Shown piece by piece: positions 1 through 64,000 of a stretch of 64,000 bases of DNA; within the stretch, counting starts at the first letter, position 1, and every line of letters begins with the position of its first letter. Origin of the DNA: Patescibacteria group bacterium (GTDB lineage Bacteria; Patescibacteriota; JAHJAL01). The stretch covers positions 15,093 to 79,092 of the forward strand of contig JBAZOB010000001.1 of assembly GCA_041648895.1 (NCBI GenBank). The letters run 5' to 3'. The position numbers and the translations under genes were made by a program. The notes under the pieces are model-generated. The model was given only the letters and a program-made list of their open reading frames with translations, did not search any database and was not told the origin of the DNA.

Positions 1-382
1 CCAGGGCCGATTCGGCTTGGCCAATGGCGACAATAAAGCCCGGATTTACGTCTTGAACTTGGCCGGCGGTAGCAATGTCCACGCCATGCCCATAGAGACC
101 TGTTTCGCCCACTTGTGATTTGATGTATTCATCAATACAATTGCCAATCTCTTCGGTAGAAGGGGCATTTTCCGGATAGGTCAAATCGGCCTCGGCAGTG
201 GAACCGCCGGAACGTAGATTGTCTAGTTTATCCTGATTTTTGATGTTGAGAAAATAAAAAATCGCTCCCAAGGGTAGGAGCATCAGGGCCAAAGACAAGA
301 GCAGCATTAAACATGAACAAATACTACACCAGAGGCACCAGCGTTTTATTTCGTTACTGCTTTCTTGTTTCTCGTCAGCCAT
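1..382 (-). CDS. Partial CDS, 5' end only. N-terminally membrane-anchored hypothetical protein; the gene continues past the window start.
   Basis: Minus-strand ATG at about 380-382, read by hand as MADEKQESSNEIKRWCLWCSICSCLMLLLSLALMLLPLGAIFYF... with one hydrophobic helix. No stop before the window edge. It is not in the supplied ORF track because it is open-ended. Confidence 0.3.
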   Translation of the reverse strand, partial: MADEKQESSNEIKRWCLWCSICSCLMLLLSLALMLLPLGAIFYFLNIKNQDKLDNLRSGGSTAEADLTYPENAPSTEEIGNCIDEYIKSQVGETGLYGHGVDIATAGQVQDVNPGFIVAIGQAESAL

Positions 383-417
383 TTTTTTATTTGGAACTTT
401 TAATTAATTATTCTCTT

Positions 418-535
418 GTGTCATCCCCGCCTTGAGCGGGGACCTCATTATTAAGTTTTTGTAAACGCCTTGTTGATGAGATCCCCGATAGCCGGAGCTC
501 CGCCCTGGGCGGATTCCGGTCGGGGATGACATGAA
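418..535. repeat. GC-rich palindromic MITE/REP-like element, copy 1. Unit TGTCATCCCCGCCTTGAGCGGGGAYCTCAT plus inverted partner with an extra GC hairpin.
   Basis: Inverted repeats TGTCATCCCCGCC...GGCGGGGATGACA flank a spacer. The whole element is about 85% identical to the copy at 29294-29410. Confidence 0.8.
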
Positions 536-579
536 AGATAGTTAATTAGTAAAATTCATTATTTGTAATTCGTAATTTT

Positions 580-2421
580 TTACAAATTCCCGCGCATGGC
601 GATAATTTCCTCCGGGTTGGAGGTGATGAGACGGTGTTCGGTGTAGGAGGCAACGATTTTGATTAGAACGTGGTTGAGGCCGGCAAAGAAAATGCCTTCA
701 CCGACATTGGCTTCCAGCAGGGCCATTTTTTCACCGTCGGTCAGGTTAAATGTGCGGCCAATGAGGTCAATCGAGGCGGGGGATTGTTTGAGCAAAATCT
801 GCATGGCCGAGTTGGAGATCATGGCCTTGCCCCACTTGGAGCCCAAAAAGTCCTCCACGTCTTGGGAAATAGTGGTGACGCCCAGGTAGTATTTACGGGA
901 GCGTTTGGCCAGGTTGTGTAAGAAACGGGCGGAGTCTTCATATTGCATCAGGTTCCAGGCTTCGTCGATGACCATGATGCGGCGTTTTAACTGGGTGCGG
1001 ATTTTGGTCCAGATAAAGTTGGTGATAACGTACATGGCAATCGGGCGGAGTGATTCTTCCAGATCGCGCACGGAGAAGACAATGAAGTTGGCGGACAAGT
1101 CAATGTTGGTGGGGTTGTTTAAGAGGCCGGCGTAGGAACCTTCGGTGTATTTTTGCAAGCGCCGCGCCATGGATTCGGCGCCACTCATGTTCTCCAAGAC
1201 ATTGAATAAATCTTGCAATAGGGGCGGGGGATTTTTGTGAGAAGCCGCGTCTTCAGTAATGTCTTTGAGGGCGTAAGCTTCTTTGATGGCTTTGTCCATG
1301 ACGGCCGATTCTTCCGGAGTGAGTTGCCCGAGCATGATATTCATAATGCCGGAGATGGTGATAATGGCGGTGCGAAGAGCGTTTTCTTCTTCGCCGGCTT
1401 GGGTTTCGGGCAGTTCCAGGGGATTGATTTTACGGTCGGAATTGATGGAAATGGGGATATAGGTGCCGCCGACGGCTTCGCAGAGAGTTTGATATTCATT
1501 TTCCGGGTCGATGATAATGACGTTGGTACCCAGCATAAGATAGCGTAGGCATTCCAGTTTGACGGTGTAACTTTTACCGGCGCCGGAGGTGGCAAAAATG
1601 GTGCAGTTGGGATTGGGCAGGTCAAACCGATCAAAAATAATTAATGATTGATTGTGGCCGTTGAAGCCATAGAAAATACCGTTGTCGCTGGTTAGATCAA
1701 CCGAGGTGAAAGGAAAAGAAGTGGAAATGGCGTCGGTGTCCAGGTTACGGGTGATGTTTAATTCGTCGTTACCCAGGGGTAGGGTGCTGTTGAAACCGGG
1801 TTCTTGTTGGAGAATGGAATTTTTGGTGTAGATGAGAGAGCCGCCCAGGACAGTCTCCAGGTGGTCAATATTGGCTTTGAGTTCTTTTTCACTGTCGGCA
1901 TAGACGGTGAAATATAGTCCATAGAGAAATAGTTTTTCGCTGCCTTGTTGAATGCGATAACGCAATTCTTCGGCGTCCTGAATGGCGGTTTCCAGTTTGG
2001 GATCGGAAACTTCGCCTTTTTCGCGGCCAATGGCGTAGGTGGCCTGCATGCGCCCGACGCGATTGCGCAGGTCTTCCAGGACGGCTTTGGATTCCTGGGG
2101 GTAGATATACATGCTGATATCCATGGTGGCGTCGTAGGCAATGATCGGGGAAAGCCAGTTGGTGTTTAAAAAGCGGGGGTAGGTAAAAACAAACAGCGTC
2201 TGCACGTAGCTGTCGTTGATGATCAGATAGTTGGGGGTAATGCGAAAGGCGGAGGGAGCGACGATATCTTTGAGAGTGGTCATGCCTTCTTCAAAGACAC
2301 GTCGGGCTTCGGCCAGCCGTTTTTTTTCTTCTTCCAGCCGTTTCTTTTCTTCCATCGCGGCCACTTGAGCCGGATCAGTTGGCTTTTTTTTGAAAATGTT
2401 TATTTTGTCGAAAATGCTCAT
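580..2421 (-). CDS. virB4: VirB4/TrbE/CagE-family T4SS ATPase. This ORF carries the C-terminal ATPase portion, with the Walker A and B motifs.
   Basis: Walker A-like IFATSGAGKSYTVK and Walker B-like RRIMVIDEAWNLM. Overall TraC/VirB4 architecture; 613 aa. Confidence 0.8.
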   Translation of the reverse strand: MSIFDKINIFKKKPTDPAQVAAMEEKKRLEEEKKRLAEARRVFEEGMTTLKDIVAPSAFRITPNYLIINDSYVQTLFVFTYPRFLNTNWLSPIIAYDATMDISMYIYPQESKAVLEDLRNRVGRMQATYAIGREKGEVSDPKLETAIQDAEELRYRIQQGSEKLFLYGLYFTVYADSEKELKANIDHLETVLGGSLIYTKNSILQQEPGFNSTLPLGNDELNITRNLDTDAISTSFPFTSVDLTSDNGIFYGFNGHNQSLIIFDRFDLPNPNCTIFATSGAGKSYTVKLECLRYLMLGTNVIIIDPENEYQTLCEAVGGTYIPISINSDRKINPLELPETQAGEEENALRTAIITISGIMNIMLGQLTPEESAVMDKAIKEAYALKDITEDAASHKNPPPLLQDLFNVLENMSGAESMARRLQKYTEGSYAGLLNNPTNIDLSANFIVFSVRDLEESLRPIAMYVITNFIWTKIRTQLKRRIMVIDEAWNLMQYEDSARFLHNLAKRSRKYYLGVTTISQDVEDFLGSKWGKAMISNSAMQILLKQSPASIDLIGRTFNLTDGEKMALLEANVGEGIFFAGLNHVLIKIVASYTEHRLITSNPEEIIAMRGNL

Positions 2422-2440
2422 TGTTTATTTTTTATAATTA

Positions 2441-2508
2441 AAGGATCAAGTATCAAGGATCAAGTGCCAAGTGACTTGAAACTTGATCCTTGATACTTGA
2501 AACTTGAT
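2441..2508. repeat. ACTTGATCC/GGATCAAGT palindromic hairpin element with a 14-bp stem, lying between the two VirB4 halves.
   Basis: ATCAAGGATCAAGT ... ACTTGATCCTTGAT is a perfect inverted repeat. Related copies are at about 3226-3291 and 17803-17855. Confidence 0.75.
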
Positions 2509-2509
2509 G

Positions 2510-3241
2510 TTACTCTTCCTCCTGACTAAGGACACTGCCCACGATATCAGACGTGAGTGATTCAATTTTAAATAAACGTTGGTGGCGAGAGGTGAGGGGG
2601 TTGAAGTGAGCGTACATGAGTTCGGCAATTTCCTGGGTGGTGAGGGTGACGGCGCGTAGGCCCATGGAGCCAATACCATTGGAAATCAGGCCAATGCGTT
2701 CGTTGATTTTTTCTTTGGCTTGCTTGAATTCTTTGGCTTTAACTAATTGTTCATCTTGGCTGGGGAATAATTTTTGCCAAAAACCTTTGGCGGAAACATC
2801 GGGTGGATAGTAGGAAACGATGATAAAGAATTTTTTTTCCATGATGTTAGTAACTTGCAAGAGGCGCTGGATGAAGGAAATATATTCACTCATCTGCATG
2901 CGTAGCAGATCATTTTCTTGCTTGACTTCCAGGTCTTTGAGCTTGGCAATGTATTCGGATAGATCGAGTTTTTTGGATTGCACCACGATTTGGATGGGGA
3001 AGGGGAGGGAATTGAGAAAATTCTGATATTGATAGATAATGGCGTTTTGTTCCTGATCGGACTTCAGGTCAAAATTGATGGCGGAAGTCAGCAGCACACT
3101 GCGCAAGCTGCCATCTTTCATGATGACAAATCCATCGCGTATTTCCTGGAAAGGTAAATACTTTTGAGTGGAGCTTTTGGTGGTGTTTTTGGATTTTTTA
3201 AGTTTTGGTTTCACAATATTTATTAAAGGATCAAGTTCCAA
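2510..3241 (-). CDS. VirB4 N-terminal domain-like protein (CagE_TrbE_VirB region), apparently a separate ORF from the ATPase domain.
   Basis: QEIRDGFVIMKDGSLRSVLL...NFDL...SDQEQ resembles the start of the VirB4 N-terminal domain. 243 aa plus 613 aa is about full VirB4 length. The called start is TTG at 3241, inside the palindrome, so the start is uncertain. Confidence 0.45.
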   Translation of the reverse strand: MELDPLINIVKPKLKKSKNTTKSSTQKYLPFQEIRDGFVIMKDGSLRSVLLTSAINFDLKSDQEQNAIIYQYQNFLNSLPFPIQIVVQSKKLDLSEYIAKLKDLEVKQENDLLRMQMSEYISFIQRLLQVTNIMEKKFFIIVSYYPPDVSAKGFWQKLFPSQDEQLVKAKEFKQAKEKINERIGLISNGIGSMGLRAVTLTTQEIAELMYAHFNPLTSRHQRLFKIESLTSDIVGSVLSQEEE

Positions 3242-3291
3242 GGATCAAGTTTCAAGTCATTTGGCACTTGATTCTTGGTACTTGATACTTG
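3226..3291. repeat. ACTTGATCC-family palindromic element, copy 2.
   Basis: AAGGATCAAGTTCCAAGGATCAAGT...CACTTGATTCTTGGTACTTGATACTTG. It overlaps the putative TTG start of the upstream ORF. Confidence 0.65.
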
Positions 3292-4005
3292 TTATATTTG
3301 TTTCTGTTTATTTAAAATTTCCTCAATAGCGGCTTTTTTGGCATCTCCCATTTCTTTGAGCATGGTGGTGGTGTCGGTGGTGGCGGGTTTTTGGCGTTTG
3401 AACAAGCCGCCGATAATATTACCAATTCCATTACCGGTGGTGGTATCTTTGGGGGTGGGGATTTTGATTTCGGGAACGGCGGCGGTGGGAGTGGATAGAA
3501 CGGTAGCTTTTTTGACATTGGGTTGGGGACGGGTGGCGGGTTTATCTTGTTCGTGTTCGGTCATTTTTTGCCGGACGTCTTTTTCGGGTTCGATCTGGGT
3601 ATCGAGGATGAGGGAGAGTTGTTGTAATTGTGATTTGACTTCGCCGGGGTGACGGATAGCTTCTTTTTCCTTGGCTTTATCGGCTTTACTGGTTTGAGAA
3701 CTGAGTTCAAAAACGGGTGGTGGCTGCTGTTGCCAGAGCATGACTTTGGGGCTGGCCAAAAAGAGTAACAGGTTGGCGATAAATTTGGAAAAGGGCTGTT
3801 CGTTGACGGGTACAAAGGCAAAGGCGATGGCGACCAGGGCGACGGGGATGGACAAGGCGTAGAACAAATTGCCGTAACCGAAATATAGATACACCATATA
3901 TATTATAGCCGAGGCGAACAGTAGGTACAAAAATTGCTCCAAGGTCAGGGGACCAATAATTTGATCTGGCATCTTGATATTTTGGGGGACTTTGTATTGG
4001 AGCAT
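3292..4005 (-). CDS. VirB3/PrgI-like small membrane protein with a Pro/Thr-rich C-terminal tail.
   Basis: Two N-terminal hydrophobic helices (LYLLFASAIIYMVYLYF, ALSIPVALVAIAFAFV) sit immediately upstream of VirB4, as in Gram-positive-type T4SS. No sequence motif confirms the call. Confidence 0.35.
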   Translation of the reverse strand: MLQYKVPQNIKMPDQIIGPLTLEQFLYLLFASAIIYMVYLYFGYGNLFYALSIPVALVAIAFAFVPVNEQPFSKFIANLLLFLASPKVMLWQQQPPPVFELSSQTSKADKAKEKEAIRHPGEVKSQLQQLSLILDTQIEPEKDVRQKMTEHEQDKPATRPQPNVKKATVLSTPTAAVPEIKIPTPKDTTTGNGIGNIIGGLFKRQKPATTDTTTMLKEMGDAKKAAIEEILNKQKQI

Positions 4006-4053
4006 TTGTTTTTATTACGAATGACGAATTATGAGGAACTTGTAGGGGCGGGG

Positions 4054-6714
4054 TTACTTGATAAACATTGCTAGATATGGTTTGAGTTCGTCTAATACGC
4101 CTTGTTGAATTAATTTATTGCGAATTTCGATGCCAGATCTTTTATCGTCGATCATTTTTGCTACAACTGGGTTATTTTGTACAAACTCTTTTTTAAATTC
4201 TTTTGTAGTTTTTGTGTTATTGTCGAAGAAATATTCGACTCTTTTTTCGTGACTATCGGTTTGAAAATTGGTATTACCATCTACCACCTTAAAATTTTCA
4301 CCACCTTGATGATCTTTATAAATATTGTTTATGCCGTTGTAGATTATCTGTTCGGTTGAATTGGCTGATCCTCCATGTGGGGGGACAAAATTTCGTTCAT
4401 TGGTAGTGAAATAATTAGAATTTTGAACAGTATTTTGAACGGATTGTTTGGCTTCCCCCGTTCTTTTGATGGCTTCTTTTATTTGATAATTGACTATGTT
4501 GTTGTCTGGACTACTGATAGCGCCATTTTTGTCGGTGCTAATATCTTTCAACAATTCGTTGAGTTTTTCGGCCCCAGCGTTTCTGGCGATATCTTGTGCG
4601 TTTTTAATATCGCCACCAGGTCTGATTTCGTCCATGATGGCTCTTAACGCAGCGGCACTTAAGTTTCCATGAGCGACACCAAGACGTTCACTGTTAATTC
4701 TGATATTATTTTCAGCATTTGTCTTTATTGTGTTAAATAATTTATTTACGGTAGTAAAATGATTATTAGCGTTTGGTTCGGATTTGTTATAACTTTCGAA
4801 TGCTTTACTTACTAACTGGTCTCCATTGGGGGGTGGAGTTACTCCGAAATTGCCGGCAGCGGCGTTAGCATTTGAAGTTTTAGCAATATTGACTATATCT
4901 GTGTCACTGAGATTTAGGTCTTTGGGATTTTTGGCTACATCGAGTAATGTGCCCTGATTTTCGGGGTTACGTTTGGTTCCTTTGACATTCATATATTCAT
5001 CAAATTCAATACCATTGGCTGTCATGAGTTGACCAAGAAGTTTTTCACCCAAAGCTTTTCTTTCTGGTTTAGCATCGTTTAATGACATTTGTTTTAGGGC
5101 GCCGAACATATTACTCAGGTTTTCTTGAACAGCACCCTCAGTATTTTTGCCATTGATCAAATTGTTGAATCCGGCCGAGTGGTCTTTTTTTGTTTCGTCG
5201 AATGCTCGTTTAAACTGATCTTCGTCCCAACTGTTGTACATGACACTTTCCATGGATTTATCTCTTCGTCTGGCAACGTTTTTCATGTCGCCAAGTCTTT
5301 CTAACTCGGTCATGTTGTTGTATCGTGTGTCGGTGGCCAAGTTTTTTTCAGCTTGGAGTTTGGCGGCTTCTCTACCGGCTCGCAATTTACCAAGACCACC
5401 AAATATACCACGACCACCAAATAATGTTTTTCCTGCCCAGCTTTCAGGCATAGGGGTTCCTAATATTGGAACTTTCTTTGGGAATTTAATACCAGATTCG
5501 GCAAGATGTCCGGCTCCTTCCTTGATACCCATTTGTTCCCAACCATATCCGCCGGCTTTTTTTCCTAGGTTAGTAATACCTGTGATAAGTTGTTGGCCGA
5601 TACCGCCTAGTTGGAAGGGAAGCATGATGGCGGCGATCATGACGGCGACGCCGGCAACATATCTAATGGCGCCATAAATCCAGCTGGTTTCTTGATATCC
5701 GCTAACTGGTGCGGCATGAGCAATGTCAAATATATTAATGTGATGTAATAATGAAGAAGTAGTGGGGTAAGTGTATGTTTGGTCGCCGAATAAGGTGGCT
5801 AGATATAAGAGGAAGAATACGGCTGGAGCCAAAAATATCCAAGTGAATAATTGTTTTACATACGTTTCTCCAAAAGATCGGGTGGGAGGAAATGAGTAAA
5901 AAATAATGGCAATGGGGGCGATGGTGATCAAGATGAAGATAACCATATATCGAGCGAGAAAGACAAGTGAAAGGATAAATAGCAGTATTGTGGGGAGTAG
6001 ATATAAAATAAGGGCGCCAGTGACGACGGCTAGTATTATTATTCCTCCCCATGGGTTAGCGGCACCAGCGATACCGAGGCCCGCGATAGCCCCTATTGGC
6101 CAAAAAAATCCGAACCAATTTGCTAAAGCATCTCCAGTTTTAATAGCATTACCAGTGACAGGGTCAATGGCAAAATCCATACCAGTTGACAGTCTTATTA
6201 GTCGGCAAGCTAAACTGCAAGAGGGATCAGATATGTTGTGTAATAATTCGTTGACGAGTAGGTCGGAAAAATCAAGTAGAACGGATATAATTAGGAAACT
6301 TAAGTTAGCTAATACGAAGCCAGCGATTAGGGACGGCAGAGTTTTCTTAATTTCGTAGGTATTTATTTCCAGTCTGGTAGCGTTGGCAAAGGCGATGGCG
6401 ATTAAAAATAGAACGAAAAATATGTTGACGAAATATATAGAATATTGCCAGCCAGTTTGAAATGAGGTTATGCTGGTGTCGATGTGTGAGGTCCCATCTA
6501 ATAATCTGATGGCAACGTTTGTTAGCCAATAAAGAATATGAAAAACTAGAGCGGCTAGAGTGAAGATACCGTTGACAAGTGTATCTTGCCACCAACTACC
6601 ACCGGCTGCGGCTTGATCGGGAAAGTAGTCTTTCATGGTTGGAGTAGCTGAGATTATATGTATGGCTTGGGAAAAAGATGATTGAATTGTCGATAGGTCT
6701 AACAAATGTTCCAT
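4054..6714 (-). CDS. VirB6/TrbL-like polytopic membrane protein with a large hydrophilic C-terminal domain; paralog of 6755..9025.
   Basis: Multiple TM helices. The block GWQYSIYFVNIFFVLFLIAIAFANATRLEINTYEIKKTLPSLIAGF is shared with the next ORF. Position within the T4SS locus supports the call. Confidence 0.5.
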   Translation of the reverse strand: MEHLLDLSTIQSSFSQAIHIISATPTMKDYFPDQAAAGGSWWQDTLVNGIFTLAALVFHILYWLTNVAIRLLDGTSHIDTSITSFQTGWQYSIYFVNIFFVLFLIAIAFANATRLEINTYEIKKTLPSLIAGFVLANLSFLIISVLLDFSDLLVNELLHNISDPSCSLACRLIRLSTGMDFAIDPVTGNAIKTGDALANWFGFFWPIGAIAGLGIAGAANPWGGIIILAVVTGALILYLLPTILLFILSLVFLARYMVIFILITIAPIAIIFYSFPPTRSFGETYVKQLFTWIFLAPAVFFLLYLATLFGDQTYTYPTTSSLLHHINIFDIAHAAPVSGYQETSWIYGAIRYVAGVAVMIAAIMLPFQLGGIGQQLITGITNLGKKAGGYGWEQMGIKEGAGHLAESGIKFPKKVPILGTPMPESWAGKTLFGGRGIFGGLGKLRAGREAAKLQAEKNLATDTRYNNMTELERLGDMKNVARRRDKSMESVMYNSWDEDQFKRAFDETKKDHSAGFNNLINGKNTEGAVQENLSNMFGALKQMSLNDAKPERKALGEKLLGQLMTANGIEFDEYMNVKGTKRNPENQGTLLDVAKNPKDLNLSDTDIVNIAKTSNANAAAGNFGVTPPPNGDQLVSKAFESYNKSEPNANNHFTTVNKLFNTIKTNAENNIRINSERLGVAHGNLSAAALRAIMDEIRPGGDIKNAQDIARNAGAEKLNELLKDISTDKNGAISSPDNNIVNYQIKEAIKRTGEAKQSVQNTVQNSNYFTTNERNFVPPHGGSANSTEQIIYNGINNIYKDHQGGENFKVVDGNTNFQTDSHEKRVEYFFDNNTKTTKEFKKEFVQNNPVVAKMIDDKRSGIEIRNKLIQQGVLDELKPYLAMFIK

Positions 6715-6754
6715 ATTTTATATAAATATTATTTTTATGAAAAAAATTATTTAA

Positions 6755-9025
6755 TTACGCGGTATTGATTGGTGGAACGGTGTTGTATTTGGGGATGGTG
6801 GTGGAGACGGGGCGGGGAGTGGAGGTGGCGGTGGTGGCGGAAGATGGGGCGGAGGATGGGGTGGCGTCGAGGCCTTTTTGGACGGTGGTGGAAATGTTTT
6901 GGCTAGAAGTAAGTTGAGTGGTGATCTGGTTGAGAGTGGTTAGGGTTTGATAGTTATTGTTGGTTTGCTGGCCTTGTTGGATGAGTTGTTTGAGTTCGGG
7001 GCTAGAGGCGGCGTCAATGGCGGCCTTGATGTCGCCATTGCGGACGCTGGTCATGATGCCGCGGACGTTATCGGCGCTAATATTAGGGTTGTTTTTAATA
7101 ATTTGAGTAGCTTGTTGAGAACCTTTGGATTGAATATCACGGTTGTAGCTGACCAGGTCATTGAGGCTTTGGAGTTTGACACCCTCACCGGTGGTGATAT
7201 TGGCGGCGCTAATGTTGGAGTCATATTGGTTGCGAACTTCGACGGGGATAGATTGAATGATTTTATTGGTTTCGGCCGGAGTTTTGGCGTCAGCCAGAGC
7301 AGCAACGGTGGAGCGGTCGGAAACATAACTGGCGACATTGAATTGAGGGGGAGTGCCACTGGTGAGCTGGTCAACGGCCACGCCCATTTTTTGACTTAAT
7401 TCGTTGCCTTTCCATTCAATCTTTTGGCCGGTACCAGTGCCGGCGCCACCGCCGCTGCCAGTATTGCCAGCACCTCCGGCACTGCCCGCGGCAAGAGGAC
7501 TTATTTTATTTTTTGATGCTTGGGTTTTATCTTTTCTCTGGGCTTCCGCGCCAATTTGTTTAGCTTTTTCGCGCCAGGCGTTGAGCCGTTTTTGGTATTC
7601 CTGGAAAGATCTGGTGAGAGGGTTATTGCGGTCTTGGTTTTTATTTTGTGGTTCTTCGGTCATTACCTCAGCTTCTTTTTCAGTTTTATTAAATCCAGCG
7701 ATGAATTTATTTGACTGGGTTTCGGGAGTGTTTTGGTTGGCGAGCGAAGTGCCGCCGCCGGTGGGGCCAATATAGTTGCCTTGTTCATCAATATTTGTTA
7801 AAGCGGTGCGGGGGAAAGTTGGGGGAGGAGCGACAGTTCCGGTTGATTGTGGGGGCACGCCCCCGCCAATACCACGGGTCATGGGATTGTTGCCGCCGAG
7901 TAGATTGGTGACGGCGCGGAGGGGATTTTGTCCGTAGAGCGGAGCCATCATCAGGTAGCTGGTGATTTGCTGGCCGAAGCTGGAAAGGGATAGGGGGATA
8001 AAAATAGCGAATAAAAGGACAAAAATGCCGGACATGTAGCTGACAATTGTTTGGGTAAAATCATTGTCATTGACGTCGACAGTGGGAGAAAAAATGGTCG
8101 AGAGACCGAGGATAAAAAATATAATGGGCAGGATAAAATTCCAGGTGAGGAAGTAGTTGAGCCATTTTTCGCCAATGGCTTTGGAGGGGGGAAAGAAAAG
8201 TAAGATAATGCCCAGTGGGGCCAGGACGATCAGAATGTACAGGATGATATTGCGGATGATGCTGACAAACGCCAGGACGATAATGGCCAGACAGGGCAAA
8301 GAGTAAAAAAAGGCGGCGATAAGTAAATTGATGATCAGTTTCAGTTCAGCCAGTTCGGCTTCGTCGCCGATGTTGTTTACTGCCAATACGATGGTATTTA
8401 GATCGGTGGAGCTGAAACGGTCGATAAAAGCATTGAGCATGTTGGTATTGGTACCGCTTAAGTCAATACCGATGGTCGTATTTAGTACTTTGTTGATGAT
8501 ATCTCCGCCGAAGATGGTATTGAGTTCAACAATCATCAAGTCGCCAACATCGAGCAGAGCTTTGCAGAGCAATAGACTAAAGTTGGCAATAATGAAGCCG
8601 GCAATCAGGGCAGGCAGAGTTTTTTTGATGGCATAGGTTTCAATGTTCAGGCGCAGGGCGTTGGCCAGAGCAATGGCAATCAGGACAAATATGGCGATAA
8701 TGTTGACAAAGAAAATGGCGTAACCCCAACCGGTTTCCAGCTGGTTGTTTTCCAGGCTGACGTACTGTGAATTTTCCACCACATTGGCGGCCAGTTTGGA
8801 GAAGGTGCCAAGGATACTGAGCCAGCTGATAATTTGTTGGGCAATGGCTTGGGCCAGGGAGGAAATGTGTTCTAAATCTTCGATGTCAAACATCTCAGCA
8901 AATCGCAGCAGGATTTTGCTGAGATTGGAATCTTCCGCCAGGTAACCAATGGCATAAAAACTACTGAGTAGGATTGACGACATTATAGAGATGGCTACAA
9001 TGAATAAATCATAATATTGTACCAA
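6755..9025 (-). CDS. VirB6/TrbL-like polytopic membrane protein, paralog 2, with a Gly/Thr/Pro-rich C-terminal region.
   Basis: ETGWGYAIFFVNIIAIFVLIAIALANALRLNIETYAIKKTLPALIAGF is paralogous to 4054..6714. The called start is TTG at 9025; an in-frame ATG at about 8983 is an alternative. Confidence 0.5.
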   Translation of the reverse strand: MVQYYDLFIVAISIMSSILLSSFYAIGYLAEDSNLSKILLRFAEMFDIEDLEHISSLAQAIAQQIISWLSILGTFSKLAANVVENSQYVSLENNQLETGWGYAIFFVNIIAIFVLIAIALANALRLNIETYAIKKTLPALIAGFIIANFSLLLCKALLDVGDLMIVELNTIFGGDIINKVLNTTIGIDLSGTNTNMLNAFIDRFSSTDLNTIVLAVNNIGDEAELAELKLIINLLIAAFFYSLPCLAIIVLAFVSIIRNIILYILIVLAPLGIILLFFPPSKAIGEKWLNYFLTWNFILPIIFFILGLSTIFSPTVDVNDNDFTQTIVSYMSGIFVLLFAIFIPLSLSSFGQQITSYLMMAPLYGQNPLRAVTNLLGGNNPMTRGIGGGVPPQSTGTVAPPPTFPRTALTNIDEQGNYIGPTGGGTSLANQNTPETQSNKFIAGFNKTEKEAEVMTEEPQNKNQDRNNPLTRSFQEYQKRLNAWREKAKQIGAEAQRKDKTQASKNKISPLAAGSAGGAGNTGSGGGAGTGTGQKIEWKGNELSQKMGVAVDQLTSGTPPQFNVASYVSDRSTVAALADAKTPAETNKIIQSIPVEVRNQYDSNISAANITTGEGVKLQSLNDLVSYNRDIQSKGSQQATQIIKNNPNISADNVRGIMTSVRNGDIKAAIDAASSPELKQLIQQGQQTNNNYQTLTTLNQITTQLTSSQNISTTVQKGLDATPSSAPSSATTATSTPRPVSTTIPKYNTVPPINTA

Positions 9026-9111
9026 ATTTCTTCCCTATCTGTCAAGGTTTATGATTTTTAAATTACCTTATTTTCAATTAAATAGATTATATATTAACAA
9101 GCGGGGGGAAT

Positions 9112-9280
9112 AATTACAAATTAATGGGTTGTACTTATTAGTCATTTCCCCTGTCATCCCCGCCTTGAGCGGGGATCTCATATGTAACGCGTTTATTACA
9201 GTCTTGATGATGAGATCCCCGCTCAAGGCGGGGATGACATATAAAGAGATTAATTCAGACTACTCATTAATTTGTAATTT
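9112..9280. repeat. GC-rich palindromic MITE-like element, copy 2, with AATTACAAAT heptamer-repeat arms.
   Basis: AATTACAAATTAATGGGT ... TGTCATCCCCGCCTTGAGCGGGGATCTCAT - spacer - ATGAGATCCCCGCTCAAGGCGGGGATGACA ... ACTCATTAATTTGTAATT. The outer arms are also inverted repeats. Confidence 0.8.
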
Positions 9281-9322
9281 TATTTATCAATAAAAACAGT
9301 CTCCTGTTTTTAAGGAGACTGT
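9280..9322 (-). terminator. Rho-independent terminator downstream of pilin 9349..9693.
   Basis: ACAGTCTCCT-GTTTTTA-AGGAGACTGT forms a 10-bp stem. On the minus strand it is followed by a TTTTATT tract. Confidence 0.6.
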
Positions 9323-9348
9323 AATGAAAAATATGTGCTTATTTATTA

Positions 9349-9693
9349 CTACCCTCGTCGGATTTCATCAATAATGTAACTTACGATCAGGCTGGCAGAG
9401 ACGATCAGGATGAGGCCGATGACTGACCAGGTGATGGTACTGATGGCTTTTTTGGATTCTTCTGGATTGCCGGTGGCGGTGATGTATTTGTAGCCACCAA
9501 TGATGGCAAAAGCGACCGCAATTAGTCCGGACAGTACAGTGGCCACATTGATCAATGTGCCGAGAAAATCATAGATAGTCACATTTTCGTCCAGTGGATT
9601 GAGTTTTTTTAATTGATCAGCAAAATTGAGGGCAAGTATTGGCCACGGCGTTTGAGCAAGAAAATCGGCGAGCGAATTTATTGGTGGCAACAT
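9349..9693 (-). CDS. TrbC/VirB2-like T4SS pilin of the CPR-type T4SS_pilin family, paralog 1.
   Basis: Family motif IIGGYKYITATGNPEESKKAISTITWSVIGLILIVSA follows an N-terminal hydrophobic leader. Confidence 0.7.
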   Translation of the reverse strand: MLPPINSLADFLAQTPWPILALNFADQLKKLNPLDENVTIYDFLGTLINVATVLSGLIAVAFAIIGGYKYITATGNPEESKKAISTITWSVIGLILIVSASLIVSYIIDEIRRG

Positions 9694-9733
9694 GATATAA
9701 TATTACTTCTTAATTTGGCAGAGGGGCTTCGCG

Positions 9734-10114
9734 TTACTGATTCTCATCTACAACTGTATCTATTAGTTCTGTTCCGGGCAGAGCATTTTGAACTGTGACA
9801 ACAATGGCGTAGGCAGCAAAGATAACAACTAGACCAATAACGGCGTTGAGCAAGGTTTTGGTGGCTTTTTTATTTTGTTCTTCATTACCGCCGGCGGTAA
9901 TGTAGTTGAAACCGCCAATAATGAGGTAGATTACGGCTACCAAACCAGCGGCGCCCAGGATGTAGTTAATAACAGTGAAGGCAAATGTTTCTGCCGTGCC
10001 TTTGAAACCCATAAAAGTGCTGGTGGCGGTGGCGGCATTGGCAGCTAGTGTGCAGTAGACCATTGTATAGGCGGTCAAACCAGCGGCGCTGATTTTTTTG
10101 GCCAGTTTACTCAT
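9734..10114 (-). CDS. TrbC/VirB2-like T4SS pilin paralog 2.
   Basis: IIGGFNYITAGGNEEQNKKATKTLLNAVIGLVVIFAAYAIVVT, with a signal-peptide-like N-terminus. Confidence 0.7.
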   Translation of the reverse strand: MSKLAKKISAAGLTAYTMVYCTLAANAATATSTFMGFKGTAETFAFTVINYILGAAGLVAVIYLIIGGFNYITAGGNEEQNKKATKTLLNAVIGLVVIFAAYAIVVTVQNALPGTELIDTVVDENQ

Positions 10115-10150
10115 AGTTTTTACTCCAAAAAATTATTTAATAATTACAAA

Positions 10151-10528
10151 TTAAAAGGGCCAGGTGCTTGATTGATAGTTAATGGCGTTTTCGATGGAAA
10201 CTTTGATGGCATAGGCGGCGAAAACGACCAGGAGGCCAATGACGGCGAAGGTGAGGGTTTTGGTGGCTTTTTTGTGGGTTTCTTCGTTGCCGGCGGAGGT
10301 AATGTATTGAAACCCGCCGAGGATAATAAAGACAACGGAAACGAGGCCGGCGATACTCAGGGCGTAATTGATGATGGCCATTATCAGGTCGACAGCATTG
10401 TCAAAAGGTAGGGGATTGTCGGGGGTAACGACATTAATTTCCGGTGGGGCAGCCAATATTTTTGGTGGATGCCACATGACCAGGCTGGTAAAAATAAAAG
10501 ACAGGATTGTGTGGTTTATTTTTTTCAT
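10151..10528 (-). CDS. TrbC/VirB2-like T4SS pilin paralog 3.
   Basis: ILGGFQYITSAGNEETHKKATKTLTFAVIGLLVVFAAYAIKV, with a signal peptide. Confidence 0.7.
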   Translation of the reverse strand: MKKINHTILSFIFTSLVMWHPPKILAAPPEINVVTPDNPLPFDNAVDLIMAIINYALSIAGLVSVVFIILGGFQYITSAGNEETHKKATKTLTFAVIGLLVVFAAYAIKVSIENAINYQSSTWPF

Positions 10529-10614
10529 GAGGGAAATATTCGCTGGTCAATTATTAATATATTATGAATAATTACAAATTACAAATGGTATAGATGGTGT
10601 GTTAATTTCTGTTG

Positions 10615-10643
10615 TGTCATCCCCGCTCAAGGCGGGGATGACA
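10615..10643. repeat. Solo GC-rich palindrome TGTCATCCCCGCTCAAGGCGGGGATGACA, a half-unit of the MITE-like family.
   Basis: Perfect 12-bp inverted repeat between pilin genes. Confidence 0.8.
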
Positions 10644-10649
10644 AAGAAG

Positions 10650-10988
10650 TTATTGTTCAATTTCTAATACGAGTTTCAGCGTTTCCAAAATGGTAGCGGC
10701 GGCGAGGACGATGACAAAGCCAATGATGGCATTGGTGATAGATTTTTGTCCTTCTTTGATTTTTTCTTCGTTACCGCCGGAAGTGATATATTTGTAGCCG
10801 CCAAAAATCAGGTAGGCAATCATGATCAGGCCGGCAAAGTAGTAGGCCCAGGTGAAGAGAGCAAAAATTAACTCTTCGACCGAGGCAAAATTACTGAGGG
10901 GATTAAGGCGATCGGGGAGGAGACTTCTTAATTGTTGCATGATGTCATCAGCGGCGGTAAAGGTGATTGGTTTGAATATTTGGTTCAT
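10650..10988 (-). CDS. TrbC/VirB2-like T4SS pilin paralog 4.
   Basis: IFGGYKYITSGGNEEKIKEGQKSITNAIIGFVIVLAA. Confidence 0.7.
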   Translation of the reverse strand: MNQIFKPITFTAADDIMQQLRSLLPDRLNPLSNFASVEELIFALFTWAYYFAGLIMIAYLIFGGYKYITSGGNEEKIKEGQKSITNAIIGFVIVLAAATILETLKLVLEIEQ

Positions 10989-11055
10989 TATCGATAATTA
11001 ATTACAAATTACAAATTTAGTTTGCCATCCTGAATATTAATAATACTTATAGTCA

Positions 11056-11454
11056 TTAATAATTTACCCTATCTAAATCCACCGTGGTGATTTCTTGGAG
11101 GAAGGTTTGGACAATGAGGTAGGCGATGATGGCGACTACGAAGCCAATGATGGCCCAAGTCAGGGTGTTTTTGGCGGCGGTGGCTTGTTCTTGATTGCCT
11201 TTGCTGTAGATTAGTTTGATGCCTCCCCAAATAATAAATATGACGGCGACCAATCCGGCCAGACCGATCAAGTTACTACCGATATAGATAACAAAACGCA
11301 GAATGTCTTCAAATGTGATTTTTTGGGCTTCATGGCCGAAGTCGAAGCCGAATAATTTCAGATTGTCGGCGGCCAAAACTTTTTGGGGGAGGAATGTTAT
11401 TAACAACCCGATGGTGGAGGTAAATGGTAGGAGTTTTTTGGTGATATTTTTCAT
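11056..11454 (-). CDS. TrbC/VirB2-like T4SS pilin paralog 5. Start trimmed to the internal ATG (MKNITKK...) to remove the overlap with the upstream pilin.
   Basis: IWGGIKLIYSKGNQEQATAAKNTLTWAIIGFVVAIIAYLIV. The tracked ORF 11056..11532 overlaps the next gene by 74 nt. Confidence 0.6.
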   Translation of the reverse strand: MKNITKKLLPFTSTIGLLITFLPQKVLAADNLKLFGFDFGHEAQKITFEDILRFVIYIGSNLIGLAGLVAVIFIIWGGIKLIYSKGNQEQATAAKNTLTWAIIGFVVAIIAYLIVQTFLQEITTVDLDRVNY

Positions 11455-11458
11455 AAAA

Positions 11459-11839
11459 TTATTGTCCCACCCCGATCCAGGTTTGGATGGTGCTGATGAT
11501 AACGACGCCGGAAAGGGCAATGATAAAGCCAATGATGGCGTTGACGAGAGATTTTTTGCCTTGTTCGACTTGTTGTTCGTTGCCCTGGGCGGTGACTAAA
11601 AGGTAACCGCTGTAGATAATAAAGCCAATGGCGACAAAGCCGGCCAGGGAAAGCGCGAAGCCGATTATACGCAGAAGAATGGGAGCGAGCATTTCGAATA
11701 GATTACCGTCATAGTTAATATCAAGTCCACTGGTAAAATCTTTGATGTAGTCTCGGGCGAATACTTTTTGGGGGAGGGAGGAGATTAGAAGTCCGAGGGT
11801 TGATATTAGTTGTAGGGATTTTTTTTGGATAGACGGCAT
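11459..11839 (-). CDS. TrbC/VirB2-like T4SS pilin paralog 6.
   Basis: IYSGYLLVTAQGNEQQVEQGKKSLVNAIIGFIIALSGVVII, with a signal peptide ending SLPQKVFA. Confidence 0.65.
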   Translation of the reverse strand: MPSIQKKSLQLISTLGLLISSLPQKVFARDYIKDFTSGLDINYDGNLFEMLAPILLRIIGFALSLAGFVAIGFIIYSGYLLVTAQGNEQQVEQGKKSLVNAIIGFIIALSGVVIISTIQTWIGVGQ

Positions 11840-11890
11840 AAATTAAGAATGAAGAATTAGATACTACTGATGTTTGAGAAAAAAGATATT

Positions 11891-12292
11891 TTATAGTTCT
11901 AGACCATGTTCGATAATTTCGTGTCGATCGCGATTATCCGTTTCAACTGTGCTGCTGGTGGGGGCGGGGTTGTTGATGATTTGGGGGGAAATGATGCGGA
12001 GGACAGTGTAGGCAAGTACCAATAATGCCAGGGAGACGAGGGCGGAGATGATGGTGCCGCGGCCTTTGTTGATCATGTCGGGATTGCCCTGGGAAATAAT
12101 CATGGTGTAACCACCGATTACTATCATGATAATCGAAACAGCGGCGATAAGCCAGATGGCATAGATATAAAAATCACTGACATAATCGGCCAGAGAAGTG
12201 TAGTTGCTGGTGCTTTCATTGATGGGAGCGCGGACGTCAACGCTACCATCGACGGCCAGCCAAGTTAGACTTTGGTAGAGTAAATTGATCAT
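11891..12292 (-). CDS. TrbC/VirB2-like T4SS pilin paralog 7, divergent.
   Basis: IGGYTMIISQGNPDMINKGRGTIISALVSLALLVLAYTVL. The ATGA start/stop overlaps the upstream SBP gene. Confidence 0.55.
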   Translation of the reverse strand: MINLLYQSLTWLAVDGSVDVRAPINESTSNYTSLADYVSDFYIYAIWLIAAVSIIMIVIGGYTMIISQGNPDMINKGRGTIISALVSLALLVLAYTVLRIISPQIINNPAPTSSTVETDNRDRHEIIEHGLEL

Positions 12293-13626
12293 AATTGTTC
12301 TTCTTTGGCCTTGAGCATAATGTCGGAAATATCATTTTGAGCTTTATTGATGGCTTCTTCGGAGGGGATGTTGTTGATGGCCACGTCGTCAATCATTTGC
12401 GTAAAAATGGCGTCAACGCGGTTGGCGTCAATTTTATAGAAGGATTTGGCATAGTAGGCTTGTCTGTCGAAGATAATACTGGAGCTTTGGGCGGTGGATT
12501 TAAGTGAAGTTGGTTTTTTGGTGCGAGTGGTATATATGCCGTTTTCGGCGGTATATTTGAGGAAATCCCAGGCCCAAGCCGCGTTTTTACTTTGTAAACT
12601 AACCGTTTCTCCCCAATAGTTGGCGTAGCTTACCGGGTCGTCAGTGGTAAAAAGTTGGGGCAGGTTGGTGACTTCATAATGGACGTCGGGGTCTTTGAAT
12701 TTATCAATAATTGGTATTTGATAAGCATAGTTAATAGTCATGGCGCTAAGTCCTTTTTCGAAGGACTCAATTGAACCCAACATGGATGGATTCCAGGTGT
12801 AGTTGGTGTTGGCGGGATCGGCAAAACTGGTGTAGAAATCAAGTGAACTTTCACCCGGATAGAAATTTTCGCCGGTGGGAGTCTTGGTGGGTAGAGCAAA
12901 GGAAGAGGTGGTGTTGTCCGGTGAAGTCATGACAGTCCCATTTTGTAGCATCAGGGCGTATAAAATATCGGAGGCGCGGTTAATATTGTTGGCGGTGCCC
13001 ATGGTAATACCGGCCAGATCAACATTGTTGCCTTGTTTAACGGTTAAGGTTTGGGAGTATTCTTCGAGTTGTTCCCAGGTGGCGGGAGGGGAAAAATAAT
13101 TTTGATCTTTGAGTAACTCTTCATTGTAGAAAAGCGCCAAGGTATCTACATAGAGGGGAATAGCATAGGCTTTTTCCTGAAAAATGAAATCTTCGGCAGC
13201 GACCGGGACAAATGTTTCTTGGTATTTATCGACAGTCATGATTTCCTCGGGAATGGGGGAGATGATTTCCCAGTATTTGGGTAGCCAGTCATTATGAATT
13301 TGAAAAATGTCCGGTCCTTTGCCGGCGGCCAGGGCTTTAATCAGTTTTTCTTCGTAATTATTGAAATCAACTTTTTTGTACTCAATGTTGATGGTGGTGT
13401 TGGACTGTTTATCCCATAATTTACTATAAGCATCAATCGTAGTTTGCAAAGTTTCGCGATCATCAAAAAGCCGCCAGACGGTGAGGTTGACTTCGGTGGG
13501 GCAGGGTTTGGTGGGACAGAGTGGATCGGGGGGAGTGGTATTCTCTTGCTCACAACCGGAGAGAGTGGTGGCGGCGAGAAAAATGGTGAGAATTAATAGT
13601 TGGGGGAGTTTTTTTAGTTGGTTCAT
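12289..13626 (-). CDS. Extracellular solute-binding lipoprotein of the ABC sugar/oligosaccharide SBP family 1.
   Basis: Lipobox LSGC follows a hydrophobic leader. Length of about 445 aa, aromatic-rich, with the typical SBP_bac_1 profile. Confidence 0.6.
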   Translation of the reverse strand: MNQLKKLPQLLILTIFLAATTLSGCEQENTTPPDPLCPTKPCPTEVNLTVWRLFDDRETLQTTIDAYSKLWDKQSNTTINIEYKKVDFNNYEEKLIKALAAGKGPDIFQIHNDWLPKYWEIISPIPEEIMTVDKYQETFVPVAAEDFIFQEKAYAIPLYVDTLALFYNEELLKDQNYFSPPATWEQLEEYSQTLTVKQGNNVDLAGITMGTANNINRASDILYALMLQNGTVMTSPDNTTSSFALPTKTPTGENFYPGESSLDFYTSFADPANTNYTWNPSMLGSIESFEKGLSAMTINYAYQIPIIDKFKDPDVHYEVTNLPQLFTTDDPVSYANYWGETVSLQSKNAAWAWDFLKYTAENGIYTTRTKKPTSLKSTAQSSSIIFDRQAYYAKSFYKIDANRVDAIFTQMIDDVAINNIPSEEAINKAQNDISDIMLKAKEEQL

Positions 13627-14486
13627 TATATTTTTAACGATTTTAAATATTTAACAAAGTCTTTTCTCAGGTCAGGCCGGTCGAGGGCGAATTCGACGGT
13701 GGTTTGGAGGTAGTTGAGGGGGTCACCGGTGGTGTGCCATTTGCCTTTGATGGGAGTGGCGATGTAGGATTTGATTTGATTGTGAATACGCATGGCGTCA
13801 GGCAGATGAATTTCATTGTTGATACCCGGTTTGGTTTTAGCCAAGATGGAAAATATTTCCGGCTCCAGAACTAAACGGCCGATGCTGGCCAGGTTGGATG
13901 GAGCTTGGGCCGGGTCGGGTTTTTCAATGATGTCTTCGACAAAATAGATATCTTTTTCTTTTTTGCCTTTGATTATTCCATATTTATTAGTTTCATCATG
14001 AGGCACGGGGACGACGGCCAGGACGGAGGTTTGGTATTGCTCGTACAGTTCACAAATGTCACCGATGCAAGATTTTTTGGATTGGACGAGATCATCACCA
14101 TAGAGAACGGCGAACGGTTCGTTGCCCACAAAGGTGCGGGCTTGCAAGACGGCGTGACCGAGACCGAGGATTTCTTTTTGACGGATGTAGTGGATATTGG
14201 CTAGTTTTTCGATGCGCTGCAATTCTTTCAATAAACTTTCTTTACCTTTTTGTTTGAGGGTGTAGTTGAGTTCGAAAGACTGGTCAAAATGATCCTCAAT
14301 GGCTCTTTTACCGCGGCCGGTAATGATCAGAATTTCTTCAATACCGGCGTCAACGATTTCTTCGACAATATATTGAATAACCGGTTTATCGATCACCGGG
14401 ATCATTTCTTTGGGCATGGCTTTGGTGGCGGGCAGAAAACGAGTGCCAAAACCGGCGGCGGGGATGATGGCTTTTTTTATTTTCAT
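13626..14486 (-). CDS. galU: UTP--glucose-1-phosphate uridylyltransferase.
   Basis: N-terminal KAIIPAAGFGTRFLPATKAMPKEMIPVIDKPVIQYIVEE is the GalU signature. 286 aa. Confidence 0.85.
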   Translation of the reverse strand: MKIKKAIIPAAGFGTRFLPATKAMPKEMIPVIDKPVIQYIVEEIVDAGIEEILIITGRGKRAIEDHFDQSFELNYTLKQKGKESLLKELQRIEKLANIHYIRQKEILGLGHAVLQARTFVGNEPFAVLYGDDLVQSKKSCIGDICELYEQYQTSVLAVVPVPHDETNKYGIIKGKKEKDIYFVEDIIEKPDPAQAPSNLASIGRLVLEPEIFSILAKTKPGINNEIHLPDAMRIHNQIKSYIATPIKGKWHTTGDPLNYLQTTVEFALDRPDLRKDFVKYLKSLKI

Positions 14487-14489
14487 TGG

Positions 14490-14942
14490 TTAAAGGGTTT
14501 TGATTTTCAACGTTTTTGTTTGTACCGACTTGGCTTTGGGTACGCAAATGGTAAGCATGCCGTCTTTGAAAGTGGCGGCGGCATTTTCGGAATCGACGGA
14601 GGTGGGGAAGTTAATTTGGCGCGTGAAAGACCCCCAGTAACATTCTTGCAGGTGGTAGATTCGATCGTCCAGATCGGTGTCTTTTTGTCTTTTGCCGCGA
14701 ATGGCAATAAAATCGTCGTTGAGTTCAATTTCAATATCGTCGGCGACCACGCCGGCGGCGGGAGCGATAATGTAATAGCTATTATTTTTTTCGTACATGT
14801 CGACGATCAATTGTCCTTCTTCATCATCGTCTGATTGGTGATTGCTGGTCTGGTCGGATTTGAATTGGCTGGGATTCCAATTGGCGGAAAGTAGTTTTTG
14901 TAAGGTTTTTAGCGTACTTGATTTTTCTTCAGTCTGTTTCAT
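14490..14942 (-). CDS. Hsp20/alpha-crystallin family small heat-shock protein.
   Basis: Alpha-crystallin domain IAIRGKRQ...GSFTRQINFPTSVDSENAAATFKDGMLTICVPKAK. Confidence 0.75.
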   Translation of the reverse strand: MKQTEEKSSTLKTLQKLLSANWNPSQFKSDQTSNHQSDDDEEGQLIVDMYEKNNSYYIIAPAAGVVADDIEIELNDDFIAIRGKRQKDTDLDDRIYHLQECYWGSFTRQINFPTSVDSENAAATFKDGMLTICVPKAKSVQTKTLKIKTL

Positions 14943-15030
14943 ATTTGTGCCCTCTAATAAATATGATTGTTGAATTCATCTTTTATTATAATCGACAATG
15001 ATTAAATTGTTAAATGGATAAATAATATAT

Positions 15031-15212
15031 TACGAATTATGAATTAACGAGTGGTGTTAATTAATAACTTGATCCACCTACATATGTCATCCCCGCCTTG
15101 AGCGGGGATCTCATTATCAAGACTGCAATATATACGTTACATATGAGATCCCCGCTCAAGGCGGGGATGACAGATAAAGAGATTAATTCATATAACTCGT
15201 TAATTCGTAATT
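15031..15212. repeat. GC-rich palindromic MITE-like element, copy 3 in inverted orientation, with ACGAATTATGAATTAACGAGT arms.
   Basis: TGTCATCCCCGCCTTGAGCGGGGATCTCAT ... ATGAGATCCCCGCTCAAGGCGGGGATGACA. The spacer is the reverse complement of the copy-2 spacer. It lies in the divergent region between Hsp20 and the amidase gene. Confidence 0.8.
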
Positions 15213-15292
15213 TATTATTTATCCATTTACAAAATCATCAAATATTGATACAATATATAGATTTTACAATAAAACAAAAATATAAATTAGAT

Positions 15293-17800
15293 ATGAAAAA
15301 CAAAAGTATTATGGAAGCTTTTAGCGAAGAATATTCTTCAGGTAAGGGGTGGGCGGCCGAACAGGAGAAGAAATCGTGGTTTTTTGTTTGGTCAGCGCGA
15401 ATGGCCAGTTTATTGATGGTACTGCTGATACTTTTTTTGGGGATATTTGCTTTCGGTTATGCCGATAATATTGGTCAGGTTAAGGTGGACAGATTGCAGG
15501 ATACTGATTTTGTGTTGAAAGAAGCCAACGTGCTGTCGACCGACTGGTCGGGTGACGCGGGTGAACAAACTTCAACTTTGACTATTCCAACGGGTCAAAA
15601 TATTTTTTCCTATGTTTCGGACGCGCGGGAAGCCAAGCGTTCTTTCTGGATGATCGCGGCCAAGTTGTCAGCCAAGATTCCGGCGGGGACAAAGGTGGTG
15701 GGAAAAGTTAGAGTTAGTAATGATAGTAGTACTTGGTCGGAGTGGTATGATTTGGATTTGGAGAAGCTATCAAATGAGCAGAACAAAGATGTGACGGAAG
15801 TGCCGATTTTATTGGAAAAGAAATCAAAATATGCTCAATATTCACTGGTTTTGTCGAGCGACGATGTTAATTTAACTCCGGAAATATATGATGTTGATTT
15901 GGTACTGATTGATCCCGATGATAAATTGGCTTTAGTTAAAAAGGGCTGGAGTAGTCTGATGGCTCGAGTTTCGGGTAGTACGGGAGTTGATGTTATTAGT
16001 CGTAGTGAGTGGGGGGCCGATGAATCGATCATGACTTGGGATGATAAAGAATACGCGCCAGTGGAGCAGATTGTGGTTCATCATACCGCTGGTAGTAATA
16101 ATTCACCTTTGGATCCGGCGGCGGTAGTGCGGGGTATATATTATTTTCACGCGGTGGAGAAAGACTGGGGAGATATTGGTTATAACTATATTATTGATCA
16201 AGATGGCAATATTTATGAGGGCCGGGAAGGTGGCTTCGGAGTGGTAGCGGCTCATTCTTCGGGTAACAATTATGGTAGTGTGGGAATTGCGATTATTGGG
16301 AACTATAGTGAAGATGCTCCGGCCAGTCAAAGTATGGACGGCTTAATAAATTTAGTCGAATATATTGGGTATCAAGGTGATTTGGATTTAACCACCAAGC
16401 ATAATTTTGAAGGTAATAATGTACCGGTGGTGGCGGGGCACCGTGATGTTAACCCGACTGAATGTCCAGGCGATGTTTTGTATGCCATGTTGCCGGATGT
16501 AGCAATTGCGGCTAGCCAGGGTGAGAATACTTTACCAGCCAAGACTTACCAGGCACAATTGGTACATCAGTCACAAAAAAGTTTAGATTTAAAATCAGGC
16601 CAAATACAAAAAGTGGTGGTGACTTACAAAAATTCTGGTTCAGCGGTGTGGTTAAAACAAAGAGGGGAAGTAGAGTTGGTGCCGGTTGATCCATATCCGC
16701 GGAGCAGTGGTTTTGCCACTCCGGACTGGGATAGTGTTGAAGTGGTGGGGACAATGAATCAGGTGACGGTGATGTCGGGTAATGAGGCGACATTTGATTT
16801 GCCACTCTTCGGGATCGATCAGGCTGGTCAATATGGGGAAAAATTTGCCTTGCTGGGTCCGGATGGTTTGATTAGTGGGACTGAATTTTCAGTGAATATC
16901 GATAATCAAAAGAGTAGTGTGGACTCGGGTGAAGATAGCAATATTGATAATCAAAATGACCAAATAATTGATGACGATAACGATAGTGACAATAATACCA
17001 ATGATATCAATGATTCCGATACTAGCGTCGTCGAAGCTGATTGGTATCATTCGGCTTGGGTGGCGCAAACTGATCATTTGACTTTGTACCCGGGTGAGGA
17101 AAAATCTGTTTGGATTGATTTTAAAAATACTGGTAAAACTCCTTGGTATAAAGATAGCGATTATCCAGTTCGTTTAGGGACGGCCAATCCTCAAGACAGA
17201 AATAGCGCTTTGGCCGTGGTAGATAGTGGATGGCTCTCGGCTAATCGGATTGAAATGAGTCAATGGAGCGTGGAACCTGGAGAAGTGGCTCGTTTTCGTT
17301 TTACCTTGAAGGCGGGCAATAATAGTTCGGGGGTGTATCAGGAATATTTCCGGCCGGTGGTGGAAAATGTAACCTGGATGGAAGACCAGGGGGTGTATAT
17401 CCAAATTGAAGTGGTGGAGTCGCAATATATGGCTCTGTTTGTGGAACAAAGTGAAAATCCAATCACTTTATCCAGTGGTCGTAAAGCTAGATTGTGGGTG
17501 GAATTAAAAAATACCGGTAACGTGGTTTGGACCAAAGATAGTGATACGCCGGTTCGTTTGGCGACTGATCGTGATCCCGATCGAGCCAGCATTTTTTATT
17601 CACCCGGGTATTGGATCAGTGATAATCGGGCGGCCAGTATGAAAAAAAATGCGGTGTCGCCGGGTGACAGCGTCCGTTTTGAAGTGGTGGTCACGGCTCC
17701 CGATGAGCCGGGTTCGTATCGGGAATATTTTCGACCGGTGGCGGATAATATGCAGTGGATGGATGATTTAGGAATTTATTGGGATATCAATGTGGAGTAA
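15293..17800 (+). CDS. Secreted/membrane-anchored N-acetylmuramoyl-L-alanine amidase (PGRP/Amidase_2 domain) with an acidic linker and 2-3 C-terminal ~110-aa FW-type repeats.
   Basis: VVHHTAG...GDIGYNYIID.DGNIYEGR...AHSSGNNYGSVGIAIIGNY...HRDVNPTECPG (Amidase_2). Repeats of the form WV.FKNTG..W....D.PVRLGT..P.DR.S...W.S.NR......V.PGE.ARF.F...GVYQEYFRPV.EN..WM.D.GVY. The start is taken at the first ATG after the upstream repeat; the tracked ORF begins at 15098 inside the MITE. Confidence 0.75.
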   Translation: MKNKSIMEAFSEEYSSGKGWAAEQEKKSWFFVWSARMASLLMVLLILFLGIFAFGYADNIGQVKVDRLQDTDFVLKEANVLSTDWSGDAGEQTSTLTIPTGQNIFSYVSDAREAKRSFWMIAAKLSAKIPAGTKVVGKVRVSNDSSTWSEWYDLDLEKLSNEQNKDVTEVPILLEKKSKYAQYSLVLSSDDVNLTPEIYDVDLVLIDPDDKLALVKKGWSSLMARVSGSTGVDVISRSEWGADESIMTWDDKEYAPVEQIVVHHTAGSNNSPLDPAAVVRGIYYFHAVEKDWGDIGYNYIIDQDGNIYEGREGGFGVVAAHSSGNNYGSVGIAIIGNYSEDAPASQSMDGLINLVEYIGYQGDLDLTTKHNFEGNNVPVVAGHRDVNPTECPGDVLYAMLPDVAIAASQGENTLPAKTYQAQLVHQSQKSLDLKSGQIQKVVVTYKNSGSAVWLKQRGEVELVPVDPYPRSSGFATPDWDSVEVVGTMNQVTVMSGNEATFDLPLFGIDQAGQYGEKFALLGPDGLISGTEFSVNIDNQKSSVDSGEDSNIDNQNDQIIDDDNDSDNNTNDINDSDTSVVEADWYHSAWVAQTDHLTLYPGEEKSVWIDFKNTGKTPWYKDSDYPVRLGTANPQDRNSALAVVDSGWLSANRIEMSQWSVEPGEVARFRFTLKAGNNSSGVYQEYFRPVVENVTWMEDQGVYIQIEVVESQYMALFVEQSENPITLSSGRKARLWVELKNTGNVVWTKDSDTPVRLATDRDPDRASIFYSPGYWISDNRAASMKKNAVSPGDSVRFEVVVTAPDEPGSYREYFRPVADNMQWMDDLGIYWDINVE

Positions 17801-17802
17801 AG

Positions 17803-17855
17803 AAGTATCAAGTATTAAATACTTAATCCTTGATACTTGAAACTTGATCCTTGGA
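17803..17855. repeat. ACTTGATCC-family palindromic element, copy 3, downstream of the amidase gene.
   Basis: AGTATCAAGTATTAAATACTTAATCCTTGATACTTGAAACTTGATCCTTGG, a nested palindrome. Confidence 0.65.
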
Positions 17856-17883
17856 TAATAATTTGTAATTAAATTAATAACAA

Positions 17884-18321
17884 ATGAAAAAGAATATTAA
17901 AACAAAAAATAAAGTTATGCGAAAAGATGTCAAAGAAAGTGTGGTGGAGATTATGCGGCAGGAATTGAAAGATATTGATTGTTTGCTGGATGATTATTTT
18001 GAAGAGCAGCCCAATGAGATGGGGCAAAAGTGGTTCAGTTTCAATGAATCGAGGGTAATGGGAGCAGATGAAGTGTTGCGGATTAGTGTGTGGGGACTCA
18101 ATGATGATATTGTCAGGCATAATGATTTTTTTGATTCATATTATACCTGGGTGGGTGATATGGTGGCTGGTTTGGACAAGGCGGGAAAATTACAGTTCAA
18201 GCGCGAGAATACTCGTAAGGGTGAGGTAGCCGATGAGATTTTTGAGTTATTCAAAGGCTTTTGTGGGGGCAAGGTGGCGTGCAGTTTTCCGGAAGTAATA
18301 GAACTGAAATTGATAATTTAA
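17884..18321 (+). CDS. Hypothetical protein.
   Basis: 145-aa ORF with a plausible ATG; no motif recognised. Confidence 0.4.
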   Translation: MKKNIKTKNKVMRKDVKESVVEIMRQELKDIDCLLDDYFEEQPNEMGQKWFSFNESRVMGADEVLRISVWGLNDDIVRHNDFFDSYYTWVGDMVAGLDKAGKLQFKRENTRKGEVADEIFELFKGFCGGKVACSFPEVIELKLII

Positions 18322-18369
18322 TTTGATTTTTCAGTAATGCTAATTTAAATGAATATGATAATTTAATAA

Positions 18370-20397
18370 ATGGCGCAAGTCGATAAAAACCAGAATAATC
18401 AGATTGGTTCGTCAGCGGATAAGATATCCAATGTTGGGCGAAATATGATTAATTTTGCCAAGGGAAAAAAGGAAGTATCGGAAGTAAGTAATTTAGATAC
18501 CCCGGTGAAAGATGATGGTGACTATGATATTGCGTCGGCGGGGAATAAGGTGGTGCAGAGTGGCCAAATGATGATTGAAAGCGCAGATGTTGGTAAGAAA
18601 AAAATCGAATCGGCGTGGGATGAGAATCAATATGTCAATAAATTAGACAATGTTGATTATGATTATCGAAAGCATATATTGACAGATATGCAAGAAAAAG
18701 GATCAGTGACGCCTGAGCAATTACAATATTTAAGAGAAAATGATCCGCAGGGGTATAAAGCAGTGACAGGTCTTATCAAATCTCAATCACAAGTTGGAAT
18801 TACTTCACAAGAGAAAGGGGCGCAGGAGACATATAATGAGGCTTTGACTCAAGCAGAAATAGAAGGTGTGCAAGTGGCAGCGATGGGGGGAGTTGGATAT
18901 TTGGTGATGAAGGGGATTGAACTTGGGGGTAAGAAAGTAGTAGTGCCAAAGATACTAGAAACAGCCAAAGTGGAAGAGGAAGATTTAGTAAATCCTGCCG
19001 GGGGCGAAAGTGTGGAAAATTACTTGCTGGTCAAAGTAGGCAAAGGAGAGAAATTATCAACGGAAGAGATAGAATATATCAAGTCACTGCCTCAGGAACG
19101 ACAAGAAAGATTGATGGAGGCGATAGGCGGTATACAAAAATCTAATGTTGAAATCAAAGATACGAGACAGACACAAGAGAGTTATTTAGTCGGAACAAAA
19201 TCAGGTGCTGAATCGGCGGTAGAGACGGCTAGCATGTTGTATAATCCATCAAACAAGCTAGCAGATAAAGTGAGCAAAACTGTCGCGAAAGCGGAAGAAA
19301 AGTTGGTAACTAAAGGTGGAAAAATCGGACTAATGTATGAGGCACTGAACAAAGGATTCGTTGGAACGCAGAAAAAAGTTGTAGGATTTTTGACTAAACC
19401 GATTAGTAATTTGCTTAAGTCAAATAAAGGAAAAATAAATGATGAGATGGGGGAAGCGGCTATAAAAGTTGATGATGCGTTGACTGATAGCAAGGAGATG
19501 GTTAAGGATTTGGAACCTCAGGAGATTAATTATAAATCCGATGATGTAAAGAATAGTGATCCAGTATTGGATGAATTATTGGGAACGGTTGATGAGGAGG
19601 TAACAGAAAAGGGTGGAAAAGTGATGGAAGATGTTATGCAATATGATAATTGGTACTATAATCCTAGCACAGGCGCTAAGGAATATTATGATGAATTTGG
19701 TAAAATAGTGAAAATCGAGCCGCGTACTTATGGGGAAAAATTCCCGGTGGTGTATAATTCGACAGTTATGATTGATGGAATTGAATATAATGTTCTTAAG
19801 GAAAAAGGAAAAGTTATTTTGGACCCAGGCCGCCCCAAGTTAGAGTCTGGGTCAGCGAATTTGCTAAGCATTGATGACTTACAAAGTGGAGAAGTTAAGG
19901 GTTATCTAGCAGATATTGATATGATGCCCAAAAAACTGATAGACAATTTAAAAGAAGGTGGGGTTAATGTGGTCATTGGTAATACAGATGTTCCCGGATT
20001 GTCTAATAATAGGCTTCTCGAGGGTAAACCCAGGGGGTGGGATCAAGATAATATGTCAGGTGTCAAAGCATGTTATGATCCTGTTAATAAGATAGTATAT
20101 GCTGGCGAAGGGATGGGTGCTAGTACGAGCCCGGTTTTACATGAATACGGTCATGCAGTAATTGATTTGTTTGATTCGACTGGCAACCCAAAAATTATTG
20201 AAGCTCATGAACGTTTATATGATAATCTTGGTGATTATTTAAAACAGGGAGGTCCGGGAGGTGAAGCGGGAGTTGATGAGTTTTTTGCTGAGTCTTTTGC
20301 TGATTATATTAAGTTGCCAAAAAAACTTTTTGTAGCAAGATATGATGAACAGTGGCATGGCCAAATGAAAGAAATAATAAAAAATAATTCGCAATAG
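18370..20397 (+). CDS. Large hypothetical protein with a C-terminal HExxH zinc-metallopeptidase-like domain, possibly ATLF/PPEP-like.
   Basis: C-terminal SPVLHEYGHAVIDLF (HExxH), then about 35 aa later DEFFAESFADY, which could supply the third zinc ligand. No signal peptide. Confidence 0.45.
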   Translation: MAQVDKNQNNQIGSSADKISNVGRNMINFAKGKKEVSEVSNLDTPVKDDGDYDIASAGNKVVQSGQMMIESADVGKKKIESAWDENQYVNKLDNVDYDYRKHILTDMQEKGSVTPEQLQYLRENDPQGYKAVTGLIKSQSQVGITSQEKGAQETYNEALTQAEIEGVQVAAMGGVGYLVMKGIELGGKKVVVPKILETAKVEEEDLVNPAGGESVENYLLVKVGKGEKLSTEEIEYIKSLPQERQERLMEAIGGIQKSNVEIKDTRQTQESYLVGTKSGAESAVETASMLYNPSNKLADKVSKTVAKAEEKLVTKGGKIGLMYEALNKGFVGTQKKVVGFLTKPISNLLKSNKGKINDEMGEAAIKVDDALTDSKEMVKDLEPQEINYKSDDVKNSDPVLDELLGTVDEEVTEKGGKVMEDVMQYDNWYYNPSTGAKEYYDEFGKIVKIEPRTYGEKFPVVYNSTVMIDGIEYNVLKEKGKVILDPGRPKLESGSANLLSIDDLQSGEVKGYLADIDMMPKKLIDNLKEGGVNVVIGNTDVPGLSNNRLLEGKPRGWDQDNMSGVKACYDPVNKIVYAGEGMGASTSPVLHEYGHAVIDLFDSTGNPKIIEAHERLYDNLGDYLKQGGPGGEAGVDEFFAESFADYIKLPKKLFVARYDEQWHGQMKEIIKNNSQ

Positions 20398-20408
20398 AGG
20401 ATAATAAA

Positions 20409-20615
20409 ATGATAATGATTTCAAAAGGTAAAGATAATGAGTTATATGTGCCGATAAGGGTCGAGGGAGGAGGAATGATTGGAGATGGCATGAAGGTGGT
20501 ACGTCCTGCTGATGAGGATTATGAGATGTATTTTGAGAAATATCAACGTGATCAGAAGCTGGAAGAACAGTTTCAAAAAGAGATTTCAAAATACATGAAG
20601 AAAAATATTGGCTAG
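20409..20615 (+). CDS. Small hypothetical protein of 68 aa, immediately downstream of the HExxH protein.
   Basis: Tightly spaced same-strand ORF, followed by the terminator-like hairpin AAACTGTATTTTTACAGTTTT. Confidence 0.35.
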   Translation: MIMISKGKDNELYVPIRVEGGGMIGDGMKVVRPADEDYEMYFEKYQRDQKLEEQFQKEISKYMKKNIG

Positions 20616-20763
20616 GTAAAGTTTAGTAATCAGCTAAGTGATTTAGGGGTATTGTGGATTAGTTTTTATATAAAACTGTATTTTTACAGTTTTTATTTTG
20701 TTTTAAGCTTACTTTGATAGAATTAATATAGAATAATTTATCAGATTAAAATTTGTAATTCGT

Positions 20764-20793
20764 CCGCCCGAGGCGGATGCGCCTTGGGCGCAT
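20764..20793. repeat. GC-rich double hairpin (CCGCCCGAGGCGG, ATGCGCCTTGGGCGCAT) flanked by AATTTGTAATT heptamer motifs, upstream of the SpoIID-domain gene.
   Basis: Same composite of AATTWGTAATT arms plus GC hairpins as the MITE-like family. Confidence 0.6.
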
Positions 20794-20814
20794 AATTTGT
20801 AATTAAAAAGTTGT

Positions 20815-23013
20815 ATGAAAAAGAATATTTTGTTTTTAGCGCTGATATTAACCATGCTAATGTCAAATTTGAATATGGTGCGGGCGGCTGATTATCAGGC
20901 GCAGTGGACAGGGCAAAGTGAGTATTTGACCATGACAGAAGGTGAGGAACAGACGGTGTGGGTGGAGTTTAAAAATACCGGTAGTGCCGATTGGCGGCAA
21001 ACTGGTCAGAACGCGGTGCATTTGGGAACGGCGAAAAATCTAGACCGGGCCAGTTCTTTTTATGATAATACTTCGTGGTTAACCAGTAATCGGATTGAGA
21101 TGAAGCAATCGGTGATTCATCCCGGTGAAACGGCTCGTTTTGAGTTTAAGATTAAGGCTCCATATAACTCGGGTGTTTATCAAGAATATTTTCGATTGGT
21201 AGCGGAGAATGTATCTTGGTTAAATGATGTCGGTTTATATTGGGAATGGCGGGTGATCGGGGCGGCCGGTTATGAGGACATGTGTATGAGTCGGGATAGC
21301 GTGGTTCAGTCAAGCGGGTGTGTGGTGCCCGAGCCGTGGATGTATGATTCGACTTGGAATGGTCAAAGTAAATATTTAACTTTGGCTCCGGGCGAGAGTC
21401 GAGAAGTGTGGGTGGAATTTGTTAATGATGGGGTAGCGACTTGGTATCAGAACGGTGATTTTGCGGTTCATTTAGGTACCGCCAATCCAATTGATAGAAA
21501 TAGTAATTTTGTCGATACTGATTGGCTTTCTACCAATCGGTTGGTTTTGGAACAAACCAGCGTTAAGCCGGGCGAGACGGGTCGTTTTTCTTTTACGGTT
21601 AAGGCTCCAACTAAAACGGGTGTTTATTATGAATATTTCCGGCCGGTGGTAGAAAATGTATCTTGGTTGCGCGATCAGGGGGTGTATTGGATGTTTGAAG
21701 TAGCGAACGCGGCCAATGATGATTCTTCGGATGATGATGCGGTTAGCGATAGTTGGGCGGCTAAGTTGATTGAACAAACTGGAAATCCGACTTTTGTGGT
21801 CGGTGAGGAAGCGGAAGAATATTTAACAGTGAAATACAAAAATATTGGCCAAACGACATGGGAAAAAAGTGGCAGTAACGTGGTCCAGTTGGCGACTAGC
21901 CAACCCAATGACCGCAATAGCGGTTTTATGACGAGTGATTGGCTCAATAGTCATCGGATTGCAATGCAGGAGAGTAGTGTGGCGCCGGGTGAGTACGCGA
22001 CTTTTAAATTTCGGGTATCTCCGGGGGAGACAGTAGCTCTGGGGACGCATAATGAACATTTTAATTTGGTGGCCAATGACAATTTCTGGTTTAGCGGGGT
22101 GGGGGTGGCCTGGAACATGGTTTTGGCGGGGGTGTCGGATGCGGTGGTAGTGACGGCCGATGGTAATTTTGATGTGAAAGATGGGGTAACGGGCAGTGTT
22201 TTGGCCACTTTGAGTTCAGGGCAAAAAGTTAATGTCAAATATGCTGGTGGCAATTATCAAATAACTTGGCCGGGTGGGTCTAAAAGTACTAGTAACTATG
22301 TGCGGCTAACGGGTAAAAATGGGGCGATTATGGAGGTAGTTTCATATAACGATATTAAATCATGGAATAGCAGTCTCAATGATAATAAATTTCGGGATAC
22401 GATTGAGGTGCGTTATTCGACCAATACCAATCAATTGTGGGTGATCAATGAATTACCCTTGGAAGATTATGTGGCGGGAGTGGCGGAGACGGGTAACTCT
22501 TCACCGACAGAATTTTTAAAAGCCATGACGATTGCTGAGCGAACTTACGTGATTTATCATCATAACCGTGGGGGACGTCATCCGGAAAATTATGTTGATC
22601 TGTACAATAGCGTCAACGGAAATGGTGATGACCAGGTTTATCGCGGCTATGGCTTTGAACAGCGCAATGATGAGGTGACCGAGGCAGCTGCCGATACAGT
22701 TGGTAAAGTGGTGACATATAACAATAATGTAGTCGTGACACCCTATTTTTCACATGCCGATGGCCGCACTCGCAGCTACAAAGAGGTGTGGGGTAGTGAC
22801 GTGGCCTGGTGTGTGTCAGTTGACGATCCTTATACAGCGGGGATGAGTTTGCTTGGTCATGGCGTAGGTATGAGTGCTTTAGGGGCGCAGATGTTTGCGG
22901 AAAAAGAGGGCAAAACTTATGACTGGATTTTAAAATATTATTATACTGGTATCGATATCTCCAATTATGATACAGCGAGTGAGAGAATCAGGGTCGGGAT
23001 TTATCATTTGTAA
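20815..23013 (+). CDS. Secreted SpoIID/LytB-domain protein (amidase enhancer / lytic transglycosylase-like) with three N-terminal FW-type repeats.
   Basis: Signal peptide MKKNILFLALILTMLMSNLNMVRA. Three roughly 115-aa repeats are homologous to those in the amidase. The C-terminal SpoIID domain reads ELPLEDYVAGV...ERTYVIYH...YGFEQRN...TPYFSHADGRTRSYKEVWG. Confidence 0.75.
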   Translation: MKKNILFLALILTMLMSNLNMVRAADYQAQWTGQSEYLTMTEGEEQTVWVEFKNTGSADWRQTGQNAVHLGTAKNLDRASSFYDNTSWLTSNRIEMKQSVIHPGETARFEFKIKAPYNSGVYQEYFRLVAENVSWLNDVGLYWEWRVIGAAGYEDMCMSRDSVVQSSGCVVPEPWMYDSTWNGQSKYLTLAPGESREVWVEFVNDGVATWYQNGDFAVHLGTANPIDRNSNFVDTDWLSTNRLVLEQTSVKPGETGRFSFTVKAPTKTGVYYEYFRPVVENVSWLRDQGVYWMFEVANAANDDSSDDDAVSDSWAAKLIEQTGNPTFVVGEEAEEYLTVKYKNIGQTTWEKSGSNVVQLATSQPNDRNSGFMTSDWLNSHRIAMQESSVAPGEYATFKFRVSPGETVALGTHNEHFNLVANDNFWFSGVGVAWNMVLAGVSDAVVVTADGNFDVKDGVTGSVLATLSSGQKVNVKYAGGNYQITWPGGSKSTSNYVRLTGKNGAIMEVVSYNDIKSWNSSLNDNKFRDTIEVRYSTNTNQLWVINELPLEDYVAGVAETGNSSPTEFLKAMTIAERTYVIYHHNRGGRHPENYVDLYNSVNGNGDDQVYRGYGFEQRNDEVTEAAADTVGKVVTYNNNVVVTPYFSHADGRTRSYKEVWGSDVAWCVSVDDPYTAGMSLLGHGVGMSALGAQMFAEKEGKTYDWILKYYYTGIDISNYDTASERIRVGIYHL

Positions 23014-23028
23014 TTCCTAATTTCTAAC

Positions 23029-23589
23029 ATGAGATTATTTTCTAAAATTGGCAAAAGGAAACGACGGACGGGGCGGATGAAGCAGAAGTCCAGTTGGTTG
23101 GATGGTATTCTTAAGAAAGCCAAACGGACAAATAAACGGGTAATCAAGCGAACGGTGCGAGGGGGGAATGGGCCGGCGGTTAAATCTTTTTTTGACTACC
23201 GTACTTTTTTGCGGTCGCGGCTTTTTAATGTTTCATTGATGATAGTGGCTGGCTATATGATATTTTTGACGGGACGGGAGGCTTTGGCCAATTACTATCA
23301 GTCAAAACAAATTGCCAAGATTGAAACGGAAAATAAAACTATTGAACAGAAAAATGAGGAATTAAAGTATCTTTTGGAGTATTATAAGACTGAGACCTTT
23401 GCGGAATTGGAGGCCAGACGGTATTTGAATTTAAAAAAACCGGGAGAAAGTGTGGCGATTGTTCCAGTTGATATGAATGAGATGCCGGTTGATGAGGGAC
23501 AACAACCGCCAGAATTAAAAGCGCGACCCAATTATAAGAAGTGGATCGATTTTATTTTTGCCGATATTAGTTCACTGCCGGATAATTAA
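23029..23589 (+). CDS. FtsB/DivIC-like septum formation initiator.
   Basis: Single TM helix (VSLMIVAGYMIFLTG), then coiled-coil IETENKTIEQKNEELKYLLEYYKTETFAELEARRYLNLKKPGE, typical of the Septum_form family. Confidence 0.6.
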   Translation: MRLFSKIGKRKRRTGRMKQKSSWLDGILKKAKRTNKRVIKRTVRGGNGPAVKSFFDYRTFLRSRLFNVSLMIVAGYMIFLTGREALANYYQSKQIAKIETENKTIEQKNEELKYLLEYYKTETFAELEARRYLNLKKPGESVAIVPVDMNEMPVDEGQQPPELKARPNYKKWIDFIFADISSLPDN

Positions 23590-23816
23590 TTACAAATGAC
23601 AAATGGCAGATTACAAATCACGAATGACGAATTGAATTAGTCATATATCATTTATTTTAATTAATGGCAGCAAAAGTTTGGTCGGTGGTGTTAATATGGA
23701 TCTATTTAATAATAGTAAGTTTTATGGCTAGCCATATAATTAAAATAAATGATATATGACTAATTCAATTCGTCATTCGTGATTTGTAATCTGCCATTTG
23801 TCATTTGTAATTAATT
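23585..23816. repeat. Large palindromic element A, about 230 bp. Arms of about 50 bp carry AATTACAAATG heptamer periodicity and flank a conserved ~100-nt core that contains TATAAT.
   Basis: AATTACAAATGACAAATGGCAGATTACAAATCACGAATGACGAATTGAATTAGTCATATATCATTTATTTTAATTAA ... core ... exact reverse complement. The core is about 85% identical to element B at 32671-32867. Confidence 0.8.
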
Positions 23817-23819
23817 TAA

Positions 23820-23906
23820 GGAAGGGTGGGAGAGCGGTTTAATCCGCACGCTTGGAAAGCGTGTATGGCCGCAAGGTCATCGAGGGTTCAAATCCCTCCC
23901 CTTCCG
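23820..23906 (+). tRNA. tRNA-Ser (anticodon GGA), type II with a long variable arm; no encoded CCA.
   Basis: Hand fold: acceptor GGAAGGG/CCCTTCC, anticodon stem CACGC/GCGTG with loop TTGGAAA, T-arm GAGGG-TTCAAAT-CCCTC, long variable arm. Confidence 0.8.
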
Positions 23907-23960
23907 TTTATATAAAAGGGATGCGAAATTTACACCCCTCTTTCTTAAATCAATATCAAA

Positions 23961-23981
23961 GGGTGAATCCCTCCCCTTCCG
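23961..23981 (+). repeat. Duplicate of the tRNA-Ser 3' end (GGGTGAATCCCTCCCCTTCCG), about 55 bp downstream of the tRNA.
   Basis: 19 of 21 nt match the T-arm/acceptor 3' half of the adjacent tRNA. Confidence 0.6.
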
Positions 23982-24083
23982 TCTTCGACCGCCATAGCTT
24001 GAGCGACGGCGGGTTTTGTTATCATAATAATTGTTTTTTCAGGGGTGAGATTTTTTAGCGTATTCGTAATTCCTATTTTTTTT

Positions 24084-25370
24084 ATGAAAAAGCGTCATTT
24101 TCAAAACAAATTAATTGCTGAGTTATTGAGTAATTGTCAAAAGGTTCCGGCTCGCTGTCCGCATTTTTTGGATTGTGGTGGGTGTAGCTATCAGGATTTT
24201 ACCTATGGTGATCAAATTAAGGTTAAGGAAAAAAAATTAAAGGAACTGTTTGGTGATTTGACGGCTGATACAAATGTATCATTTCAGGGCGGGCAGGAGT
24301 ATGGTTACCGGACGCGGATGGATTATATTGTTTCCAGTCAGGGATTGGGCCTGCGGCGCAAGCGGCGTTTTGATCAAGTGGTGGATTTACATGAATGTCA
24401 TCTGATTGATCCGGCGATATTTGGTTTTTTAAGATCAATCTATGAAGAGGGGATAAAGATCGGATTAATACCGTATGATTTGCAGTCAAAAACGGGATTT
24501 TGGCGATATCTTTCGGTGCGGGTCAATGAGAAAAATGATTTTATGGTTATAGTCAATACGACCAGTGATGAGAAATTGTATCCCTTGGTGGATGAATTAA
24601 TTGAAAAAATTACAAATAATATTGTCGGGGCGGGTTTTTCCCGCCTGCAATTGTGTGAGAAAGGGCGGGAGAACCCCGCCCGTACGAAAGTGGGTAATTT
24701 AGTTTCAATATATCATCTGATCAATGATGGATTAAATGATGACAATTTTGGTGAGGTGAGGCGGTGGTGGGGGGAAGAATTTTTAAAATTTAAAATTTTA
24801 AATCCTGGATCCGTGTCCAGGACAAGCTTTAAATTTAAAATAGGGCCGAATACTTTTTTTCAAAATAGTATAGAATTGTTGAATGGTCTAATAACTAAAT
24901 TGGTCGGATATATTGATGCCGATGATCAAGTGTTGGATTTGTATTGCGGGGTGGGAACGTTGTCATTGCCGGTGGCCAAAAAAGCGAAGCAAGTTTTGGG
25001 GGTGGAATTGATGGCGGAGAGTATTGAGTTGGCGAAGTTAAATGCGATAGATAATGGTATAACCAATGTTGATTTTGTGGTGGGAGAGGTGGAAAAAATA
25101 ATTACGAATGACGAATTACGAATTAGGAATTATGATGCATTAGTTTTGGATCCGCCACGTAAAGGACTGGAAAAGGCAGCCAGTGAGATAATGGAAATGG
25201 ATTTACAGAAAATTGTGTATATGTCATGCAATCCACTGACTTTAAAGAAAGATCTGGAGGTTTTAACAAAAAAATATCGATTGGTGGAAGCAAGCTGGTG
25301 GGATCTTTACCCGCAGACACCACATGTGGAAGGTTTGTGTTTATTGGTGGGCGATGGTGTCGAACTCTAG
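24084..25370 (+). CDS. RNA (uracil-5)-methyltransferase of the RlmC/RlmD/TrmA family with an N-terminal Fe-S cysteine cluster.
   Basis: CPHFLDCGGCSYQD cluster. SAM motifs LDLYCGVGTLSLP, VLDPPRKGL and YMSCNP. Start set at the internal ATG (MKKRHF). The CDS carries in-frame repeat insertions. Confidence 0.7.
   Translation: MKKRHFQNKLIAELLSNCQKVPARCPHFLDCGGCSYQDFTYGDQIKVKEKKLKELFGDLTADTNVSFQGGQEYGYRTRMDYIVSSQGLGLRRKRRFDQVVDLHECHLIDPAIFGFLRSIYEEGIKIGLIPYDLQSKTGFWRYLSVRVNEKNDFMVIVNTTSDEKLYPLVDELIEKITNNIVGAGFSRLQLCEKGRENPARTKVGNLVSIYHLINDGLNDDNFGEVRRWWGEEFLKFKILNPGSVSRTSFKFKIGPNTFFQNSIELLNGLITKLVGYIDADDQVLDLYCGVGTLSLPVAKKAKQVLGVELMAESIELAKLNAIDNGITNVDFVVGEVEKIITNDELRIRNYDALVLDPPRKGLEKAASEIMEMDLQKIVYMSCNPLTLKKDLEVLTKKYRLVEASWWDLYPQTPHVEGLCLLVGDGVEL
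24637..24683. repeat. GC-rich twin hairpin (GGGGCGGGTTTTTCCCGCC / GGGCGGGAGAACCCCGCCC) inserted in frame inside the rlmC-like CDS.
   Basis: About 70% GC in a roughly 38% GC gene. It encodes GAGFSRLQLCEKGRENPAR. The motif AATTACAAATAAT lies immediately upstream, the same architecture as the MITE-like family. Confidence 0.7.
25095..25135. repeat. Heptanucleotide periodic repeat (ATTACGA ATGACGA ATTACGA ATTAGGA ATTATGA) in frame inside the rlmC-like CDS.
   Basis: Five or six imperfect 7-bp units identical in type to the MITE and palindrome arm motifs, translated as ITNDELRIRNYDA. Confidence 0.7.
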
Positions 25371-25964
25371 TGGTATTATTTGGTAATTGGCTTGTGCAAG
25401 TAGTTGGTGACTGTCTTTTTTTTCTGATGTGGTTAAGTGGCGGTGTTCATAGTGAATGATATCAGGTTTAATCAGGGAAAAATCAATTGATTTTATAATT
25501 TGATAATCATAGCCCTCTGTGTCGATTTGGAGTAGATTTAGTTGGTCAATATGATGATCTTGGATAAGATTATTGAATGTTTGGCTGGGAACCGTGATCG
25601 ATTCAATTTCATTGGTATTCATCCGGCCAATATCGCCCCGATCGCGAGCCATAGTGGCAAAGCAGTTTTTCCAGTTTTCGGTGAGAGTATCCTGTTTGGG
25701 GCGATATAGTTTGACTGGTTGGTTATGATTGGAAATAGCCAGGTTCAATATTTTTATTTGTGGTGGTTGGTATTTTTTGGTTAATTGAGAGTAGTATTCC
25801 GGCTGGGGTTCGATGATTATCCCTGACCAGTGGTATGGTTGAATAAATTGATGGATAGGGTCATCAAAGACACCATCAAAACCACCAATTTGGATAAAAA
25901 ACATATTTTGGCGGCGGGATGGAGGAAGTTGATTAATAAATTGGGCAAAAGTTTTTACAGGCAT
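25341..25964 (-). CDS. FkbM-family methyltransferase.
   Basis: FIQIGGFDGVFDDP and LQIDTEGYDYQIIK match the Methyltransf_21 motifs. Convergent 30-nt overlap with the rlmC-like gene. Confidence 0.6.
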   Translation of the reverse strand: MPVKTFAQFINQLPPSRRQNMFFIQIGGFDGVFDDPIHQFIQPYHWSGIIIEPQPEYYSQLTKKYQPPQIKILNLAISNHNQPVKLYRPKQDTLTENWKNCFATMARDRGDIGRMNTNEIESITVPSQTFNNLIQDHHIDQLNLLQIDTEGYDYQIIKSIDFSLIKPDIIHYEHRHLTTSEKKDSHQLLAQANYQIIPLEFDTIAHQ

Positions 25965-25986
25965 ATGTAATTATTATAAACCAAAT

Positions 25987-26775
25987 ATGAGAGGAAACAG
26001 CGATCGATTTTATATCAAAAAAGGATTGGGGGAAGATTTATTATTGATTAATGATTTTGGCTTGATTAAGCAATGGCGGCGGGTATTGCGGTTGAATGAG
26101 GGTGACGTGTTGCGGTTGTTTGATGGCAGTGGTTGGGAATATATTTACGAAATAATATTAGCCCATGGTAATGGTAGGGGCACGGTGCCCGTGCCCAAAA
26201 CCGCGGGGATAAATTTGCAATTAGTCAATAAAAGATATGTCAAAGAGACAAAGAATAAAATAATTTTGGGATTTGGTTTATTGAAAAATCATGAACGAAC
26301 CGAGTGGATAATCGAGAAATGTACGGAGTTGGGGGTAGATGAATTTCAACCATTAATTACCGAGTATTCGCAAATTAACATCTTTAAAAATCGGACCAGG
26401 TTGGAGAAAAAAATTGTTGAAGCCAGTGAGCAGTCCGGCCGGGTACGTTTACCAAAAATGAATGACGAATTACAAATGACGAATTATAAACCAAATGATC
26501 AAAATATTAATGTGTGCATGGATGTAGGGGCGACCCTCGCGGTCGCCCAGGGCGGGCGCCAGGCCCGCCCCTACAATAATGGTGGCGCCGGGGTTATCCC
26601 GCCCGATTTTACCGGTAATATTTTGTTATTGGTTGGTCCGGAAGGAGGCTGGAGCGAGACAGAAAGAAAATGGTTAAGCGATCAGAAATTTAAATTCTGG
26701 TCAATTAATAATAATATTCTCCGGGCCGAGACGGCGGCGGTGGTGGGCGTGGGGATTTTAAAATGTCACCTTTGA
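25987..26775 (+). CDS. rsmE: 16S rRNA (uracil1498-N3)-methyltransferase RsmE with an in-frame palindromic insertion.
   Basis: C-terminal LLLVGPEGGWSETE...ILRAETAAV is the RsmE signature. The roughly 50-aa insert KMNDELQMTNYKPND...GATLAVAQGGRQARPYNNGGAG is not typical of the family. Confidence 0.7.
   Translation: MRGNSDRFYIKKGLGEDLLLINDFGLIKQWRRVLRLNEGDVLRLFDGSGWEYIYEIILAHGNGRGTVPVPKTAGINLQLVNKRYVKETKNKIILGFGLLKNHERTEWIIEKCTELGVDEFQPLITEYSQINIFKNRTRLEKKIVEASEQSGRVRLPKMNDELQMTNYKPNDQNINVCMDVGATLAVAQGGRQARPYNNGGAGVIPPDFTGNILLLVGPEGGWSETERKWLSDQKFKFWSINNNILRAETAAVVGVGILKCHL
26455..26490. repeat. Heptanucleotide periodic repeat (AATGACG AATTACA AATGACG AATTATA) in frame inside rsmE.
   Basis: Same 7-bp motif class as the arms of the palindromic elements. 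Confidence 0.7.
26524..26574. repeat. Perfect nested GC-rich palindrome of 51 nt (17 codons) in frame inside rsmE.
   Basis: GTAGGGGCG[ACCCTCGCGGTCGCCC AGGGCGGGCGCCAGGCCCGCCC]CTAC has outer 9-bp inverted repeats and two inner 8-bp hairpins. About 80% GC. Confidence 0.8.
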
Positions 26776-26809
26776 GCAAAGGTGACATTTTTCATTTATT
26801 TATAATTTA

Positions 26810-27451
26810 TTATGGGGCGTACCAGTCGATGGGATCGACGTTTTGGTAGTGGTCGCTGTCTTCGACAACGATATCGATATAATCGTGGGAGGGGCAACCA
26901 ATGTCCAAGCCACAAGTGACAAATTCGCTGTAGTAGGCTTTGTAGCTTGAGTCACCCAAGTAGGCATAGATGTTATAGGTGCCGGGTGGGACGACTAACT
27001 TGTAGCCGCGGCCGGCGGTGTATTTGGGGTCATCGATTAGATTAATAGTGCAAATATCATTGAAATTACCGGAGGTCTCTTGAGCGCAAACGGTCATGTC
27101 GGGAATAACTTCAGAGGGGTAAGAAAGGCTGCCTTCAATGGTGCCCGATGGGTTTGATTCTTCAATTGAATTTTTATCAACACTGGGATCGGTTTGATCG
27201 GAATCATCGTTTAATTTTTCCAGTTCTTTTTCGAGTTTCTCCAGTTCATCGGTAAAGGAATTGTCGAGTTGGTTGTTGGTTGTTTCCTGGACTATCTTTT
27301 GGCTGACAAAATAACCGCCGGCGATAGCCAGTATCGCGGATAGTATTGCCAAGATAACGGGTATAAGAATACAGGCGCCAATTATCCACCAGATGGTGTT
27401 ATTTTTGGAAGGAGAAGCTTGATTGGAATTAGGGGTTTGGTTGGCTGACAT
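26810..27451 (-). CDS. Membrane-anchored hypothetical protein: N-terminal TM helix, coiled-coil/acidic linker, C-terminal domain.
   Basis: WWIIGACILIPVILAILSAILAIAGGYF is the TM helix. ELEKLEKELEKL is the linker repeat. Confidence 0.5.
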   Translation of the reverse strand: MSANQTPNSNQASPSKNNTIWWIIGACILIPVILAILSAILAIAGGYFVSQKIVQETTNNQLDNSFTDELEKLEKELEKLNDDSDQTDPSVDKNSIEESNPSGTIEGSLSYPSEVIPDMTVCAQETSGNFNDICTINLIDDPKYTAGRGYKLVVPPGTYNIYAYLGDSSYKAYYSEFVTCGLDIGCPSHDYIDIVVEDSDHYQNVDPIDWYAP

Positions 27452-27466
27452 ATTTCTAATTTGTAA

Positions 27467-29119
27467 TTATTTAAGGCTGTGTTTAATAAAATTAACAAAA
27501 AGTGGATGGGGGGCAAGGGGGCGGGATTTGTATTCGGGGTGAAATTGAACGCCGACAAAGAAGGGATGAATTTTATTGGATAGTTCGATGGCTTCGACTA
27601 GCTCGCCGTCGGGGGAGGTGCCGGCAATAATGAGACCGGCTTTTTCGAGTTGTTTGCGGTATTTATTATTGAATTCGTAGCGGTGGCGGTGTCTTTCACT
27701 GACAATGTATTGGTTGGTGGCTGATTTATCAGTTGAATATTTAAGATATGATTCGGCTAGTTTAGTTTTGGGTTGAAGCACGCAGGGATAGGCGCCGAGG
27801 CGAATAGTGCCGCCGTACTGATGTTTGGCGAGATATTCTTTTTGACGGGGCATAATGTGAATGACGGGATATTTGGTTTGAGAATTAACTTCTTCGCTGT
27901 TGGCTTGGTCGAGCCGGCAAACATGACGGGCAAATTCAATCACGGCCATTTGCATACCGAAACAAAGTCCTAAAAATGGTATTTTTTTCTCCCGCAGGTA
28001 TCTGATAGCGGCAATTTTGCCTTCCACGCCGCGTGATCCCCAGCCTTGCGGGATGATGACGCCATCAAAATCGGCTAATTTTTTGACGTTGGCGGGATTT
28101 TTTTCAAAATCGGCCGAATTAATCCAGGTAAATTCCGGTTGTACCTGGTTGGCCCAGGCGCCGTGTTTGACAGCTTCGATAACTGATATATACGAATCAG
28201 ATAAGGTAAAGTTGCCAATGTCGAAATATTTCCCTACCATGGCGATTTTGACTGTTTTTTTGATGCCGTCAATTTTCTTGATCAGATTGTGCCAGGTGGA
28301 AAATTCATTTTTTTTCGGTTGAAGATTTAGTTTTTTGATAATTTTGTCATCCAGTTGTTGATCTTTGAATATACCGGGAATGCGGTAGATAGTATCGACG
28401 TTGGGGTTGGAGATGATGTTTTCGACGTCGATACTGCAGTTGCGAGCCAAGGTGGCGCGGCGCGGTTCGTCCATATAGGTGTCGGCGCGGCCGATGATGA
28501 AATCAGGCATGACGCCGGAGCTCATCAGGGTGCGGACGGAGGTTTGAACGGGTTTAGATTTCATTTCGCCCAGGAAAGAAGGGATAGGAAGATAGCCAAC
28601 ATGGACATGAATGACGTCGTTTTTGTGGCGGTATTTCATGATACGGTTGGCTTCAATAAATAATATATTTTGATATTCACCGACGGTGCCACCAATTTCA
28701 ATGAGTACTACCTCAGCTTTACTAACCCGGCCGGCTTCTTCAAAGCGGCGGATCATTTCCTCGGGGACATGGGGCACAATTTCCACGTCTTCGCCTTCAT
28801 ATTCAAAAGCTCTTTCTTTGCGAATAATTTCTTGATAGACCATGCCATTGGTGAGGTAGTTGGCACGTTTTAGATCGCTGTTTATAAATCTCTCATAGTT
28901 GCCAATGTCCTGGTCGCATTCTAGGCCGTCGTCGGTAACAAAAACTTCGCCGTGTTCCTGTGGGCGGATGGTGCCGGCGTCGACGTTCATGTAGGCGTCG
29001 CATTTGACGCAAGTAACGCGGATGCCTTTGGATTTTAGTAGTAGAGCAATGGAAGCGGTGGTAATTCCTTTTCCTAAACCCGAAATTACCCCACCGGAGA
29101 CAAATATGTATTTGGTCAT
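27467..29119 (-). CDS. pyrG: CTP synthase.
   Basis: MTKYIFVSGGVISGLGKGITTASIALLL at the N-terminus. The C-terminal glutamine amidotransferase domain has GLCFGMQ and the HRHRYE motif region. The start is moved to the ATG matching the canonical MTKYIF N-terminus; the tracked ORF uses an upstream TTG. Confidence 0.85.
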   Translation of the reverse strand: MTKYIFVSGGVISGLGKGITTASIALLLKSKGIRVTCVKCDAYMNVDAGTIRPQEHGEVFVTDDGLECDQDIGNYERFINSDLKRANYLTNGMVYQEIIRKERAFEYEGEDVEIVPHVPEEMIRRFEEAGRVSKAEVVLIEIGGTVGEYQNILFIEANRIMKYRHKNDVIHVHVGYLPIPSFLGEMKSKPVQTSVRTLMSSGVMPDFIIGRADTYMDEPRRATLARNCSIDVENIISNPNVDTIYRIPGIFKDQQLDDKIIKKLNLQPKKNEFSTWHNLIKKIDGIKKTVKIAMVGKYFDIGNFTLSDSYISVIEAVKHGAWANQVQPEFTWINSADFEKNPANVKKLADFDGVIIPQGWGSRGVEGKIAAIRYLREKKIPFLGLCFGMQMAVIEFARHVCRLDQANSEEVNSQTKYPVIHIMPRQKEYLAKHQYGGTIRLGAYPCVLQPKTKLAESYLKYSTDKSATNQYIVSERHRHRYEFNNKYRKQLEKAGLIIAGTSPDGELVEAIELSNKIHPFFVGVQFHPEYKSRPLAPHPLFVNFIKHSLK

Positions 29120-29293
29120 GAAGTGTTTTAATTTGTACAAGATAATATTGTAACGTTAATGAACAAAAGTCGGAAGTGAAATCAATATAATATTAATTTA
29201 ATCTCGAGGTTATTTTTTATTAATCAGGTATTTGATAATATTGATATGGACTTAATTAATGAGTAGTGTGAATTAATAATATGATCTACTTGG

Positions 29294-29410
29294 ATGAGAT
29301 CCCCGCCTTGAGCGGGGATGACATCATCAAGTTTATTATAAACGCCTTATTGATGAGATCCCCGATAACCGGAGCGCTCCGCTATGCTCCGCTTCCGGTC
29401 GGGGATGACA
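29294..29410. repeat. GC-rich palindromic MITE-like element, copy 4, closely related to copy 1.
   Basis: ATGAGATCCCCGCCTTGAGCGGGGATGACA ... GATCCCCGATAACCGGAGCGCTCCGCTATGCTCCGCTTCCGGTCGGGGATGACA, in the divergent pyrG/dnaG region. Confidence 0.8.
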
Positions 29411-29468
29411 TGAGGGATAGTTAATTAGCACAATTCATTAATTAATGAATAATTAATAATTATTTTTT

Positions 29469-31196
29469 GTGAACGAAATTGAAGATATAAAAAGTCGGAT
29501 CGATATTGTCGAATTGGCCAAAGAGTACATGACACTCCGGCCGGCGGGGCGCAATATGAAGGCGATTTGTCCGTTGCATAGCGAGAAGACGCCTTCGCTG
29601 ATGATTGCCAAAGATAAACAGATCTGGCGGTGTTTTGGTTGTGGCGAAGGCGGCGATATTTTCACCATGGTGCAAAAAATGGAAGGGGTGGATTTTTATG
29701 AAGCGCTAAAAATACTGGCTGAAAAGGTGGGAGTGGAGTTAAAAAAAGATCCGGGATTTATTAAATACAAGCAGCAAGAGCAGGTCATGGCCGATATCAA
29801 CGCGGTGGCGATGGAATTTTATCATCAGGCTTTTTTGCGGAGCAAATCGGGTCAAGTGGCTCGAGATTATATTGCTGGGAGAGGTTTAGACCAGCCGACG
29901 GTGGCTAAATTTAAAATTGGTTTCGCGCCTAATCTTTGGGAGGCTTTGACATCATTTTTGGCAAAGAGAAAGTATTCATTGGACCAGATTGTTAAAGTTG
30001 GGCTGGGTTCGTATACCAAAAAAAGAACCGTGGTGGACCGGTTTCGGGGGCGGGTGATGTTTCCGATCTGGAATGAGCGAGGGCGGGTGGTGGGGTTTAC
30101 GGGTCGGGTGTTGGACGAAAAAGATAATCCTAAATATTTGAATACGGCGGCGACCAGTTTGTTTGACAAGAGTCGATTGTGGTATGCCATGAATCTGGCC
30201 AAGAATAAAATCCGGGAAAAAAGGGAAGCGATAATTTGTGAGGGGCAAATGGATGTGATCACTTGTCATCAATTTGGCTTTGACTGGGCGGTATGCAGTT
30301 CGGGTACGGCCGTCTCCAATTATCAAATGCGGCAAATCAAGCGCTTGGCGGATACAATTTTATTGGCTTTTGATAACGATGAAGCCGGGCGTAAATCAGG
30401 TTATCGTTTGACGGAGATGGCTTTGGAAGAGGGATTGATGGTCAAAGTGATTGATATGGGCAAATATAAAGATCCGGACGAGTTTATTCGGGCTGATTTA
30501 TCTGGTTGGCAGCAGTCAATGACCGGGGCGTTGGGTTTTGTGGAGTATTTTTTGCAGGCTTTTGGCCATAATTTACAGAACGCTAAAGATAAAAGCCAGC
30601 TAGCCGATAATATTATTCCTTTGATTTATCGAGTCAAAGATGAAATTGGACGGGGACATTATATTTCGGAGTTGGCGGAACGTTTGAGTGTGGATGAACA
30701 GTTTGTGTTGCAGAAATATAATTCTTATCAACCGCGAGCGGCGGCCGGCCAGCAAAAAGAAGCTGGTCCGGTTAAAAAGATAACTTATGAGGAACGGTTG
30801 GTGGCGTTGCTGATATTGTTGGCTGATATGTTTGGCGAGGTGAAGTTTGATTTGCAGGACGAAATATTGTCTGATAAAATGATAAAGATAATGCAAGTAT
30901 TGAAAAAGAATGCTAATCAGAAATTTACCTGGGATTGGTTTCGAGATTTGTCGGGAGAAGATTTGAGTCGATGGCAGCAGCTGGTGATGACGGTGGAAAA
31001 GGATTATGACCAGGTTGACAAGGAGATGCTTTTGACAGAGATAGGGATGTTGGCGGATCGGATAAAAGAGGCCAATAAAGATGAACAGAAAGGTAATCTG
31101 GAGCAGGCAATTGTTGAGGCCGAATCAAGTGGTGACCGGGAGAAGGTAAAAGACTATATTAGGAGGTTGCAGGACTTGATTATTAACGATAAGTAG
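29469..31196 (+). CDS. dnaG: DNA primase.
   Basis: CHC2 zinc finger CPLHSEKTPSLMI...WRCFGCGEGGDIF. TOPRIM region EGQMDVITCHQFG...LAFDNDEAG. GTG start. Confidence 0.85.
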   Translation: MNEIEDIKSRIDIVELAKEYMTLRPAGRNMKAICPLHSEKTPSLMIAKDKQIWRCFGCGEGGDIFTMVQKMEGVDFYEALKILAEKVGVELKKDPGFIKYKQQEQVMADINAVAMEFYHQAFLRSKSGQVARDYIAGRGLDQPTVAKFKIGFAPNLWEALTSFLAKRKYSLDQIVKVGLGSYTKKRTVVDRFRGRVMFPIWNERGRVVGFTGRVLDEKDNPKYLNTAATSLFDKSRLWYAMNLAKNKIREKREAIICEGQMDVITCHQFGFDWAVCSSGTAVSNYQMRQIKRLADTILLAFDNDEAGRKSGYRLTEMALEEGLMVKVIDMGKYKDPDEFIRADLSGWQQSMTGALGFVEYFLQAFGHNLQNAKDKSQLADNIIPLIYRVKDEIGRGHYISELAERLSVDEQFVLQKYNSYQPRAAAGQQKEAGPVKKITYEERLVALLILLADMFGEVKFDLQDEILSDKMIKIMQVLKKNANQKFTWDWFRDLSGEDLSRWQQLVMTVEKDYDQVDKEMLLTEIGMLADRIKEANKDEQKGNLEQAIVEAESSGDREKVKDYIRRLQDLIINDK

Positions 31197-31257
31197 GAAT
31201 ATTTTTTAAAAACCTTTGGTATGACAAGGGTTTGTTGTTGTTTGTATAATAATTTTT

Positions 31258-32673
31258 ATGAAAAAAGCGTCTAAAAAAAGTTTGACCAAAAAGTTGAAAA
31301 AGAAAAAAAACCAGCCGAAATTGAAAAAAAAGCCGGTAGGCAAGAAAGCTAGATTGAAAGTTAAAACCAAGAAGAAAATAGTTAAAAAAATAGTTAAGAA
31401 GAAAATTGTTAAAAAGCCGCCAAAGCCGGTGATAGTTAAGAAAAAGCCTTTGGTGAAGCCAGCCAGTAAAGCAATTACCAAAGTGGAAGAGACGCCGGTC
31501 AAAAAAAGATCAAGAGCCAAAAAGAAAGTGGGGTTGTCTAAAGACGAGATTTTGGCCAAGATAACCACGGAAATTTATGGTGACAATGTCGATAAAGTTA
31601 GTGAACTGGTGAGCAAAGGGCGGGAGCAGGGATTTATCACGCAGCGGGAAATCATGCAAACCCTGCCGACGATTGAAGATGATATTGAGCTGCTGGATGA
31701 ATTTTATTCTTTGCTCTCGGAAGCGGGTATTGAAATGATGGAGAGTGAGGAAAAGTTGAAAGATGTGGTGGCGCCCTCGGAAATGGAATTATTACAGTCG
31801 GCGGCGGAATATGAGGCGGAAGTGAAGGAAGAAGCTTTGCAGGATGTTTCTCGTGATTCGGTCCGATTATATTTGCGCGAGATTGGTCGGGTAGCTCTGC
31901 TGAAACCTCACGAAGAGGTGGAATTGGCTAAACGGATGGAAAAGGGTGACCAATTGGCTAAACAGAAATTGATTGAAGCCAATTTACGTCTGGTGGTCAG
32001 TATTGCCAAACGTTATGTGGGGCGGGGGTTGAGTTTACTCGATCTGATCCAAGAAGGTAATACTGGTTTATTACGAGCCGTAGAGAAGTTTGATTACCGT
32101 AAAGGGTACAAATTTTCGACCTATGGTACGTGGTGGATCAGACAAGCGATTACGCGGGCGATTGCTGACCAAGCGCGGACCATTCGGATTCCGGTACATA
32201 TGGTGGAGACGATCAATAAACTAACTCGGGTGCAACGGCATTTGGTACAGGCCTTGGGACGCGAGCCGTTGCCGGAAGAAATCGCGGCCGAGATGGGGAT
32301 TGAGCTGGACAAGGTCCGCTATGTCCTGAAAATTTCGCAAGAAACTGTTTCATTGGAAGCGCCGGTGGGCGAAGAAGAAGACAGTTATTTGGGTGATTTT
32401 TTGGAGGACAAGGTAACTCTATCACCCAAGGATTCGGCGACGGTTCAGTTGTTGAAAGATCATCTGGCTAAGGTTTTGGAATTATTGTCCCCGCGGGAAA
32501 AACGTATTTTGGAGATGCGGTTTGGTTTGGTGGACGGGACGACTCGCACTTTGGAAGAGGTGGGGAAGGAGTTTGGGGTGACGCGTGAACGTATCCGTCA
32601 AATTGAAGCCAAGGCCTTGATGCGACTGCGCCGCAATCGGGAAAGTCGGCAGTTGCTTGATTATTTGAGATAA
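31258..32673 (+). CDS. rpoD: RNA polymerase sigma-70 factor with a roughly 100-aa lysine-rich N-terminal extension.
   Basis: Region 2 [29 protein letters not shown], region 3 and region 4 ([23 protein letters not shown]). The N-terminus is [43 protein letters not shown]. Confidence 0.85.
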
Positions 32674-32867
32674 TTACGAATTAGGAATTAGGAAGGACGA
32701 ATTGGATTGGTCATACATCATTTTTTTAATTAATGGCAGCGAAGGTTTGGTCGGTGTTGTGTTATGGTGGAACTGTATAATAATAGTTAGTTTTATGGCT
32801 AGCCATATAATAAAAAAAATGATGTATGACCAATCCAATTCGTCCTTCCTAATTCGTAATTCGTAAT
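32671..32867. repeat. Large palindromic element B, about 197 bp, homologous to element A in its core. Its arms differ from A but remain self-complementary.
   Basis: AATTACGAATTAGGAATTAGGAAGGACGAATTGGATTGGTCATACATCATTTTTTTAATTAA ... core TTAATTAATGGCAGCGAAGGTTTGGTCGGTG...AGTTTTATGGCTAGCCATATAAT ... reverse-complement arm. Confidence 0.8.
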
Positions 32868-32870
32868 TTT

Positions 32871-34097
32871 ATGTTTGGTTTTTCCAATATTTTTCGTCGG
32901 ATTAAAAGTAGTAATAAATCAGCCAGATTATTGTATCTGGCTGTTTTAATGTTGTTTTTCTTTTGTTTATTCGATGGTTTGCTAACCAATTTGATGCCAC
33001 TTTTAATGACTCAAAATGGCATATCGGAAACATTGATGGGGACGATTATTGGTTTTTCAGCGATGTTTGGTCTGTTTTTTGATTTTTGGTTGTGTCGGCT
33101 TTTGAAAAATGTGCATTATCGACGAATATATTTGTTGATGTTTTTGATCGCGGCCGTGTTTTTATTGTTGTTGTGGCAAGCAGAAACGGTTACGGTTTTT
33201 TTGCTGGGGATGGCTTTGTGGGGTTTATATTATGATTTGTTTAGCATTGCCAATATTGATCTGGTGACCGACACTACTACTAAAAGTGATTATTCATCTG
33301 GGTTCGGCTGGCTGCGGGTTTTTGTGGGGTTGGGATATTTGGTGGCGACGGTGGTGGCGGGTTTTTTTATGTCTCAGCGGGTGGGAGCGAGTTTTTTTGT
33401 GACAACGGGTATGGTTTGGATTTTGGCCATGATTGTTTGGGTGGTTTTAAATTTGGCTGGCAATGAGCACAAGCCGATTTCCATGGTTGAGAAAAAAATT
33501 GGTTTGGGGCGAGAGCTTGGGCTTTGGTCCAGGATCGGCCGGCGAATTTTCCCCGTCTTATTGATTACTTTTTTAATCAATGTGATTGATGCTTTTTTCT
33601 GGGTGGTGGGGCCGTTGTTGGTGCATGATTTGCTGCGTGAACACAGTTGGGGGGCGTGGTTTATTACTTTATATTTATTGCCACTTTTGATTACTGGTTG
33701 GTTGGTGGGTCGGGTGAGTGCCAGGTTGGGCAAAAAAAAGACGGCGCTGGTGGCTTTGGGGTTGGGTTTTGTGGTGCTCGGTTTATTTGTTTATTTTGAT
33801 CAGTCAGGGTGGCTGCTGGTGTTAAGTTTCTTATCTTCCTTTTTTATTTCTTTTGCCTGGCCGGCGGTGACGGGGGCCTATGCGGACTATGTTCAGGAAA
33901 ATCCGGCATTGGCCAGGGAGATTGAGACCTTGCAAGATTCTTTTACCAATCTTGGTTTTGTGGTGGGACCGGTGCTGGCTGGCTGGTTGGCTGAATCCTA
34001 TGGTCATGTCTGGAGTTTTTCGGTATTGGGTTGGATGGGATTGGTGATGGTGACGGTTTTGTGGCTGGCGATGCCGCGGCGAATTAGTTTGTCATGA
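32871..34097 (+). CDS. MFS-family transporter.
   Basis: About 12 predicted TM helices in 408 aa with a central cytoplasmic loop; typical MFS topology. Confidence 0.6.
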   Translation: MFGFSNIFRRIKSSNKSARLLYLAVLMLFFFCLFDGLLTNLMPLLMTQNGISETLMGTIIGFSAMFGLFFDFWLCRLLKNVHYRRIYLLMFLIAAVFLLLLWQAETVTVFLLGMALWGLYYDLFSIANIDLVTDTTTKSDYSSGFGWLRVFVGLGYLVATVVAGFFMSQRVGASFFVTTGMVWILAMIVWVVLNLAGNEHKPISMVEKKIGLGRELGLWSRIGRRIFPVLLITFLINVIDAFFWVVGPLLVHDLLREHSWGAWFITLYLLPLLITGWLVGRVSARLGKKKTALVALGLGFVVLGLFVYFDQSGWLLVLSFLSSFFISFAWPAVTGAYADYVQENPALAREIETLQDSFTNLGFVVGPVLAGWLAESYGHVWSFSVLGWMGLVMVTVLWLAMPRRISLS

Positions 34098-34209
34098 TGG
34101 GGGATAATTTTCGTGACTGATGGTTTGAATTGTCATTTGGTTTGATGTAATATTTGATTTGTAGGAAAATTTAATGACCCGTTATTGCCAAGGCTAAAAA
34201 CGGGCGCGG

Positions 34210-34283
34210 TCCGGAGTAGCTCAGCTGGTTAGAGCGACTGACTGTTAATCAGTAGGTCGTGGGTTCGAGTCCCACCTCCGGAG
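34210..34283 (+). tRNA. tRNA-Asn (anticodon GTT); no encoded CCA.
   Basis: Hand fold: acceptor TCCGGAG/CTCCGGA, D-arm GCTC-AGCTGGTTA-GAGC, anticodon stem ACTGA/TCAGT with loop CTGTTAA, T-arm GTGGG-TTCGAGT-CCCAC. Confidence 0.8.
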
Positions 34284-35768
34284 TTTGTAAGAACACTCTT
34301 TAGCCTGCAGAAGAAGGTCGAAGGGTGTTTTTAGTTTGTAGATTATGTTTTCGTCTTTCAGTTGTAAGTTCGAAAATACGAATTTGAGTAATTGCCGTTT
34401 TTTGTCTATTTCCGAACTTTTGGCAAAAATTTGAGGAGCTTTGGAACAGACATTTAGTAGAAAGGTAACTGATTTTACGAATTTTTCATCAGCCTCAGTA
34501 TGATCTTTCATAGACTGAGTAATTTCATATTGTCTATTTTTTAAATCTTTGGCTTTTTTGTCATATTCATCTTGAGTAATACTCCTATTAATACAGAGGT
34601 CCAAGAGTGTATCAAGAGAGGTTTGAATTTTGGTGTATTCGGTTTGAAGTTCGGTAATACTATTTTTATGGTATTCAATTTTGGCTTGGTGAGTTTGGTT
34701 AACTTGATTAATTAGATCGGCGAGGATATCGTCCGGAATAACTAATAAATCGAGTATTTTATTGATTTGTTTTAATAATTGCTTTTCTTCCATTCTTTTG
34801 GCTCCGTGTTTGCCTTTTGATTCGGTACATTTGAGATAGATATATTTATTTTTCTTTTTGTCTGATGAGATAGCACATCCACAATCAGCACATTCAATCA
34901 TTCCTCGACCTAAAACTGAAGCATGGATAGTGGACCATTTGAAGGGTTTTTTGTGATAACCTTGGATAACATCCTGACAGCGATCAAATAATTCTTTAGT
35001 AATTAGATTACCGTGATTGTGCGGTGCTATATTTTCTTTAACTTTCATCATTCCGTAATAAAACGGATTGGTAATGACATGGTTTAACCGACTGTGGGAT
35101 AAATAATTATAGGGAGGTTTGTTGTTGGTAAGACCTTTCTTTTTCATTAAATTTGCTAATCCGCGGATGGAATAACTGCCGGTAGCATATAGGTTGAATA
35201 TTTCTTGGACCAAATACGCTCTTTGTTTGTCTATAATAATAATTTTTCTTTTTGTGATTGGGTCTTCTTCATTTAGATAACCAATTGGTGCTTTAGTTAG
35301 CCATTCGCCACGTTTGATTTTTCCTTCGAATGCGCGTTTGACGTTGTCGCTTATTGCATCGGAATAGTATTTGGCTAGTCCAAGATTCATGGCGAAATGA
35401 AATTTTTCAACGGCGGATATATTGGAATTAATAACAAGGTTATCTGAAACAAAGTGCATTTCAATTTTATCCAACATTGTCATCTCGTACAGGTTGGATA
35501 TTCTTTTATCAAAAACATTTCGGGAAAATCTATCAACTTTATCAAAACAAATTACTAATTTTTCTTTTGATTTTTTGATGTAATCAATCATTTTGTCAAA
35601 ATCATCTCTTTTGTTTCGATATGCTCCTTCGTCAAAACTGTATTGTTTAACGATGGGGAGGTCTTTTTTTTGACAATATTTAATCATCCGATCAGTTTGA
35701 GCTGGTAGGGAATTACCAGCGTCTTTTTGCTCTTCGGTTGATACTCTGGCTAATATTATGGCTTTCAT
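34245..35768 (-). CDS. Large serine recombinase (resolvase catalytic domain, recombinase domain, zinc ribbon); integrase of the downstream island. The 3' end overlaps tRNA-Asn.
   Basis: N-terminal MKAIILARVSTEEQ...SLPAQ (catalytic Ser). FDKVDRFSRNV. Zn ribbon CADCGCAIS...C. The last roughly 13 codons run through the tRNA-Asn 3' half on the opposite strand. Confidence 0.75.
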   Translation of the reverse strand: MKAIILARVSTEEQKDAGNSLPAQTDRMIKYCQKKDLPIVKQYSFDEGAYRNKRDDFDKMIDYIKKSKEKLVICFDKVDRFSRNVFDKRISNLYEMTMLDKIEMHFVSDNLVINSNISAVEKFHFAMNLGLAKYYSDAISDNVKRAFEGKIKRGEWLTKAPIGYLNEEDPITKRKIIIIDKQRAYLVQEIFNLYATGSYSIRGLANLMKKKGLTNNKPPYNYLSHSRLNHVITNPFYYGMMKVKENIAPHNHGNLITKELFDRCQDVIQGYHKKPFKWSTIHASVLGRGMIECADCGCAISSDKKKNKYIYLKCTESKGKHGAKRMEEKQLLKQINKILDLLVIPDDILADLINQVNQTHQAKIEYHKNSITELQTEYTKIQTSLDTLLDLCINRSITQDEYDKKAKDLKNRQYEITQSMKDHTEADEKFVKSVTFLLNVCSKAPQIFAKSSEIDKKRQLLKFVFSNLQLKDENIIYKLKTPFDLLLQAKECSYKLRRWDSNPRPTD

Positions 35769-35866
35769 TTGGTAAAAAAGTGATTATTGTTATAAAATTG
35801 AAGTAGTGTTTATAATCTAATGTTATCAAATGTTATCATATTTATCAAAAATGAGATAAAAATATT

Positions 35867-36076
35867 ATGGATAAAAAAATAGACAATGATGTGAATCCGG
35901 AAATGTCAAAATTACTTACTTTGAAGCAGGCTTGTGAGATATTGCAATGTCATCCCAATACTTTGAGGCAGTGGGATAAAAAGGGCATATTGAAAGCGAT
36001 AAGAATTGGTATTAAAAAAGCGAGAAGGTATAGGAGAGAGGATATAGAGGAGTTTATTAATAAGAAGTATGATTAA
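35867..36076 (+). CDS. Excisionase/AlpA-like helix-turn-helix DNA-binding protein.
   Basis: LLTLKQACEILQCHPNTLRQWDKKGILKAIRIG is a MerR/excisionase-type HTH in a 69-aa protein next to the integrase. Confidence 0.55.
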   Translation: MDKKIDNDVNPEMSKLLTLKQACEILQCHPNTLRQWDKKGILKAIRIGIKKARRYRREDIEEFINKKYD

Positions 36077-36130
36077 TTGTTCGATTTTTTAATACTGGTT
36101 TGATATAAATATGTATTAGCTAAAGATGTA

Positions 36131-39100
36131 ATGAATAAAGTATTAGATAACAAAAAATCCAAGGTATCGGATGTATTGCTGGCGGAAATAAAAGATAAAG
36201 CCAAATTATCTGTCATTTCAGCATATTTTACTATCTATGCATTTGAAAAACTGAAGAAATCTTTGTCGAAGATTGATTCTTTGCGATTCCTTTTTGTTGA
36301 GCCAACTTTCACTAAAGAGCAGGAAGAAACACGGGAATTTTATATCGATAAACTTGATCGTGAGAAACAATTGTCCGGAACTCAGTACGAGATCAAATTG
36401 AGAAATGAATTGACTCAGTCAAAAGTGGCCAAAGAGTGTGCTGATTGGATTAGAAGCAAAGTGGATTTTCGATCGTTGAAGAAGTCTGATTTGTCTCGGG
36501 CGAGAGCGATTCATGTACAAAATCCGGATTCGGAATTTATAGTACAAGGAACACTTGATTTTACTTCTTCCGGATTGGGTTTTTCCAATTCAAACAAATT
36601 GGAGATGAATGTTTATTCTGATGATCAGGATGCGACGCGTGAGATGCTCACTTGGTTTGACGAAATTTGGAATGATGAAATGCTAGTGGAAGATGTAAAA
36701 GAGGAGGTACTCAAAAGTATCCAGACGATATATAAAGAAAATACGCCGGAATTCATATATTATGTAACTTTGTATAACTTGTTTAAGGAGTATCTGGATG
36801 AATTGACGGAAGAAAATATCATCAAGGTGAAAACCGGAGTTAAGGATTCAATCATCTGGAAGAAGTTATTCAAATTTCAGAAAGATGGTGTAATGGGAGT
36901 TATTGATAAGTTGGAGAAGCATAACGGTTGTATTCTGGCAGATAGTGTTGGATTGGGTAAGACCTTTGAAGGATTGGCGGTAATAAAATACTATGAATTG
37001 AGAAATTATCGAGTATTGGTCCTTTGTCCGAAGAAGTTACGAGATAACTGGATGATGTATCGGTCAAATGATGTGCGGAATATTTTTGCAGAAGATCGGT
37101 TTGGGTATGATATTTTGAATCATACTGATTTGAGTAGGGAAAAAGGAATGTCCGGGGATATTAATCTGGAGACAATTAATTGGGGTAATTATGATTTGGT
37201 TTTGATTGATGAGTCACATAATTTCAGAAATAATGATTCCTTAAAAAACAAGAAAACAAGATATAGGAAGTTGATGGATGATATTATCCGGACCGGGGTA
37301 AAGACTAAGGTATTGATGTTGTCAGCTACGCCGGTAAATAACAGGATGAATGATTTGAAGAATCAAATTGCTTTTATTACTGAAGGTAATGATGAAGCGT
37401 TGTTGGATGAAGGGGTGAAGAATATAGGTAATACTTTTAGGTTGGCGCAATATCAATTCAATAAGTGGTTAGATCGGCCTCTGAATGACAGGGGGCTGGA
37501 CTCTTTGTTGGCTAGTTTGAATGTTGACTACTTTAAGTTATTAGATGCGTTGACTATAGCTCGATCCCGGAAGCATATCGAAAAATATTATGATTTGTCG
37601 GAAGTGGGCCGTTTTCCTGATCGACTTAAGCCGTTGAATATTAAATCAAAGGTGGATTTGAAAGGTGATTTTCCCAGTTTTGAAGATATAAACGATTCGA
37701 TTAAAAGGTTGTCGATGGCGATATATTCACCTTTGCAGTATGTCAGGTCGGACCGGGTGAAGAAATATCAGAAGAAATATGATCGAGAGGTTAAGGGTGG
37801 ATCTTATTTTCGGCAGACAGATCGAGAGAAAAATATTGTTAATCTAATGCGGGTAAATATTTTGAAGAGATTAGAAAGCTCGATTTTTTCATATAATCTG
37901 ACATTGACTAGACTAGCGGGTAAGATAGAAGAAATATTGCAAATGATTGATGATTTTCATGATTCTGGTAGATATAGTTTGGATTTAGATGATGCACCGG
38001 AGAGTATTGATGGAGATGATGAACAGTTGGAATCAATGACGGTTGGTAACAAGATTAGTGTAGAGTTGGCCGATATGGATCTGATCCGATGGAAAGATGA
38101 TTTGCAGTCTGATTTAACCAGATTGAAAGATTTGATAAGTTTTGCGGAGCCAATTAATACAGATTCTGATGCTAAACTGGCAGATTTGAAGAAAATAATT
38201 GCTGATAAAATTAGCAATCCGATTAATGATAATAATAAGAAGGTGGTGGTTTTCAGTGCTTTTTCTGATACGGCGGAGTATTTGTATAAATACATTTCCG
38301 AATGGTTGGAAAATAAATTTAACCTACATTCAGCTTTGGTAACTGGTGGCACTACTAATAAAACAACTTCTGACGAGATTAAAACTGATTTGAATAGTAT
38401 TTTGACTAATTTTTCGCCGGTATCAAAAGAAAAGGCAAAAGTTTTTCCGGGAGTGAAAGATGAAATTGATGTTTTGATTGCAACGGATTGCGTATCAGAA
38501 GGCCAGAATTTGCAAGATTGTGATTATTTAATAAACTATGACATCCATTGGAATCCGGTGCGGATTATCCAGCGTTTTGGGCGTATTGATCGAATTGGGT
38601 CCGTTAATGAAAAAATTCAACTGGTTAATTTTTGGCCGGATATGGAGCTGGATGAATATATTAATTTGGAACAACGGGTCCGAGGGCGGATGATATTACT
38701 TAATGCCAGCGCGACGGGTGAAGAGGACATTATCAATGAAACTGATAAAGATGTGATGAATGATATCGAGTATCGTAAGAATCAATTGACCAGATTGCAG
38801 GAGGAGGTTTTGGACCTGGAGGATATTTCGGGGAATATTTCGATTACAGATATGACTATGAGTGATTTTAAGATGGATTTGATGGAGTATCTCAAAGATA
38901 ATCGTGAATTATTGGAAAGATCGGCGCTTGGTATGTATGCGATTGTGTCAAAGGATGAGTCTTTGGAAGATTTGTCGTCGGGGGTGATATTTACCTTGCG
39001 ACAGGTGGATTTTTCAGAAGCGAAATCTGGAGAGACAAATGCGATTCATCCATATTATATGGTCTATATTGGTGATAATGGAGAGGTAAAATTGACTTAT

Positions 39101-39385
39101 TTGCAGGCCAAGTATGTGCTGGATATATTCAAAAAACTTTGCAATGGTAATAATCTGGTTCATCGAGATTTGGTAGAATTGTTTGATAAAGAGACTCAAG
39201 AAGCCAAAGACATGTCAAAATATTCAGATTTATTGAGGCAGTCAATTGAGCATATTATCGGAGAGAAGCAAGAAAAAGGGATTGAAGATATTTTCAGCAG
39301 TCTGGGAAAGACAAATATTGCCAAAGATGCCTCGTTGTCGTGGATTGATGATTTTGAGTTGATTTCATTTTTGATTATCAAATAG
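36131..39385 (+). CDS. SNF2-family helicase with a roughly 230-aa N-terminal non-catalytic domain.
   Basis: Motif I ILADSVGLGKT. Motif II LVLIDESHNFRN. Motif III LMLSATPVNN. Helicase-C motif VI QRFGRIDRIGS. Confidence 0.8.
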   Translation: MNKVLDNKKSKVSDVLLAEIKDKAKLSVISAYFTIYAFEKLKKSLSKIDSLRFLFVEPTFTKEQEETREFYIDKLDREKQLSGTQYEIKLRNELTQSKVAKECADWIRSKVDFRSLKKSDLSRARAIHVQNPDSEFIVQGTLDFTSSGLGFSNSNKLEMNVYSDDQDATREMLTWFDEIWNDEMLVEDVKEEVLKSIQTIYKENTPEFIYYVTLYNLFKEYLDELTEENIIKVKTGVKDSIIWKKLFKFQKDGVMGVIDKLEKHNGCILADSVGLGKTFEGLAVIKYYELRNYRVLVLCPKKLRDNWMMYRSNDVRNIFAEDRFGYDILNHTDLSREKGMSGDINLETINWGNYDLVLIDESHNFRNNDSLKNKKTRYRKLMDDIIRTGVKTKVLMLSATPVNNRMNDLKNQIAFITEGNDEALLDEGVKNIGNTFRLAQYQFNKWLDRPLNDRGLDSLLASLNVDYFKLLDALTIARSRKHIEKYYDLSEVGRFPDRLKPLNIKSKVDLKGDFPSFEDINDSIKRLSMAIYSPLQYVRSDRVKKYQKKYDREVKGGSYFRQTDREKNIVNLMRVNILKRLESSIFSYNLTLTRLAGKIEEILQMIDDFHDSGRYSLDLDDAPESIDGDDEQLESMTVGNKISVELADMDLIRWKDDLQSDLTRLKDLISFAEPINTDSDAKLADLKKIIADKISNPINDNNKKVVVFSAFSDTAEYLYKYISEWLENKFNLHSALVTGGTTNKTTSDEIKTDLNSILTNFSPVSKEKAKVFPGVKDEIDVLIATDCVSEGQNLQDCDYLINYDIHWNPVRIIQRFGRIDRIGSVNEKIQLVNFWPDMELDEYINLEQRVRGRMILLNASATGEEDIINETDKDVMNDIEYRKNQLTRLQEEVLDLEDISGNISITDMTMSDFKMDLMEYLKDNRELLERSALGMYAIVSKDESLEDLSSGVIFTLRQVDFSEAKSGETNAIHPYYMVYIGDNGEVKLTYLQAKYVLDIFKKLCNGNNLVHRDLVELFDKETQEAKDMSKYSDLLRQSIEHIIGEKQEKGIEDIFSSLGKTNIAKDASLSWIDDFELISFLIIK

Positions 39386-39386
39386 G

Positions 39387-40163
39387 ATGAAGGAACAAGT
39401 AATACAATTGATGGGATTGAGGCGGGACAAGATTTTGCAGGACAAAAAAATTGCCAAGACCAAGTTTTATGAGCTGGATGATTTTGATAACGGAAAGAAA
39501 AAGATATTTACAGATGAGATTGTAGATATTACTTTGTTGGCGATTCTCAATGAAGAAACGATCAATATTGCATCTTATAAAGATAATGAAGTGAATTATA
39601 GTGAAGTGTATGTTGTCTATGTAGAATTGAAGAAGAATCAAAATATAGGCAAGATTGTTGAGAGTATTCAGAAGAATATTATCAATCCGGTGATTGTGGT
39701 GTTTGGTTGGCAGGATCGCATTTGTTTGGCGACAGCGCGTAAAAGATTGAGTTTGAATGAAAAAGGTAAACAGGTAGTGGAAAGTGAGCAGATGACAGAT
39801 TGGTTGTCTTTGTCGGATCAAACACAGCCGGTGCGGGATTACTTGATGGGACTGGATATTGCCAATTTTTCTTTTCTGAATTTGTATGAGTTTTATCGGG
39901 AATATTCTTTGTATGTTTATCAATCGGTTTTGATGCAATTTGAATCCGGTTTTCATTTCCGCAAGCAGTTGGTGATTGATCAGATCAAGCCGGAGATTGA
40001 GCTATGTGTGGCAAAAAGTGTTGAGGTCAAACGATTGCAGGATGAAGAGAAAATGGCGATCAATTTTGGGGACCGGATTGCGGTTCATCAGAAGTTGATT
40101 GAGGCGCAAAAGGAAGAGGTGGAAGTTAGGGAAAATATTAAGAAAAAATTAATAAATACTTAA
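39387..40163 (+). CDS. Hypothetical protein, possibly DUF4391-like, translationally coupled between the SNF2 helicase and the methyltransferase.
   Basis: Start is 1 nt after the helicase stop. 258 aa with no catalytic motifs. The family assignment is from memory of gene-neighbourhood associations only. Confidence 0.4.
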   Translation: MKEQVIQLMGLRRDKILQDKKIAKTKFYELDDFDNGKKKIFTDEIVDITLLAILNEETINIASYKDNEVNYSEVYVVYVELKKNQNIGKIVESIQKNIINPVIVVFGWQDRICLATARKRLSLNEKGKQVVESEQMTDWLSLSDQTQPVRDYLMGLDIANFSFLNLYEFYREYSLYVYQSVLMQFESGFHFRKQLVIDQIKPEIELCVAKSVEVKRLQDEEKMAINFGDRIAVHQKLIEAQKEEVEVRENIKKKLINT

Positions 40164-40187
40164 GTTGGATTTGATAAAATTATAACT

Positions 40188-42089
40188 ATGAAAAAAATTG
40201 ACGGTAAAACAAGTGATTTGATTGCAGAAAATATCGAGAAGTTGAAACAACTTTTTCCGGAGATTTGGGAAGAGGGGAAAGTTGATTTGGAAATGTTGAA
40301 GAAGTTATTGGGTGAGAAAGTGGAGACGGATCGAGAGCGATATTGTTTTTCTTGGCATGGCAAGTCGGATGCAATCAAGATGGCTTTGAAGCAATCGACG
40401 GGGACTTTGAGGCCAAAGAAGGCGGATAGTAAAGATTGGGACAAGACGAATAATCTGTATATTGAGGGTGATAATCTGGAGGTGTTGCGGGTGTTGCAGG
40501 ATAGTTATCGGGGTAAAGTAAAAATGATATATATCGACCCCCCTTACAACACAGGGAAGGATTTTGTGTATGAGGATAATTTTGCGGATAATATCCAGAA
40601 TTACAAGGAAAAGGTGGGAGATACGATGAAAGCCAATGCGGATTCGAGTGGGCGAAAGCATACCAATTGGCTCAATATGATGTATCCGAGGTTAAGGTTG
40701 GCGAGGAATTTGCTTAAGGATGATGGAGTGATATTTATATCGATTGATGATAATGAGCAGGCGAATTTGAAGAAGGTTTGTGATGAGATTTTTGGGGAGG
40801 AGAATTTTATAGAAAATTATATTTGGGAAAGTACTTTTCGTCCGGATAATAGTTCTTCAATTGAACGAAAAAATGCTCAGTATGTTACTAGTTTTGCAAA
40901 GGATAAAAATTTAATTAATCAATTAATTGGTGGTCCAAAAAAAACTGAAGGACTTCCTTCATTAACTAAGAATTCAATGAAGGAGGGAATTCTAAATTTT
41001 CCGTCTAATACAGTTAAAATATTGTTTAATGATGGTATATATTTAGCGGGTAAGAAGGATTCGGGATACGAGCTTCTTGATAATGTTGAGGTAGTTTCGG
41101 GAGTAAATTTGAATTCATTTAGATTAAAAGGTCGTATGATATGGAGTCAAGATTATCTCGAGAATGAATTGAACAATGGTACTGAGATTATTTTTAAAGG
41201 AGAAAATTTTGTCCCATATTCAAAAAAATTAGAAGTGGGAATTTTGGCTCCAACAAAGATTATACCTAAAGATTATGTACAGGATGTGCTTGCTGGACGT
41301 GCAGAATTAAAATCAATTTTGGGACAATCAATATTTGATTATCCCAAGCCTTTGTCTTTGATTAATTATTTGCTTAGCTTTCTTGAGTGTGAAGAAGAAT
41401 GTATTGTTTTAGATTTCTTTTCAGGTTCGGCAACGACTGCCCATTCGGTGATGCAGTTGAATGCGGAGGATGGGGGGAATAGGAAGTTTGTTATGGTCCA
41501 GTTGCCGGAGGTTACGCAGGAAGATAGTGAGGCGAGGAAGGCGGGGTATAAAAATATTTGTGAGATTGGGAAGGAGAGGATTAGACGGGCGGGGGAGAAG
41601 ATTGTGAAGGAGTTGAAGGAGAAGCAAGATAAAAAACAGGAAAAATTGATTGAAGGTGGGGAGAAGGTGGTGAATCCGGATGATTTGGATGTTGGGTTCA
41701 AGGTGTTTGAGTTGGATGAGACCAATTTTACGAAGTGGGATCCAAATACGCAGGATGTCGAGAAGTCGATGATGGACCAATTGACACCGATCAAAGCAGA
41801 TCGAGCGGATGAGGATGCGGTTTATGAGATTATGTTGAAATATGGAGTTGATTTGACGATGCCGATTGAGGAGTTGAAATTGGCGGGGAAGAAAGTATTT
41901 TCTTTGGCTGGAAATTATTTGTTGCTATGTTTGGAAAAGCAGATTGGTTTGGAGACGGTTGGCGAGATGGCAAAACTGAGTCCGCATCGAGTAGTTTTCT
42001 TTGATGATGGATTTGCGGATGATACAGTCAAAGCCAATGCGGAGCAGACTTTGAAGAAGGCGGGGGTTGAGGAGATATTGGTAATCTAA
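40188..42089 (+). CDS. N6-adenine/N4-cytosine DNA methyltransferase, type III Mod-like, of the beta-class N6_N4_Mtase family.
   Basis: Motif IV IYIDPPYNTGKDF precedes motif I LDFFSGSATTAHS (beta-class order). 633 aa. Confidence 0.8.
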   Translation: MKKIDGKTSDLIAENIEKLKQLFPEIWEEGKVDLEMLKKLLGEKVETDRERYCFSWHGKSDAIKMALKQSTGTLRPKKADSKDWDKTNNLYIEGDNLEVLRVLQDSYRGKVKMIYIDPPYNTGKDFVYEDNFADNIQNYKEKVGDTMKANADSSGRKHTNWLNMMYPRLRLARNLLKDDGVIFISIDDNEQANLKKVCDEIFGEENFIENYIWESTFRPDNSSSIERKNAQYVTSFAKDKNLINQLIGGPKKTEGLPSLTKNSMKEGILNFPSNTVKILFNDGIYLAGKKDSGYELLDNVEVVSGVNLNSFRLKGRMIWSQDYLENELNNGTEIIFKGENFVPYSKKLEVGILAPTKIIPKDYVQDVLAGRAELKSILGQSIFDYPKPLSLINYLLSFLECEEECIVLDFFSGSATTAHSVMQLNAEDGGNRKFVMVQLPEVTQEDSEARKAGYKNICEIGKERIRRAGEKIVKELKEKQDKKQEKLIEGGEKVVNPDDLDVGFKVFELDETNFTKWDPNTQDVEKSMMDQLTPIKADRADEDAVYEIMLKYGVDLTMPIEELKLAGKKVFSLAGNYLLLCLEKQIGLETVGEMAKLSPHRVVFFDDGFADDTVKANAEQTLKKAGVEEILVI

Positions 42090-42201
42090 GTTAGTTATAG
42101 ACTGCACAAACTAAAACTAAAAATAACAAAGAAATTAGGTATTTTTTGATTTCATATCTGTTACAAGACTACACAGACTAAAGTCGACTAAACAATTTAT
42201 A

Positions 42202-45200
42202 ATGACAAAATTAAAATTACAATTTGATGCCAATCAGGAATTTCAAAAACAAGCTGTGGATGCGATAGTTGATGTTTTTGACGGGCAACCTTTGAAGCAA
42301 TCAAAGTTTACGGTATCAGTGGCGGATGGTTCGTTGTTTGGTAAAAATACGGAGTTGGGGTATGCCAACAAATTGGATTTGATGCCGGAAGATTTGTTGA
42401 AAAATGTGATCAAGATTCAGGACCGGAATCATTTGAAAAGAAGTGAGGGTTTGTTGGATGCGGATTATGGAGTGCCAAACTTTGCGATTGAGATGGAGAC
42501 GGGGACTGGCAAGACTTATGTATATACGCGGACTATATTGGAATTGAATAATAAATACGGTTTTACCAAGTTTATCGTCGTGGTCCCAAGTGTGGCTATC
42601 CGTGAAGGCGTGAATAAATCTTTGGATATTACCAAGGATCATTTTGAAGAGTTGTATCAAGGGCAGAAGTTTAATTATTTTGTATATAATTCAGATCGTT
42701 TGACGGAAGTGCGCAATTTTGCGACCAGTGATTCAATCGAAATCATGGTTATCAATATTGATGCATTTCGCAAAGGATTTGAAGAGGACAACAAGAGTAA
42801 CAAGAATGCGACAAGGATACACAAAGAACAGGATAAGTTGGAAGGACGACGGCCGATTGAATTTATCCGTGATACCAATCCAATTGTGATTATTGATGAG
42901 CCACAGTCGGTTGATAATACCGAGAAATCCAAAGAGGCAATCAAGGCGCTCAATCCAATGTGTATCGTGCGGTATTCGGCTACTCATAGAAATACCTATA
43001 ATTTGATGTATCGACTTGGTCCGATCGAGGCTTATGAAAATAAATTGGTAAAAAAGATTGAGGTGGTAGCGGTGGAAGGAATGGGCAGTGGTCCATATAT
43101 GAAGCTGGAAAAAGTACAAAAAGCGCCTAATGGATCTTATTCGGCGGATGTGGTTTTGAGCGTGTTGGATAAAAAAGGCGAAGCGAAAATAAAGAGAGTA
43201 AAAATCAATACCGGTAAGCGTAAGAGTTTTTTTGATGTGTCCGGACAAAATGAGATATACAAAAATTATGTGGTGACAAATATCAGTATTGAATCCGGAA
43301 TGGAATATATTGAGTTTGAGACGGGTGATATCTTGAAGCTGAATCAAAATACAGATGATTTGGAAATTAAGCGTACTCAAATCAGGTCCACAATCGAATC
43401 ACATTTGGAAAAGGAATTGAGATTGTTGGATAAAAATATCAAAGTTTTGTCACTTTTCTTTTTGGATCGAGTAAATAATTATCGGGAATATCTTAATGAA
43501 GGTGGATTCAAGAAGGGAAAATACGCGCAGATTTTTGAGGAAGAATATGTGAAGATAATTAAATTGCCAAAATATAATCAACTTTTTGTAACTGAAAAAT
43601 CCAAACAATATGCTTTGTGTGAGGATGTTGACAAAATTCATGATGGATATTTTGCGCAGGATAAGAAGGGTGTATTCAAAGAATCGCGAGGCGAGGGTTC
43701 GAGTCAAGCTGATGAGAGTGCGTATGATTTGATCATGAAAGAAAAAGAGACACTATTGAGTTTTGATACTCCATTGAGATTTATTTTTTCGCATTCAGCT
43801 TTGAAAGAAGGTTGGGACAATCCAAATGTGTTTCAGATTTGTACCTTGGTGGAGAGTGCAGACACCATGACCAAAAGGCAGAAGGTGGGGCGGGGTTTGC
43901 GGTTGCCGGTCAATCAATCCGGAGAAAGAATATTTGATGACAATATCAATATTTTGACGGTGGTGGCCAATGAGAGTTTTCAGAGTTTTGCTGAGAATTT
44001 GCAAAGAGAGATTGAAAAGGATACCAATACCAAATTTGGAGTAGTGGAAGAGCGATTGTTTGAGAATATTTTGTTTGAAAAAGAAGGTAAGGTCGGAGAG
44101 TTGGGTTATAAAGAGTCAAAAGAAATTTGTGAGTATTTGAGAGAGCAAGGTCTGGTGGACAAAAATGGTAAAGTGAAGGACGAATTGAGACAAATAGTGG
44201 CTCGGGAAGAAAGTGGCGAAGATGCCTTGGTTTTGCCAATGAAGTTTGTACCAATCAAAAAGAAAATAGTGGAACAGATAAAGACAACATTGAAACGATT
44301 GCCAATAGTAGATAGCAAAAAGAAAGAAAAGGTATCGATCAATAAGCAGGTGTTTTTGAGTGATGATTTCGTTGAATTGTGGAATAGGATCAAATACAAG
44401 ACTGTCTATAAGTTGGACTTTAATAGTGCAACATTGATTGAGAATTGTATTCATGAGGTCCGAAAGATGCCGGAAATTAGGTCCAATGCGATCGTGGCGC
44501 GCTGGATTGATTTGCAGATTGACAAGAGGGGCGTGACATTCGATGAACCAAAAAAGATTCGTGATTATGTGCGTGAAAAATATGACCAAAAGCAGTTGCC
44601 GGATATTTTGCGTTTTATTGCCACTTATACAGGACTTAAAAAAAGATCGATCGCGGATATCTTGCTAAGGTCCCAGACCATAGATGCTTTTTATATCAAT
44701 CCGCAGGAATATATGGAGCAAGTGATTCAGATAATCAATATTGAGAAAAGAAAGCTGATTGTGGACGGTATTAAATATGACAAGATTGGTGACGATGTTT
44801 TTTATCAACAAGAATTGTTTGAAAATGAAGAGTTGATTGGTTATCTCAAGGACAATGCTATTCAGGTAGAAAAGAGTGTTTATTCTCATGTGATTTATGA
44901 TTCGGATATTGAGATGACTTTTGCCGAAAGACTGGAAAATGATGTTGATGTAAAACTTTACGCCAAATTACCTGATTGGTTTAAAATTGAAACTCCATTG
45001 GGTGATTACAATCCGGATTGGGCGATATTGTTGGAAAAGAATGGAGTTGAGAAGTTGTATTTTGTGATCGAGACAAAGGGGTCTATTTTGTCGGAAGATT
45101 TGCGACCGATAGAGCAGGGAAAGATAGAGTGCGGGCAGAAGCATTTTAAAGCGCTAGGGACCGGAGTGAAGTTTGAGAAGGTGAGAAGTTATGAGGAGTG

Positions 45201-45219
45201 GCGAGGCATAATTAGATAA
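42202..45219 (+). CDS. Type III restriction enzyme Res subunit: SF2 helicase domain plus C-terminal PD-(D/E)xK nuclease.
   Basis: Motif I METGTGKTYV. Motif II VIIDEPQS. C-terminal YNPDWAILLE...YFVIETKG nuclease motif. 1005 aa. Confidence 0.8.
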   Translation: MTKLKLQFDANQEFQKQAVDAIVDVFDGQPLKQSKFTVSVADGSLFGKNTELGYANKLDLMPEDLLKNVIKIQDRNHLKRSEGLLDADYGVPNFAIEMETGTGKTYVYTRTILELNNKYGFTKFIVVVPSVAIREGVNKSLDITKDHFEELYQGQKFNYFVYNSDRLTEVRNFATSDSIEIMVINIDAFRKGFEEDNKSNKNATRIHKEQDKLEGRRPIEFIRDTNPIVIIDEPQSVDNTEKSKEAIKALNPMCIVRYSATHRNTYNLMYRLGPIEAYENKLVKKIEVVAVEGMGSGPYMKLEKVQKAPNGSYSADVVLSVLDKKGEAKIKRVKINTGKRKSFFDVSGQNEIYKNYVVTNISIESGMEYIEFETGDILKLNQNTDDLEIKRTQIRSTIESHLEKELRLLDKNIKVLSLFFLDRVNNYREYLNEGGFKKGKYAQIFEEEYVKIIKLPKYNQLFVTEKSKQYALCEDVDKIHDGYFAQDKKGVFKESRGEGSSQADESAYDLIMKEKETLLSFDTPLRFIFSHSALKEGWDNPNVFQICTLVESADTMTKRQKVGRGLRLPVNQSGERIFDDNINILTVVANESFQSFAENLQREIEKDTNTKFGVVEERLFENILFEKEGKVGELGYKESKEICEYLREQGLVDKNGKVKDELRQIVAREESGEDALVLPMKFVPIKKKIVEQIKTTLKRLPIVDSKKKEKVSINKQVFLSDDFVELWNRIKYKTVYKLDFNSATLIENCIHEVRKMPEIRSNAIVARWIDLQIDKRGVTFDEPKKIRDYVREKYDQKQLPDILRFIATYTGLKKRSIADILLRSQTIDAFYINPQEYMEQVIQIINIEKRKLIVDGIKYDKIGDDVFYQQELFENEELIGYLKDNAIQVEKSVYSHVIYDSDIEMTFAERLENDVDVKLYAKLPDWFKIETPLGDYNPDWAILLEKNGVEKLYFVIETKGSILSEDLRPIEQGKIECGQKHFKALGTGVKFEKVRSYEEWRGIIR

Positions 45220-45363
45220 TAAAATACCATATTAGTCAACTAAATATTAAAACATAATGTTTAGGTATTGCATAGGTTTATATGGTTTGTTAAAATAATA
45301 ATAGAGTATCAAAAATTATAGTAGATTTTTGGATGATGCTCTTATTATTATTTTTTTTGTGAG

Positions 45364-46479
45364 GTGATTATGGTAAAAAGAGGTTATCGTATTTATAAGT
45401 TAAAAAAGTGGCCGGAAGACAGAGAATGGAAACATATTTTTGTTGCTGAGGTAGCATTAAAGAAAGGTCGAAAAAAGAAAGTTGAAGTGAAAATGTTTCG
45501 TAAAGATGATAACTCTAATGTTTTTAATTTTGAGTTAGAACAAGGATCTGGTAATAGTTGGAATTTAGTGGAAAAAGAAAAACAAAAGAAAAATACAAAA
45601 TGGTTTGATGCGTTTTTCGGTCCAAATTTTGTGCATGTTTATAAACATATTTCTAAGCAGGTGTATGTAATAAGTGTTGAGGATTCATGTCCTGATGCTA
45701 ATGATGATTTTTTATTGTTAGGAAATTATATTGTATTTAGTGATGAGATGAGTAGGAAAGACATTGATAATGAGATCAAGAAGTTAAATTGTGTGGTTAG
45801 GGGTCAAGTTAATTTTTATGATGTTGTTATGATTAAGAATTATAGTTTTTACGGGAAAAAAATAAGAGCGAATGATTGTTTTAAGATAACTGGTTCGAAG
45901 GGTCAATCAACAAGAAGGTTTGTGGATTCTGTCACTAATTACCTTTATCCAGCCGAAGTTGATTATTTAACATATAAATATCTTATGCAAAAAAATGAAT
46001 TGGTTTTACCGGCTTTAGTACATTATCAGCAAGCTATTGAGAAGTATTTCAAGTTTTTTAGTTGGTATTTTTATAATATAGAACCTACAACCGGTGCGGA
46101 TACTCATAAATTTGAGAAAGTTATCGAGGGAACTGATTTGGGAGATGTAATTCCTATAAAGACAAAGGAAATTTTTAAGGAAATTTGTGATGAGTTTTAT
46201 GGTTATCGTTATTATAATGGGAAATTAAAGCCTAAAAAGATAGAAGAAATAGAAAATGCTTTGGATGATTTTGTTTGTGAGTTTTGGGTATTACTTATGA
46301 GTTCAATATTTCCGTATCATTATAAAATATTTAGGTCGGCTGGGTATTCTCATGCAATATTGTTGCCGAGAATTTACCAGTCTAATGGCAAATTGAGAGA
46401 GAAATATTTACATATAGTAAAGAGGAATAATGCGCATTTTGAGAAAATGGGGAAATTATTTAAGAAAAGTAAATTTTGA
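45364..46479 (+). CDS. Hypothetical protein.
   Basis: 371-aa ORF in the AT-rich island; no motif recognised. Confidence 0.4.
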   Translation: MIMVKRGYRIYKLKKWPEDREWKHIFVAEVALKKGRKKKVEVKMFRKDDNSNVFNFELEQGSGNSWNLVEKEKQKKNTKWFDAFFGPNFVHVYKHISKQVYVISVEDSCPDANDDFLLLGNYIVFSDEMSRKDIDNEIKKLNCVVRGQVNFYDVVMIKNYSFYGKKIRANDCFKITGSKGQSTRRFVDSVTNYLYPAEVDYLTYKYLMQKNELVLPALVHYQQAIEKYFKFFSWYFYNIEPTTGADTHKFEKVIEGTDLGDVIPIKTKEIFKEICDEFYGYRYYNGKLKPKKIEEIENALDDFVCEFWVLLMSSIFPYHYKIFRSAGYSHAILLPRIYQSNGKLREKYLHIVKRNNAHFEKMGKLFKKSKF

Positions 46480-46488
46480 GGAGTTAGT

Positions 46489-46806
46489 ATGAATGATGAA
46501 GAGCTGATTTTGAAGGTTTTATACGAAAAACCCAATAAACCAGAAAATGTTGTTAAAAGTAAGCATGTTAAATTTGAAGAGTTGAAGATTGCATATTTTG
46601 ATGATGATAATGTGCCGGATTCCAAATTGCCGGATTATGAGAACAGAATAAATTCATTATTGGATGATTTGAGAGAACTCAAAGAGAGAAGCTTAATTGA
46701 ATTTGTAGGTGGCACAAATGCAGTTGAGCCACTTAATATCTTTATTACTGAAAAAGGGAAAGAATACTATGTTGAAATGTATAGGAATGAAAATCATGAC
46801 GAATAG
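46489..46806 (+). CDS. Hypothetical protein.
   Basis: 105-aa ORF tightly following the previous gene. Confidence 0.35.
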   Translation: MNDEELILKVLYEKPNKPENVVKSKHVKFEELKIAYFDDDNVPDSKLPDYENRINSLLDDLRELKERSLIEFVGGTNAVEPLNIFITEKGKEYYVEMYRNENHDE

Positions 46807-46818
46807 ATAGTATTAAGA

Positions 46819-47964
46819 CTATTCTATTTTAAGATCTGTAATTTTTGTTGGTATAAATTCATTTAATCGCTTTCTTATATCAATTAACAGATTATATTTA
46901 CTGTTTTCGGGGATGTGGAGTTTGAAAATTTTTCTTTTCAGTCTGTACCAATAGCTATGATCGGGGCCGGAATCAATAATATTTCTCAGCCGATCATAAC
47001 TGCCGGAATTTATGGCCAAAATTACCGCGGATAATTCAAGTAAATCGCGGTTTTTTAATTTGGGGTTGTTTTGCCTGATGGTTTCAATGGTCTCGATGGC
47101 GGATTTGTCTTGGAGTAATAGGATTGCTTTGTTTTCGGTGAGTATGGACCAGTAGTAAAGCAGGATTTTTTGAGAGATTGACTGACTGAATAGTTGTTTG
47201 AAGCTTAATTCGGTTCTGATATTGATTTTTTTGAATATTGATTTGATTTTGGAGGTCTTATTTAACCTGATTTCCAGCCGGAGGATGTTGCGGTGTTTGG
47301 GTTGGTTTAATTCATCTAACAGATTAAGCTGGATGGAATTGTCATTTTCAATTGATCGCTTGTCGGATATTTTAGCCAGTCCCAATTCTTTGATTTTGTC
47401 GTATATGGCTATTTCGTAGCTGTTGGCGTGATAATGAAGTGATTGTCCGCCGTTTTTGAAGCGCTCACGATTGGCTTCGAGTCGTGGTAGGGGATTCAAT
47501 TTGGCAAGGTCGGATATGATCATCGAGGGGGTGGTGTGGTATGGGAGAGGGACGTTTTTTGAATAGTGGATGGAGGTAATCGGGGCGTTGTCGAGTTGGA
47601 TATCGAATAATTCAACTCCCATTTCTTTTAGTGTTTTTTGAAGATGGTCATGGATTTTCTGATAGTCATTGTCTGTTAATTCATCGAAGTTGTTATTGAA
47701 TAGTAATTTTGGCAATGATAATTCAATCCGGAGTTTGGGAATTATACCAAATTGACCCATGACAACGATCAAGGTTAGGCGTGGTTTGTAAATTCCGGCT
47801 GATAATTCTCTTTTGCTTGGATTTTGGGTAGCTTTGATATATTCGCGCGGTTTCATATTGTTGGCTTGGTCCCAGAATCTTTTTTCTGATTTGATTGAGA
47901 ACTTACTCCAATCCCAAATTGAGAATTTACCGTGTGGCAATGTTATGACTGTTGTATCGATCAT
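46819..47964 (-). CDS. Hypothetical protein; the context near SpoVG-like suggests a plasmid/phage replication or partition function, but this is unsupported by motifs.
   Basis: 381-aa ORF. The start region overlaps the downstream SpoVG-like ORF by 38 nt, so the real start may be internal. Confidence 0.35.
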   Translation of the reverse strand: MIDTTVITLPHGKFSIWDWSKFSIKSEKRFWDQANNMKPREYIKATQNPSKRELSAGIYKPRLTLIVVMGQFGIIPKLRIELSLPKLLFNNNFDELTDNDYQKIHDHLQKTLKEMGVELFDIQLDNAPITSIHYSKNVPLPYHTTPSMIISDLAKLNPLPRLEANRERFKNGGQSLHYHANSYEIAIYDKIKELGLAKISDKRSIENDNSIQLNLLDELNQPKHRNILRLEIRLNKTSKIKSIFKKINIRTELSFKQLFSQSISQKILLYYWSILTENKAILLLQDKSAIETIETIRQNNPKLKNRDLLELSAVILAINSGSYDRLRNIIDSGPDHSYWYRLKRKIFKLHIPENSKYNLLIDIRKRLNEFIPTKITDLKIE

Positions 47965-48241
47965 CAGAATGCATTACTTTTTTATACTGCTTAATAATTG
48001 CTCGCTCGATCAGTGTGGATGTTTCTTTATTAATGGGGTGAAATAGTTGAATATGGTTATTGCTTACCTTTTTGGTGGGGTAGGTGAGACGATATCCGTC
48101 TTGGGTTAGTTTGCTGTGAATTCCGACCGAGCTGAGGTATATTTTGTTGTCCAATACAAAGCTGGCGAAGGCAAGCAGGCCATTATGGGGTTTGATCGGG
48201 ATTATTTGGATTTCCGTTACTTTGGTTGTTGCTTTTTTCAT
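47927..48241 (-). CDS. SpoVG-family nucleic-acid-binding protein.
   Basis: IQIIPIKPHNGLLAFASFVLDNKIYLSSVGIHSKLTQDGYRLTYPTKK...HIQLFHPINKETSTLIERAII matches the SpoVG pattern (I.V......GL.A.AS...D..F.V.D..V.....G.........DG.FR.....HPI...TR..I). Confidence 0.55.
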   Translation of the reverse strand: MKKATTKVTEIQIIPIKPHNGLLAFASFVLDNKIYLSSVGIHSKLTQDGYRLTYPTKKVSNNHIQLFHPINKETSTLIERAIIKQYKKVMHSDDRYNSHNIATR

Positions 48242-48464
48242 TATCTTGGTCCATCTCGATTAATAAATTGACATAGTTAAATAGATTTTCAAATGCATCT
48301 TCCGCCTCAGTTTCGTTGAGGTTGGGGAAATACTTATCGGCAAGTTGTCGGCGGTTTTCGGAGAGCATAAAAAAATCGACTTACTTAATTGCAAGTCGAT
48401 GATAATAAAGAAAAATTCTGAAACAGGCTATTTCTACTACTTCATAACAAATCTACTAAATCTA

Positions 48465-49196
48465 CTATTTTAAATCTTTAGTTGAGATAATGTTAATTTT
48501 GCTTTTATTGAGCTGTTCTTGGGTTATTGGATTAATAAATTGGATGCCTTCCGATGAGATATTGAAAAAGAGGTCTAGCAGTTTGCCTTTAAAGCCTAAG
48601 TCGTTAATTATTCCGTTAATAGTTCTGTTTTTATCCAGTTTAGTTTCTTTGATAACCTCTGAAGTTATTAATTCTTCGTTTTGATGCTGGAAGAGGTATT
48701 CAATGAGTCGATGCCCGTTTTTGTTGAAATCGGGTGTGCTTAATAAAATATTGTTTAAAGTTAGTTGGCGCGTATTATCGTTAAAGTCTATTTTATAAAT
48801 GACATTATCTAAATTTATGGGGTTTTGAGTAGGTTTTTGTTTAGTAAATTTCTTTTTTAGTTTGTTATGAAGGATATCAAAATTTGATAATAACATCAGT
48901 TCATAACCATCTGAATCTCTAAAGATAAAATTACGATCATGAGGTCTGCCATTTCCATCAAATGAAGTTATCGTGTTTTCGTGAGAATTGGCTAATGTTA
49001 ATGCGTTAGTAGTGTATCTTGAAACCAGTTTAGCAACTTTGAAATCAATAATAAGTTTGGAAATAATTGGTTGAAACAGTCTTGGCTCTATGGTGGTATT
49101 GTCAGGTTCAATTCTTACAATTTCATTTTTTGGAGTTATTTTTGATAGCTCATGTAATTCTGATACAATTAACCACATTTTTTCTTCGTAGTTCAT
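48465..49196 (-). CDS. Hypothetical protein.
   Basis: 243-aa ORF divergent from the ATPase gene across an extremely AT-rich spacer. Confidence 0.4.
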   Translation of the reverse strand: MNYEEKMWLIVSELHELSKITPKNEIVRIEPDNTTIEPRLFQPIISKLIIDFKVAKLVSRYTTNALTLANSHENTITSFDGNGRPHDRNFIFRDSDGYELMLLSNFDILHNKLKKKFTKQKPTQNPINLDNVIYKIDFNDNTRQLTLNNILLSTPDFNKNGHRLIEYLFQHQNEELITSEVIKETKLDKNRTINGIINDLGFKGKLLDLFFNISSEGIQFINPITQEQLNKSKINIISTKDLK

Positions 49197-49343
49197 AATA
49201 CATTACTTTTTTATATATATAAAATTCACATCGATTATATTTTTTGATATCCATAACAATTATATCTTATAAATCATTCATTATGATATATAAATAATAA
49301 ATATGATATTATATATATAGATTAAATCTATTTATATATTAGT

Positions 49344-50702
49344 ATGTCTAAGGTGAATTGGCAAAATTTTGGTTTGAAGAGTAATCCTTATCTAACCGAT
49401 CCTTTAGTGGAGGGTGGGCAATTAAACATAGATAAGGCATTTGTTGGTAGGCAAGTTGAAATACGTACTATCAATGATCAGATTGAGAGTTTAAATAATT
49501 TGTGCATGATTATAAGTGGTGATGTAGGTGTAGGAAAAACTAGTTTAGTTAATTATGTAAAATATTTTTGGAAGCATAAAGGTAGAGATAAATATTTGTT
49601 TTCATCACGGAGAGAAATTGAGGCAAACGAGAATATTTTAGATAAAAGCTCTTTTTTACTCGAAGTTATAGGTTCGATTATTGGAGAAATTGAATTGTTG
49701 GATCCTGATTTAATGAAGGATCCATTACTTGATAAAGTTAAACAATTAATAGATGTTACGCAGTCTATTTCATATAGTGGTGAGTTTTCTTTAGCTGGTT
49801 TTGGAGGTGGGGGTGGAAAAGAAACTCAGATTTCTCAACCAATTAAATTACCTTATTCGATATTGGAGAGTTATTATAAAAAATTACTAGATTTTGTTTG
49901 TCAACATAAGATTAATTCAGTTGTTAATAGTGGATTGATTATTCATGTAAACAATTTTGATGTTGTGATGATGGAGAAGACTTCAAAGAAGAAAGTAATA
50001 AGGTTTTTTAATGAAATAAGGGATATTTTACAACAAGATAAAGTGTATTATTTCTTTTTAGGACCAAGAAATTTTTATAAGGATATTATATCTACTCAGA
50101 AAAGGGTAAAAGGAGTATTTTTTCAATCCCCATTACAAATTAAACCATTGAGCAAGAACGATGTTGTGTCGGCATTAAATGAGAGAATGTTTTTGTTAAA
50201 ATCTGAGGGAGTAGAAAAATTTATTAAACCGATTGATGATAAGGTAGTTTATCAGCTTTATGATTTGTATGACGGTGATATTAGGATGGTTCTTTGTTCT
50301 TTGTATAATATTCTTACTCAAGTTAATGTTGCTTCTTCGAAAACTATTGGCGCAGATCGTTCGAAGGCATATCTTTGTGAGTGGTGTTGGGAGAATGTTG
50401 AGAAGTGTCTTAAAATTACTGACAAACAGAAAGATATTTTGAAATATATTTCGAGTGTAGACAAAGACATAACTCAAAACGATATAGCTAAGGAATTTAA
50501 AATTGTTCAAACGAATGTGTCTGGTTATTATATGAAACCGTTGAGGGAAAATAATATTATTGAAGAAAAGAAGAAGGAAGGTAAATTAACTTATTGGGGT
50601 TTGACTCGGGAATATTTGCCTCTAAAATGGATGAATGAAGTTAAAGAAAACATGGTAGATGAAAAAAAGATTGTCGAGACGCAACTAAAATTATTTGGCT
50701 AA
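49344..50702 (+). CDS. AAA+/P-loop ATPase with a C-terminal winged-helix DNA-binding domain (Orc1/Cdc6- or archaeal-ATPase-like).
   Basis: Walker A ISGDVGVGKTSLVNYV. Walker B-like IIHVNNFDVV. C-terminal DILKYISSVDKDITQNDIAKEFKIVQTNVSGYYMKPLRENNII is wHTH-like. Confidence 0.55.
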   Translation: MSKVNWQNFGLKSNPYLTDPLVEGGQLNIDKAFVGRQVEIRTINDQIESLNNLCMIISGDVGVGKTSLVNYVKYFWKHKGRDKYLFSSRREIEANENILDKSSFLLEVIGSIIGEIELLDPDLMKDPLLDKVKQLIDVTQSISYSGEFSLAGFGGGGGKETQISQPIKLPYSILESYYKKLLDFVCQHKINSVVNSGLIIHVNNFDVVMMEKTSKKKVIRFFNEIRDILQQDKVYYFFLGPRNFYKDIISTQKRVKGVFFQSPLQIKPLSKNDVVSALNERMFLLKSEGVEKFIKPIDDKVVYQLYDLYDGDIRMVLCSLYNILTQVNVASSKTIGADRSKAYLCEWCWENVEKCLKITDKQKDILKYISSVDKDITQNDIAKEFKIVQTNVSGYYMKPLRENNIIEEKKKEGKLTYWGLTREYLPLKWMNEVKENMVDEKKIVETQLKLFG

Positions 50703-50868
50703 GTGAATATCATTTGACGTAAAGGTGTTTGTGATAGTCGATATATTAATATAATATCTGAATAGTATTTAGTTCGAAACATGTCAATAAGGGGGAGTTT
50801 CGTTTTGAAAGCACGCTGATGAGGCGTGTTTTTGGTATAATTAAACAAATAAAATTAATATTCTGGTA
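50703..50868. repeat. Conserved intergenic module, copy 0, upstream of the radical SAM gene: hairpin TTTGAAAGCACGCTGATGAGGCGTGTTTTTGGTATAATTAAAC.
   Basis: The CACGC-N7-GCGTG hairpin, T-run and TATAAT recur before most genes between 50.7 and 57.9 kb. Confidence 0.6.
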
Positions 50869-51885
50869 ATGGGTATAGAAAATTCGAAAGAAAAATATTT
50901 TGGTTTGGAGAATGTGCCTGTTGGCAAGGGTGCTGTGTTAAGAGGTTGGAATTTGCCCGAAGACTATTTTCGTAATCCGGATAATTTGCCGGTTGTAGAT
51001 TTCAGGGCGATGACGCATGAGTGTCGTCATAATTGTTTTCATTGTTTTACTGACAAGAATAAAAAAACTCTGCCTTTATCAAAGATTAAAAGTGTAATTG
51101 ATGAGTTGGCTAACTATAACACGTTTGCCATAAATTATCTTGGGGAGGGTGAGCCGACTTTAGATAAGGATTTTTTTGAAATTGTGGAATATACCAAGGG
51201 AAAAAACATTCAGCCGATTGTATTTACGGATGGAGCGACCAAATTAACTAACAGGAAATTTGTCCGAAGATTGAAAGAGTCGGGGGCTTCAGTGTGTCCA
51301 AAATGTGACAGTCTTTGGAATGCTGAGTATCAAAATATGGTGGTGAGTGATAAGAATGGAAAATATTTTAAGGCGAGGAATAAAGCGGTACAGATATTAA
51401 TTGAGGAGGGATTCAATCAGCCTAGTGATGATGGTACTACTAGACTAGGTTTTGATATGGTAGTTACTAAAGCTAATATGCATGAGGTGTCTAAAACGTT
51501 AAGGTATTGTAGAGAAAATAACATTTGGATAGTTTTTGCTTTTTATTTGCCTTCTGGCAGAAGTGGTACGGAGTATTTTGATAAAGAGTTGGTTTTGACG
51601 TTTGATGAGAAGAAGTATTTGTGTAGTCAGATTAAGCGAATAGATGAGAAAGAATATGGTTTTTATCATCAAGTGATTAATAATTTTGCCACAATACCTT
51701 GTGTTGAATTGATGCAGATATATGGTGATGGGCGGGTGAGTCCTTGTCCTGGCAATGAGAATGTAGTCGGAAATGTGGAAAAGGATTCTATCAAGGATTT
51801 GAAAAAGAAGATAATTGATAAATATCCGGTTCATGAGCAAAAGAGTTTTGATGGATATTGCCCTTATCGAGAAAGATTGGAATAA
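50869..51885 (+). CDS. Radical SAM enzyme with a C-terminal Cys-rich (twitch/SPASM-like) region.
   Basis: CX3CX2C motif ECRHNCFHC near the N-terminus. GEPTL glycine-rich SAM motif. C-terminal PCVELMQIYGDGRVSPCPG...CPYRE cysteines. Confidence 0.7.
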   Translation: MGIENSKEKYFGLENVPVGKGAVLRGWNLPEDYFRNPDNLPVVDFRAMTHECRHNCFHCFTDKNKKTLPLSKIKSVIDELANYNTFAINYLGEGEPTLDKDFFEIVEYTKGKNIQPIVFTDGATKLTNRKFVRRLKESGASVCPKCDSLWNAEYQNMVVSDKNGKYFKARNKAVQILIEEGFNQPSDDGTTRLGFDMVVTKANMHEVSKTLRYCRENNIWIVFAFYLPSGRSGTEYFDKELVLTFDEKKYLCSQIKRIDEKEYGFYHQVINNFATIPCVELMQIYGDGRVSPCPGNENVVGNVEKDSIKDLKKKIIDKYPVHEQKSFDGYCPYRERLE

Positions 51886-52115
51886 CTAGTGAGCAAGGGT
51901 GTGGGGTCCTTCGGCAGGCTCAGGATAAATAACTAAGCTGTAACCATAAAACAGGTTCGAACATCGTGTATTGCACGGAGTTTTGGTAAAATTACGAACT
52001 AGTGATAATTTTTGAAAGCACGCTTATTGGGCGTGTTTTGGTTTGTTTGCTATATGTTTTTGGAAAATAATGAAATATAATATTAGTAGGCTGGTGTATT
52101 CTTATTCATTTAATA
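51886..52115. repeat. Conserved intergenic module, copy 1: AGTGAG..GGTGTGGGGT box, GGTTCGAACATCGTGTATTGCACGGAGTTTT box, then the GAAAGCACGCT..GGCGTGTTTT hairpin.
   Basis: Aligns block-by-block with 52914-53074, 53702-53934 and 55715-55896. Confidence 0.7.
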
Positions 52116-52913
52116 ATGTCACTTATGATTATTGATGCTCATACTCATATTTACGATGACAAAAAATATCGGGACTATCAGGCTAAAGCAAAAGACAGAA
52201 TTTTAAAAATGATAGTGTTAGGTTGGTACAAAGATAAGTTGGTTGATTATCTAAAATTTGCTGATACAGAGGTTAATCTGTTTTTTACTGGAAGTGTGGA
52301 TATGGATAGAAATGTTGCAAAGCAATTGAAGTTAATTGAGAAAACACTTAAGGAAAATAAGATTTATGGCGTAAAGCTGTATCCTGGCTATCAGTATTTT
52401 TTTCCGTCTGATGAAAAAGTTTATCCGATAGCTGAGCTTTGTCAAAAGTATGACAAACCGTTGATATTTCACAGTGGTGATGTTTGGAATCCCGAAGGTG
52501 ATGCTATTTTGAAATATTCTCATCCGATATATATCGACGAGTTGGCGGTTAAGTTTCCAAAATGCAAGATGATTATTTCTCACTTTGGTTTTCCTTATAT
52601 CTTGGAGACGGTTAATGTGGTGAGTAAAAATAAAAATGTTTTTACCGAGATATCTGGCACTATTGAAAAGGATAAAAACAGTTCTGATAAAGAGACAGAG
52701 GAATTGGCTGAGCAATATATCAAAGATTTGAAGCGGGTGTTTGCTTATTTTCCTGGAGTAAAGAAAAAGACAATGTTTGGTACGGACTATGGTGGCGAGA
52801 ATACTCCGCTTAATCAAATTGAGCCTTATATGAAGGTTGTGGAGTCAGTGTTTACGGATGAGGAGCAGAAGAGTGTTTTTGGGGGTCTGGCTGAAAGATT
52901 GTTTTTTGAATGA
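52116..52913 (+). CDS. Amidohydrolase-family (TIM-barrel metal-dependent hydrolase, Amidohydro_2-like) protein.
   Basis: N-terminal IIDAHTHIYDD metal-binding His pair. Later HSGD and ISHFGFPY motifs. Confidence 0.6.
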   Translation: MSLMIIDAHTHIYDDKKYRDYQAKAKDRILKMIVLGWYKDKLVDYLKFADTEVNLFFTGSVDMDRNVAKQLKLIEKTLKENKIYGVKLYPGYQYFFPSDEKVYPIAELCQKYDKPLIFHSGDVWNPEGDAILKYSHPIYIDELAVKFPKCKMIISHFGFPYILETVNVVSKNKNVFTEISGTIEKDKNSSDKETEELAEQYIKDLKRVFAYFPGVKKKTMFGTDYGGENTPLNQIEPYMKVVESVFTDEEQKSVFGGLAERLFFE

Positions 52914-53074
52914 TATAGTGAGTGAAGGTGTGGGGTAACTAAGCCGTAACTAACAAAGTGGTTCTAACTTCGTGTATTCACGCGGAGTTTTTGACACGAA
53001 GCTCGAACCTTATTTGGTCCGGGTTTTTTAGTATAATAAATTGGTAAGAGTTGTTTATTGTTAATGCAAAATAG
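52914..53074. repeat. Conserved intergenic module, copy 2: AGTGAGTGAAGGTGTGGGGT ... GGTTCTAACTTCGTGTATTCACGCGGAGTTTTTGACACGAAGCTCGAACC ... TTTTTTAGTATAATAAATTGG.
   Basis: Contains the inverted repeat ACTTCGTGT/GACACGAAG flanking ATTCACGCGGAGTTTTT. Confidence 0.7.
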
Positions 53075-53701
53075 ATGTTAGTTTTTATAGATGAATCAGG
53101 TGATTCTGGCTTCAAGTTGCAAAAAGGTTCAACTACCAGTTTTGTGGTGGCTTTGGTGATATTTAATGAAAATTTAGATGCAGAAGAGACGGCAGTTGAA
53201 ATTAAAAAGTTTAGAAAAAAGATTGGCAAAACTGACCGGTTTGAATTTAAGTTTAATAAATGTAATAAAGAATTGAGAGTCGGTTTTCTAAAAGCAGTTA
53301 AGAAGTGTAATCTTCGGATAAGGGTAATTGTGTTTGATAAGGAAAAAATATATAGCATTCATTTAAAAAGGAAAACGGAGACTTTTTATAAGTTTGCCAT
53401 ACGTCAGGTTTTGCAGCACAATGGCAAGACTATCAAGAATGCCAAGATAAAATTGGATGGTTTGGGTGAGCGTAAGTTTAGGAAAGCTTTGACAACTTAT
53501 TTACGGAAATATTTGAATACTGATTATGAGAGGATTATGGATAATTTGCGTTTTGTTGATTCCAAGAGCAATGTATTGATTCAATTGGTGGATATGGTGG
53601 CTGGAGCTATAAGGATTAGTTATGATGCCAATCGTAAAGATGCTGGTGAATATAAAAAAATCATCAAGAATAGAATTGATGATTTGTGGGAGTTTGAATA
53701 A
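53075..53701 (+). CDS. DUF3800-family protein.
   Basis: N-terminal MLVFIDESGDSGFK is the diagnostic DUF3800 FIDESG motif. 208 aa. Confidence 0.6.
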   Translation: MLVFIDESGDSGFKLQKGSTTSFVVALVIFNENLDAEETAVEIKKFRKKIGKTDRFEFKFNKCNKELRVGFLKAVKKCNLRIRVIVFDKEKIYSIHLKRKTETFYKFAIRQVLQHNGKTIKNAKIKLDGLGERKFRKALTTYLRKYLNTDYERIMDNLRFVDSKSNVLIQLVDMVAGAIRISYDANRKDAGEYKKIIKNRIDDLWEFE

Positions 53702-53934
53702 AGTTTGATCTCGTTTCTATCCTAAGGATTCTTAGGAACGCTGCCATACGGCAACAGTTCGAAAACGAGATCTTTGTATTTAAAATTTATCATATTTGGG
53801 ATGATTTTTCAATAAAGCGGTTCGAACATCGTGTATTCACGCGGAGTTTTTGACACGAAGCTTGAATCTGTTTTGGTTTAGGTTTTTTTATATTTGATAT
53901 AGTTAGATTTGTAATAGGAGATAAGGAAATTGGA
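53702..53934. repeat. Conserved intergenic module, copy 3. It begins with a 66-nt multi-hairpin element, then GGTTCGAACATCGTGTATTCACGCGGAGTTTTTGACACGAAGCTTGAATC.
   Basis: GATCTCGTTT...AAACGAGATC is a 10-bp closing stem around the CCTAAG/CTTAGG and TGCC/GGCA hairpins. The downstream box is near-identical to copies 1 and 2. Confidence 0.7.
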
Positions 53935-54156
53935 ATGAAGTTTATTAAGGAAAATTTGCTGGTTTTGTCAATTTTGCTGATTGTAATTGGTTTTTTGGTA
54001 GGTAGCATGGTTCTTGTTTGTCCAATAATCGGACCATGTTTCTATGTTCATGACTATTATAAAATTTTGGTATATGTTTTATTTGCTGTAGGGTTTTTGT
54101 CGCTAATCTTTTCTTTTATTTTGCGGTTGATATATATATTTCAAAGAAAAAAATAA
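53935..54156 (+). CDS. Small membrane protein of 73 aa with two TM helices.
   Basis: LLVLSILLIVIGFLVGSMVLV and ILVYVLFAVGFLSLIFSFIL. It sits between two copies of the conserved intergenic module. Confidence 0.4.
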   Translation: MKFIKENLLVLSILLIVIGFLVGSMVLVCPIIGPCFYVHDYYKILVYVLFAVGFLSLIFSFILRLIYIFQRKK

Positions 54157-54290
54157 AAAGGTTTGAGCTTTGTGTCTGGCGCGGAGTTTAGTTTTTGAAG
54201 ATAACACGCTTGATGAGCGTTTTTTTATGGATTGGGATGGTTTTAGTATAATTAATTGGTCGATAATAATAATTTTGTATGGAAGAAATT
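54157..54290. repeat. Conserved intergenic module, copy 4, degenerate: CGCGGAGTTT ... TTGAAGATAACACGCTTGATGAGCGTTTTTTT ... GGTTTTAGTATAATTAATTGG.
   Basis: Shares the CGCGGAG box, the hairpin-plus-T-run and the TAGTATAATTAATTGG -10-like box with the other copies. Confidence 0.6.
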
Positions 54291-54437
54291 GAAAACAAAA
54301 ATAGTTTAGAGATAGTTAAGCCACTATTGAGTAAATTGTCTGAGGATTATCAGAAAGTTTTGGATGACAATTTTGTGGGTTTCTATGTCTTTGGATTTGG
54401 TTGGAAGATGTTTGTGCCATGAATGAATCTGTAGTGG

Positions 54438-54707
54438 TTAATCTAAATTTTCATATTTATTGATATATGTGATGGTAGTGTGGTAATACTCCTCAAAATG
54501 TTCTTGTTTAACTTGGTCCAATGACTTCAGGTCAATATTTTTAATCTCTTCATCTAGTTTTCTTTCTTCTTTGTTTAGAGACTCTCTTTGCTCATTATTA
54601 TACTTTCGCTCTTGTTGGTACATGATGAGTCTGTGATAAAATTCGCGGGCTTTTTGGATTTTATCTTCTATATCTGAATTATTTTCTGATGGGTTTTTTG
54701 AAAGCAT
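54438..54707 (-). CDS. Small charged/coiled-coil hypothetical protein.
   Basis: 89 aa; the only minus-strand gene inside the cassette-like array. Confidence 0.35.
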   Translation of the reverse strand: MLSKNPSENNSDIEDKIQKAREFYHRLIMYQQERKYNNEQRESLNKEERKLDEEIKNIDLKSLDQVKQEHFEEYYHTTITYINKYENLD

Positions 54708-54877
54708 ATAATGGTGATAATTATTATTAATATTATGTTATCGTATCTTTTAATGATTTACTAGTTTGTGGGTGGAATAACTATTATCTAATTAGTAAAC
54801 AGGCTTAAACTAAATTGGATTGCAATACCCCAAGGGGCCGCTTATTGCTATAATATAAAAAAACATTTATTGAATTT

Positions 54878-55714
54878 ATGAAAATTATTGAGAAATTACC
54901 AGGTTTTTCGTCAAAAGTTTTTCTGGTTGATTTGGATGGTGAGAAATGTGTTTTAAAACAAATGAACGGTCCAGATGAAGTGCAAACTGAGAAAAAATTT
55001 ATGGAGATGATGGCAAATAATGGTTTGCCATATTTGAAGGTGTTTAGTGAGGCTGGTTTAAAACCAAATGAAATATTACTGGAATATGTTGGGGGTTCAG
55101 TTATTCTTGGTAATAGATTTGATGAACGGAATGCATACAAATGGGGAGAATTAGCTAAAAAAATTCACAGTATAAAATATGATCAGTGTTTTAAGTATGA
55201 TCAGTATCGAAATAAGAATAATTTGAGTTGGGGCCAGTTTTTACATGATAAGCATGAGCGTTCGTTGGCTAAAGCTGAAGAATATGACAACTATGGATTT
55301 GGCCAAGGGCGAGTGAATGAGATTAGTGATTTTGTGAACTCTTTGTTTAATCTGATTTTAAAAGAGTATTCGTTAATCCATGGCGATTTCCACACTTCTA
55401 ATGTACTAATTAGGGGTAGCGATTTGGTGTTATTTGATGGCGATCCCACTATTTTTTCCGGTGATCCGCTATATGATTTGGCAATTGCTTGGATGGAAAT
55501 GCCGAACGGGTCTTTGATATCTATTGATGATCCGGAATATGCTAATGATAAAAATTGTTTAGATGCTTTTATTGATGGTTATGGTAAAGACTTTACAAAT
55601 AATGTGAATTTGAAAAAATATATTGTTTTAATCGCATTTAGCCGTTTGTACACACCGTTTGCCAGAAATTATAAGAATATTATTGAGAATATATTGAATC
55701 GAACTGGGAACTAG
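54878..55714 (+). CDS. Aminoglycoside phosphotransferase / choline-kinase-like small-molecule kinase (APH fold).
   Basis: Catalytic-loop motif LIHGDFHTSNVLI plus a downstream D-rich segment LFDGDPTIFSGDPLYD. Confidence 0.6.
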   Translation: MKIIEKLPGFSSKVFLVDLDGEKCVLKQMNGPDEVQTEKKFMEMMANNGLPYLKVFSEAGLKPNEILLEYVGGSVILGNRFDERNAYKWGELAKKIHSIKYDQCFKYDQYRNKNNLSWGQFLHDKHERSLAKAEEYDNYGFGQGRVNEISDFVNSLFNLILKEYSLIHGDFHTSNVLIRGSDLVLFDGDPTIFSGDPLYDLAIAWMEMPNGSLISIDDPEYANDKNCLDAFIDGYGKDFTNNVNLKKYIVLIAFSRLYTPFARNYKNIIENILNRTGN

Positions 55715-55896
55715 AGAGTGAGGGTGTGGGGTTAGATGATCAAACGGCTTTTACTAATCAATAGTTCATAAGTTGTCTTTGCTGGAGTATTTTTTGAAAG
55801 CACGCTCTCTGTGGCGTGTTTTGATTTATGGGCGTATTTATGTTATGGTGACTGGCATGTCAATGTTATTGCATTAGAGAAAGTTAAGGATAAACT
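55715..55896. repeat. Conserved intergenic module, copy 5: AGAGTGAGGGTGTGGGGT ... TTTTTTGAAAGCACGCTCTCTGTGGCGTGTTTTG.
   Basis: Same stop-proximal GTGAG-GGTGTGGGGT box and CACGC/GCGTG hairpin. Confidence 0.65.
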
Positions 55897-57759
55897 ATGA
55901 AAAAATTGGGAATGCCGGATAAATTAGAATTTTGTGATCAAAATAATAATTCTCCCGCTGACAATTATTATGAAGAAAAGGTTGCTTCGGAGGCAGCTTT
56001 GAAAAATGAGTTTGTGGGGAGTGAAAACTATTGTGCCGAAAAAATTGAGGGGAAAAGTGACCTTGGGCTGGAAGAAGCAGATAATATCCGGCAGATTGAG
56101 CGGATTGGAGAAGAGATAAAAGAGTACAGAGAGAAAAAAGATTCCGAAATTCAAAATGAGTCAAGTATTGGTATTGATTATGAAAAGTTTGATAGATTTT
56201 ATGATAATTATGTTTCGGGTCTTCCGCGGCCGAAAGGTGTGTGGCAGAGAATGAAACAATGGTGGAATAGTCCGGATAAAGGCTGGCGCCGGAGTATTAT
56301 TGATTTGAATGATGCGATATTTCGTTTTCCTTTGGCGCGGTATAGCCGTTTTGCTGGTGTGATTGAGGAAAGTACGGATGAAGATTCGAGTTCCGAAGAA
56401 TTGGCCGCGTCACTGGCGGCTATTGACCGGTTTTGGAAAGAATATGGCTATGGTGGCGCTGACGATTATGGAACAATACGTTTATTAAGAGAACACCGGA
56501 GGTTGACGGAAACTTTAATAAAAAGAAGCAGCCTGGAGGATAAAGAAGGTGGACGGGATAAACAATTGGCGAAAGTGAGCGCTGGATTTGTCCGGGAAGA
56601 TGGCAGAGAAATATTAAAAATTGGATTTGTCGAAACCGATTCCAAACAGTGCCAGAATAAGTCTGCACAAGATATGGAGGCGCTGGTTGAGCAGATAATG
56701 GATAAATATCGATACTGGCGCGGGATTAAAAAGCGAAAGGTGAATCACGACAGATTTGATACCGCCGGGTCCAAAATGTCAGAATTTGAAAAAACTCTAC
56801 TGGCCATTAACTGTGTTTTGGGGCTGGGGGCGTTGTTGGTGACTTCTTGGTCGAATGATAAAAAAATGGAAACGAATGTCTCGTCCTGGCCTAAATCAAA
56901 GAGCGCGATCAATGTCAGGGTGGATAAAGCCGGAAGTGAGTCAGTCGGTGTTGAAAGTAGGCAGGATTTTTATTGGAAGAGGATAGTAAAGTTGGCCAGG
57001 GAAAAGGGAATTGATGTTAATCAATATGTTAAAGCAGCAATGACGGATAAATTCTCCTGGGAAATGATGGATTCGGAAAACGAAAATCTGCTGTTAAATA
57101 ATACCGATTTGATCCCGGGAAATTATGAGACGTTTGACCAATTCAAGCTGGTTTGTGTTTTTCGTTCTTTACACCGGCAGTATTTCGATACACACAAAAA
57201 GTATTTAAAGTTGATGACAAAACATCCCAATTCGATTTGGGGTGTGGAGACGATTGGTGAGTTTTTGTGGCGTTTGCGTATTTTGAGGACTGATCGTCAG
57301 ATGATGGAAAATGAAGTTGCTGTTCGTGGCCAAGATCTATCAAAACCATCTTTGGTAAACAATGACCGAGTTAATTATATTAATAATAATTCGGCCGGGG
57401 TAAATATTACCAAAATTGATCATTCCGGCACTCCTTTACCCGGCCGAGAGTTGACGACGGAAATGATATGTAAATTGGCGTTTGAAAATTTGGGATTGGT
57501 GGACGAGTTGGGCTATGACAATACCAAACCTCCCGAAGTTCCTCCACCCATACCCGGGGTACCGTTACCATTGACCGGTTCTTGGTCCGGGGCCAAAGAG
57601 GAAAATAAGAATTTTAAGCCGGAAATCCCGCAATTGCCCGGATTGGCATCGGAAAAATCCATACCAAAACCTCCTTCTTCAATTGATCCTTCGCAGCTGG
57701 GAAGTAATTTGCCCGGAGTGAATGAAACTTCATCCGGTAATAAAGAGGGTGAAAAATAA
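55897..57759 (+). CDS. Large hypothetical protein with a Pro-rich C-terminal tail.
   Basis: 620 aa. C-terminal PPEVPPPIPGVPLPLTG...PKPPSSIDPS. No catalytic motif recognised. Confidence 0.4.
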   Translation: MKKLGMPDKLEFCDQNNNSPADNYYEEKVASEAALKNEFVGSENYCAEKIEGKSDLGLEEADNIRQIERIGEEIKEYREKKDSEIQNESSIGIDYEKFDRFYDNYVSGLPRPKGVWQRMKQWWNSPDKGWRRSIIDLNDAIFRFPLARYSRFAGVIEESTDEDSSSEELAASLAAIDRFWKEYGYGGADDYGTIRLLREHRRLTETLIKRSSLEDKEGGRDKQLAKVSAGFVREDGREILKIGFVETDSKQCQNKSAQDMEALVEQIMDKYRYWRGIKKRKVNHDRFDTAGSKMSEFEKTLLAINCVLGLGALLVTSWSNDKKMETNVSSWPKSKSAINVRVDKAGSESVGVESRQDFYWKRIVKLAREKGIDVNQYVKAAMTDKFSWEMMDSENENLLLNNTDLIPGNYETFDQFKLVCVFRSLHRQYFDTHKKYLKLMTKHPNSIWGVETIGEFLWRLRILRTDRQMMENEVAVRGQDLSKPSLVNNDRVNYINNNSAGVNITKIDHSGTPLPGRELTTEMICKLAFENLGLVDELGYDNTKPPEVPPPIPGVPLPLTGSWSGAKEENKNFKPEIPQLPGLASEKSIPKPPSSIDPSQLGSNLPGVNETSSGNKEGEK

Positions 57760-57862
57760 AACTGATTCGTTGATTATGAAACAGGAGGACTACTAAGTAG
57801 TGGTTCTTTAGTGGCGTGTTTTTTATGTGTGTTACAATGAAGAAAATTGTAATAAAGTTTTT
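57760..57862. repeat. Conserved intergenic module, copy 6, partial: GGTTCTTTAGTGGCGTGTTTTTTATG.
   Basis: Retains the GGCGTGTTTT half of the hairpin and a GGTTC box. It marks the right edge of the array. Confidence 0.45.
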
Positions 57863-58375
57863 ATGAAAATATATCTAGCCGGTAGTGTGCCCAAGGGTGA
57901 TAAAGATGCTAAATCTTTTGATGATTGGCGGGTTAGATATCGACAGGCGGTGAGTGAATATATTGATGCGGAATATATTGACCCATATGAAAGGGATCTG
58001 CCGGAAGATGATTTTTTGTGTATTTTTGGTAAAGACTGTTTACAGGTGGAAAGTGCTGATTTACTACTGGTTTGTGCCGAAAATAAACCGGGAGTGGGAA
58101 CTTCTCAAGAGTTAGTGATTGCCAAAATGTTTAAGAAACCGGTGATTACTGTATTGCCGAAAGATTCACCCAGTCGGAGATCAAATGTTGTTTTTCGGGG
58201 GAAGATGATCAAAGATTGGATTCATCCGTTTATTTTTGCCTTTTCGGATGTGATTATTGAAGATATTGCCGAGATTGGAAGAGTCCTGCCGGAGTTGAAA
58301 GAGATGGTTCCAAAAGATATTTCGATAGTGGAGGAGGCAATGGAACATTGCCGATCGATTGAGGGAAATGGGTGA
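57863..58375 (+). CDS. Nucleoside 2-deoxyribosyltransferase-like protein.
   Basis: N-terminal MKIYLAGS, then later acidic residues. The start is trimmed to the internal ATG. Assignment is tentative. Confidence 0.4.
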   Translation: MKIYLAGSVPKGDKDAKSFDDWRVRYRQAVSEYIDAEYIDPYERDLPEDDFLCIFGKDCLQVESADLLLVCAENKPGVGTSQELVIAKMFKKPVITVLPKDSPSRRSNVVFRGKMIKDWIHPFIFAFSDVIIEDIAEIGRVLPELKEMVPKDISIVEEAMEHCRSIEGNG

Positions 58376-58430
58376 GTTTGTTGTTATAATTAATCTAGTG
58401 AGTATTATTTTTTTAATTGATGGAGGTTTT

Positions 58431-58829
58431 ATGAAAAATCCGATTATCCATTTTGAAATTCCCGTCGATGATGTGGAGCGGGCGAGGAAATTTTATGGTG
58501 AATCGTTCGGCTGGGGGTTTAGTCGGTTTGAGATGCCGGAAGACGAGTATTGGCTGGTGCAAACGACGGAAATGGATGAGAAAATGAAGCCAACATCGCC
58601 GGGGATCAATGGTGGAATGATGAAACGTAAAGACCCCTCTCAGCCGTTTATGAATTATATCACAGTTGAGTCGATCGATGAGATGATAAAAGTGATCGAA
58701 AAGAATGGTGGCTTGATGGTGATGCCCAAGATGGAAATTGGTCAAGGCATGGGTTATATGGCCGCTTTTAAGGATACGGAAGGTAATCTAATGGGATTGC
58801 ATCAGGAAGAGAAGAAGATGACGGAATAG
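58431..58829 (+). CDS. VOC/glyoxalase-bleomycin-resistance family protein.
   Basis: MKNPIIHFEIPVDDVERARKFYGESFGW; C-terminal GYMAAFKDTEGNLMGL. GGAGG RBS 8 nt upstream. Paralog at 61240. Confidence 0.65.
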   Translation: MKNPIIHFEIPVDDVERARKFYGESFGWGFSRFEMPEDEYWLVQTTEMDEKMKPTSPGINGGMMKRKDPSQPFMNYITVESIDEMIKVIEKNGGLMVMPKMEIGQGMGYMAAFKDTEGNLMGLHQEEKKMTE

Positions 58830-59027
58830 GCTACTTAAAAAGACTTAGCGTTTAATGGCTGAGGTTTTTTGATTTTTGCGTCGAAATCTTTCTGGACATT
58901 GATTTTAGTAGTTTATTTTTCCAGCCAGGTTTGGCTTGGGTAGCTATAATAATAGGTATTTTTTTTGTTTAGATTATAGTTTGTTATAGTGAAAACGGGG
59001 ATAATTTTTTTGAGGAATGTTCATATC

Positions 59028-60725
59028 ATGAAAAATATATGGGTGTGGGTGGTAGTATTGGGATTAAATTTTTTTAATCTGCCGGCAGTGTTGGCGGATA
59101 GTGAGGGATATACTATAGAAAATATAACTTCTAGAGCGATTTCACCTTCAACGGCTATGGGAAATGCGGAAATGCAGGTTTCCGGTCATAAAGTCTATTA
59201 TCTTTGGCATCAGTTTGATGGAACATATTGGCAAATGTGGATGGCTGTTTCAGATCTTGATGGAAGTAATTTTGCCGCTGCTTTGTTGACAACGGGCAAT
59301 GTTAATACTTTATATGGACAATTCGAAGTAGAAGGAGAAAAAATATATTATGTTTATGGTCGATTAATTGGGCGGTGGGAAATTCATACAGCAACTTCTG
59401 ATTTGGATGGTAGTAATTTTGTGCCGGTTCAGCAAACTTTCAATGATGGCTTTCGAAATTATTATGGCTATCAATTAGATGTGCATGAAAATAATATATA
59501 TTATACTTTTGTTTGTGATTATCCCAGCTATCCCATTTATACTGCGGTGGCTGATAGGAATGGGGGAAACTGGTCAGCAACTATCAAGGTAGCGTCTAGT
59601 GGTCAATGGGATCGTGGACCGCAATTGATTGTGTCTGAATCAAAAATATATTATGTCTGGCAGGTGAGTGATGGATCTTCTGATCAAATATGGACATCTG
59701 TTTCCGACTTGAATGGTTCTAATTTTGTGACGACTAAGAGAACAACTACAGCCGGACATAAATATGGTAATCAATTCGTGATTGATGGGACGAAATTATA
59801 TTATGCATGGGTGGAGAGTGATGGGGCGAATTATCAGATTTGGACTGCATCAATGAATACTGATGATAGTGGTTGGATGCCGACAAAATTGACTAATATA
59901 CCATATGACAGTGTCGGTCCGAGAATAATGGTTAACAGATCAAAATTATATTACCTTTATACCACCAGTGATGGTACAAATTTTCAGGTTTGGTTGGGCA
60001 ATGCCAATTTTGATGGGACGGGGTTTTTAACTGAACAAAAGACTTTTTCGGCATTTTCGAAAAGATATGTGTCTTTATGGGTTGATGAGACCAACATACA
60101 TTATTTGTGGGATGAGTTGCACACTCCGAATCGTCAAATTATGTGGGCTAATGGACATTATCAAATTATCCAAGATGAATCTACCACTGTTACTGCCAGT
60201 GTTCCCTCGACTTTAACTTTTACAGTCGCTGGTGTATCCAGTGGCAATGCCTGTGCCAACTCGGGTGGTAGCGCCAGTGTGACAACCACTGCTTCAACCA
60301 TTCCCTTTGGAACATACACTGGCGCCCAAACCAAGATTGCTTGCCAGACTCTGACAATTTCGACTAACGCGACAAGTGGTTATGCCGTGACGGTGCAGCA
60401 AAATCAGGATTTGACTTCGGCTAATGCTGATGTCATGGATAAATTTTCTGGGACTTATGGGTCACCAACGATCTGGTCAATGCCGCCGGGAAGTGGCACG
60501 GAATCGTATTTTGGTTTTACGACCGATGATAATGATTATGTAGATTTTCAAGTTAATAAATATGGTTCTTTTGGGACTAATGATACGCCATACAATATGG
60601 TAGTAGAAACTGATCCGGCGGTGGATGAAGTGAATGTGGTGAGTTATCAACTGGAGGTGACGGATCTGCAGGAGAGTGGTGTTTATACTAATAATATTAT
60701 GTATATTGCCACGGCTATATATTAA
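59028..60725 (+). CDS. Secreted repeat protein, likely a beta-propeller with degenerate Asp-box (BNR-like) repeats, plus a C-terminal Thr/Ser-rich domain.
   Basis: Signal peptide MKNIWVWVVVLGLNFFNLPAVLA. Six repeats contain KIYYVW/KLYYAW followed by S-D-L-D-G-S-N-F type motifs. Start trimmed to the internal ATG. Confidence 0.5.
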   Translation: MKNIWVWVVVLGLNFFNLPAVLADSEGYTIENITSRAISPSTAMGNAEMQVSGHKVYYLWHQFDGTYWQMWMAVSDLDGSNFAAALLTTGNVNTLYGQFEVEGEKIYYVYGRLIGRWEIHTATSDLDGSNFVPVQQTFNDGFRNYYGYQLDVHENNIYYTFVCDYPSYPIYTAVADRNGGNWSATIKVASSGQWDRGPQLIVSESKIYYVWQVSDGSSDQIWTSVSDLNGSNFVTTKRTTTAGHKYGNQFVIDGTKLYYAWVESDGANYQIWTASMNTDDSGWMPTKLTNIPYDSVGPRIMVNRSKLYYLYTTSDGTNFQVWLGNANFDGTGFLTEQKTFSAFSKRYVSLWVDETNIHYLWDELHTPNRQIMWANGHYQIIQDESTTVTASVPSTLTFTVAGVSSGNACANSGGSASVTTTASTIPFGTYTGAQTKIACQTLTISTNATSGYAVTVQQNQDLTSANADVMDKFSGTYGSPTIWSMPPGSGTESYFGFTTDDNDYVDFQVNKYGSFGTNDTPYNMVVETDPAVDEVNVVSYQLEVTDLQESGVYTNNIMYIATAIY

Positions 60726-60922
60726 AAGTTGGTGTGCCGATATATCGTATGTTTCAATAAATATGGGATAAATATGGTAGTTTTACGGAAATATTCCGGG
60801 CGGTTAATTCGTCCGGAATTTTAATTGATTTGTAATATTATTTTAATTCAATTGAAATTTCAGCTGATCGGGAATCCGGTACAATAAAGGTAAGAAGAAG
60901 ATTTATTTATTAATTTATCAAT

Positions 60923-61222
60923 ATGTATATCATCCGGGAAGTGTTTACGGCCAAGCCAGGACAGGCTTCGAAATTGGCGGTGATGTTTAAAAAATGGGGG
61001 AAAGGGGCGAAGTTTCGGGTAATGACCGATATGGTGGGCAACTACAATACGGTGGTGATGGAGATGGAGGTGGGTAGTCTGGCCGAGTTTGAAAAGGAAA
61101 TGCAGCAGTACCGGTCAGGGGAGGCGGAAAAGAAGATGTCAAAAAAAGATCATCAGGAGATGAAAAAGTATCAGGAAATGTATCTCACCGGCCGGCGGGA
61201 AATTTATCAAATAGTCGAGTAA
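60923..61222 (+). CDS. Hypothetical small protein.
   Basis: 99-aa ORF; no motif recognised. Confidence 0.4.
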   Translation: MYIIREVFTAKPGQASKLAVMFKKWGKGAKFRVMTDMVGNYNTVVMEMEVGSLAEFEKEMQQYRSGEAEKKMSKKDHQEMKKYQEMYLTGRREIYQIVE

Positions 61223-61239
61223 ATCAAAAAAGGAGATAT

Positions 61240-61638
61240 ATGAATAAAATGAGTCCAGTAGTTCATTTTGAAATGCCTTATGAAGATCATGAGCGATTAA
61301 AGAAGTTTTATGAAGGCGTGTTTGGTTGGCAGATGAATAAATTGGGGGAGGAAATGGGGCAATATGTGCTGGCGACCACCGCCGAGACAGATGAAAAGCA
61401 GATGATTAAACAACCGGGGGCGATCAATGGTGGTTTTTTCCCACAGGATCCGGCCAAGCCGTTGGTGCCGTCGGTGGTTATTGCAGTTGAGGATATCAAG
61501 GGGGCAATGGCTAATATCAAGATGGCGGGGGGAGAGGTACTGGGGGAGCCGATGGAGATTCCGGGGATTGGGCACTATGTTTCTTTTCGGGATACAGAGG
61601 GGAATCGGGTGGGCATACTCCAGCCGGTGAGTAAATAG
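61240..61638 (+). CDS. VOC/glyoxalase family protein, paralog of 58431..58829.
   Basis: MSPVVHFEMPYEDHERLKKFYEGVFGW...GHYVSFRDTEGNRVGIL. Confidence 0.65.
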   Translation: MNKMSPVVHFEMPYEDHERLKKFYEGVFGWQMNKLGEEMGQYVLATTAETDEKQMIKQPGAINGGFFPQDPAKPLVPSVVIAVEDIKGAMANIKMAGGEVLGEPMEIPGIGHYVSFRDTEGNRVGILQPVSK

Positions 61639-61657
61639 TCACGTTAATCTCAAAAAT

Positions 61658-62041
61658 ATGACAAAAGCGAATTATGTAGATGGTTTTGTACTGGTAGTGC
61701 CGAAAGAGAAAGTGTCGGCGTATCGCCGGATGGCTTTGGAAGCGGGAAAAATTTGGAAAAAATTTGGTGCTTTGGATTATAAGGAATGTATGCTTGATGA
61801 TGTCAAGCCTGAATGGGTGACTTTAACTTTTCCGAAATTGGCTAAAGCTAAAAAAGACGAAACTGTCTGGTTTTCCTATATTACTTTTAAATCCCGCGCT
61901 CACCGTGATCAGGTTAACGCGCGGGTGATGCAGGCAATGGAAAAGAAGTATGACCATCAGGACAAAAAGCAAATGGAAAAGATGCCTTTTGACATGAAAC
62001 GGATGGCCTATGGTGGATTCAGAGTAATGGTAGATGCCTAA
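61658..62041 (+). CDS. DUF1428/YbaA-like protein.
   Basis: MTKANYVDGFVLVVPKEK...VWFSYITFKSRAHRD resembles the DUF1428 family. Tentative. Confidence 0.4.
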   Translation: MTKANYVDGFVLVVPKEKVSAYRRMALEAGKIWKKFGALDYKECMLDDVKPEWVTLTFPKLAKAKKDETVWFSYITFKSRAHRDQVNARVMQAMEKKYDHQDKKQMEKMPFDMKRMAYGGFRVMVDA

Positions 62042-62225
62042 GTTTTTTGAAAATTAAAACAATTATTGATAAATAAAAGAGAAAACAGCGTGGTTTCCTC
62101 TTTTATTTATTTTCAACTTGCTTAAATAGTAATGCCATCGATGATAAAATGAAATCATGGATCAGTGGTGTTGGCCTGGGTGACGGAGATTAGTGTTAAT
62201 GAATATATATTATATTGTTTAAATT

Positions 62226-62639
62226 ATGTCGGCCTTACTCTATTTGTTAATTTTCTTAGTATTGTTGATATATTGTTGTTATCAGGTGATAACCATCAAT
62301 AAAGATAGTGTGAATATATATTTGTGGCTGCTTAATTTGTTGTTTTGGATATTTTTGATCGTGGTTAGTGGTGGTGAAGCCATGTTATCAGCAGAGGAGA
62401 TGGTAACATTTTGGATAAAGATTTTTTTGGCTGTTTTGGCAGTGTTGATAACCACTTTCGTCGTCAAAGATATAATTTATTATTTGCTGGCTGGTCAGAA
62501 AAAACAAGTTAGAAAAATGGGGGTAGTTTTGGTTTGGGCCTTGGTGGGCTGGGGAATAATTTTTGCTTTCTATGCTATTTTAGTAACAGTCACTACGCAT
62601 TCGCCATACTCGGACATGACTAATTTAATTGTTAATTGA
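62226..62639 (+). CDS. Hypothetical membrane protein with about four TM helices.
   Basis: Hydrophobic throughout. Its C-terminal GWGIIFAFYAILVTV is reminiscent of the pilin C-termini, but it lacks the GG.YITAGGNEE motif. Confidence 0.4.
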   Translation: MSALLYLLIFLVLLIYCCYQVITINKDSVNIYLWLLNLLFWIFLIVVSGGEAMLSAEEMVTFWIKIFLAVLAVLITTFVVKDIIYYLLAGQKKQVRKMGVVLVWALVGWGIIFAFYAILVTVTTHSPYSDMTNLIVN

Positions 62640-62646
62640 AAAGTTG

Positions 62647-62985
62647 ATGAAAAAAATTAATATTGCTGATGTAATTGAAATGGGGGTCAGACAAAACCCC
62701 AAGATCAAAAAGAAAGTGTTGATTGATCGGGGTGAGGTGCCGCGATTGATGGTATTTGGCCAGGCGACTTTTCAGCCCGGACAGACGGTGGCGGAACATC
62801 AGCACGAGACCATGTTTGAAATATTCTTTATTCAATCCGGGCGAGCAGATTTTATCATTGATGGTCAGAAAGTGGAATTAAAAACTGGTGATTGTTTAAC
62901 CATTGTGCCGGGTGAGATGCACGCTCAAACAAATCCATATGATGAAAAAGTGACTTGGTTGTATTTTGGTGTCGCCACGGAATAA
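62647..62985 (+). CDS. Cupin-domain protein.
   Basis: QPGQTVAEHQHETMFEIFFIQSGRADFIIDGQKVELKTGDCLTIVPGEMHA has the cupin_2 pattern with two His/Glu motifs. Confidence 0.55.
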   Translation: MKKINIADVIEMGVRQNPKIKKKVLIDRGEVPRLMVFGQATFQPGQTVAEHQHETMFEIFFIQSGRADFIIDGQKVELKTGDCLTIVPGEMHAQTNPYDEKVTWLYFGVATE

Positions 62986-62996
62986 AATTACTAATA

Positions 62997-63335
62997 ATGT
63001 TAATCAAGAAATTACAAACCAGGCAGAAGGTTAATTCAAAGACTTGTCGGGTCTTCGAATATGATTTTCACCGGCCAAATTTGGGGGTGGCCCAAGTGGA
63101 AATTAATGGTAATTATCCGGAATATGGTTGGGCGATGAATAAAGAGTCTGATCAGATTATTTATTGTTTGACGGGAAAATTGGTGGTCGAGTGTAATCAA
63201 GATAAATATGAATTGGGACCGGATGACGCGGTGTTTATTGATAAAGGTGATAAGTATTGGTTAAATGGTCAGTGTGTTTTGGTGGTGATCAATAGTCCGG
63301 AGTGGACACTGGAACAATATTGCATTATTCGCTAG
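62997..63335 (+). CDS. Cupin-domain protein, second copy.
   Basis: GKLVVECNQDKYELGPDDAVFIDKGDKYWL is cupin-like. Start trimmed to MLIKKLQ. Confidence 0.45.
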   Translation: MLIKKLQTRQKVNSKTCRVFEYDFHRPNLGVAQVEINGNYPEYGWAMNKESDQIIYCLTGKLVVECNQDKYELGPDDAVFIDKGDKYWLNGQCVLVVINSPEWTLEQYCIIR

Positions 63336-63406
63336 GGGGGGGTAGCAGTTGTTGATGGAAGAAATATTATTAATAAAAGACCAGTCTAGCTGGTCTTTTC
63401 TGTTAT

Positions 63407-64000
63407 TTATCGACTATGTTTTCGGTGGTGACGGGGACGGAATTTTTTCTTTTCATACTGATAGTCGGAGTGGGGTGAGTCGGGTGGAGCCGGAGGTAGG
63501 GGGGGCAGGGTAAGTATGGGCAGAGATTGTCGGATGAGGCGTTCAATTTTTTTAATACTAAATTTCTGAGCGGGGGTGACAAAGGAAATGGCTTTACCGG
63601 AACGACCGGCGCGGCCGGTGCGGCCGATGCGGTGGACATAGTCTTCCAGATTATCGGGTAGGTCAAAATTGATCACCATATCAATATCTTTGACGTCAAT
63701 CCCGCGGGCGGCAATGTCGGTGGCGACCATAATGCGAAATTCACCAGTGGAGAATCCCTTCATGGCTAGTTTTCTTTGGGCTTGCGAGCGGTTGGAATGG
63801 ATTTCGGTGGCGGTGTGACCCAAGCGGCGGATATCGCTGGCGATACGTTTGGCGCCATGTTTGGTACGAGCGAAAATCAGGGCTTTATGTTGGGGGTATT
63901 GCTGCAACAGAGAATCAATCAGTCGCATTTTATTATTTTTGGGAATGATAAATATTTCTTGGGTGATATTGTCGGCGGAAGTACCCTGGGGAGCAATTTC
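63407..64000 (-). CDS. DEAD-box RNA helicase, C-terminal portion; the gene continues beyond the window end.
   Basis: ALIFARTKHGAKRIASDI...ATDIAARGIDVKDIDMVINFDLP...HRIGRTGRAGRSG covers motifs V-VI. The reading frame stays open to position 64000. Confidence 0.75.
   Translation of the reverse strand, partial: EIAPQGTSADNITQEIFIIPKNNKMRLIDSLLQQYPQHKALIFARTKHGAKRIASDIRRLGHTATEIHSNRSQAQRKLAMKGFSTGEFRIMVATDIAARGIDVKDIDMVINFDLPDNLEDYVHRIGRTGRAGRSGKAISFVTPAQKFSIKKIERLIRQSLPILTLPPLPPAPPDSPHSDYQYEKKKFRPRHHRKHSR

Follow-up and report, generated by a model that had tools for sequence, protein, structure and literature searches.

In a Patescibacteria MAG, the gene for a 675-residue protein ending in a zinc-peptidase domain of MEROPS family M34 is followed closely by a gene for a 68-residue protein, and the two genes probably form a polymorphic-toxin-type cassette consisting of a C-terminal M34 effector and a cognate cytoplasmic neutralizer. 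The fold and the catalytic residues of the domain, its C-terminal position behind varied N-terminal regions and its broad reciprocal linkage to the small gene are documented below; from the gene neighbourhood we infer an inhibitor or immunity role for the 68-residue protein. NCBI annotates both genes as hypothetical proteins (WC570_00120 and WC570_00125), and a record identical to the 675-residue protein is likewise a Patescibacteria hypothetical protein. The stretch of DNA analysed, referred to here as the window, is 64,000 nucleotides long; its features are collected in Table 1.

Organization of the locus

Table 1. Features of the locus, with positions counted from the first nucleotide of the window.
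Feature	Position	Strand	Remarks
VirB4/TraG-type ATPase gene (T4SS-like)	580..2421	opposite to peptidase gene	
Two TrbL/VirB6-like genes (T4SS-like)	4054..9025	opposite to peptidase gene	
Amidase_2 protein gene	15098..17800		Flanks the module; Pfam
ORF, 145 aa	17884..18321	+	Function unknown; 48 nt upstream of peptidase gene
ORF, 675 aa	18370..20397	+	Long hydrophilic N-terminal region, then C-terminal M34 zinc-peptidase domain; ORF list
N-terminal region, aa 1–480	18370..19809	+	K/E/V/G-rich; no signal peptide, TM segment or known domain
PPEP/anthrax-LF-like zincin peptidase domain (Pfam ATLF, MEROPS M34), aa ~497–672	19858..20385	+	Pfam, profile, model
P554-R555-G556-W557, equivalent of PPEP S-loop	20029..20040	+	Aligns to VPKGW of PPEP-1
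HEYGH zinc-binding/catalytic motif (H591, E592, H595), within VLHEYGHAVIDLF	20140..20154	+	Invariant in 39/39 aligned members
Y623, invariant Tyr of family-specific Y-x-Q-Q-G-G-P-G-G loop	20236..20238	+	Family alignment
E637, predicted third zinc ligand	20278..20280	+	Invariant in 39/39; aligned to E185 of PPEP-1
Spacer, 11 nt, AGGATAATAAA	20398..20408	+	Shine-Dalgarno-like AGGA
ORF, 68 aa (partner protein)	20409..20615	+	Member of undescribed small-protein family; ORF list
AT-rich 9-bp hairpin (AAAACUGUA/UACAGUUUU), then T-rich tract	20672..20704	+	Fold −8.2 kcal/mol, z −2.4 versus shuffles
SpoIID-like protein gene with signal peptide	20815..23013		Flanks the module; Pfam

The two open reading frames and the gap between them are as an earlier, sequence-only reading of this DNA had placed them. 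The AGGA of the spacer lies immediately 3′ of the TAG stop codon of the peptidase gene and 7 nt ahead of the ATG of the 68-residue ORF, an arrangement that suggests translational coupling of the two genes. The hairpin downstream of the small gene is the probable end of the transcription unit; a scan for the terminator consensus misses it because its stem contains fewer than three G–C pairs.

The 145-residue ORF is possibly the first gene of the peptidase operon, and its membership of the module is uncertain. The recurrent upstream motif of this genome, AATTTGTAATT, occurs at 17860–17870, where it precedes the 145-residue ORF and not the peptidase gene. No family in Pfam, NCBIfam, PHROGs or PADLOC matches this ORF. 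Its role as a conserved third component is unsupported, since it is dissimilar to the upstream ORFs of homologous loci: one upstream gene is common to loci L001 and L039 and another to L030 and L037, and the 145-residue ORF matches neither.

The module does lie between genes for cell-wall hydrolases, as had been noted from the sequence. These hydrolases are not conserved around the homologous loci examined, and a functional tie to them was therefore rejected. The same reading had placed the pair next to a type IV secretion system (T4SS) and proposed a link. T4SS-like genes are indeed present in the window, but they are 9–18 kb from the peptidase gene, on the opposite strand and separated from it by unrelated genes; none of the homologous loci examined has T4SS genes nearby, and the link was rejected on these grounds. 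The neighbourhood of the window peptidase gene is chromosomal and non-phage, and PADLOC returned no defence-system match at the locus.

The peptidase domain and its N-terminal regions

By sequence comparison and structure prediction, the C-terminal region of the 675-residue protein is a genuine M34 zincin peptidase domain. The Pfam family ATLF (PF07737) matches residues 505–647 with a score of 29.1 bits (gathering cut-off 27.4) and also matches 54 of the 61 family members scanned. A profile built from 39 family sequences matches PPEP-1/Zmp1 with an E value of 3.6e-15 and anthrax lethal factor (LF) with one of 3e-4. The AlphaFold model of the domain (pLDDT 88.4, pTM 0.85) has PPEP-1, PPEP-2, PPEP-3 or LF as each of its best 50 matches in the PDB, all with a probability of 1.00, and superposes with TM scores of 0.64–0.72 on the PPEPs and ∼0.61 on the LF catalytic domain. 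The suspected kinship with LF/PPEP-like zinc peptidases is thus borne out, the region around HExxH being modelled as a peptidase fold and not as some other fold. An exhaustive HMMER search found the domain in 316 cluster representatives (50% identity). Word-indexed searches for homologues of the full protein and of the 68-residue ORF each returned only the query itself.

The HEYGH motif aligns to HETAH of PPEP-1 (H142, E143 and H146), and in the profile alignment E637 faces the second glutamate of the PPEP-1 E184–E185 tandem. Glu637 and Glu641 both lie in the segment DEFFAESFADY, which is separated from VLHEYGHAVIDLF by 34 residues; both motifs had been quoted from the sequence with a spacing of about 35. 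In the S-loop stretch of the family alignment the P, R and G columns hardly vary and the consensus at the fourth position is W, the counterparts of Arg555/Trp557 being K101/W103 in PPEP-1 and R111/Y113 in PPEP-3. The role of the S-loop in PPEPs and the glutamate tandem of PPEP-1 have been described previously (PMC12828418). There is no tyrosine seven residues before Glu637, the site of Tyr728 of LF and Tyr178 of PPEP-1; the invariant Tyr623 is 14 residues before it, and in the profile alignment to PPEP-1 Tyr178 is opposite a non-tyrosine column and Tyr623 opposite a gap. From its conservation pattern, Tyr623 is a candidate replacement for the displaced oxyanion tyrosine. In our reading of the family and PPEP-1 alignments, the window protein has a glycine at the position of His134 of PPEP-1.

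The closest characterized relatives are PPEP-1/Zmp1 of Clostridioides difficile, PPEP-2 and PPEP-3 (MEROPS M34, EC 3.4.24.89), which have the same fold and are homologous over the whole catalytic domain. HExxH, the third-ligand glutamate of the tandem and the Arg/Lys and Trp/Tyr of the S-loop are all retained, whereas identity in structural alignments is just 12–18%. The window domain differs further in sitting behind a 480-residue region, in belonging to a family with a YxQQGGPGG insertion and a displaced oxyanion tyrosine, and in having as its genomic neighbour a small predicted cytoplasmic protein instead of a Pro-Pro surface substrate. The PPEPs known so far are secreted Firmicute enzymes, found only in Clostridiales and Bacillales (PMC8610288), in contrast to the window protein, which lacks a signal peptide and comes from a Patescibacterium.

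The N-terminal region had been described as having no recognizable domain, and Pfam, NCBIfam, PHROGs and PADLOC are indeed blank over residues 1–480. AlphaFold run on the full-length protein as a single sequence gives a helical, low-confidence model (pLDDT 36) that is uninformative. The highest 19-residue Kyte–Doolittle mean of the protein is only 1.18, the N-terminus is not hydrophobic and no segment resembles a transmembrane helix. No recognizable trafficking domain or secretion signal was found in the 675-residue protein, and its export is therefore conjecture. The only relative of the N-terminal region is a 469-residue protein (P0012) that matches residues 54–338 with an E value of 4.5e-33 and lacks the peptidase domain.

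Across the family the peptidase domain lies 30 residues or fewer from the C-terminus in 126 of 149 representatives, behind N-terminal regions that are mutually unrelated and range from none at all, as in a stand-alone protein of 208 residues (L011), to more than 1500 residues. Fusions include phage Mu-F (eight), portal (about nine), ART, NUDIX and Hint domains, and a trafficking-type N-terminal domain is found only in the phage relatives (MuF, portal). A signal-like N-terminus occurs in only about three of 150 representatives by a crude hydropathy rule. A bona fide phage head module shows the order TerS–TerL–portal–PPEP-like protein–small ORF–prohead protease, and the slot between portal and prohead protease is that of MuF polymorphic toxins (PMC5576092). 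More distant relatives are internal domains of ∼2000-residue viral proteins, which lack the small partner, and matches in BFVD include polyvalent proteins. At the BLAST level, the peptidase domain has no match in cultured phages (INPHARED) or plasmids (PLSDB), nor has the partner protein in INPHARED. The homologous cassettes are scattered over unrelated chromosomal neighbourhoods, one of these being that of rpoC–rpsL (L039).

The small partner and its linkage to the domain

The 68-residue ORF is a real gene, and on the strength of its alignment the product belongs to a small-protein family without a database description. Family members are ∼50–96 residues long and have the motif NGxLLVPxRxExxGxxGDGxxEIxPxDxEY. 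Searches of Pfam, NCBIfam, PHROGs and the PDB gave nothing significant for the family, the best match being a weak one to phrog_19659 (E 0.009, three of 11 members). None of the 11 small-family members matches SuFu or another Pfam immunity family, and neither Pfam nor NCBIfam assigns the family to a DNA-binding class (AbrB/MazE, RHH or HTH). The pattern G-x-L-L-V-P…G-D-x-x-x-E-I had raised the idea of an AbrB/MazE-like swapped-hairpin antitoxin, which was rejected on an hhalign probability of 0.6% in a comparison with AbrB, SpoVT, MazE and PemI reference sequences.

Co-occurrence of the small ORF with the peptidase domain had been proposed as a check, and the two are conserved side by side in many lineages. 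A gene of the small family adjoins the domain in about 15 independent lineages, among Patescibacteria, Peribacteria, Armatimonadota, Actinomycetota and phage head modules. Applied to the six-frame translation of 484 kb, the small-family profile matches once in each positive locus, in every case next to the peptidase domain, and seven of the lineages lie outside the training set of the profile (L023, L025/26, L027/28, L033/34/42, L039, L040 and L041). The gap between the two genes in homologous loci is mostly −5 to +16 nt, with several 4-nt overlaps. The small gene is upstream of the peptidase gene in L025/26 and convergent with it in L041, and two proteins (P0013 and P0040) carry the small domain and the peptidase in one chain. 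In the reciprocal search, starting from the small protein, a peptidase was adjacent on three of three viral contigs; an alignment of CPR-type partners searched against viral contigs found nothing. Divergence of peptidase and partner is correlated (Mantel r = 0.84, p = 2e-4), a value inflated by shared ancestry.

The partner goes with the C-terminal domain irrespective of the type of N-terminal region, and also with proteins made up of that domain only: the stand-alone 208-residue peptidase (L011/L002) has a partner that overlaps it by 4 nt, in a cassette adjoining VapBC-like genes. No partner lies beside any of the three members whose N-terminus resembles a signal peptide (L029, L043 and L044). 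It is present in 15–17 of 17–19 signal-less lineages compared with none of the three signal-bearing lineages (Fisher p = 0.006–0.03), signal peptides having been called by the crude hydropathy rule; for one of the three secreted cases the downstream sequence extends over just 78 nt. Two signal-less lineages (L030/31 and L032) lack a partner.

Interpretation of the gene pair

In the reading that we favour, an M34 endopeptidase domain, catalytically complete as judged from its residues, would be presented at the extreme C-terminus of the 675-residue protein, behind a lineage-specific non-enzymatic region that presumably sets delivery or localization. The translationally coupled 68-residue protein would bind the peptidase domain in the cytoplasm of the producer and keep it inactive, as an immunity protein or inhibitor, and the peptidase would act on proteins of another cell or on cytoplasmic proteins. 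That the partner inhibits the peptidase, and does not activate or chaperone it, we infer from its distribution: it follows the C-terminal domain and is missing in the signal-peptide members, which favours a neutralizer over a cofactor or export adaptor. Fusions such as P0013 and P0040 count against a neutralizer, as toxin–immunity fusions are atypical of classical immunity proteins, and so do the two signal-less lineages in which no partner is present.

LF is itself a protein of 776 residues with four domains, delivered by protective antigen into eukaryotic cells, and its catalytic domain is a toxin domain that acts inside another cell. It has the zincin fold, HExxH and downstream glutamate in common with the window domain; no cognate protein inhibitor gene is known for it. 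An LF-like metallopeptidase, Tox-ALFMPTase, is also a recognized polymorphic-toxin domain, a C-terminal module with an adjacent immunity gene, for which the listed immunity protein is Imm-SuFu family 2; the domain has been reported mainly from PVC- or T2SS-delivered toxins of Actinobacteria, Bacteroidetes, delta-proteobacteria and Firmicutes (Zhang et al., 2012, PMC3482391). The window protein resembles them in the C-terminal placement of its peptidase and in having a candidate immunity gene as its neighbour, but the window-type partner (∼50–90 residues) is unrelated to SuFu and the host lineages include CPR bacteria. Among the MuF polymorphic toxins of temperate phages, 20% have metallopeptidase domains, followed by immunity genes (Jamet et al., 2017, PMC5576092). 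Relatives of the window domain likewise occur as Mu-F or portal fusions or in the slot between portal and prohead protease, with the small gene next in order; the window protein itself lacks both MuF and portal domains. Of the traits of polymorphic toxins, the family displays the same C-terminal domain behind differing N-termini, with the N-terminal region of P0012 occurring free of the peptidase, and a domain-specific small gene immediately adjacent; the window protein has neither an N-terminal trafficking domain nor a linked secretion system.

CD1597, a non-secreted PPEP homologue of C. difficile, is reported to be spore-associated and to lack proteolytic activity in vitro (PMC11460543). Like the window protein, it has a PPEP-like domain behind an extra N-terminal region and no secretion signal, so that both probably work inside a cell compartment; it differs in being a Firmicute spore protein, and its published abstract mentions no small partner. 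With CD1597 inactive in vitro and the oxyanion tyrosine of the window family off its canonical position, catalytic activity is not guaranteed.

The pair could instead be an intracellular toxin–antitoxin or abortive-infection module, in which the peptidase stays inside the cell and cuts the cell's own proteins once a labile small antitoxin is lost on stress or phage infection. The stand-alone peptidase with its overlapping partner and VapBC-like neighbours, the interchangeable gene order, the dispersal of cassettes over unrelated chromosomal contexts such as that of L039 and the lack of a secretion signal would all suit such a module, and the two fused proteins resemble fused toxin–antitoxin proteins. 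We nevertheless consider it unlikely, as fusion of the domain to huge variable N-termini and to proteins of the virion (MuF, portal) is characteristic of delivered effectors and not of toxin–antitoxin toxins, PADLOC finds no match, and the partner resembles neither AbrB/MazE-type antitoxins nor any DNA-binding family.

Tight coupling and co-divergence fit any obligate binding partner, so the small protein might also be a chaperone, adaptor or activator that serves folding, export or packaging of the peptidase; its absence from Sec-type members would likewise suit an adaptor that serves a non-Sec route. Adaptors for export or packaging, as a rule, go with the trafficking module at the N-terminus, whereas this partner goes with the C-terminal domain behind N-termini that are unrelated to one another and even where the domain stands alone; the secreted members evidently need no partner to fold and function. 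A chaperone, adaptor or activator is in our judgement a distinctly improbable identity for the 68-residue protein.

Two further explanations have very little probability. A classical secreted PPEP-type protease that releases adhesins from the surface, with its substrate encoded next door as are those of PPEP-1 and PPEP-2 (PMC12828418), or a cell-wall protease working with the flanking hydrolases, would agree with the PPEPs being the closest solved structures, with the conserved Arg and Trp of the S-loop and with the location between amidase and SpoIID-like genes; it is largely refuted by the sequence, as the 675-residue protein has neither signal peptide nor anchor, inspection of the translations reveals no Pro-Pro, signal peptide or anchor in the 68-residue or the 145-residue neighbour, the hydrolases are not conserved and PPEPs are by definition secreted Firmicute enzymes (PMC8610288). 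Self-processing of a multidomain ('polyvalent') protein, in which the C-terminal zincin would cleave the N-terminal region in front of it or proteins packaged along with it at a time set by the small protein, is just as improbable: a processing role in polyvalent proteins of phages and plasmids has been proposed for zincin-like metallopeptidases (PMC5512222) and distant relatives are internal in giant viral proteins, some of the BFVD matches being polyvalent, but those giants hold the more distant, partnerless version of the domain, and many clade members have no region outside the domain that could be cut.

Within the effector–neutralizer reading, a more specific proposal is offered tentatively. 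The partners may be the first dedicated protein inhibitors of M34 zincins, with the near-invariant N-G-x-L-x-V-P hairpin docking in the substrate cleft as a non-cleavable pseudo-substrate, and the clade may be a widespread cytoplasm-acting effector, injected by phages with their DNA and, in genome-reduced Patescibacteria, delivered to or deployed against host bacteria by a route that the novel N-terminal regions set.

PPEPs have so far been described as enzymes that Clostridiales and Bacillales secrete (PMC8610288); these results add a large sister clade, with 316 cluster representatives at 50% identity, that lacks secretion signals. In CPR bacteria, Actinomycetota, Armatimonadota and phage head modules its members form the C-terminal end of effector-like proteins, and a small protein family absent from database descriptions nearly always goes with them. 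Should the small protein prove to be an inhibitor, LF/PPEP-type zincins would have a natural protein scaffold for their inhibition, and the polymorphic-toxin repertoire would gain a new immunity family. Little is known of how Patescibacteria manipulate their host cells, and cassettes of this kind offer concrete effector candidates.

Catalytic domain of the 675-aa protein

The two ORFs, their spacing and the motifs quoted in the sequence-only reading were all recovered as described from the ORF list and the sequence, with HEYGH at residues 591–595 and DEFFAES at residues 636–642 of the 675-aa protein; an exact-match look-up finds both ORFs in a Patescibacteria MAG, annotated as hypothetical proteins. 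Pfam ATLF matches residues 505–647 with 29.1 bits (gathering score 27.4 bits) and the PHROGs match is a 'peptidase' family. HMMER, run exhaustively over 1.84 billion cluster representatives, gave 316 relatives at E ≤ 1e-3, nearly all of which match residues ~497–672 alone. A 39-sequence profile matches PPEP-1/Zmp1, PPEP-2 and PPEP-3 over nearly the entire catalytic domain (E values of 3.6e-15 to 1e-10) and anthrax lethal factor (LF) with an E value of 3e-4. The AlphaFold model calculated with the same alignment (pLDDT 88.4, pTM 0.85) has as its best PDB matches only PPEP-1/2/3 (TM 0.64–0.72) or the LF catalytic domain (TMq ~0.61). These Pfam, profile and structure matches bear out the peptidase fold read from the HExxH motif and rule out a non-peptidase fold.

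The 39-sequence alignment has invariant H591, E592, H595, Y623, G634, E637 and A640, almost invariant P554, R555, G556, Q626 and E641, and a consensus W557. By alignment, the predicted third zinc ligand is E637, equivalent to E185 of PPEP-1, and R555 and W557 correspond to K101 and W103 of the PPEP-1 S-loop, which close over the substrate (PMC12828418). The oxyanion tyrosine of PPEP-1 (Y178) has no counterpart at the equivalent aligned position in this clade; a clade-specific seven-residue insertion, Y-x-Q-Q-G-G-P-G-G, contributes the invariant Y623, which may substitute for it. The domain is a member of Pfam ATLF/MEROPS M34 with the PPEPs as its nearest characterized relatives. We do not file it as a PPEP, because the secretion signal that defines PPEPs is absent from the window protein, Pro-Pro cleavage would be only putative, the oxyanion tyrosine is not at its usual place and published PPEPs come only from Clostridiales and Bacillales (PMC8610288).

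Conservation of the small partner

The main new result is the conservation of the small ORF. At L001, a locus from a Peribacteria MAG, a 52-aa ORF with 42% identity to the 68-aa ORF of the window comes after a 1548-aa homologue. All fetched loci (45 sequences, 484 kb) were translated in six frames and scanned with a small-protein profile, which gave exactly one match per positive locus, always directly beside the peptidase domain; seven positive lineages were absent from the set that built the profile. Besides the window and L001, the positive lineages comprise L039 (a CPR genome with the pair between rpoC and rpsL), L002/L011 (Chthonomonadaceae, 4-nt overlap), two groups of Actinomycetota MAGs (L003–6 with L008; L009), three metagenomic lineages (L012/13, L014 and L027/28), four viral-contig lineages (L023, L033/34/42, L040 and L041) and L025/26, in which the small gene lies upstream and overlaps. 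The spacing is mostly −5 to +16 nt; the genes are convergent in L041, and the homologues P0013/L037 and P0040 are fusions of the peptidase protein with the small domain. A reciprocal scan of viral contigs seeded with small proteins only found an adjacent peptidase domain in three of three contigs. The L033/34/42 pair sits in a textbook head-morphogenesis module, in the order small terminase, large terminase, portal, PPEP-like protein, small ORF and S78 prohead protease. The adjacency across these lineages establishes that the small ORF is conserved next to homologues and rules out the contrary.

The family core is roughly x-R-L-x-N-G-x-L-L-V-P-x-R-x-E-x-x-G-x-x-G-D-G-x-x-E-I-x-P-x-D-x-E-Y, followed by a variable tail that is often charged and helical, and has no match in Pfam, NCBIfam, PHROGs or the PDB. 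The partner is absent from more distant relatives of the peptidase, namely archaeal stand-alone proteins and ~2000-aa viral proteins with an internal domain. A 66-aa ORF that follows another more distant relative, P0155, with a 4-nt overlap (L035 6843–7043/L036 2476–2676) keeps the partner pattern by eye (DGTLVL...GGLGQAQLRYPQDHPDY; profile E value 0.88), and the family probably reaches beyond what the profile detects.

The peptidase cassette occurs at the rpsL–rpsG (S12/S7) locus in two CPR-type contigs (L039 7678–11170 and L030 3279–5347), in L030 convergent with rpsG at the usual place of fusA; with two cases only, this may be a recurrent insertion site. At the large CPR homologues L001 (3529–3879) and L039 (7660–8001), related genes of ~115 aa (BLASTP E value 3e-10) overlap the peptidase gene at its start, and the shorter homologues L030 (3279–3461) and L037 (79–243) share a different upstream gene of ~55–60 aa (E value 1e-5); since these pairs differ, upstream accessory genes seem to vary with the type of N-terminus.

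Genomic surroundings in the window

Features of the window and their positions
Feature	Positions	Strand	Remarks
TraG/VirB4-type P-loop ATPase, 613 aa	580..2421	−	T4SS-like set
Two very large TrbL/VirB6-like membrane proteins, 886 and 756 aa	4054..9025	−	T4SS-like set
AATTTGTAATT copies	9112–9122, 10142–10152, 10570–10580, 11000–11017	−	last entry is two overlapping copies
AATTTGTAATT copies	9269–9279, 17860–17870, 20750–20760, 20794–20804, 27458–27468	+	
145-aa ORF	start 17884	+	upstream of peptidase gene
675-aa peptidase gene	18370..20397	+	ATG start, TAG stop
11-nt spacer AGGATAATAAA	between 675-aa and 68-aa ORFs		Shine-Dalgarno-like AGGA directly after stop codon
68-aa small ORF	20409..20615	+	begins 11 nt past TAG of 675-aa ORF
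AT-rich hairpin and T-tract	20672–20704		after small ORF; −8.2 kcal/mol, z −2.4
G+C-rich 11-bp hairpin CGCCCGAGGCG/CGCCTTGGGCG	20765–20793	+	between two AATTTGTAATT copies
SpoIID-like gene	start 20815	+	downstream of partner
Probable integrated island	~34200–56000		
tRNA-Asn	34210–34283		
Large serine recombinase	34245..35768	−	island
ORF beside DUF3800-IX RNA	53075..53701		low-GC island
DUF3800-IX RNA	53703–53772	−	Rfam 62.2 bits, gathering score 36.8

The T4SS that had been placed next to the pair is present as a set of T4SS-like genes, but these lie 9–18 kb upstream on the other strand, behind unrelated solute-binding protein, nucleotidyltransferase-like and Hsp20-like genes, and no evidence was found linking the set to the cassette. 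The window contains ten copies of the 11-mer AATTTGTAATT (0.24 expected; none of 100 shuffles reaches ten). The copies whose position was checked, most of the ten, stand a few tens of bases ahead of the start of a gene on the same strand, and the 11-mer is probably a promoter or 5'-leader motif specific to this Patescibacteria genome. As it precedes the 145-aa ORF and the SpoIID-like gene and not the peptidase gene, and a hairpin with a T-tract follows the partner, the 145-aa ORF, peptidase and partner are likely to form one transcription unit. None of the upstream genes at homologous loci is related to the 145-aa ORF, which is therefore left out of the conserved module. The G+C-rich hairpin upstream of the SpoIID-like gene is conspicuous within its AT-rich intergenic region.

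The probable island adjoins tRNA-Asn and also encodes an SNF2-type helicase (1084 aa), DUF4391, an N6/N4 DNA methylase, a type III restriction-like helicase-endonuclease (1005 aa), an AAA ATPase and a radical SAM protein; its G+C content is 0.31–0.39, compared with 0.40–0.48 in most of the remaining window. GC skew, (G−C)/(G+C), is positive in all 2-kb bins of the window (1–64000; 0.10 to 0.46), including 1–14.9 kb, where minus-strand genes predominate; the strand asymmetry is thus unusually strong and independent of gene orientation.

Role of the partner and relation to known systems

In 126 of 149 representatives, no more than 30 residues separate the end of the domain from the C-terminus. 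The N-terminal regions in front of it, 0 to >1500 residues long, are mutually unrelated. Among 61 longer members, eight carry a phage Mu-F domain and about nine a portal domain; others have ADP-ribosyltransferase, NUDIX, 2'-5' RNA ligase-like or Hint domains. The N-terminal 480 residues of the window protein form a hydrophilic region (K 11.5%, E 10.4%) in which hydropathy shows neither a signal peptide nor a TM segment, and Pfam, NCBIfam, PHROGs and PADLOC recognize no known domain; its sole relative, P0012, has the same region without the peptidase. By eye, the linker DNWYYNPSTGAKEYYDEFGK (window 19660–19720, residues ~431–450) resembles NIWRYYDPQTRKIIW, a segment of the 119-aa ORF that follows P0012 (L038 2132–2491), and loosely a single choline/cell-wall-binding-type W-Y-Y...T-G hairpin; neither likeness has profile support. 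Polymorphic toxins are defined by a common C-terminal enzymatic domain on exchangeable N-terminal regions. An LF-like metallopeptidase is already listed among their domains (PMC3482391), and metallopeptidases occur in 20% of phage MuF toxins (PMC5576092).

The partner accompanies the C-terminal domain whether this stands behind nothing, MuF, a portal neighbour, giant CPR-specific regions or the window type. Immunity proteins track the toxin domain, which adaptors or chaperones of one export route do not. The two genes appear to be translationally coupled, and the divergences of their products are correlated (Mantel r 0.84, p 2e-4, inflated by shared ancestry); coupling, occasional fusion and correlated divergence point to a predicted physical complex. 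A crude hydropathy rule finds a signal-peptide-like N-terminus in only about three of 150 representatives (L029, L043 and L044), and the partner is absent from all three, one of which has just 78 nt of downstream sequence. It is present in 15–17 of 17–19 signal-less lineages (Fisher p 0.006–0.03 against the signal-like members), the exceptions being L030/31 and L032. No cytoplasmic neutralizer is needed for a protein whose folding has to await Sec export, but such a protein would still require an obligate catalytic cofactor. Given the domain-specific distribution, the coupling and co-divergence, and the absence from signal-like members, we favour a cytoplasmic inhibitor or immunity protein as the putative role of the partner. 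Speculatively, its near-invariant L-x-V-P could act as a pseudo-substrate in the S3–S1 subsites of a proline-directed cleft.

The strongest rival, a purely intracellular toxin–antitoxin or abortive-infection module, is unlikely but deserves attention: it accommodates stand-alone overlapping pairs, flipped gene order, scattered chromosomal sites and fused forms, yet poorly explains the large variable N-termini and virion-protein fusions, finds no PADLOC match and would involve a partner that is not AbrB/MazE-like. That the partner is a chaperone or activator agrees with the coupling and is at odds with the domain-specific distribution, which makes this role distinctly improbable. Self-processing, as proposed for zincins in polyvalent proteins (PMC5512222), suits distant internal versions of the domain; many members of the window clade are the domain alone, and we give this reading very little credence. 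The lack of a signal peptide in the protein and of a Pro-Pro site in its neighbour, together with flanking hydrolases that are not kept at other loci, essentially excludes a classical secreted PPEP whose substrate is encoded next to it.

By analogy, we infer that the cassette would work like the C-terminal domain of a polymorphic toxin with its immunity gene. Compared with the described Tox-ALFMPTase systems, the partner is of a different, not SuFu-like type, the hosts are others (CPR bacteria, Actinomycetota, Armatimonadota and uncultivated phages) and the window protein has no recognizable delivery route. Cultured phages and plasmids gave no BLAST-level match, and a literature search found no paper describing the pairing. 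The peptidase fold is ordinary; the novelty lies in a small partner that is conserved and undescribed, and in how broadly the cassette is distributed. Proof that the partner is a protein inhibitor of LF/PPEP-type zincins, or that the cassette is a Patescibacteria effector against host bacteria, would make the finding more interesting.

Follow-up and report, generated by a model that had tools for sequence, protein, structure and literature searches.

Elements A and B, two palindromes located in a 64,000-nt stretch of DNA (the window), belong to F1, a non-coding DNA repeat of foldback type that is present in many copies, probably in one uncultured Patescibacteria (CPR) population. F1 itself is likely to be a foldback-type non-autonomous mobile repeat whose arms would be regenerated by hairpin-templated copying. 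When metagenomes were scanned for an 18-mer of the F1 centre, 22 contig stretches were obtained, all belonging to one JGI assembly, and BLAST together with a profile search found exactly 25 copies in 236 kb of contigs. With a 26th copy, on contig L050 (99.99% identical to contig L019), the family comprises at least 26 members, the total reached by the search for further copies of the core that the initial annotation had proposed. The assemblies containing the window contig, ERZ27247363 and SRR8542065, also encode the gyrB gene adjoining the L019 copy. All 26 copies come from the window's own sample and therefore probably belong to one Patescibacteria genome.

The initial annotation had reported two palindromes sharing a core of about 85% identity; both are real and correctly located (Table), and they align in the same orientation with 84% identity over 183 nt. 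The core blocks occur only twice each in the window, against none expected from shuffles, and the palindrome and TATAAT ascribed to the core are present in both elements. The arms, described as perfect and 45-55 bp long, are in fact longer, and their perfection holds for A and not for B. Heptamers, as claimed, build up their outer parts, those of the A left arm being AATTACA AATGACA AATGGCA GATTACA AATCACG AATGACG, and the reported difference between the arm sequences gaattagtcatatatc and ggattggtcatacatc is present and mirrored within each copy. The stem of A can be extended, with bulges, by the first 8 and the last 9-10 nt of its centre. Folded as DNA, A has an energy of -93.5 kcal/mol (z = -22.8 versus shuffles), and B, folded as RNA, of -104.7 kcal/mol (z = -18.2 versus shuffles).

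Table. Layout of elements A and B in the window (strands refer to the asymmetric centre)
Feature	Position	Strand	Remarks
Element A, complete foldback element, 233 nt	23584..23816	+	Profile match E = 1e-35
A left arm, 80 nt	23584..23663	.	Heptamers outside, family-conserved inner arm AATTGAATTAGTCATATATCATTTATTTTAATTA (~33 nt) inside
A asymmetric centre (loop, 73 nt)	23664..23736	+	ATGGCAGC...TATGGCTAGCCATA
A 14-nt perfect palindrome TATGGCTAGCCATA overlapping TATAAT (23735-23740)	23723..23740	+	Centre/right-arm junction
A right arm	23737..23816	.	Exact reverse complement of A left arm (80 nt, 100%)
Element B, complete foldback element, 197 nt	32672..32868	+	Centre oriented as in A; profile match E = 4e-32
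B left arm, 61 nt	32672..32732	.	AATTACG AATTAGG AATTAGG AAGGACG, then inner arm AATTGGATTGGTCATACATCATTTTTTTAATTA
B asymmetric centre, 75 nt	32733..32807	+	2 nt above the family norm; insertion common to copy L028
B TATGGCTAGCCATA palindrome and TATAAT (32806-32811)	32794..32811	+	
B right arm	32808..32868	.	59/61 positions (97%) complementary to B left arm

A is preceded by a gene with a DivIC/FtsB domain, in agreement with its earlier description as ftsB-like, and followed after a 3-nt gap by tRNA-Ser (23820-23906). B lies downstream of rpoD, and its right arm ends 2 nt before the start codon (32871) of an MFS transporter gene. Both elements had been said to start exactly at the upstream stop codon, which is right for B, whose left arm begins at the second base of the rpoD stop (32671-32673), while A begins 3 nt before the stop (23584 vs 23587) and its left arm overlaps both the last sense codon and the stop (23587-23589) of the DivIC-like gene.

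F1 is composed of three layers: a conserved asymmetric centre (about 73 nt) with a locked orientation, inner arms (about 30 nt) that are likewise conserved, and copy-specific outer arms made of AATKACR heptamers and, in places, of unique sequence, different in each copy. Complete copies are 169-255 nt long, and in them the arms extend 41-84 nt beyond the 87-nt core block, with a sequence unique to each copy. Conservation peaks at the centre and falls outward, the termini being the least conserved, and in several copies (L027, L028, and L026_7557) the ends are of unique, non-heptamer sequence that is still mirrored. The best-conserved block is TATGGCTAGCCATA with TATAAT, the latter perfect in all copies, although its conservation is partly a matter of ascertainment, since TATAAT lies within the search pattern. 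Away from the F1 centre, the inner-arm sequence was not found in the 236 kb searched of this incomplete genome.

The arms are almost perfectly symmetric, with 1615 of 1622 pairs being Watson-Crick, 3 G.T, and 4 other. Among the 24 aligned copies double compensatory changes are found in 27 of the 47 arm pairs (98 cells), against a single one-sided (G.U) state, and 99.9% of positions are paired, compared with 89.9% after shuffling (0 of 500 shuffles reach the observed value). This bears out the earlier claim that the arms diverge between copies and remain self-complementary within each. Transversion pairs, for which there is no wobble route, account for about half of these double changes, and copies sharing identical centres differ at mirrored arm positions. 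Within-copy arm identity (99.6%) is above loop conservation; private substitutions reach 1.36% per site in the loop, compared with a rate of 0.22% per site deduced from the asymmetry of the arms (Fisher p = 7e-6). The pairs predicted inside the loop show one-sided changes only and no compensatory ones. A conserved centre combined with private, matching arms points to copying of arm from arm at the DNA level; selection for pairing, of RNA or of DNA, may be a force preserving the symmetry.

The initial annotation had considered a structured RNA under selection for pairing. The element would then be transcribed and serve as a small RNA, as a site of processing, or as a hairpin regulating in cis, with a long helix kept by selection on RNA pairing; this now seems quite improbable. 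The massive covariation of the helix and the extreme predicted stability of A and B would suit such an RNA, as would the location of most copies between co-directional genes, where read-through transcripts would include F1. However, the covariation is nearly devoid of the wobble states given above and consists for about half of transversion pairs, perfect helices of 60-95 bp with free sequence and length are atypical for functional bacterial RNAs, the loop is without supported structure, and four copies are located between convergent and two between divergent genes. Moreover, Rfam 15 gives no match at gathering thresholds on A, B, or nine other loci, the sub-threshold matches being plant miRNA hairpins with 23-35 bits against cut-offs of 100-122 bits.

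Two further candidates were considered and rejected. A small-protein gene, e.g., of a type I toxin, would correspond to a 31-codon ORF, which is not conserved, as only 13 of 24 copies have it intact, shows no concentration of substitutions at third positions (30/52/57 by codon position), and has no Shine-Dalgarno sequence. An intrinsic terminator is expected to have a short GC-rich stem followed by a T tract, in contrast to the AT-rich F1 stems of 60-90 bp, and a scan of A and B found no terminator-like site.

The status of F1 as inserted DNA is seen in the GT4-DUF4012-gyrB-gyrA-infB operon, the order of which is kept in three relatives. In these, the spacers at the matching junctions are 33-40, 124-160, and 3-15 nt long and contain neither palindromes nor heptamer arrays, while the same junctions of the F1 genome are 240, 310, and 187 nt long and hold F1, F1, and a sister element, F2. 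At both F1 junctions the spacer minus the element approximates the relatives' spacer length, and the gyrB copy lies upstream of a 96-nt native leader that is also present in the relatives. The short, palindrome-free spacers of the relatives indicate that the whole F1 palindrome is DNA inserted in intergenic spacers, usually directly after a stop codon; this is established at the lineage level only, since the outgroup relatives are distant (gyrB 75-78% identical).

At the 25 F1 copies no consistent direct repeat was found that could be a target-site duplication (TSD), the flanks next to the conserved unit being mirrored and not direct, and since F1 also has no conserved termini, classical transposition is at most a candidate mechanism for it. 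Sister families of the same genome carry a conserved terminal motif, ACGAGTGGYGTGAATTA, and those with the ACGAGTGG terminus have direct flanking repeats in three copies (TAGATT/AATCTA, about 11 nt, and 14 nt); at the operon junction, TAGATT stands on both sides of the F2 copy as a direct repeat. The ends of about ten F1 copies read AATT...AATT, a palindromic tetranucleotide able to hide a TSD. Sister termini, flanking repeats, and AATT ends alike would agree with F1 being an ordinary MITE, i.e., an IS that has lost internal sequence, with long terminal inverted repeats (TIRs) and an end-binding DDE transposase, for which the heptamer arrays would provide multiple binding sites, and so would its small size, high A+T content, inverted arms, and multi-copy, non-coding, intergenic character. 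This interpretation is nevertheless rather unlikely. The least conserved parts of F1 are just the termini, arm length is variable, unique non-heptamer ends are mirrored, and within-copy arm identity is far above the needs of transposase binding and also above the conservation of the loop. An IS with these arms was not found in the 236 kb of the incomplete genome. The two MITE subfamilies envisaged in the initial annotation are thus replaced by a family in which every copy has its own arms; the further copies do not show identical arms with clear TSDs.

Every F1 copy is located between genes, which are unrelated housekeeping genes. It starts from -20 to +8 nt relative to the upstream stop codon and in most copies ends 0-31 nt before the downstream start. 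Of 25 copies, 24 have the centre oriented in line with the GC skew of their surroundings, a bias confounded with gene direction; in L026, where the genes oppose the skew, one copy follows each. The downstream gene is faced by the centre in 17 of 22 cases, while in one copy the centre faces away from both neighbours. The prevailing direction would be expected of a host-selected regulatory cassette, in which the upstream transcript is ended or insulated by the hairpin, the downstream gene receives from the centre a TATAAT promoter and a 14-bp operator-like palindrome, and the copies are retained because they wire genes into a regulon. Such a cassette would also be in line with the elements filling the spacers, so that a promoter of tRNA-Ser at A or of the MFS gene at B could not be placed elsewhere, with the best conservation of the TATGGCTAGCCATA and TATAAT block, though the search pattern was derived from it, and with the precedent of promoters and RNase III sites on the Correia MITEs (PMC10969869). 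It is unlikely, however, as the main explanation: in a consensus scan of A and B TATAAT is not accompanied by a -35 hexamer of at least 4/6, which a sigma-70 promoter would have at 16-18 nt spacing, and no terminator-type T tract is found, four copies lie between convergent genes and one faces away from both neighbours, the gyrB copy precedes a native leader shared with relatives, the flanking genes are unrelated, and the perfect copy-specific arms are left unexplained. A regulatory role is compatible with the mobile-repeat explanation and can hold in addition to it.

The sequences of all F1 copies were assembled from short metagenome reads of a single sample, and two Logan contigs (L002 and L051) break within arms, as could be the case if the palindromes or their perfection were made by de Bruijn graph assembly or amplification chimeras. 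It is highly improbable that they were. Logan, an independent assembler, matches the window exactly, and this extends to other palindromes and to B over its first 43 nt; ENA megahit, JGI, and Logan agree base for base in the overlaps. Moreover, the elements are internal to contigs, with unique flanks on both sides, the 26 copies each have different arms, and some real mismatches and heptamer indels are retained. The k141_ contig names imply a final k of 141, which exceeds the arm lengths, and thus the arms are not collapsed repeats.

In the foldback explanation that we favour, the arms stay Watson-Crick perfect and yet differ between copies because one would be copied from the other in DNA. 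Such copying could proceed through a single-stranded hairpin intermediate completed by fold-back synthesis during transposition by a putative mobility agent, or through intra-strand template switching at replication. Slippage of heptamers, point changes, or flanking sequence gained by one arm would then be mirrored automatically onto the other. The host would likely receive a long transcript hairpin as a by-product, and possibly a promoter: a read-through transcript would carry a perfect hairpin of 60-90 bp, which would form its 3' end, act as a barrier, or be cut by RNase III, and the TATAAT of the centre, adjoining the 14-bp palindrome, faces the downstream gene in most copies.

Among known systems, REPINs are REP doublets that form hairpins and owe their mobility to RAYT transposases (Bertels and Rainey 2011, PMC3116915). 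Compensatory changes are frequent in this mobile DNA, and the intermediate proposed for it is single-stranded and asymmetric, so that the symmetric element must be rebuilt from it (PMC3116915). F1 resembles them as a short non-autonomous intergenic DNA present in many copies per genome, the whole unit of which folds as one long hairpin with compensatory changes between its sides. However, REPINs have conserved ends (GC-rich REP) around a variable middle, whereas F1 has variable ends around a conserved centre. A GC-rich imperfect palindrome of the REP type is absent from F1, its sole GC-containing palindrome being the central 14-mer, and its arms, unlike those of REPINs, are AT-rich heptamer arrays of up to 90 nt. 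A RAYT is a Y1/HUH transposase, and among the 28 proteins scanned there is no Y1 transposase. A separate repeat family of the window (9152-9239 and 15085-15172) looks REPIN-like.

The Correia/CREE MITEs are, like F1, about 100-250 bp long, non-coding, and intergenic, with inverted arms. They have fixed 26-bp TIRs and duplicate a TA target, while the arms of F1 differ in sequence and length from copy to copy, its termini are not conserved, and TSDs are lacking. In Neisseria they can carry sigma-70-type promoters, and their paired arms are cut in mRNA by RNase III (PMC10969869). By analogy, F1 would be expected to resemble them at the RNA level in the cutting of its paired arms.

In architecture, F1 is reminiscent of the foldback (FB) transposons, to which it bears no sequence relation: both have repeat-built inverted arms that match within a copy and an asymmetric middle. 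The FB transposons of Drosophila and other eukaryotes have long inverted arms of short tandem repeats, the number of which varies between copies, the arms within a copy matching closely and the middle being variable or asymmetric. They are, however, eukaryotic and of kilobase scale, with conserved extreme termini and TSDs, and we know of no established bacterial counterpart. Intergenic tandem heptamers are shared by F1 with the cyanobacterial STRR, which belong to a different phylum and have different heptamers. Those heptamers and very small repeats are reportedly nested in each other and in palindromic contexts, but to our knowledge perfect mirrored arms of 60-90 nt do not occur among them. 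For these heptanucleotide tandem repeats and small dispersed repeats, the citing passage of PMC5861425 refers to Elhai et al. 2008.

Finally, in quasipalindrome template-switch mutagenesis of E. coli and yeast, as outlined in PMC7202029 and PMC3820800, replication uses one arm of an imperfect inverted repeat as the template for its partner, so that palindromes become perfect or longer. This is a mutational mechanism and not an element family; it is the same kind of DNA-level symmetrisation as that envisaged for F1, and template switching may operate in the F1 organism as well.

Both palindromes that the initial annotation placed in the window, elements A and B, are present, as established by direct reading of the two regions and by an inverted-repeat search, and they belong to one repeat family, named here F1. 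Their arms had been described as perfect and 45–55 bp long; in both elements they are longer, and perfection holds for A only. A and B align in the same orientation with 84% identity across 183 nt, and the two conserved core blocks occur within the window in A and B only, with zero occurrences expected by chance. A gene with a DivIC/FtsB domain precedes A, which begins 3 nt ahead of its stop codon and ends 3 nt ahead of tRNA-Ser; the first position of B coincides with the second base of the rpoD stop codon, and 2 nt separate its other end from the start codon of the MFS transporter gene. The single-strand folding z-scores of A and B are about -20 each.

Coordinates of the palindromes, heptamer arrays and neighbouring features in the window
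Feature	Position	Structure or content	Basis
Element A	23584-23816	arms 80 nt, 100% complementarity; loop 73 nt	inverted-repeat search
Element B	32672-32868	arms 61 nt, 97% complementarity; loop 75 nt	inverted-repeat search
Second palindromic family	9112-9279, 15011-15229, 29252-29445	three copies in window	palindrome scan
Coreless heptamer palindromes	2441-2505, 3226-3291	AAGGATC/AAGTATC vs mirror ACTTGAA/ACTTGAT, 1 nt between arms	
Lone non-palindromic heptamer arrays	557-577, 4014-4034, 10570-10590, 10993-11017, 17819-17891, 23002-23022	short intergenic spacers	
Type IV secretion-like cluster	580-9025	VirB4/TraG P-loop, PrgI, TrbL/VirB6	
RlmD-like ORF	24045-25370	five AATTACG-type heptamers at 25100-25132	
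RsmE-like ORF	25987-26775	AATGACG AATTACA AATGACG array with the palindromes following it, together 26461-26575	
Probable integrated island	34210-56000	adjoins tRNA-Asn (34210-34283)	
Large serine recombinase	34245-35768	minus strand	
Long ORFs of the island	36131-45219		
DUF3800-IX RNA	53703-53772	minus strand, inside island	Rfam, 62 bits vs gathering 36.8

Further copies, sought with the core, bring F1 to at least 26. BLAST together with an nhmmer profile yielded exactly 25 copies across 236 kb, and the 26th lies on contig L050. Among JGI metagenome contigs, the 18-mer TTATGGCTAGCCATATAA matched 31 stretches, 22 of them full elements, all in assembly Ga0265297; conservation of the 18-mer is partly a matter of ascertainment, as it was itself the scan pattern and copies differing in it were missed (L044_4606, one such copy, was recovered by BLAST only). 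The JGI contigs carrying F1 copies total about 376 kb. When GTDB representative genomes were searched with a core-derived 19-mer, the five matches, of 19–20 nt, were all due to chance; a viral collection yielded a single chance match, and BLAST against phage and plasmid collections no match to F1.

In ENA assembly ERZ27247363 the window sits in a contig of 135 kb, and Logan assemblies of run SRR8542065 contain the identical sequence. Its rpoD homologues place the organism among Patescibacteria/CPR, the closest named proteins being those of 'Patescibacteria group bacterium'. A second genome as the source of the JGI copies was considered and rejected, because the gyrB adjoining the copy on contig L019 has identical coding on ERZ27247363 and SRR8542065, and identity between the ENA and JGI contigs reaches 99.99%. 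The F1 census is therefore that of one sample and, judging from the shared repeat families, G+C content and GC skew, probably of one genome, the JGI contigs being tied to that of the window through the sample and the shared repeats and not through a closed assembly. All data are short-read assemblies of this single sample, in which three assemblers are concordant at the assembly level. Two Logan contigs, L002 (its end corresponding to window position 32714) and L051, stop inside F1 arms; thus, F1 palindromes break k-mer assemblies.

F1 copies are built of three layers. The asymmetric centre (consensus ATGGCAGCAAATGTATTGCCGGTGGTGTTAATGTGGATCTGTCTAATAATGGTAAGTTTTATGGCTAGCCATA) and the inner arms (AATTGnATTAGTCATATATCATTTATTTTAATTA and its mirror) are common to every copy, while the outer arms are made, as had been noticed, of tandem heptamers; these are of the AATKACR type, and their number and order are unlike in each copy. 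Several copies (L027, L028 and L026_7557) end in unique non-heptamer sequence, and the outer layer of L044_4606 includes a motif characteristic of other repeat families; whatever the outer part consists of, its exact mirror image stands on the opposite side in all copies. In complete copies the arms extend 41–84 nt beyond an 87-nt core block, and past their ends complementarity stops abruptly. Conservation is thus highest in the centre and lowest at the termini, opposite to what characterizes a transposon whose ends serve as recognition sites. The proposal of two MITE subfamilies with long terminal inverted repeats is disfavoured, as F1 has no conserved termini and a check for target-site duplications found no consistent direct repeat beyond the arm ends. 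Donor copies of the unique outer-arm sequences were sought elsewhere and none was found, and a comparison of shared arm length with core distance carries no information, all heptamer arrays being alike.

The most distinctive property of F1 is its symmetry. Of the 1622 arm pairs in 25 copies, 1615 are Watson-Crick, three G.T and four other mismatches. The earlier remark that arms differ between copies and still mirror each other within each was borne out by a 24-copy alignment (A2), in which 27 of the 47 pairs are changed on both sides (98 cells), with one one-sided change and one unpaired cell; 99.9% of cells are paired, vs 89.9% in shuffles, and shifting the partner by 1–3 columns abolishes the signal. 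Such covariation could be read as the mark of a structured RNA, the other interpretation put forward initially. Selected RNA helices normally show many G.U states, and in F1 arms these are almost absent whichever strand is read. About half of the double changes are transversion pairs (U-A to A-U, G-C to C-G) having no wobble route, the predicted loop-internal pairs show only one-sided changes without compensation, and F1 has no match among Rfam families, all of which speaks against RNA-level selection. Private (singleton) substitutions amount to 1.36% per site in the loop vs 0.22% implied by arm asymmetry (p = 7e-6). Moreover, in a pair of copies whose 87-nt centres are identical, 3 of 42 inner-arm positions differ, each mirrored, and the outer arms are wholly different; arms therefore change on both sides and often faster than the centre. 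Unrepaired asymmetries are rare, comprising single mismatches and an indel of one heptamer, the latter seen in L025 and in the second-family element at 15011-15229 of the window, and their existence is evidence against an artefact forcing perfection. F1 is a multi-copy, non-coding, inserted palindrome with a conserved centre, the copy-specific arms of which are more symmetric than independent mutation allows, and it offers a clean natural case of palindrome symmetry kept in DNA and not in RNA. Elements of this type can be mistaken for structured RNAs in covariation tests.

A 31-codon hydrophobic ORF beginning with the first base of the loop was rejected as a gene: no more than 13 of 24 copies keep it intact, and substitutions, numbering 30/52/57 at the three codon positions, show no concentration at the third. 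Consensus scans revealed no sigma-70 promoter above chance, the conserved TATAAT having no -35 partner, and no intrinsic terminator.

F1 copies are closely fitted between genes. In all 16 co-directional cases the upstream ORF ends from -20 to +8 nt relative to where the element starts, and the downstream one mostly starts 0–31 nt past the element; the neighbouring genes are convergent at four copies and divergent at two. In 24 of 25 copies the centre points in the direction of positive GC skew, and it is co-oriented with the left gene in 17/20 and the right gene in 17/22. On L026, the only locus where genes run against the skew, which is weak there, one copy follows the genes and one the skew. 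The orientation lock is real and compatible with the direction of either replication or transcription. In the window the GC skew is strongly positive over all 64 kb (0.1-0.46), even in 1-15000 with its minus-strand genes, so it is mostly replicational.

Comparison with three relatives (L052, L054 and L055), distant outgroups with gyrB 75–78% identical, bears on the insertion of the elements. The order GT4-DUF4012-gyrB-gyrA-infB is the same in all three. The GT4/DUF4012 spacer is 240 nt on L050 and 33–40 nt in the relatives; subtraction of the 211-nt F1 copy leaves 29 nt. At DUF4012/gyrB, 310 nt on L050 minus a 195-nt F1 copy leaves 115 nt vs 124–160 nt in the relatives, so that at both F1 junctions the remainder is about the relatives' spacer. 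At gyrA/infB, a 144-nt copy of the sister family F2 within 187 nt leaves 43 nt, exceeding the 3–15 nt of the relatives; the direct repeat TAGATT is on its flanks, and two more sister copies lie between direct repeats, about 11 nt long in one and 14 nt in the other. No inverted repeats of at least 18 nt are found at these three junctions in the relatives. AATKASR heptamer arrays are absent from 110 kb screened in relatives and also from L054 and L055; in the window such arrays occur at 1.7 per 10 kb. It follows that elements built in this way do insert. Since the relatives' spacers are shorter by the full palindrome length at both F1 junctions, the DNA added by F1 is, on this comparison, the entire palindrome, heptamers included.

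An alternative is that a small core landed in the tip of an older hairpin or heptamer palindrome, an idea suggested by the mirrored unique outer stems of L027 and L028, a coreless palindrome at L044 2119-2192 and nested modules. It is weakened by the lack of any inner-arm palindrome without a centre in 236 kb and by the relatives' spacers, which are free of hairpins and heptamers and, at both F1 junctions, shorter by the entire palindrome; it is possible within this lineage. For B, relatives L009–L016 (rpoD 73–88% identical) offer no empty site, as none of them has F1 in its rpoD neighbourhood and gene order after rpoD is not conserved.

F1 is accompanied by other palindromes. A palindrome scan revealed at least four more families of the same design, with asymmetric centres of 28–63 nt, conserved inner arms and variable heptamer outer arms, the arms reaching 95 nt at 100% complementarity. 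The terminal motif ACGAGTGGYGTGAATTA is common to three of these sister families, and one F1 copy is nested within a ACGAGTGGYGTGAATTA pair. The second palindromic family of the window consists of two inverted GC-rich hairpins TGTCATCCCCGCCTTGAGCGGGGATCTCAT (30/30 complementary) around a 28-nt spacer, which may run with or against the GC skew, with outer arms of the ACGAGTGGYGTGAATTA motif and heptamers; it is 81–88% identical to same-sample copies on contigs L017, L041 and L025 and resembles REPINs. Sister elements with the ACGAGTGGYGTGAATTA terminus and perfect arms of 43–83 nt lie at L019 8117-8260 (= L050 8557-8700), L020 4050-4193 and L026 12077-12285. Direct repeats flank all three, with a length of 6 nt in the first (AATCTA/TAGATT), 14 nt in the second (TACATTCCTAATTT) and about 11 nt in the third, a variation unusual for a DDE transposase. 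Long perfect palindromes of the several modular families occur at roughly one per 10–15 intergenic spacers; relatives that keep the gene order have none.

Heptamers are also found outside these families. The two coreless palindromes, situated between genes of a type IV secretion-like cluster, are reproduced exactly by an independent Logan assembly. The lone arrays are lineage-specific, as they are absent from >110 kb of related genomes. Two arrays in the window lie inside ORFs. That of the RsmE-like ORF is in the reading frame, and so is a pair of GC-rich palindromes after it, inverted to each other and each headed by GTAG (GTAGGGGCGACCCTCGCGGTCGCCC / GGGCGGGCGCCAGGCCCGCCCCTAC). Compared with two relatives, the protein is longer by about 27 residues there, and this represents an in-frame repeat insertion within a housekeeping gene. 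In the RlmD-like ORF the heptamers are read as ITNDELRIRNY, in a variable linker of the methyltransferase. A pure AATTACG array is stop-free in every frame of its strand. The relative L016 (GCA_049322675.1) has another repeat in frame in both RlmD and RsmE (2162-3520 and 4151-4978), its peptide SRDRTAAGNFQ occurring twice in the former and once in the latter, as well as long, perfect intergenic AT-rich palindromes without heptamers (2017-2149 and 5789-5919).

Downstream of B lies the probable island, with a lower G+C content (31–38%). In relatives L009 and L016 tRNA-Asn directly follows rpoD, and thus the MFS gene, B and the island are additions of this lineage. At a similar place after rpoD, relative L014 has SNF2-helicase, DUF4391, N6/N4-methylase and restriction-enzyme genes.

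The symmetry of F1 probably arises through copying of one arm from the other, for which two known processes could account. In one, a partly asymmetric, single-stranded hairpin intermediate would be completed using its own opposite arm as template, as has been proposed for REPINs (PMC3116915); in the other, intra-strand template switching would act during replication, a process converting quasi-palindromes into perfect palindromes (PMC7202029, PMC3820800). Under the former, every round of copying would mirror heptamer slippage or flanking sequence carried by the inherited arm, which would explain the unlike arms of sister copies, the mirrored unique sequence and the nested motif of L044_4606. 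It may be suggested, quite tentatively, that F1 and its sisters represent an undescribed mode of DNA propagation in bacteria, in which a heritable arm and the centre move as a single-stranded hairpin and the second arm is remade by fold-back synthesis every time the element is copied. If so, slippage and captured flanks would be mirrored instantly, giving nested, changing and always perfect palindromes devoid of conserved ends and target duplications.

As to the host, two consequences are likely: any read-through transcript would carry a 60–90-bp perfect hairpin, and the next gene would be faced by a TATAAT lying beside a 14-bp palindrome. Located between essential genes (rpoD, gyrB, tRNA-Ser), such hairpins together with TATAAT probably shape transcript ends. 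Correia elements provide a precedent for both transcript-hairpin and promoter effects (PMC10969869).

Mobile DNA is thought to be scarce in the small genomes of CPR/Patescibacteria. To our knowledge, and in the literature searched, elements of this kind are undescribed in the phylum; F1 could open a hairpin-transposition or template-switch mechanism to study in unculturable organisms. The systems nearest to F1 in their working are REPINs and foldback-type MITEs, yet the features defining them (conserved termini, target-site duplications and REP sequences) are all missing from F1. It is a hairpin-forming, non-autonomous DNA repeat, unusual in its inverted conservation pattern and heptamer-built arms.

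Follow-up and report, generated by a model that had tools for sequence, protein, structure and literature searches.

Two intact rRNA methyltransferase genes in a contig of Patescibacteria (CPR), one encoding an RlmC/D-like protein and the other RsmE, carried short in-frame repeats of two kinds. The reading favoured here, with a probability of about 0.7, is that GTAG-tagged REPs occupy permissive loops of the two proteins, side by side with the genome's own heptamer arrays. In the window, i.e. the whole 64-kb stretch of this contig that was analysed (40% GC), 13 period-7 arrays and 18 perfect GC hairpins were observed, versus 0-1 and 1-4, respectively, in shuffles. The two genes made up 3.6% of the coding DNA, yet possessed 8 of the 11 arrays and hairpins located within genes (binomial 4e-10). 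The genes and their elements were as follows:

24084..25370, + strand: gene for an RlmC/RlmD-family (TrmA-family, Fe-S) 23S rRNA m5U methyltransferase, 428 aa, intact, continuous ORF
24624..24685, + strand: degenerate head-to-head REP dimer (REPIN-like) in the RlmC/D-like gene, from hairpin scan and RNA fold
24778..24841, + strand: TTTAAAA heptamer run plus CCTGGA hairpin, TCCTGGAT..GTCCAGGA, with inverted TTTAAATTTAAAA flanks, from TRF (period 7), array scan and fold
25100..25135, + strand: heptamer array AATTACG/AATGACG/AATTACG/AATTAGG/AATTATG in the RlmC/D-like gene, peptide ITNDELRIRNYD; TRF, 4.7 copies, 88% matches
25987..26775, + strand: gene for RsmE (16S rRNA m3U1498 methyltransferase family), 262 aa, intact
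26174..26196, + strand: GTAG-tagged REP singleton in RsmE, GTAG-GGGCACG GTGCC CGTGCCC, a hairpin with an 8-bp stem
26461..26490, + strand: heptamer array AATGACG AATTACA AATGACG AATTATA in RsmE, peptide NDELQMTNYK; TRF (period 14, 93% matches) and motif scan
26524..26574, + strand: head-to-head REP heterodimer with a 1-nt spacer in RsmE, from two 8-bp hairpins and RNA fold

The RlmC/D-like protein, identical to P0121, matched Pfam tRNA_U5-meth_tr (6e-27), its predicted structure had RlmCD and RumA structures as best Foldseek matches (TM 0.71-0.80), and all family motifs (Fe-S cysteines, DPPR, SCNP and H..E) were kept in the alignment columns. The RsmE protein, identical to P0001 (NCBI name 'RsmE family'), matched Pfam Methyltrans_RNA (3e-35) plus PUA_4; the best Foldseek matches of its predicted structure were RsmE structures (TM 0.70-0.77), and GPEGG and R.ETA were invariant in the alignment. 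Pfam, PDB sequence matches, invariant columns and Foldseek (TM 0.7-0.8) agreed on the family of each protein, and the AF2 models had mean pLDDT values of 85 and 88. With continuous ORFs and retained motifs, pseudogenes or broken frames were ruled out, and the preserved reading frame claimed in the initial annotation was confirmed; its description of the enzymes as essential was overstated, given that E. coli survives the loss of rumA or of rsmE. An intrinsic terminator was located downstream of RsmE (26760-26791).

The singleton in RsmE (RNA fold -18.8 kcal/mol, z = -2.8) was located in an insert of about 11 aa, GNGRGTVPVPK, which P0008-P0013 lacked in the alignment, and residues 62-64 encoded there had pLDDT < 50; it had been overlooked initially. 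The heterodimer had the layout GTAG-GGGCGACC CTCGC GGTCGCCC-A-GGGCGGGC GCCAG GCCCGCCC-CTAC, that is, two different 8-bp hairpins inside an outer stem, and its 17 codons encoded the peptide VGATLAVAQGGRQARPY. Its RNA fold reached -40.1 kcal/mol (z = -4.5), a stability attained by none of 200 shuffles, and it formed the largest GC island in the window, the longest stretch with a GC content of 87% or more. In the alignment it corresponded to an insertion of 14-20 aa relative to P0007-P0015, the encoded residues 185-201 had pLDDT < 50, and half of the differences between near-identical RsmE proteins (7/14) clustered at the insert (columns 169-205 of the 293-residue alignment).

In the RlmC/D-like gene, the degenerate dimer consisted of GTCG-GGGCGGG-TTTTT-CCCGCC, a 17-nt spacer and GGGCGGG-AGAAC-CCCGCCC-GTAC, with the one-mismatch tags GTCG and GTAC at its flanks, and was read as a peptide containing VGAGFSRLQLCEKGRENPART. 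Its units pair with each other to form one long hairpin (-40.1 kcal/mol, z = -6.2). Alignment and DNA comparison revealed about 24 extra aa at this site relative to P0123/L003, with another insert present in P0122, and residues 181-200 had pLDDT < 50. The element at 24778-24841 encoded 8 extra aa (LNPGSVSR), unique among 22 aligned sequences, in a beta-hairpin loop modelled as residues 239-246 between strands 233-238 and 247-252 (block pLDDT 69); the initial annotation did not include it. That annotation had described a 51-nt palindrome of 17 codons in RsmE, which the hairpins and the stable fold at 26524-26574 bear out, and a twin hairpin in the RlmC/D-like gene, which is real but begins at about 24624 instead of 24637 and ends at 24685.

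The GC inserts, for which surface loops had been envisaged, coincided with loops of pLDDT < 50 in otherwise confident models. From alignments and models we infer that the GC hairpins are true in-frame insertions, absent from the closest orthologs and modelled as low-confidence loops, a comparison made across deep divergence (nearest orthologs 62-64% identical for the RlmC/D-like protein and 48% for RsmE), as no closely related empty-site genome exists. The extra loops encoded by them are probably floppy.

Five GTAG-type REP units were recognised in the window, with stems of 6-8 bp, loops of 3-5 nt, lengths of 19-25 nt each and stable folds. Exact GTAG/CTAC tags were found at 26174, 26524 and 26571, adjoining 3 of the 5 units (chance 3e-6); in coding DNA of the clade, 7 of 10 units were so adjoined (chance 6e-14). 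Tagged REPs have been reported from 8 phyla in a 2013 survey (Di Nocera, De Gregorio & Rocco 2013, PMC3733652), which describes GTAG REPs as head-to-head dimers with 1-2 bp spacers and as in-frame intragenic units of 20-30 aa, RNA-modification genes included. Intragenic in-frame GTAG REPs are thus a known kind, the rickettsial RPE-4/-6 being the CGTC-tagged counterpart. The window units resembled those described there in having a 4-nt GTAG tag beside a short GC-rich stem-loop, in occurring as singletons and as head-to-head dimers with outside tags, including a heterodimer and a 1-nt spacer, and in lying in frame in known genes, sometimes twice per gene, with RNA-modification hosts. They differed from the units of that survey in their host, a Patescibacteria genome with 40% GC, and in that some were flanked by genome-specific heptamer runs. 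Unlike typical REPs, which are multi-copy and mostly extragenic, the five units in the 64 kb were all intragenic, had five different stems and were accompanied by no RAYT; the hairpin scan of the window yielded no intergenic GTAG-GGGC...GCCC unit.

One of the window units belonged to a widespread family. The unit GGGCGACC-CTYGC-GGTCGCCC recurred in the RlmD gene of L005, whose 4-kb region contained another head-to-head REP dimer at 5041-5097, and a GT2-like ORF in another Patescibacteria MAG, L097, carried it in frame. By pattern scan, the family GTAG-GGGCGACC-CTCGC-GGTCGCCC was detected in many phyla (at least 120 genome stretches), headed by GTAG in 151 cases versus GTAC in 6, with unrelated flanks and a non-random loop (CTTGC 36, CTTGT 26); open-frame analysis of 157 cross-phylum matches was uninformative, since GC-rich DNA often has long open frames. 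At a Chloroflexota (Aggregatilineales) locus, L098, the unit flanked a RayT-family gene. Pfam and tblastn searches, which covered the 64-kb window and about 95 kb of sister Patescibacteria loci, detected neither a RAYT nor a Y1 transposase. What is known of REPs and REPINs points to deposition in trans by a RAYT-type Y1 transposase as the probable origin of the REPs; because no such gene lies within the window, this enzyme may be encoded in another part of the genome or have been lost, or the units may be relics. One GTAG REP singleton and two head-to-head dimers would have been inserted into residue-tolerant segments of the two genes, where they could persist as multiples of three bases with no stop in the frame used, encoding disordered loops of 8-24 residues and leaving the catalytic core untouched. 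Selection would remove frame-breaking or disruptive events, so that the copies observed are those in frame and in permissive loops.

The heptamer runs differed from the GC hairpins in several respects. Those reported initially in both genes were real by TRF, at 25100-25135 and 26461-26490, but with a folding energy of about 0 kcal/mol they were ruled out as palindromic elements. The former array, without RNA structure, showed a length difference of 0/+1 aa versus P0123/P0122 and was modelled as helix (pLDDT 86-92); the latter, also without an RNA fold, was equal in length to P0007, P0010, P0012, P0013 and P0014 at that site (block pLDDT 90-96). Both runs were modelled confidently as helix or strand. 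The claim that every feature lies in a segment absent elsewhere held for the GC hairpins, which add about 24 aa to the RlmC/D-like protein and 14-20 aa to RsmE, and failed for the heptamer runs; with no net length change in alignments against close orthologs, the latter are unproven as insertions. Their motif, AATKACR, matched the intergenic heptamer arrays of the window. In-gene AATKACR arrays appear to occupy naturally variable segments at unchanged length, encoding peptides with a 7-residue period; their most likely origin is slippage, gene conversion with the arrays between genes, or an insertion that was later trimmed.

The same motif built the arms of the intergenic palindromic elements, which resembled MITEs (PMC10969869) in having inverted-repeat arms and no coding capacity, and differed from them in that the arms consisted of heptamer arrays and not of terminal inverted repeats derived from an IS; neither target-site duplications nor a parent IS were recognised. 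The intergenic hairpin of the window, GTCA-TCCCCGC-CTTGA-GCGGGGA, had a stem and tag different from those of the in-gene GC hairpins, which were ruled out as its copies and, unlike MITEs with in-frame insertions, share no sequence with the intergenic hairpins. The single family with intergenic MITE-like repeats that the initial annotation had proposed holds for the heptamer motif and the dimer-plus-heptamer architecture, common to both, and fails for the hairpin sequences. Its comparison with Rickettsia palindromic elements (RPE) was fair as regards behaviour: the GC palindromes are, by alignment, lineage-specific in-frame insertions of a type that colonises coding DNA elsewhere. Both the RPEs and the window units are in-frame palindromic repeats in enzyme genes of a reduced genome, with peptide segments predicted to be compatible with the fold; here, the ORFs were intact with motifs retained, and the inserts were modelled as loops of pLDDT < 50. 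As a named kind, however, RPE did not apply. RPE-1 measures 100-150 bp with a conserved peptide (Ogata et al. 2000 as cited in PMC10969869, PMC3733652), RPE-4/-6 are CGTC-tagged (PMC3733652), and RPE families are multi-copy per genome with recognisable identity, whereas the window units were 19-25 nt, GTAG-tagged and from Patescibacteria, each with a different stem; intragenic GTAG-tagged REPs (PMC3733652) are the nearest named kind.

Arrays and REPs that are in frame and independent of those in the window were also found in sister genomes at equivalent sites of RlmC/D-like and RsmE genes, and in six or more genomes these genes showed an enrichment of such elements; the orthologs L003 and L128 had none. 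At the site orthologous to 25100-25135, L126 possessed an AATKAAG array, and L127, L004 and L001 other arrays. Some RlmD arrays were perfect: L127 had (AAATCTC)x4 within the gene, and L004 had (AAGAAAC)x4 at the gene's 3' end. One sister genome carried three in-frame copies of an element of about 50 nt, two of them in RlmD and one in RsmE. A metagenome scan with this element gave 3 loci and placed it also in frame in a non-methyltransferase gene, an O-antigen-ligase-like ORF of another MAG. Its dispersal, in frame, over at least three gene families is similar to that of MITEs with in-frame insertions (PMC10969869).

Ordinary lineage-specific protein loops under protein-level selection, with incidental hairpin or repeat character and no insertion, would fit the heptamer-coded segments, which have the length of their orthologs and normal helix or strand in the models, one such helix, ISNLKSQI, being conserved in several RlmD orthologs. 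For the GC hairpins this is refuted: protein selection cannot have produced, as by-products, the longest stretch with 87% GC or more in a genome of 40% GC, the perfect 8-bp stems, the GTAG/CTAC tags and a 25-mer common to unrelated phyla and other genes; their peptides were also predicted to be disordered. As an account of the whole it is unlikely.

Permissive loops account only loosely for the concentration in just these two genes. In a broader but doubtful proposal, the two genes would, in this Patescibacteria clade, be preferred recurrent landing or conversion sites of a genome-wide repeat system whose genome-specific heptamer arrays and tagged hairpins mark gene boundaries and particular protein loops. 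Gene conversion, or an enzyme dedicated to the task, would keep the copies uniform per genome, and instead of being tolerated junk the heptamer tracts could switch or tune rRNA methylation.

The repeated hits on the two genes could also follow if the hairpins were kept for a role at the RNA or DNA level, such as mRNA stabilisation, ribosome pausing, or autoregulation through rRNA-like hairpins bound by the methyltransferases. The very stable RNA folds, the stems of the RsmE dimer, perfect despite their coding location, and the enrichment in at least six genomes are consistent with this, and PMC3733652 mentions a presumed function at the RNA level for REPs elsewhere. Such a role is quite improbable, because position and sequence vary between genomes, with different units in different loops and none in L003 and L128, and other gene families carry such elements too. 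No terminator-like or other recognisable signal was found: terminator-like matches in 23500-27000 were at chance level (4 versus 2.9 +/- 1.7 in shuffles), which ruled out internal intrinsic terminators and includes the sole match inside the genes, 24678-24695.

Contingency loci, in which heptamer tracts slip by 7 nt and thereby switch the rRNA methyltransferases on and off by phase variation, are very unlikely. The unit is not divisible by three, arrays recur in the two genes of several genomes, and some sister arrays (L127 and L004 RlmD) are perfect; in E. coli neuO, the precedent, an AAGACTC tract is read through only if its copy number is divisible by 3 (PMC13001214). As in neuO, the 7-nt units here are open in all three phases, encode a peptide of 7-residue period and have the A-rich strand coding. 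The neuO tract is, however, long, perfect, 5'-terminal and demonstrably phase-variable (PMC13001214), whereas the window arrays have 4-5 units with 88-93% matches, a shortness and imperfection that speak against slippage, and are internal, in structured segments where a frameshift would destroy the enzyme. Within clusters of at least 90% identity, no presence/absence or repeat-number polymorphism was found, the length differences being alternative start sites except for one extra C-terminal residue in P0249. The cyanobacterial STRR are also heptamer repeats, to our knowledge intergenic only, and the motif in the window is likewise used outside genes. An assembly or binning artefact leaving palindromic junk in a MAG contig, conceivable as mis-joins at repeats are possible in such assemblies, can be set aside, since identical proteins are on record from NCBI, JGI, ENA and Logan, the inserts keep the frame, and analogous elements occur at equivalent sites in assemblies of different samples.

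In the searchable literature no report was found of REPs or of heptanucleotide arrays in Patescibacteria, and nothing relevant on in-frame palindromic repeats of CPR or on the 25-mer itself. GTAG-tagged REPs in permissive loops would mean that selfish DNA of the REP type colonises genes in frame also in the ultra-small genomes of Patescibacteria, in which, because about 90% of the DNA is coding, coding loops would be the main place where such elements survive. The 25-nt GTAG-REP unit, with its conserved loop, is common to many phyla, and the heptamer arrays are genome-specific. For the annotation of CPR genomes and for alignment-based phylogeny, the finding is a warning that segments such as VGATLAVA or FPSRDRTAAGNFQ may be repeat-derived and not homologous protein sequence. 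RNA-modifying enzymes are recurrent REP hosts in other phyla, according to PMC3733652, and the two genes described here would illustrate how such enzymes can gain disordered loops from short mobile hairpins.

The RsmE and RlmC/D-like proteins of the window were identical to two NCBI proteins (accessions MFA4930266.1 and MFA4930268.1) that are recorded under '[Patescibacteria group bacterium]' and come from a MAG contig of 135 kb. The genes of the region were arranged as follows:

24084-25370, plus strand: RlmC/RlmD-family (TrmA-family) m5U methyltransferase gene, 428 aa
25341-25964, opposite (minus) strand: FkbM-type methyltransferase gene, between the RlmC/D-like gene and RsmE
25987-26775, plus strand: RsmE gene

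The longest ORF of the RlmC/D-like gene began at nt 24045 and the deposited 428-aa protein at the ATG at nt 24084. Both ORFs were uninterrupted, and alignment showed the family motifs to be kept, namely the Cys cluster, DPPR, SCNP, and H..E in the RlmC/D-like protein and GPEGG and R.ETA in RsmE. Because all conserved family motifs were present, the two genes are not pseudogenes. The inserts preserve the reading frame, as the initial annotation had stated. In the sister locus L005, a 23S_rRNA_IVP (PF05635) gene (5400-5756) took the place that the FkbM methyltransferase gene has in the window, between RlmD and RsmE.

The repeat features of the two genes were as follows:

24624-24685, RlmC/D-like gene: twin GC hairpin
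24778-24841, RlmC/D-like gene: CCTGGA element (TTTAAAA heptamer run plus hairpin)
25100-25135, RlmC/D-like gene: heptamer run
26174-26196, RsmE: GTAG-tagged single hairpin
26461-26490, RsmE: heptamer run
26524-26574, RsmE: 51-nt palindromic element

Both heptamer runs were recovered by TRF and by a separate period scan, and a hairpin scan found five perfect GC hairpins in the two genes (24629-24645, 24663-24681, 26178-26196, 26528-26548, and 26550-26570); the largest GC island of the 64-kb window was 26527-26572. The window contained 13 period-7 arrays versus 0-1 in shuffles (other periods, 0-7) and 18 GC hairpins versus 1-4. The two genes account for 3.6% of the coding DNA but contained 8 of the 11 in-gene arrays and hairpins (binomial 4e-10). 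The heptamer runs and the 51-nt palindrome reported earlier are thus present, and the repeat features of the two genes exceed chance. The twin hairpin was likewise confirmed, its left end having been placed about 13 nt too far to the right, while the single RsmE hairpin and the CCTGGA element had been overlooked. The 51-nt element folded at -40.1 kcal/mol (z = -4.5), and the twin hairpin, owing to the complementarity between its units, folded as one long hairpin (-40.1 kcal/mol, z = -6.2); the folding computation gave no fold at all for the two heptamer runs.

The GC hairpins shared a common plan consisting of a 4-nt tag, GGGC..., a stem of 6-8 bp, a loop of 5 nt (3 nt in one unit), and ...GCCC. 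GTAG stood directly 5' of the RsmE single hairpin and of the first unit of the 51-nt element, CTAC directly 3' of the second unit of the latter, and the dimer in the RlmC/D-like gene carried the tags GTCG and GTAC, with one mismatch each. The same design was observed in three sister loci:

L004, RsmE: GTAG-GGGCGGAC..GTCCGCCC
L002, RlmD: GTAG-AGACGC..GCGTCT
L005, RlmD: GTAG-TGGCAGGC..GCCTGCCA, 8 nt, then GGGCGACC CTTGC GGTCGCCC-GTAC

The last L005 unit differed from the RsmE unit of the window by one loop base, although it lies in a different gene and the orthologs of that genome are only about 50% identical. GTAG-tagged REPs form a superfamily with the tag at one end, described by Di Nocera et al. 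(2013; PMC3733652), who reported head-to-head dimers with the tags outside, including heterodimers and spacers of 1-2 bp, as well as REPs inside genes, in frame, coding for 20-30 aa, sometimes two per gene, with RNA-modification genes such as truB among the hosts; RPE-4 and RPE-6 of R. conorii were given there as a CGTC-tagged counterpart. The units of the window agree with these REPs in tag, head-to-head dimers, and in-frame intragenic location. The core of the earlier proposal, RPE-like palindromic elements in frame in coding DNA, therefore holds, with intragenic GTAG REPs as the best match, and the most fitting description of the finding is that two rRNA methyltransferase genes of a Patescibacteria bacterium contain GTAG REPs, as singletons and dimers, together with the heptamer motif of the genome. 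A literature search found no publications on REPs or heptanucleotide arrays in Patescibacteria.

Each protein was aligned with the sequences nearest to it, which were 42-50% identical in the case of RsmE and 48-64% identical in that of the RlmC/D-like protein, and the DNA was compared codon by codon with three orthologous loci. The twin hairpin accounted for about 24 aa extra relative to P0123 of locus L003, and at the same site P0122 of locus L002 had a different insert of about 40 aa, composed of GAATTAC heptamers and a GTAG-tagged hairpin. The CCTGGA element added 8 aa absent from all 21 other sequences aligned, the RsmE single hairpin added about 11 aa, and of the 14-20 residues by which RsmE was longer at the site of the 51-nt element, that element supplied 17. 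Judged against relatives at these degrees of identity, among which no closely related empty site was found, the GC elements are insertions. AlphaFold2 models computed from these alignments were confident overall (mean pLDDT 84.8 for RsmE and 87.9 for the RlmC/D-like protein) and matched solved RsmE and RlmCD/RumA structures with TM 0.7-0.8. Values of pLDDT below 50 occurred only at RsmE 62-64 and 185-201 and RlmC/D-like 181-200, exactly the residues encoded by the GTAG hairpins, and the 8-aa insert was modelled as extending a beta-hairpin loop. Among near-identical RsmE proteins, differences were concentrated within the insert, as expected for weakly constrained loops. By alignment and modelling, the GC units were thus shown to be lineage-specific and translated in frame in loops predicted to be disordered. 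The heptamer runs, in contrast, caused no net length change relative to close orthologs (0/+1 aa in RlmC/D-like, 0 in RsmE), and the segments that they encode were modelled as ordinary helix or strand (pLDDT 86-96); for these reasons the view that every insert is a segment absent from typical family members was correct for the hairpins but not for the heptamers.

AATKACR was the signature motif of the intergenic DNA of the window, and therefore the in-gene heptamer runs share their motif with the intergenic arrays. Within the first 34 kb, many spacers held runs of at least 21 nt, which often touched start or stop codons, and such arrays formed the arms of long palindromic and MITE-like elements:

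23587-23812 and 32670-32870: palindromic element of about 225 nt, two copies, with AATKACR arms and a shared core of about 90 nt
~400-577, 9108-9282, 10549-10643 (partial), 15028-15219, and 29250-29465: MITE-like intergenic elements with heptamer arms and an inverted hairpin pair

The core of the former read GTCATAyATCATTT...GGCAGC.AAgGTTTGGTCGGTG..., and each copy took up the whole spacer between the stop codon of one gene and the feature that follows. The candidate identities of this element are a small RNA gene, a terminator, and a MITE. The MITE-like elements had the core hairpin GTCA-TCCCCGC-CTTGA-GCGGGGA-TCTCAT as an inverted pair, resembling a REPIN but with the tag GTCA instead of GTAG, and in two copies the second hairpin contained a nested extra hairpin (~480-530 and 29355-29400). 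No intergenic GTAG unit was found in the 64-kb window. The kinship between in-gene and intergenic repeats that the initial annotation had assumed was accordingly partial: the hairpins are distinct sequence families, whereas the heptamer motif is shared, as is an architecture in which heptamers flank dimers of tagged hairpins.

In sister loci, period-7 arrays were located almost only in RlmD, RsmE, or intergenic DNA, and none was found in the neighbouring DnaG, sigma-70, CTP synthase, and other genes. The in-gene heptamer was genome-specific and equal to that of the same genome's intergenic arrays:

Window and L002: AATKACR
L126: AATKAAG
L004: AAAACTC, AATATGC, AAGAAAC
L005: AAATCTC, AAAATCA
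L001: AATTTTC

The RlmD site of the window's run was occupied by an AATKAAG run in L126 and by other arrays or REP dimers in L127, L004, L001, and L005. All listed heptamers were stop-free in three phases on the coding strand, which accounts for their orientation. Phase variation by heptamer runs, of the type described for the neuO tract (PMC13001214), is unlikely, since the window has only short, imperfect runs and cluster members at 90% identity showed no length variants.

Several other observations were made in the window. A second heptamer family, AAGGATC/AAGTATC with its complement, formed intergenic hairpins at 2441-2507, 3226-3294, and 17819-17853, between genes of a type IV secretion-like cluster and 3' of an amidase gene. 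This cluster (580-12292, minus strand) encoded a TraG-like ATPase, PrgI, two TrbL/VirB6-like proteins, and six tandem T4SS-pilin paralogs (9349-12292, minus strand), and nearly all spacers between the pilin genes held heptamer arrays. The 3' end of tRNA-Ser(GGA) (23820-23906) was duplicated (aatccctccccttccg) about 55 nt downstream (~23960-23985), possibly a remnant attachment site. tRNA-Asn (34210-34283) abutted a large serine recombinase gene (34245-35768, minus strand). A probable integrated defence island came next, in the 34-56 kb region of 31-39% GC, with genes for an SNF2 helicase, DUF4391, a DNA methylase, and a type III restriction-like enzyme; it contained no AATKACR arrays. In L004, a serine recombinase directly followed sigma-70. 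The window had a GC content of 40% and a positive GC skew, (G-C)/(G+C), in all 2-kb bins (0.10-0.46) irrespective of gene orientation, without a switch within 64 kb, an unusually strong strand asymmetry.

A scan with GTAS-GGGCGACC-N5-GGTCGCCC, one genome per species, retrieved at least 120 stretches, those listed being from Chloroflexota, Clostridia, Gammaproteobacteria, Planctomycetota, Acidobacteriota, Bacteroidota, and others. Among the 157 matches listed, the head was GTAG in 151 and GTAC in 6, the loop was strongly non-random (CTTGC 36, CTTGT 26, CTCGT 8, CTCGC 6), the flanks were unrelated, and many copies adjoined a second, different unit with a CTAC end. The 25-nt unit with the loop CTTGY thus recurred in genomes of many phyla. 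In an Aggregatilineales chromosome (OY760398.1; Chloroflexota locus L098, 4564-5212), two inverted copies of GTAG-GGGCGACC-N5-GGTCGCCC flanked a 181-aa ORF that scored 22.7 bits against Pfam Y1_Tnp (cutoff 23) and had thousands of homologs, several named 'REP element-mobilizing transposase RayT' by JGI; as judged by its repeats and ORF, this is a classical REPtron with a RayT-family gene. On sequence grounds, the GC units of the window belong to this REP family, linked to RayT in another phylum. Profile search and tblastn found no RAYT genes in the window or sister loci.

We propose that the units would be deposited by an enzyme of the RAYT type, with single-stranded hairpin DNA as its substrate, and that selection would then retain only copies with a length that is a multiple of three and an open frame; the GC-rich unit would be open in two of its three frames, the third being closed by TAG within the tag. 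For the heptamer runs, the proposed alternative origins are slippage, conversion from intergenic arrays, and insertion with later trimming. A function of the in-gene hairpins at the RNA level seems quite improbable, as their positions and sequences vary between genomes. Protein-level evolution alone as the origin of the hairpins was excluded. Independent records and analogous elements in other assemblies excluded an assembly artefact.

Elements in frame were also observed in other genomes. In L001, an element of about 50 nt (AATTTTC heptamers around CCCTCACGGGAYCGARCTGCTGCTG) was present in three copies within 15 kb; RlmD held two of them and RsmE the third, each in frame. An exact-match metagenome scan located the CCCTCACGGGAYCGARCTGCTGCTG core at 3 loci, including another RsmE; at L130 (4906-6486, minus strand), the core lay in frame in an O-antigen-ligase-like membrane protein ORF, beside two GTAG-tagged hairpins (REPs) and with two heptamer-flanked FPSRDRTAAGNFQ-type elements in the ORF, and at the third no open frame of at least 80 codons spanned it. 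In another Patescibacteria MAG (L097, 176-1174, minus strand), a consensus REP unit was in frame in a GT2-like ORF and was read VGATLAVA. The L001, metagenome, and L097 cases therefore indicate that the phenomenon is general in this group, in which the two methyltransferases are favoured hosts and others exist.
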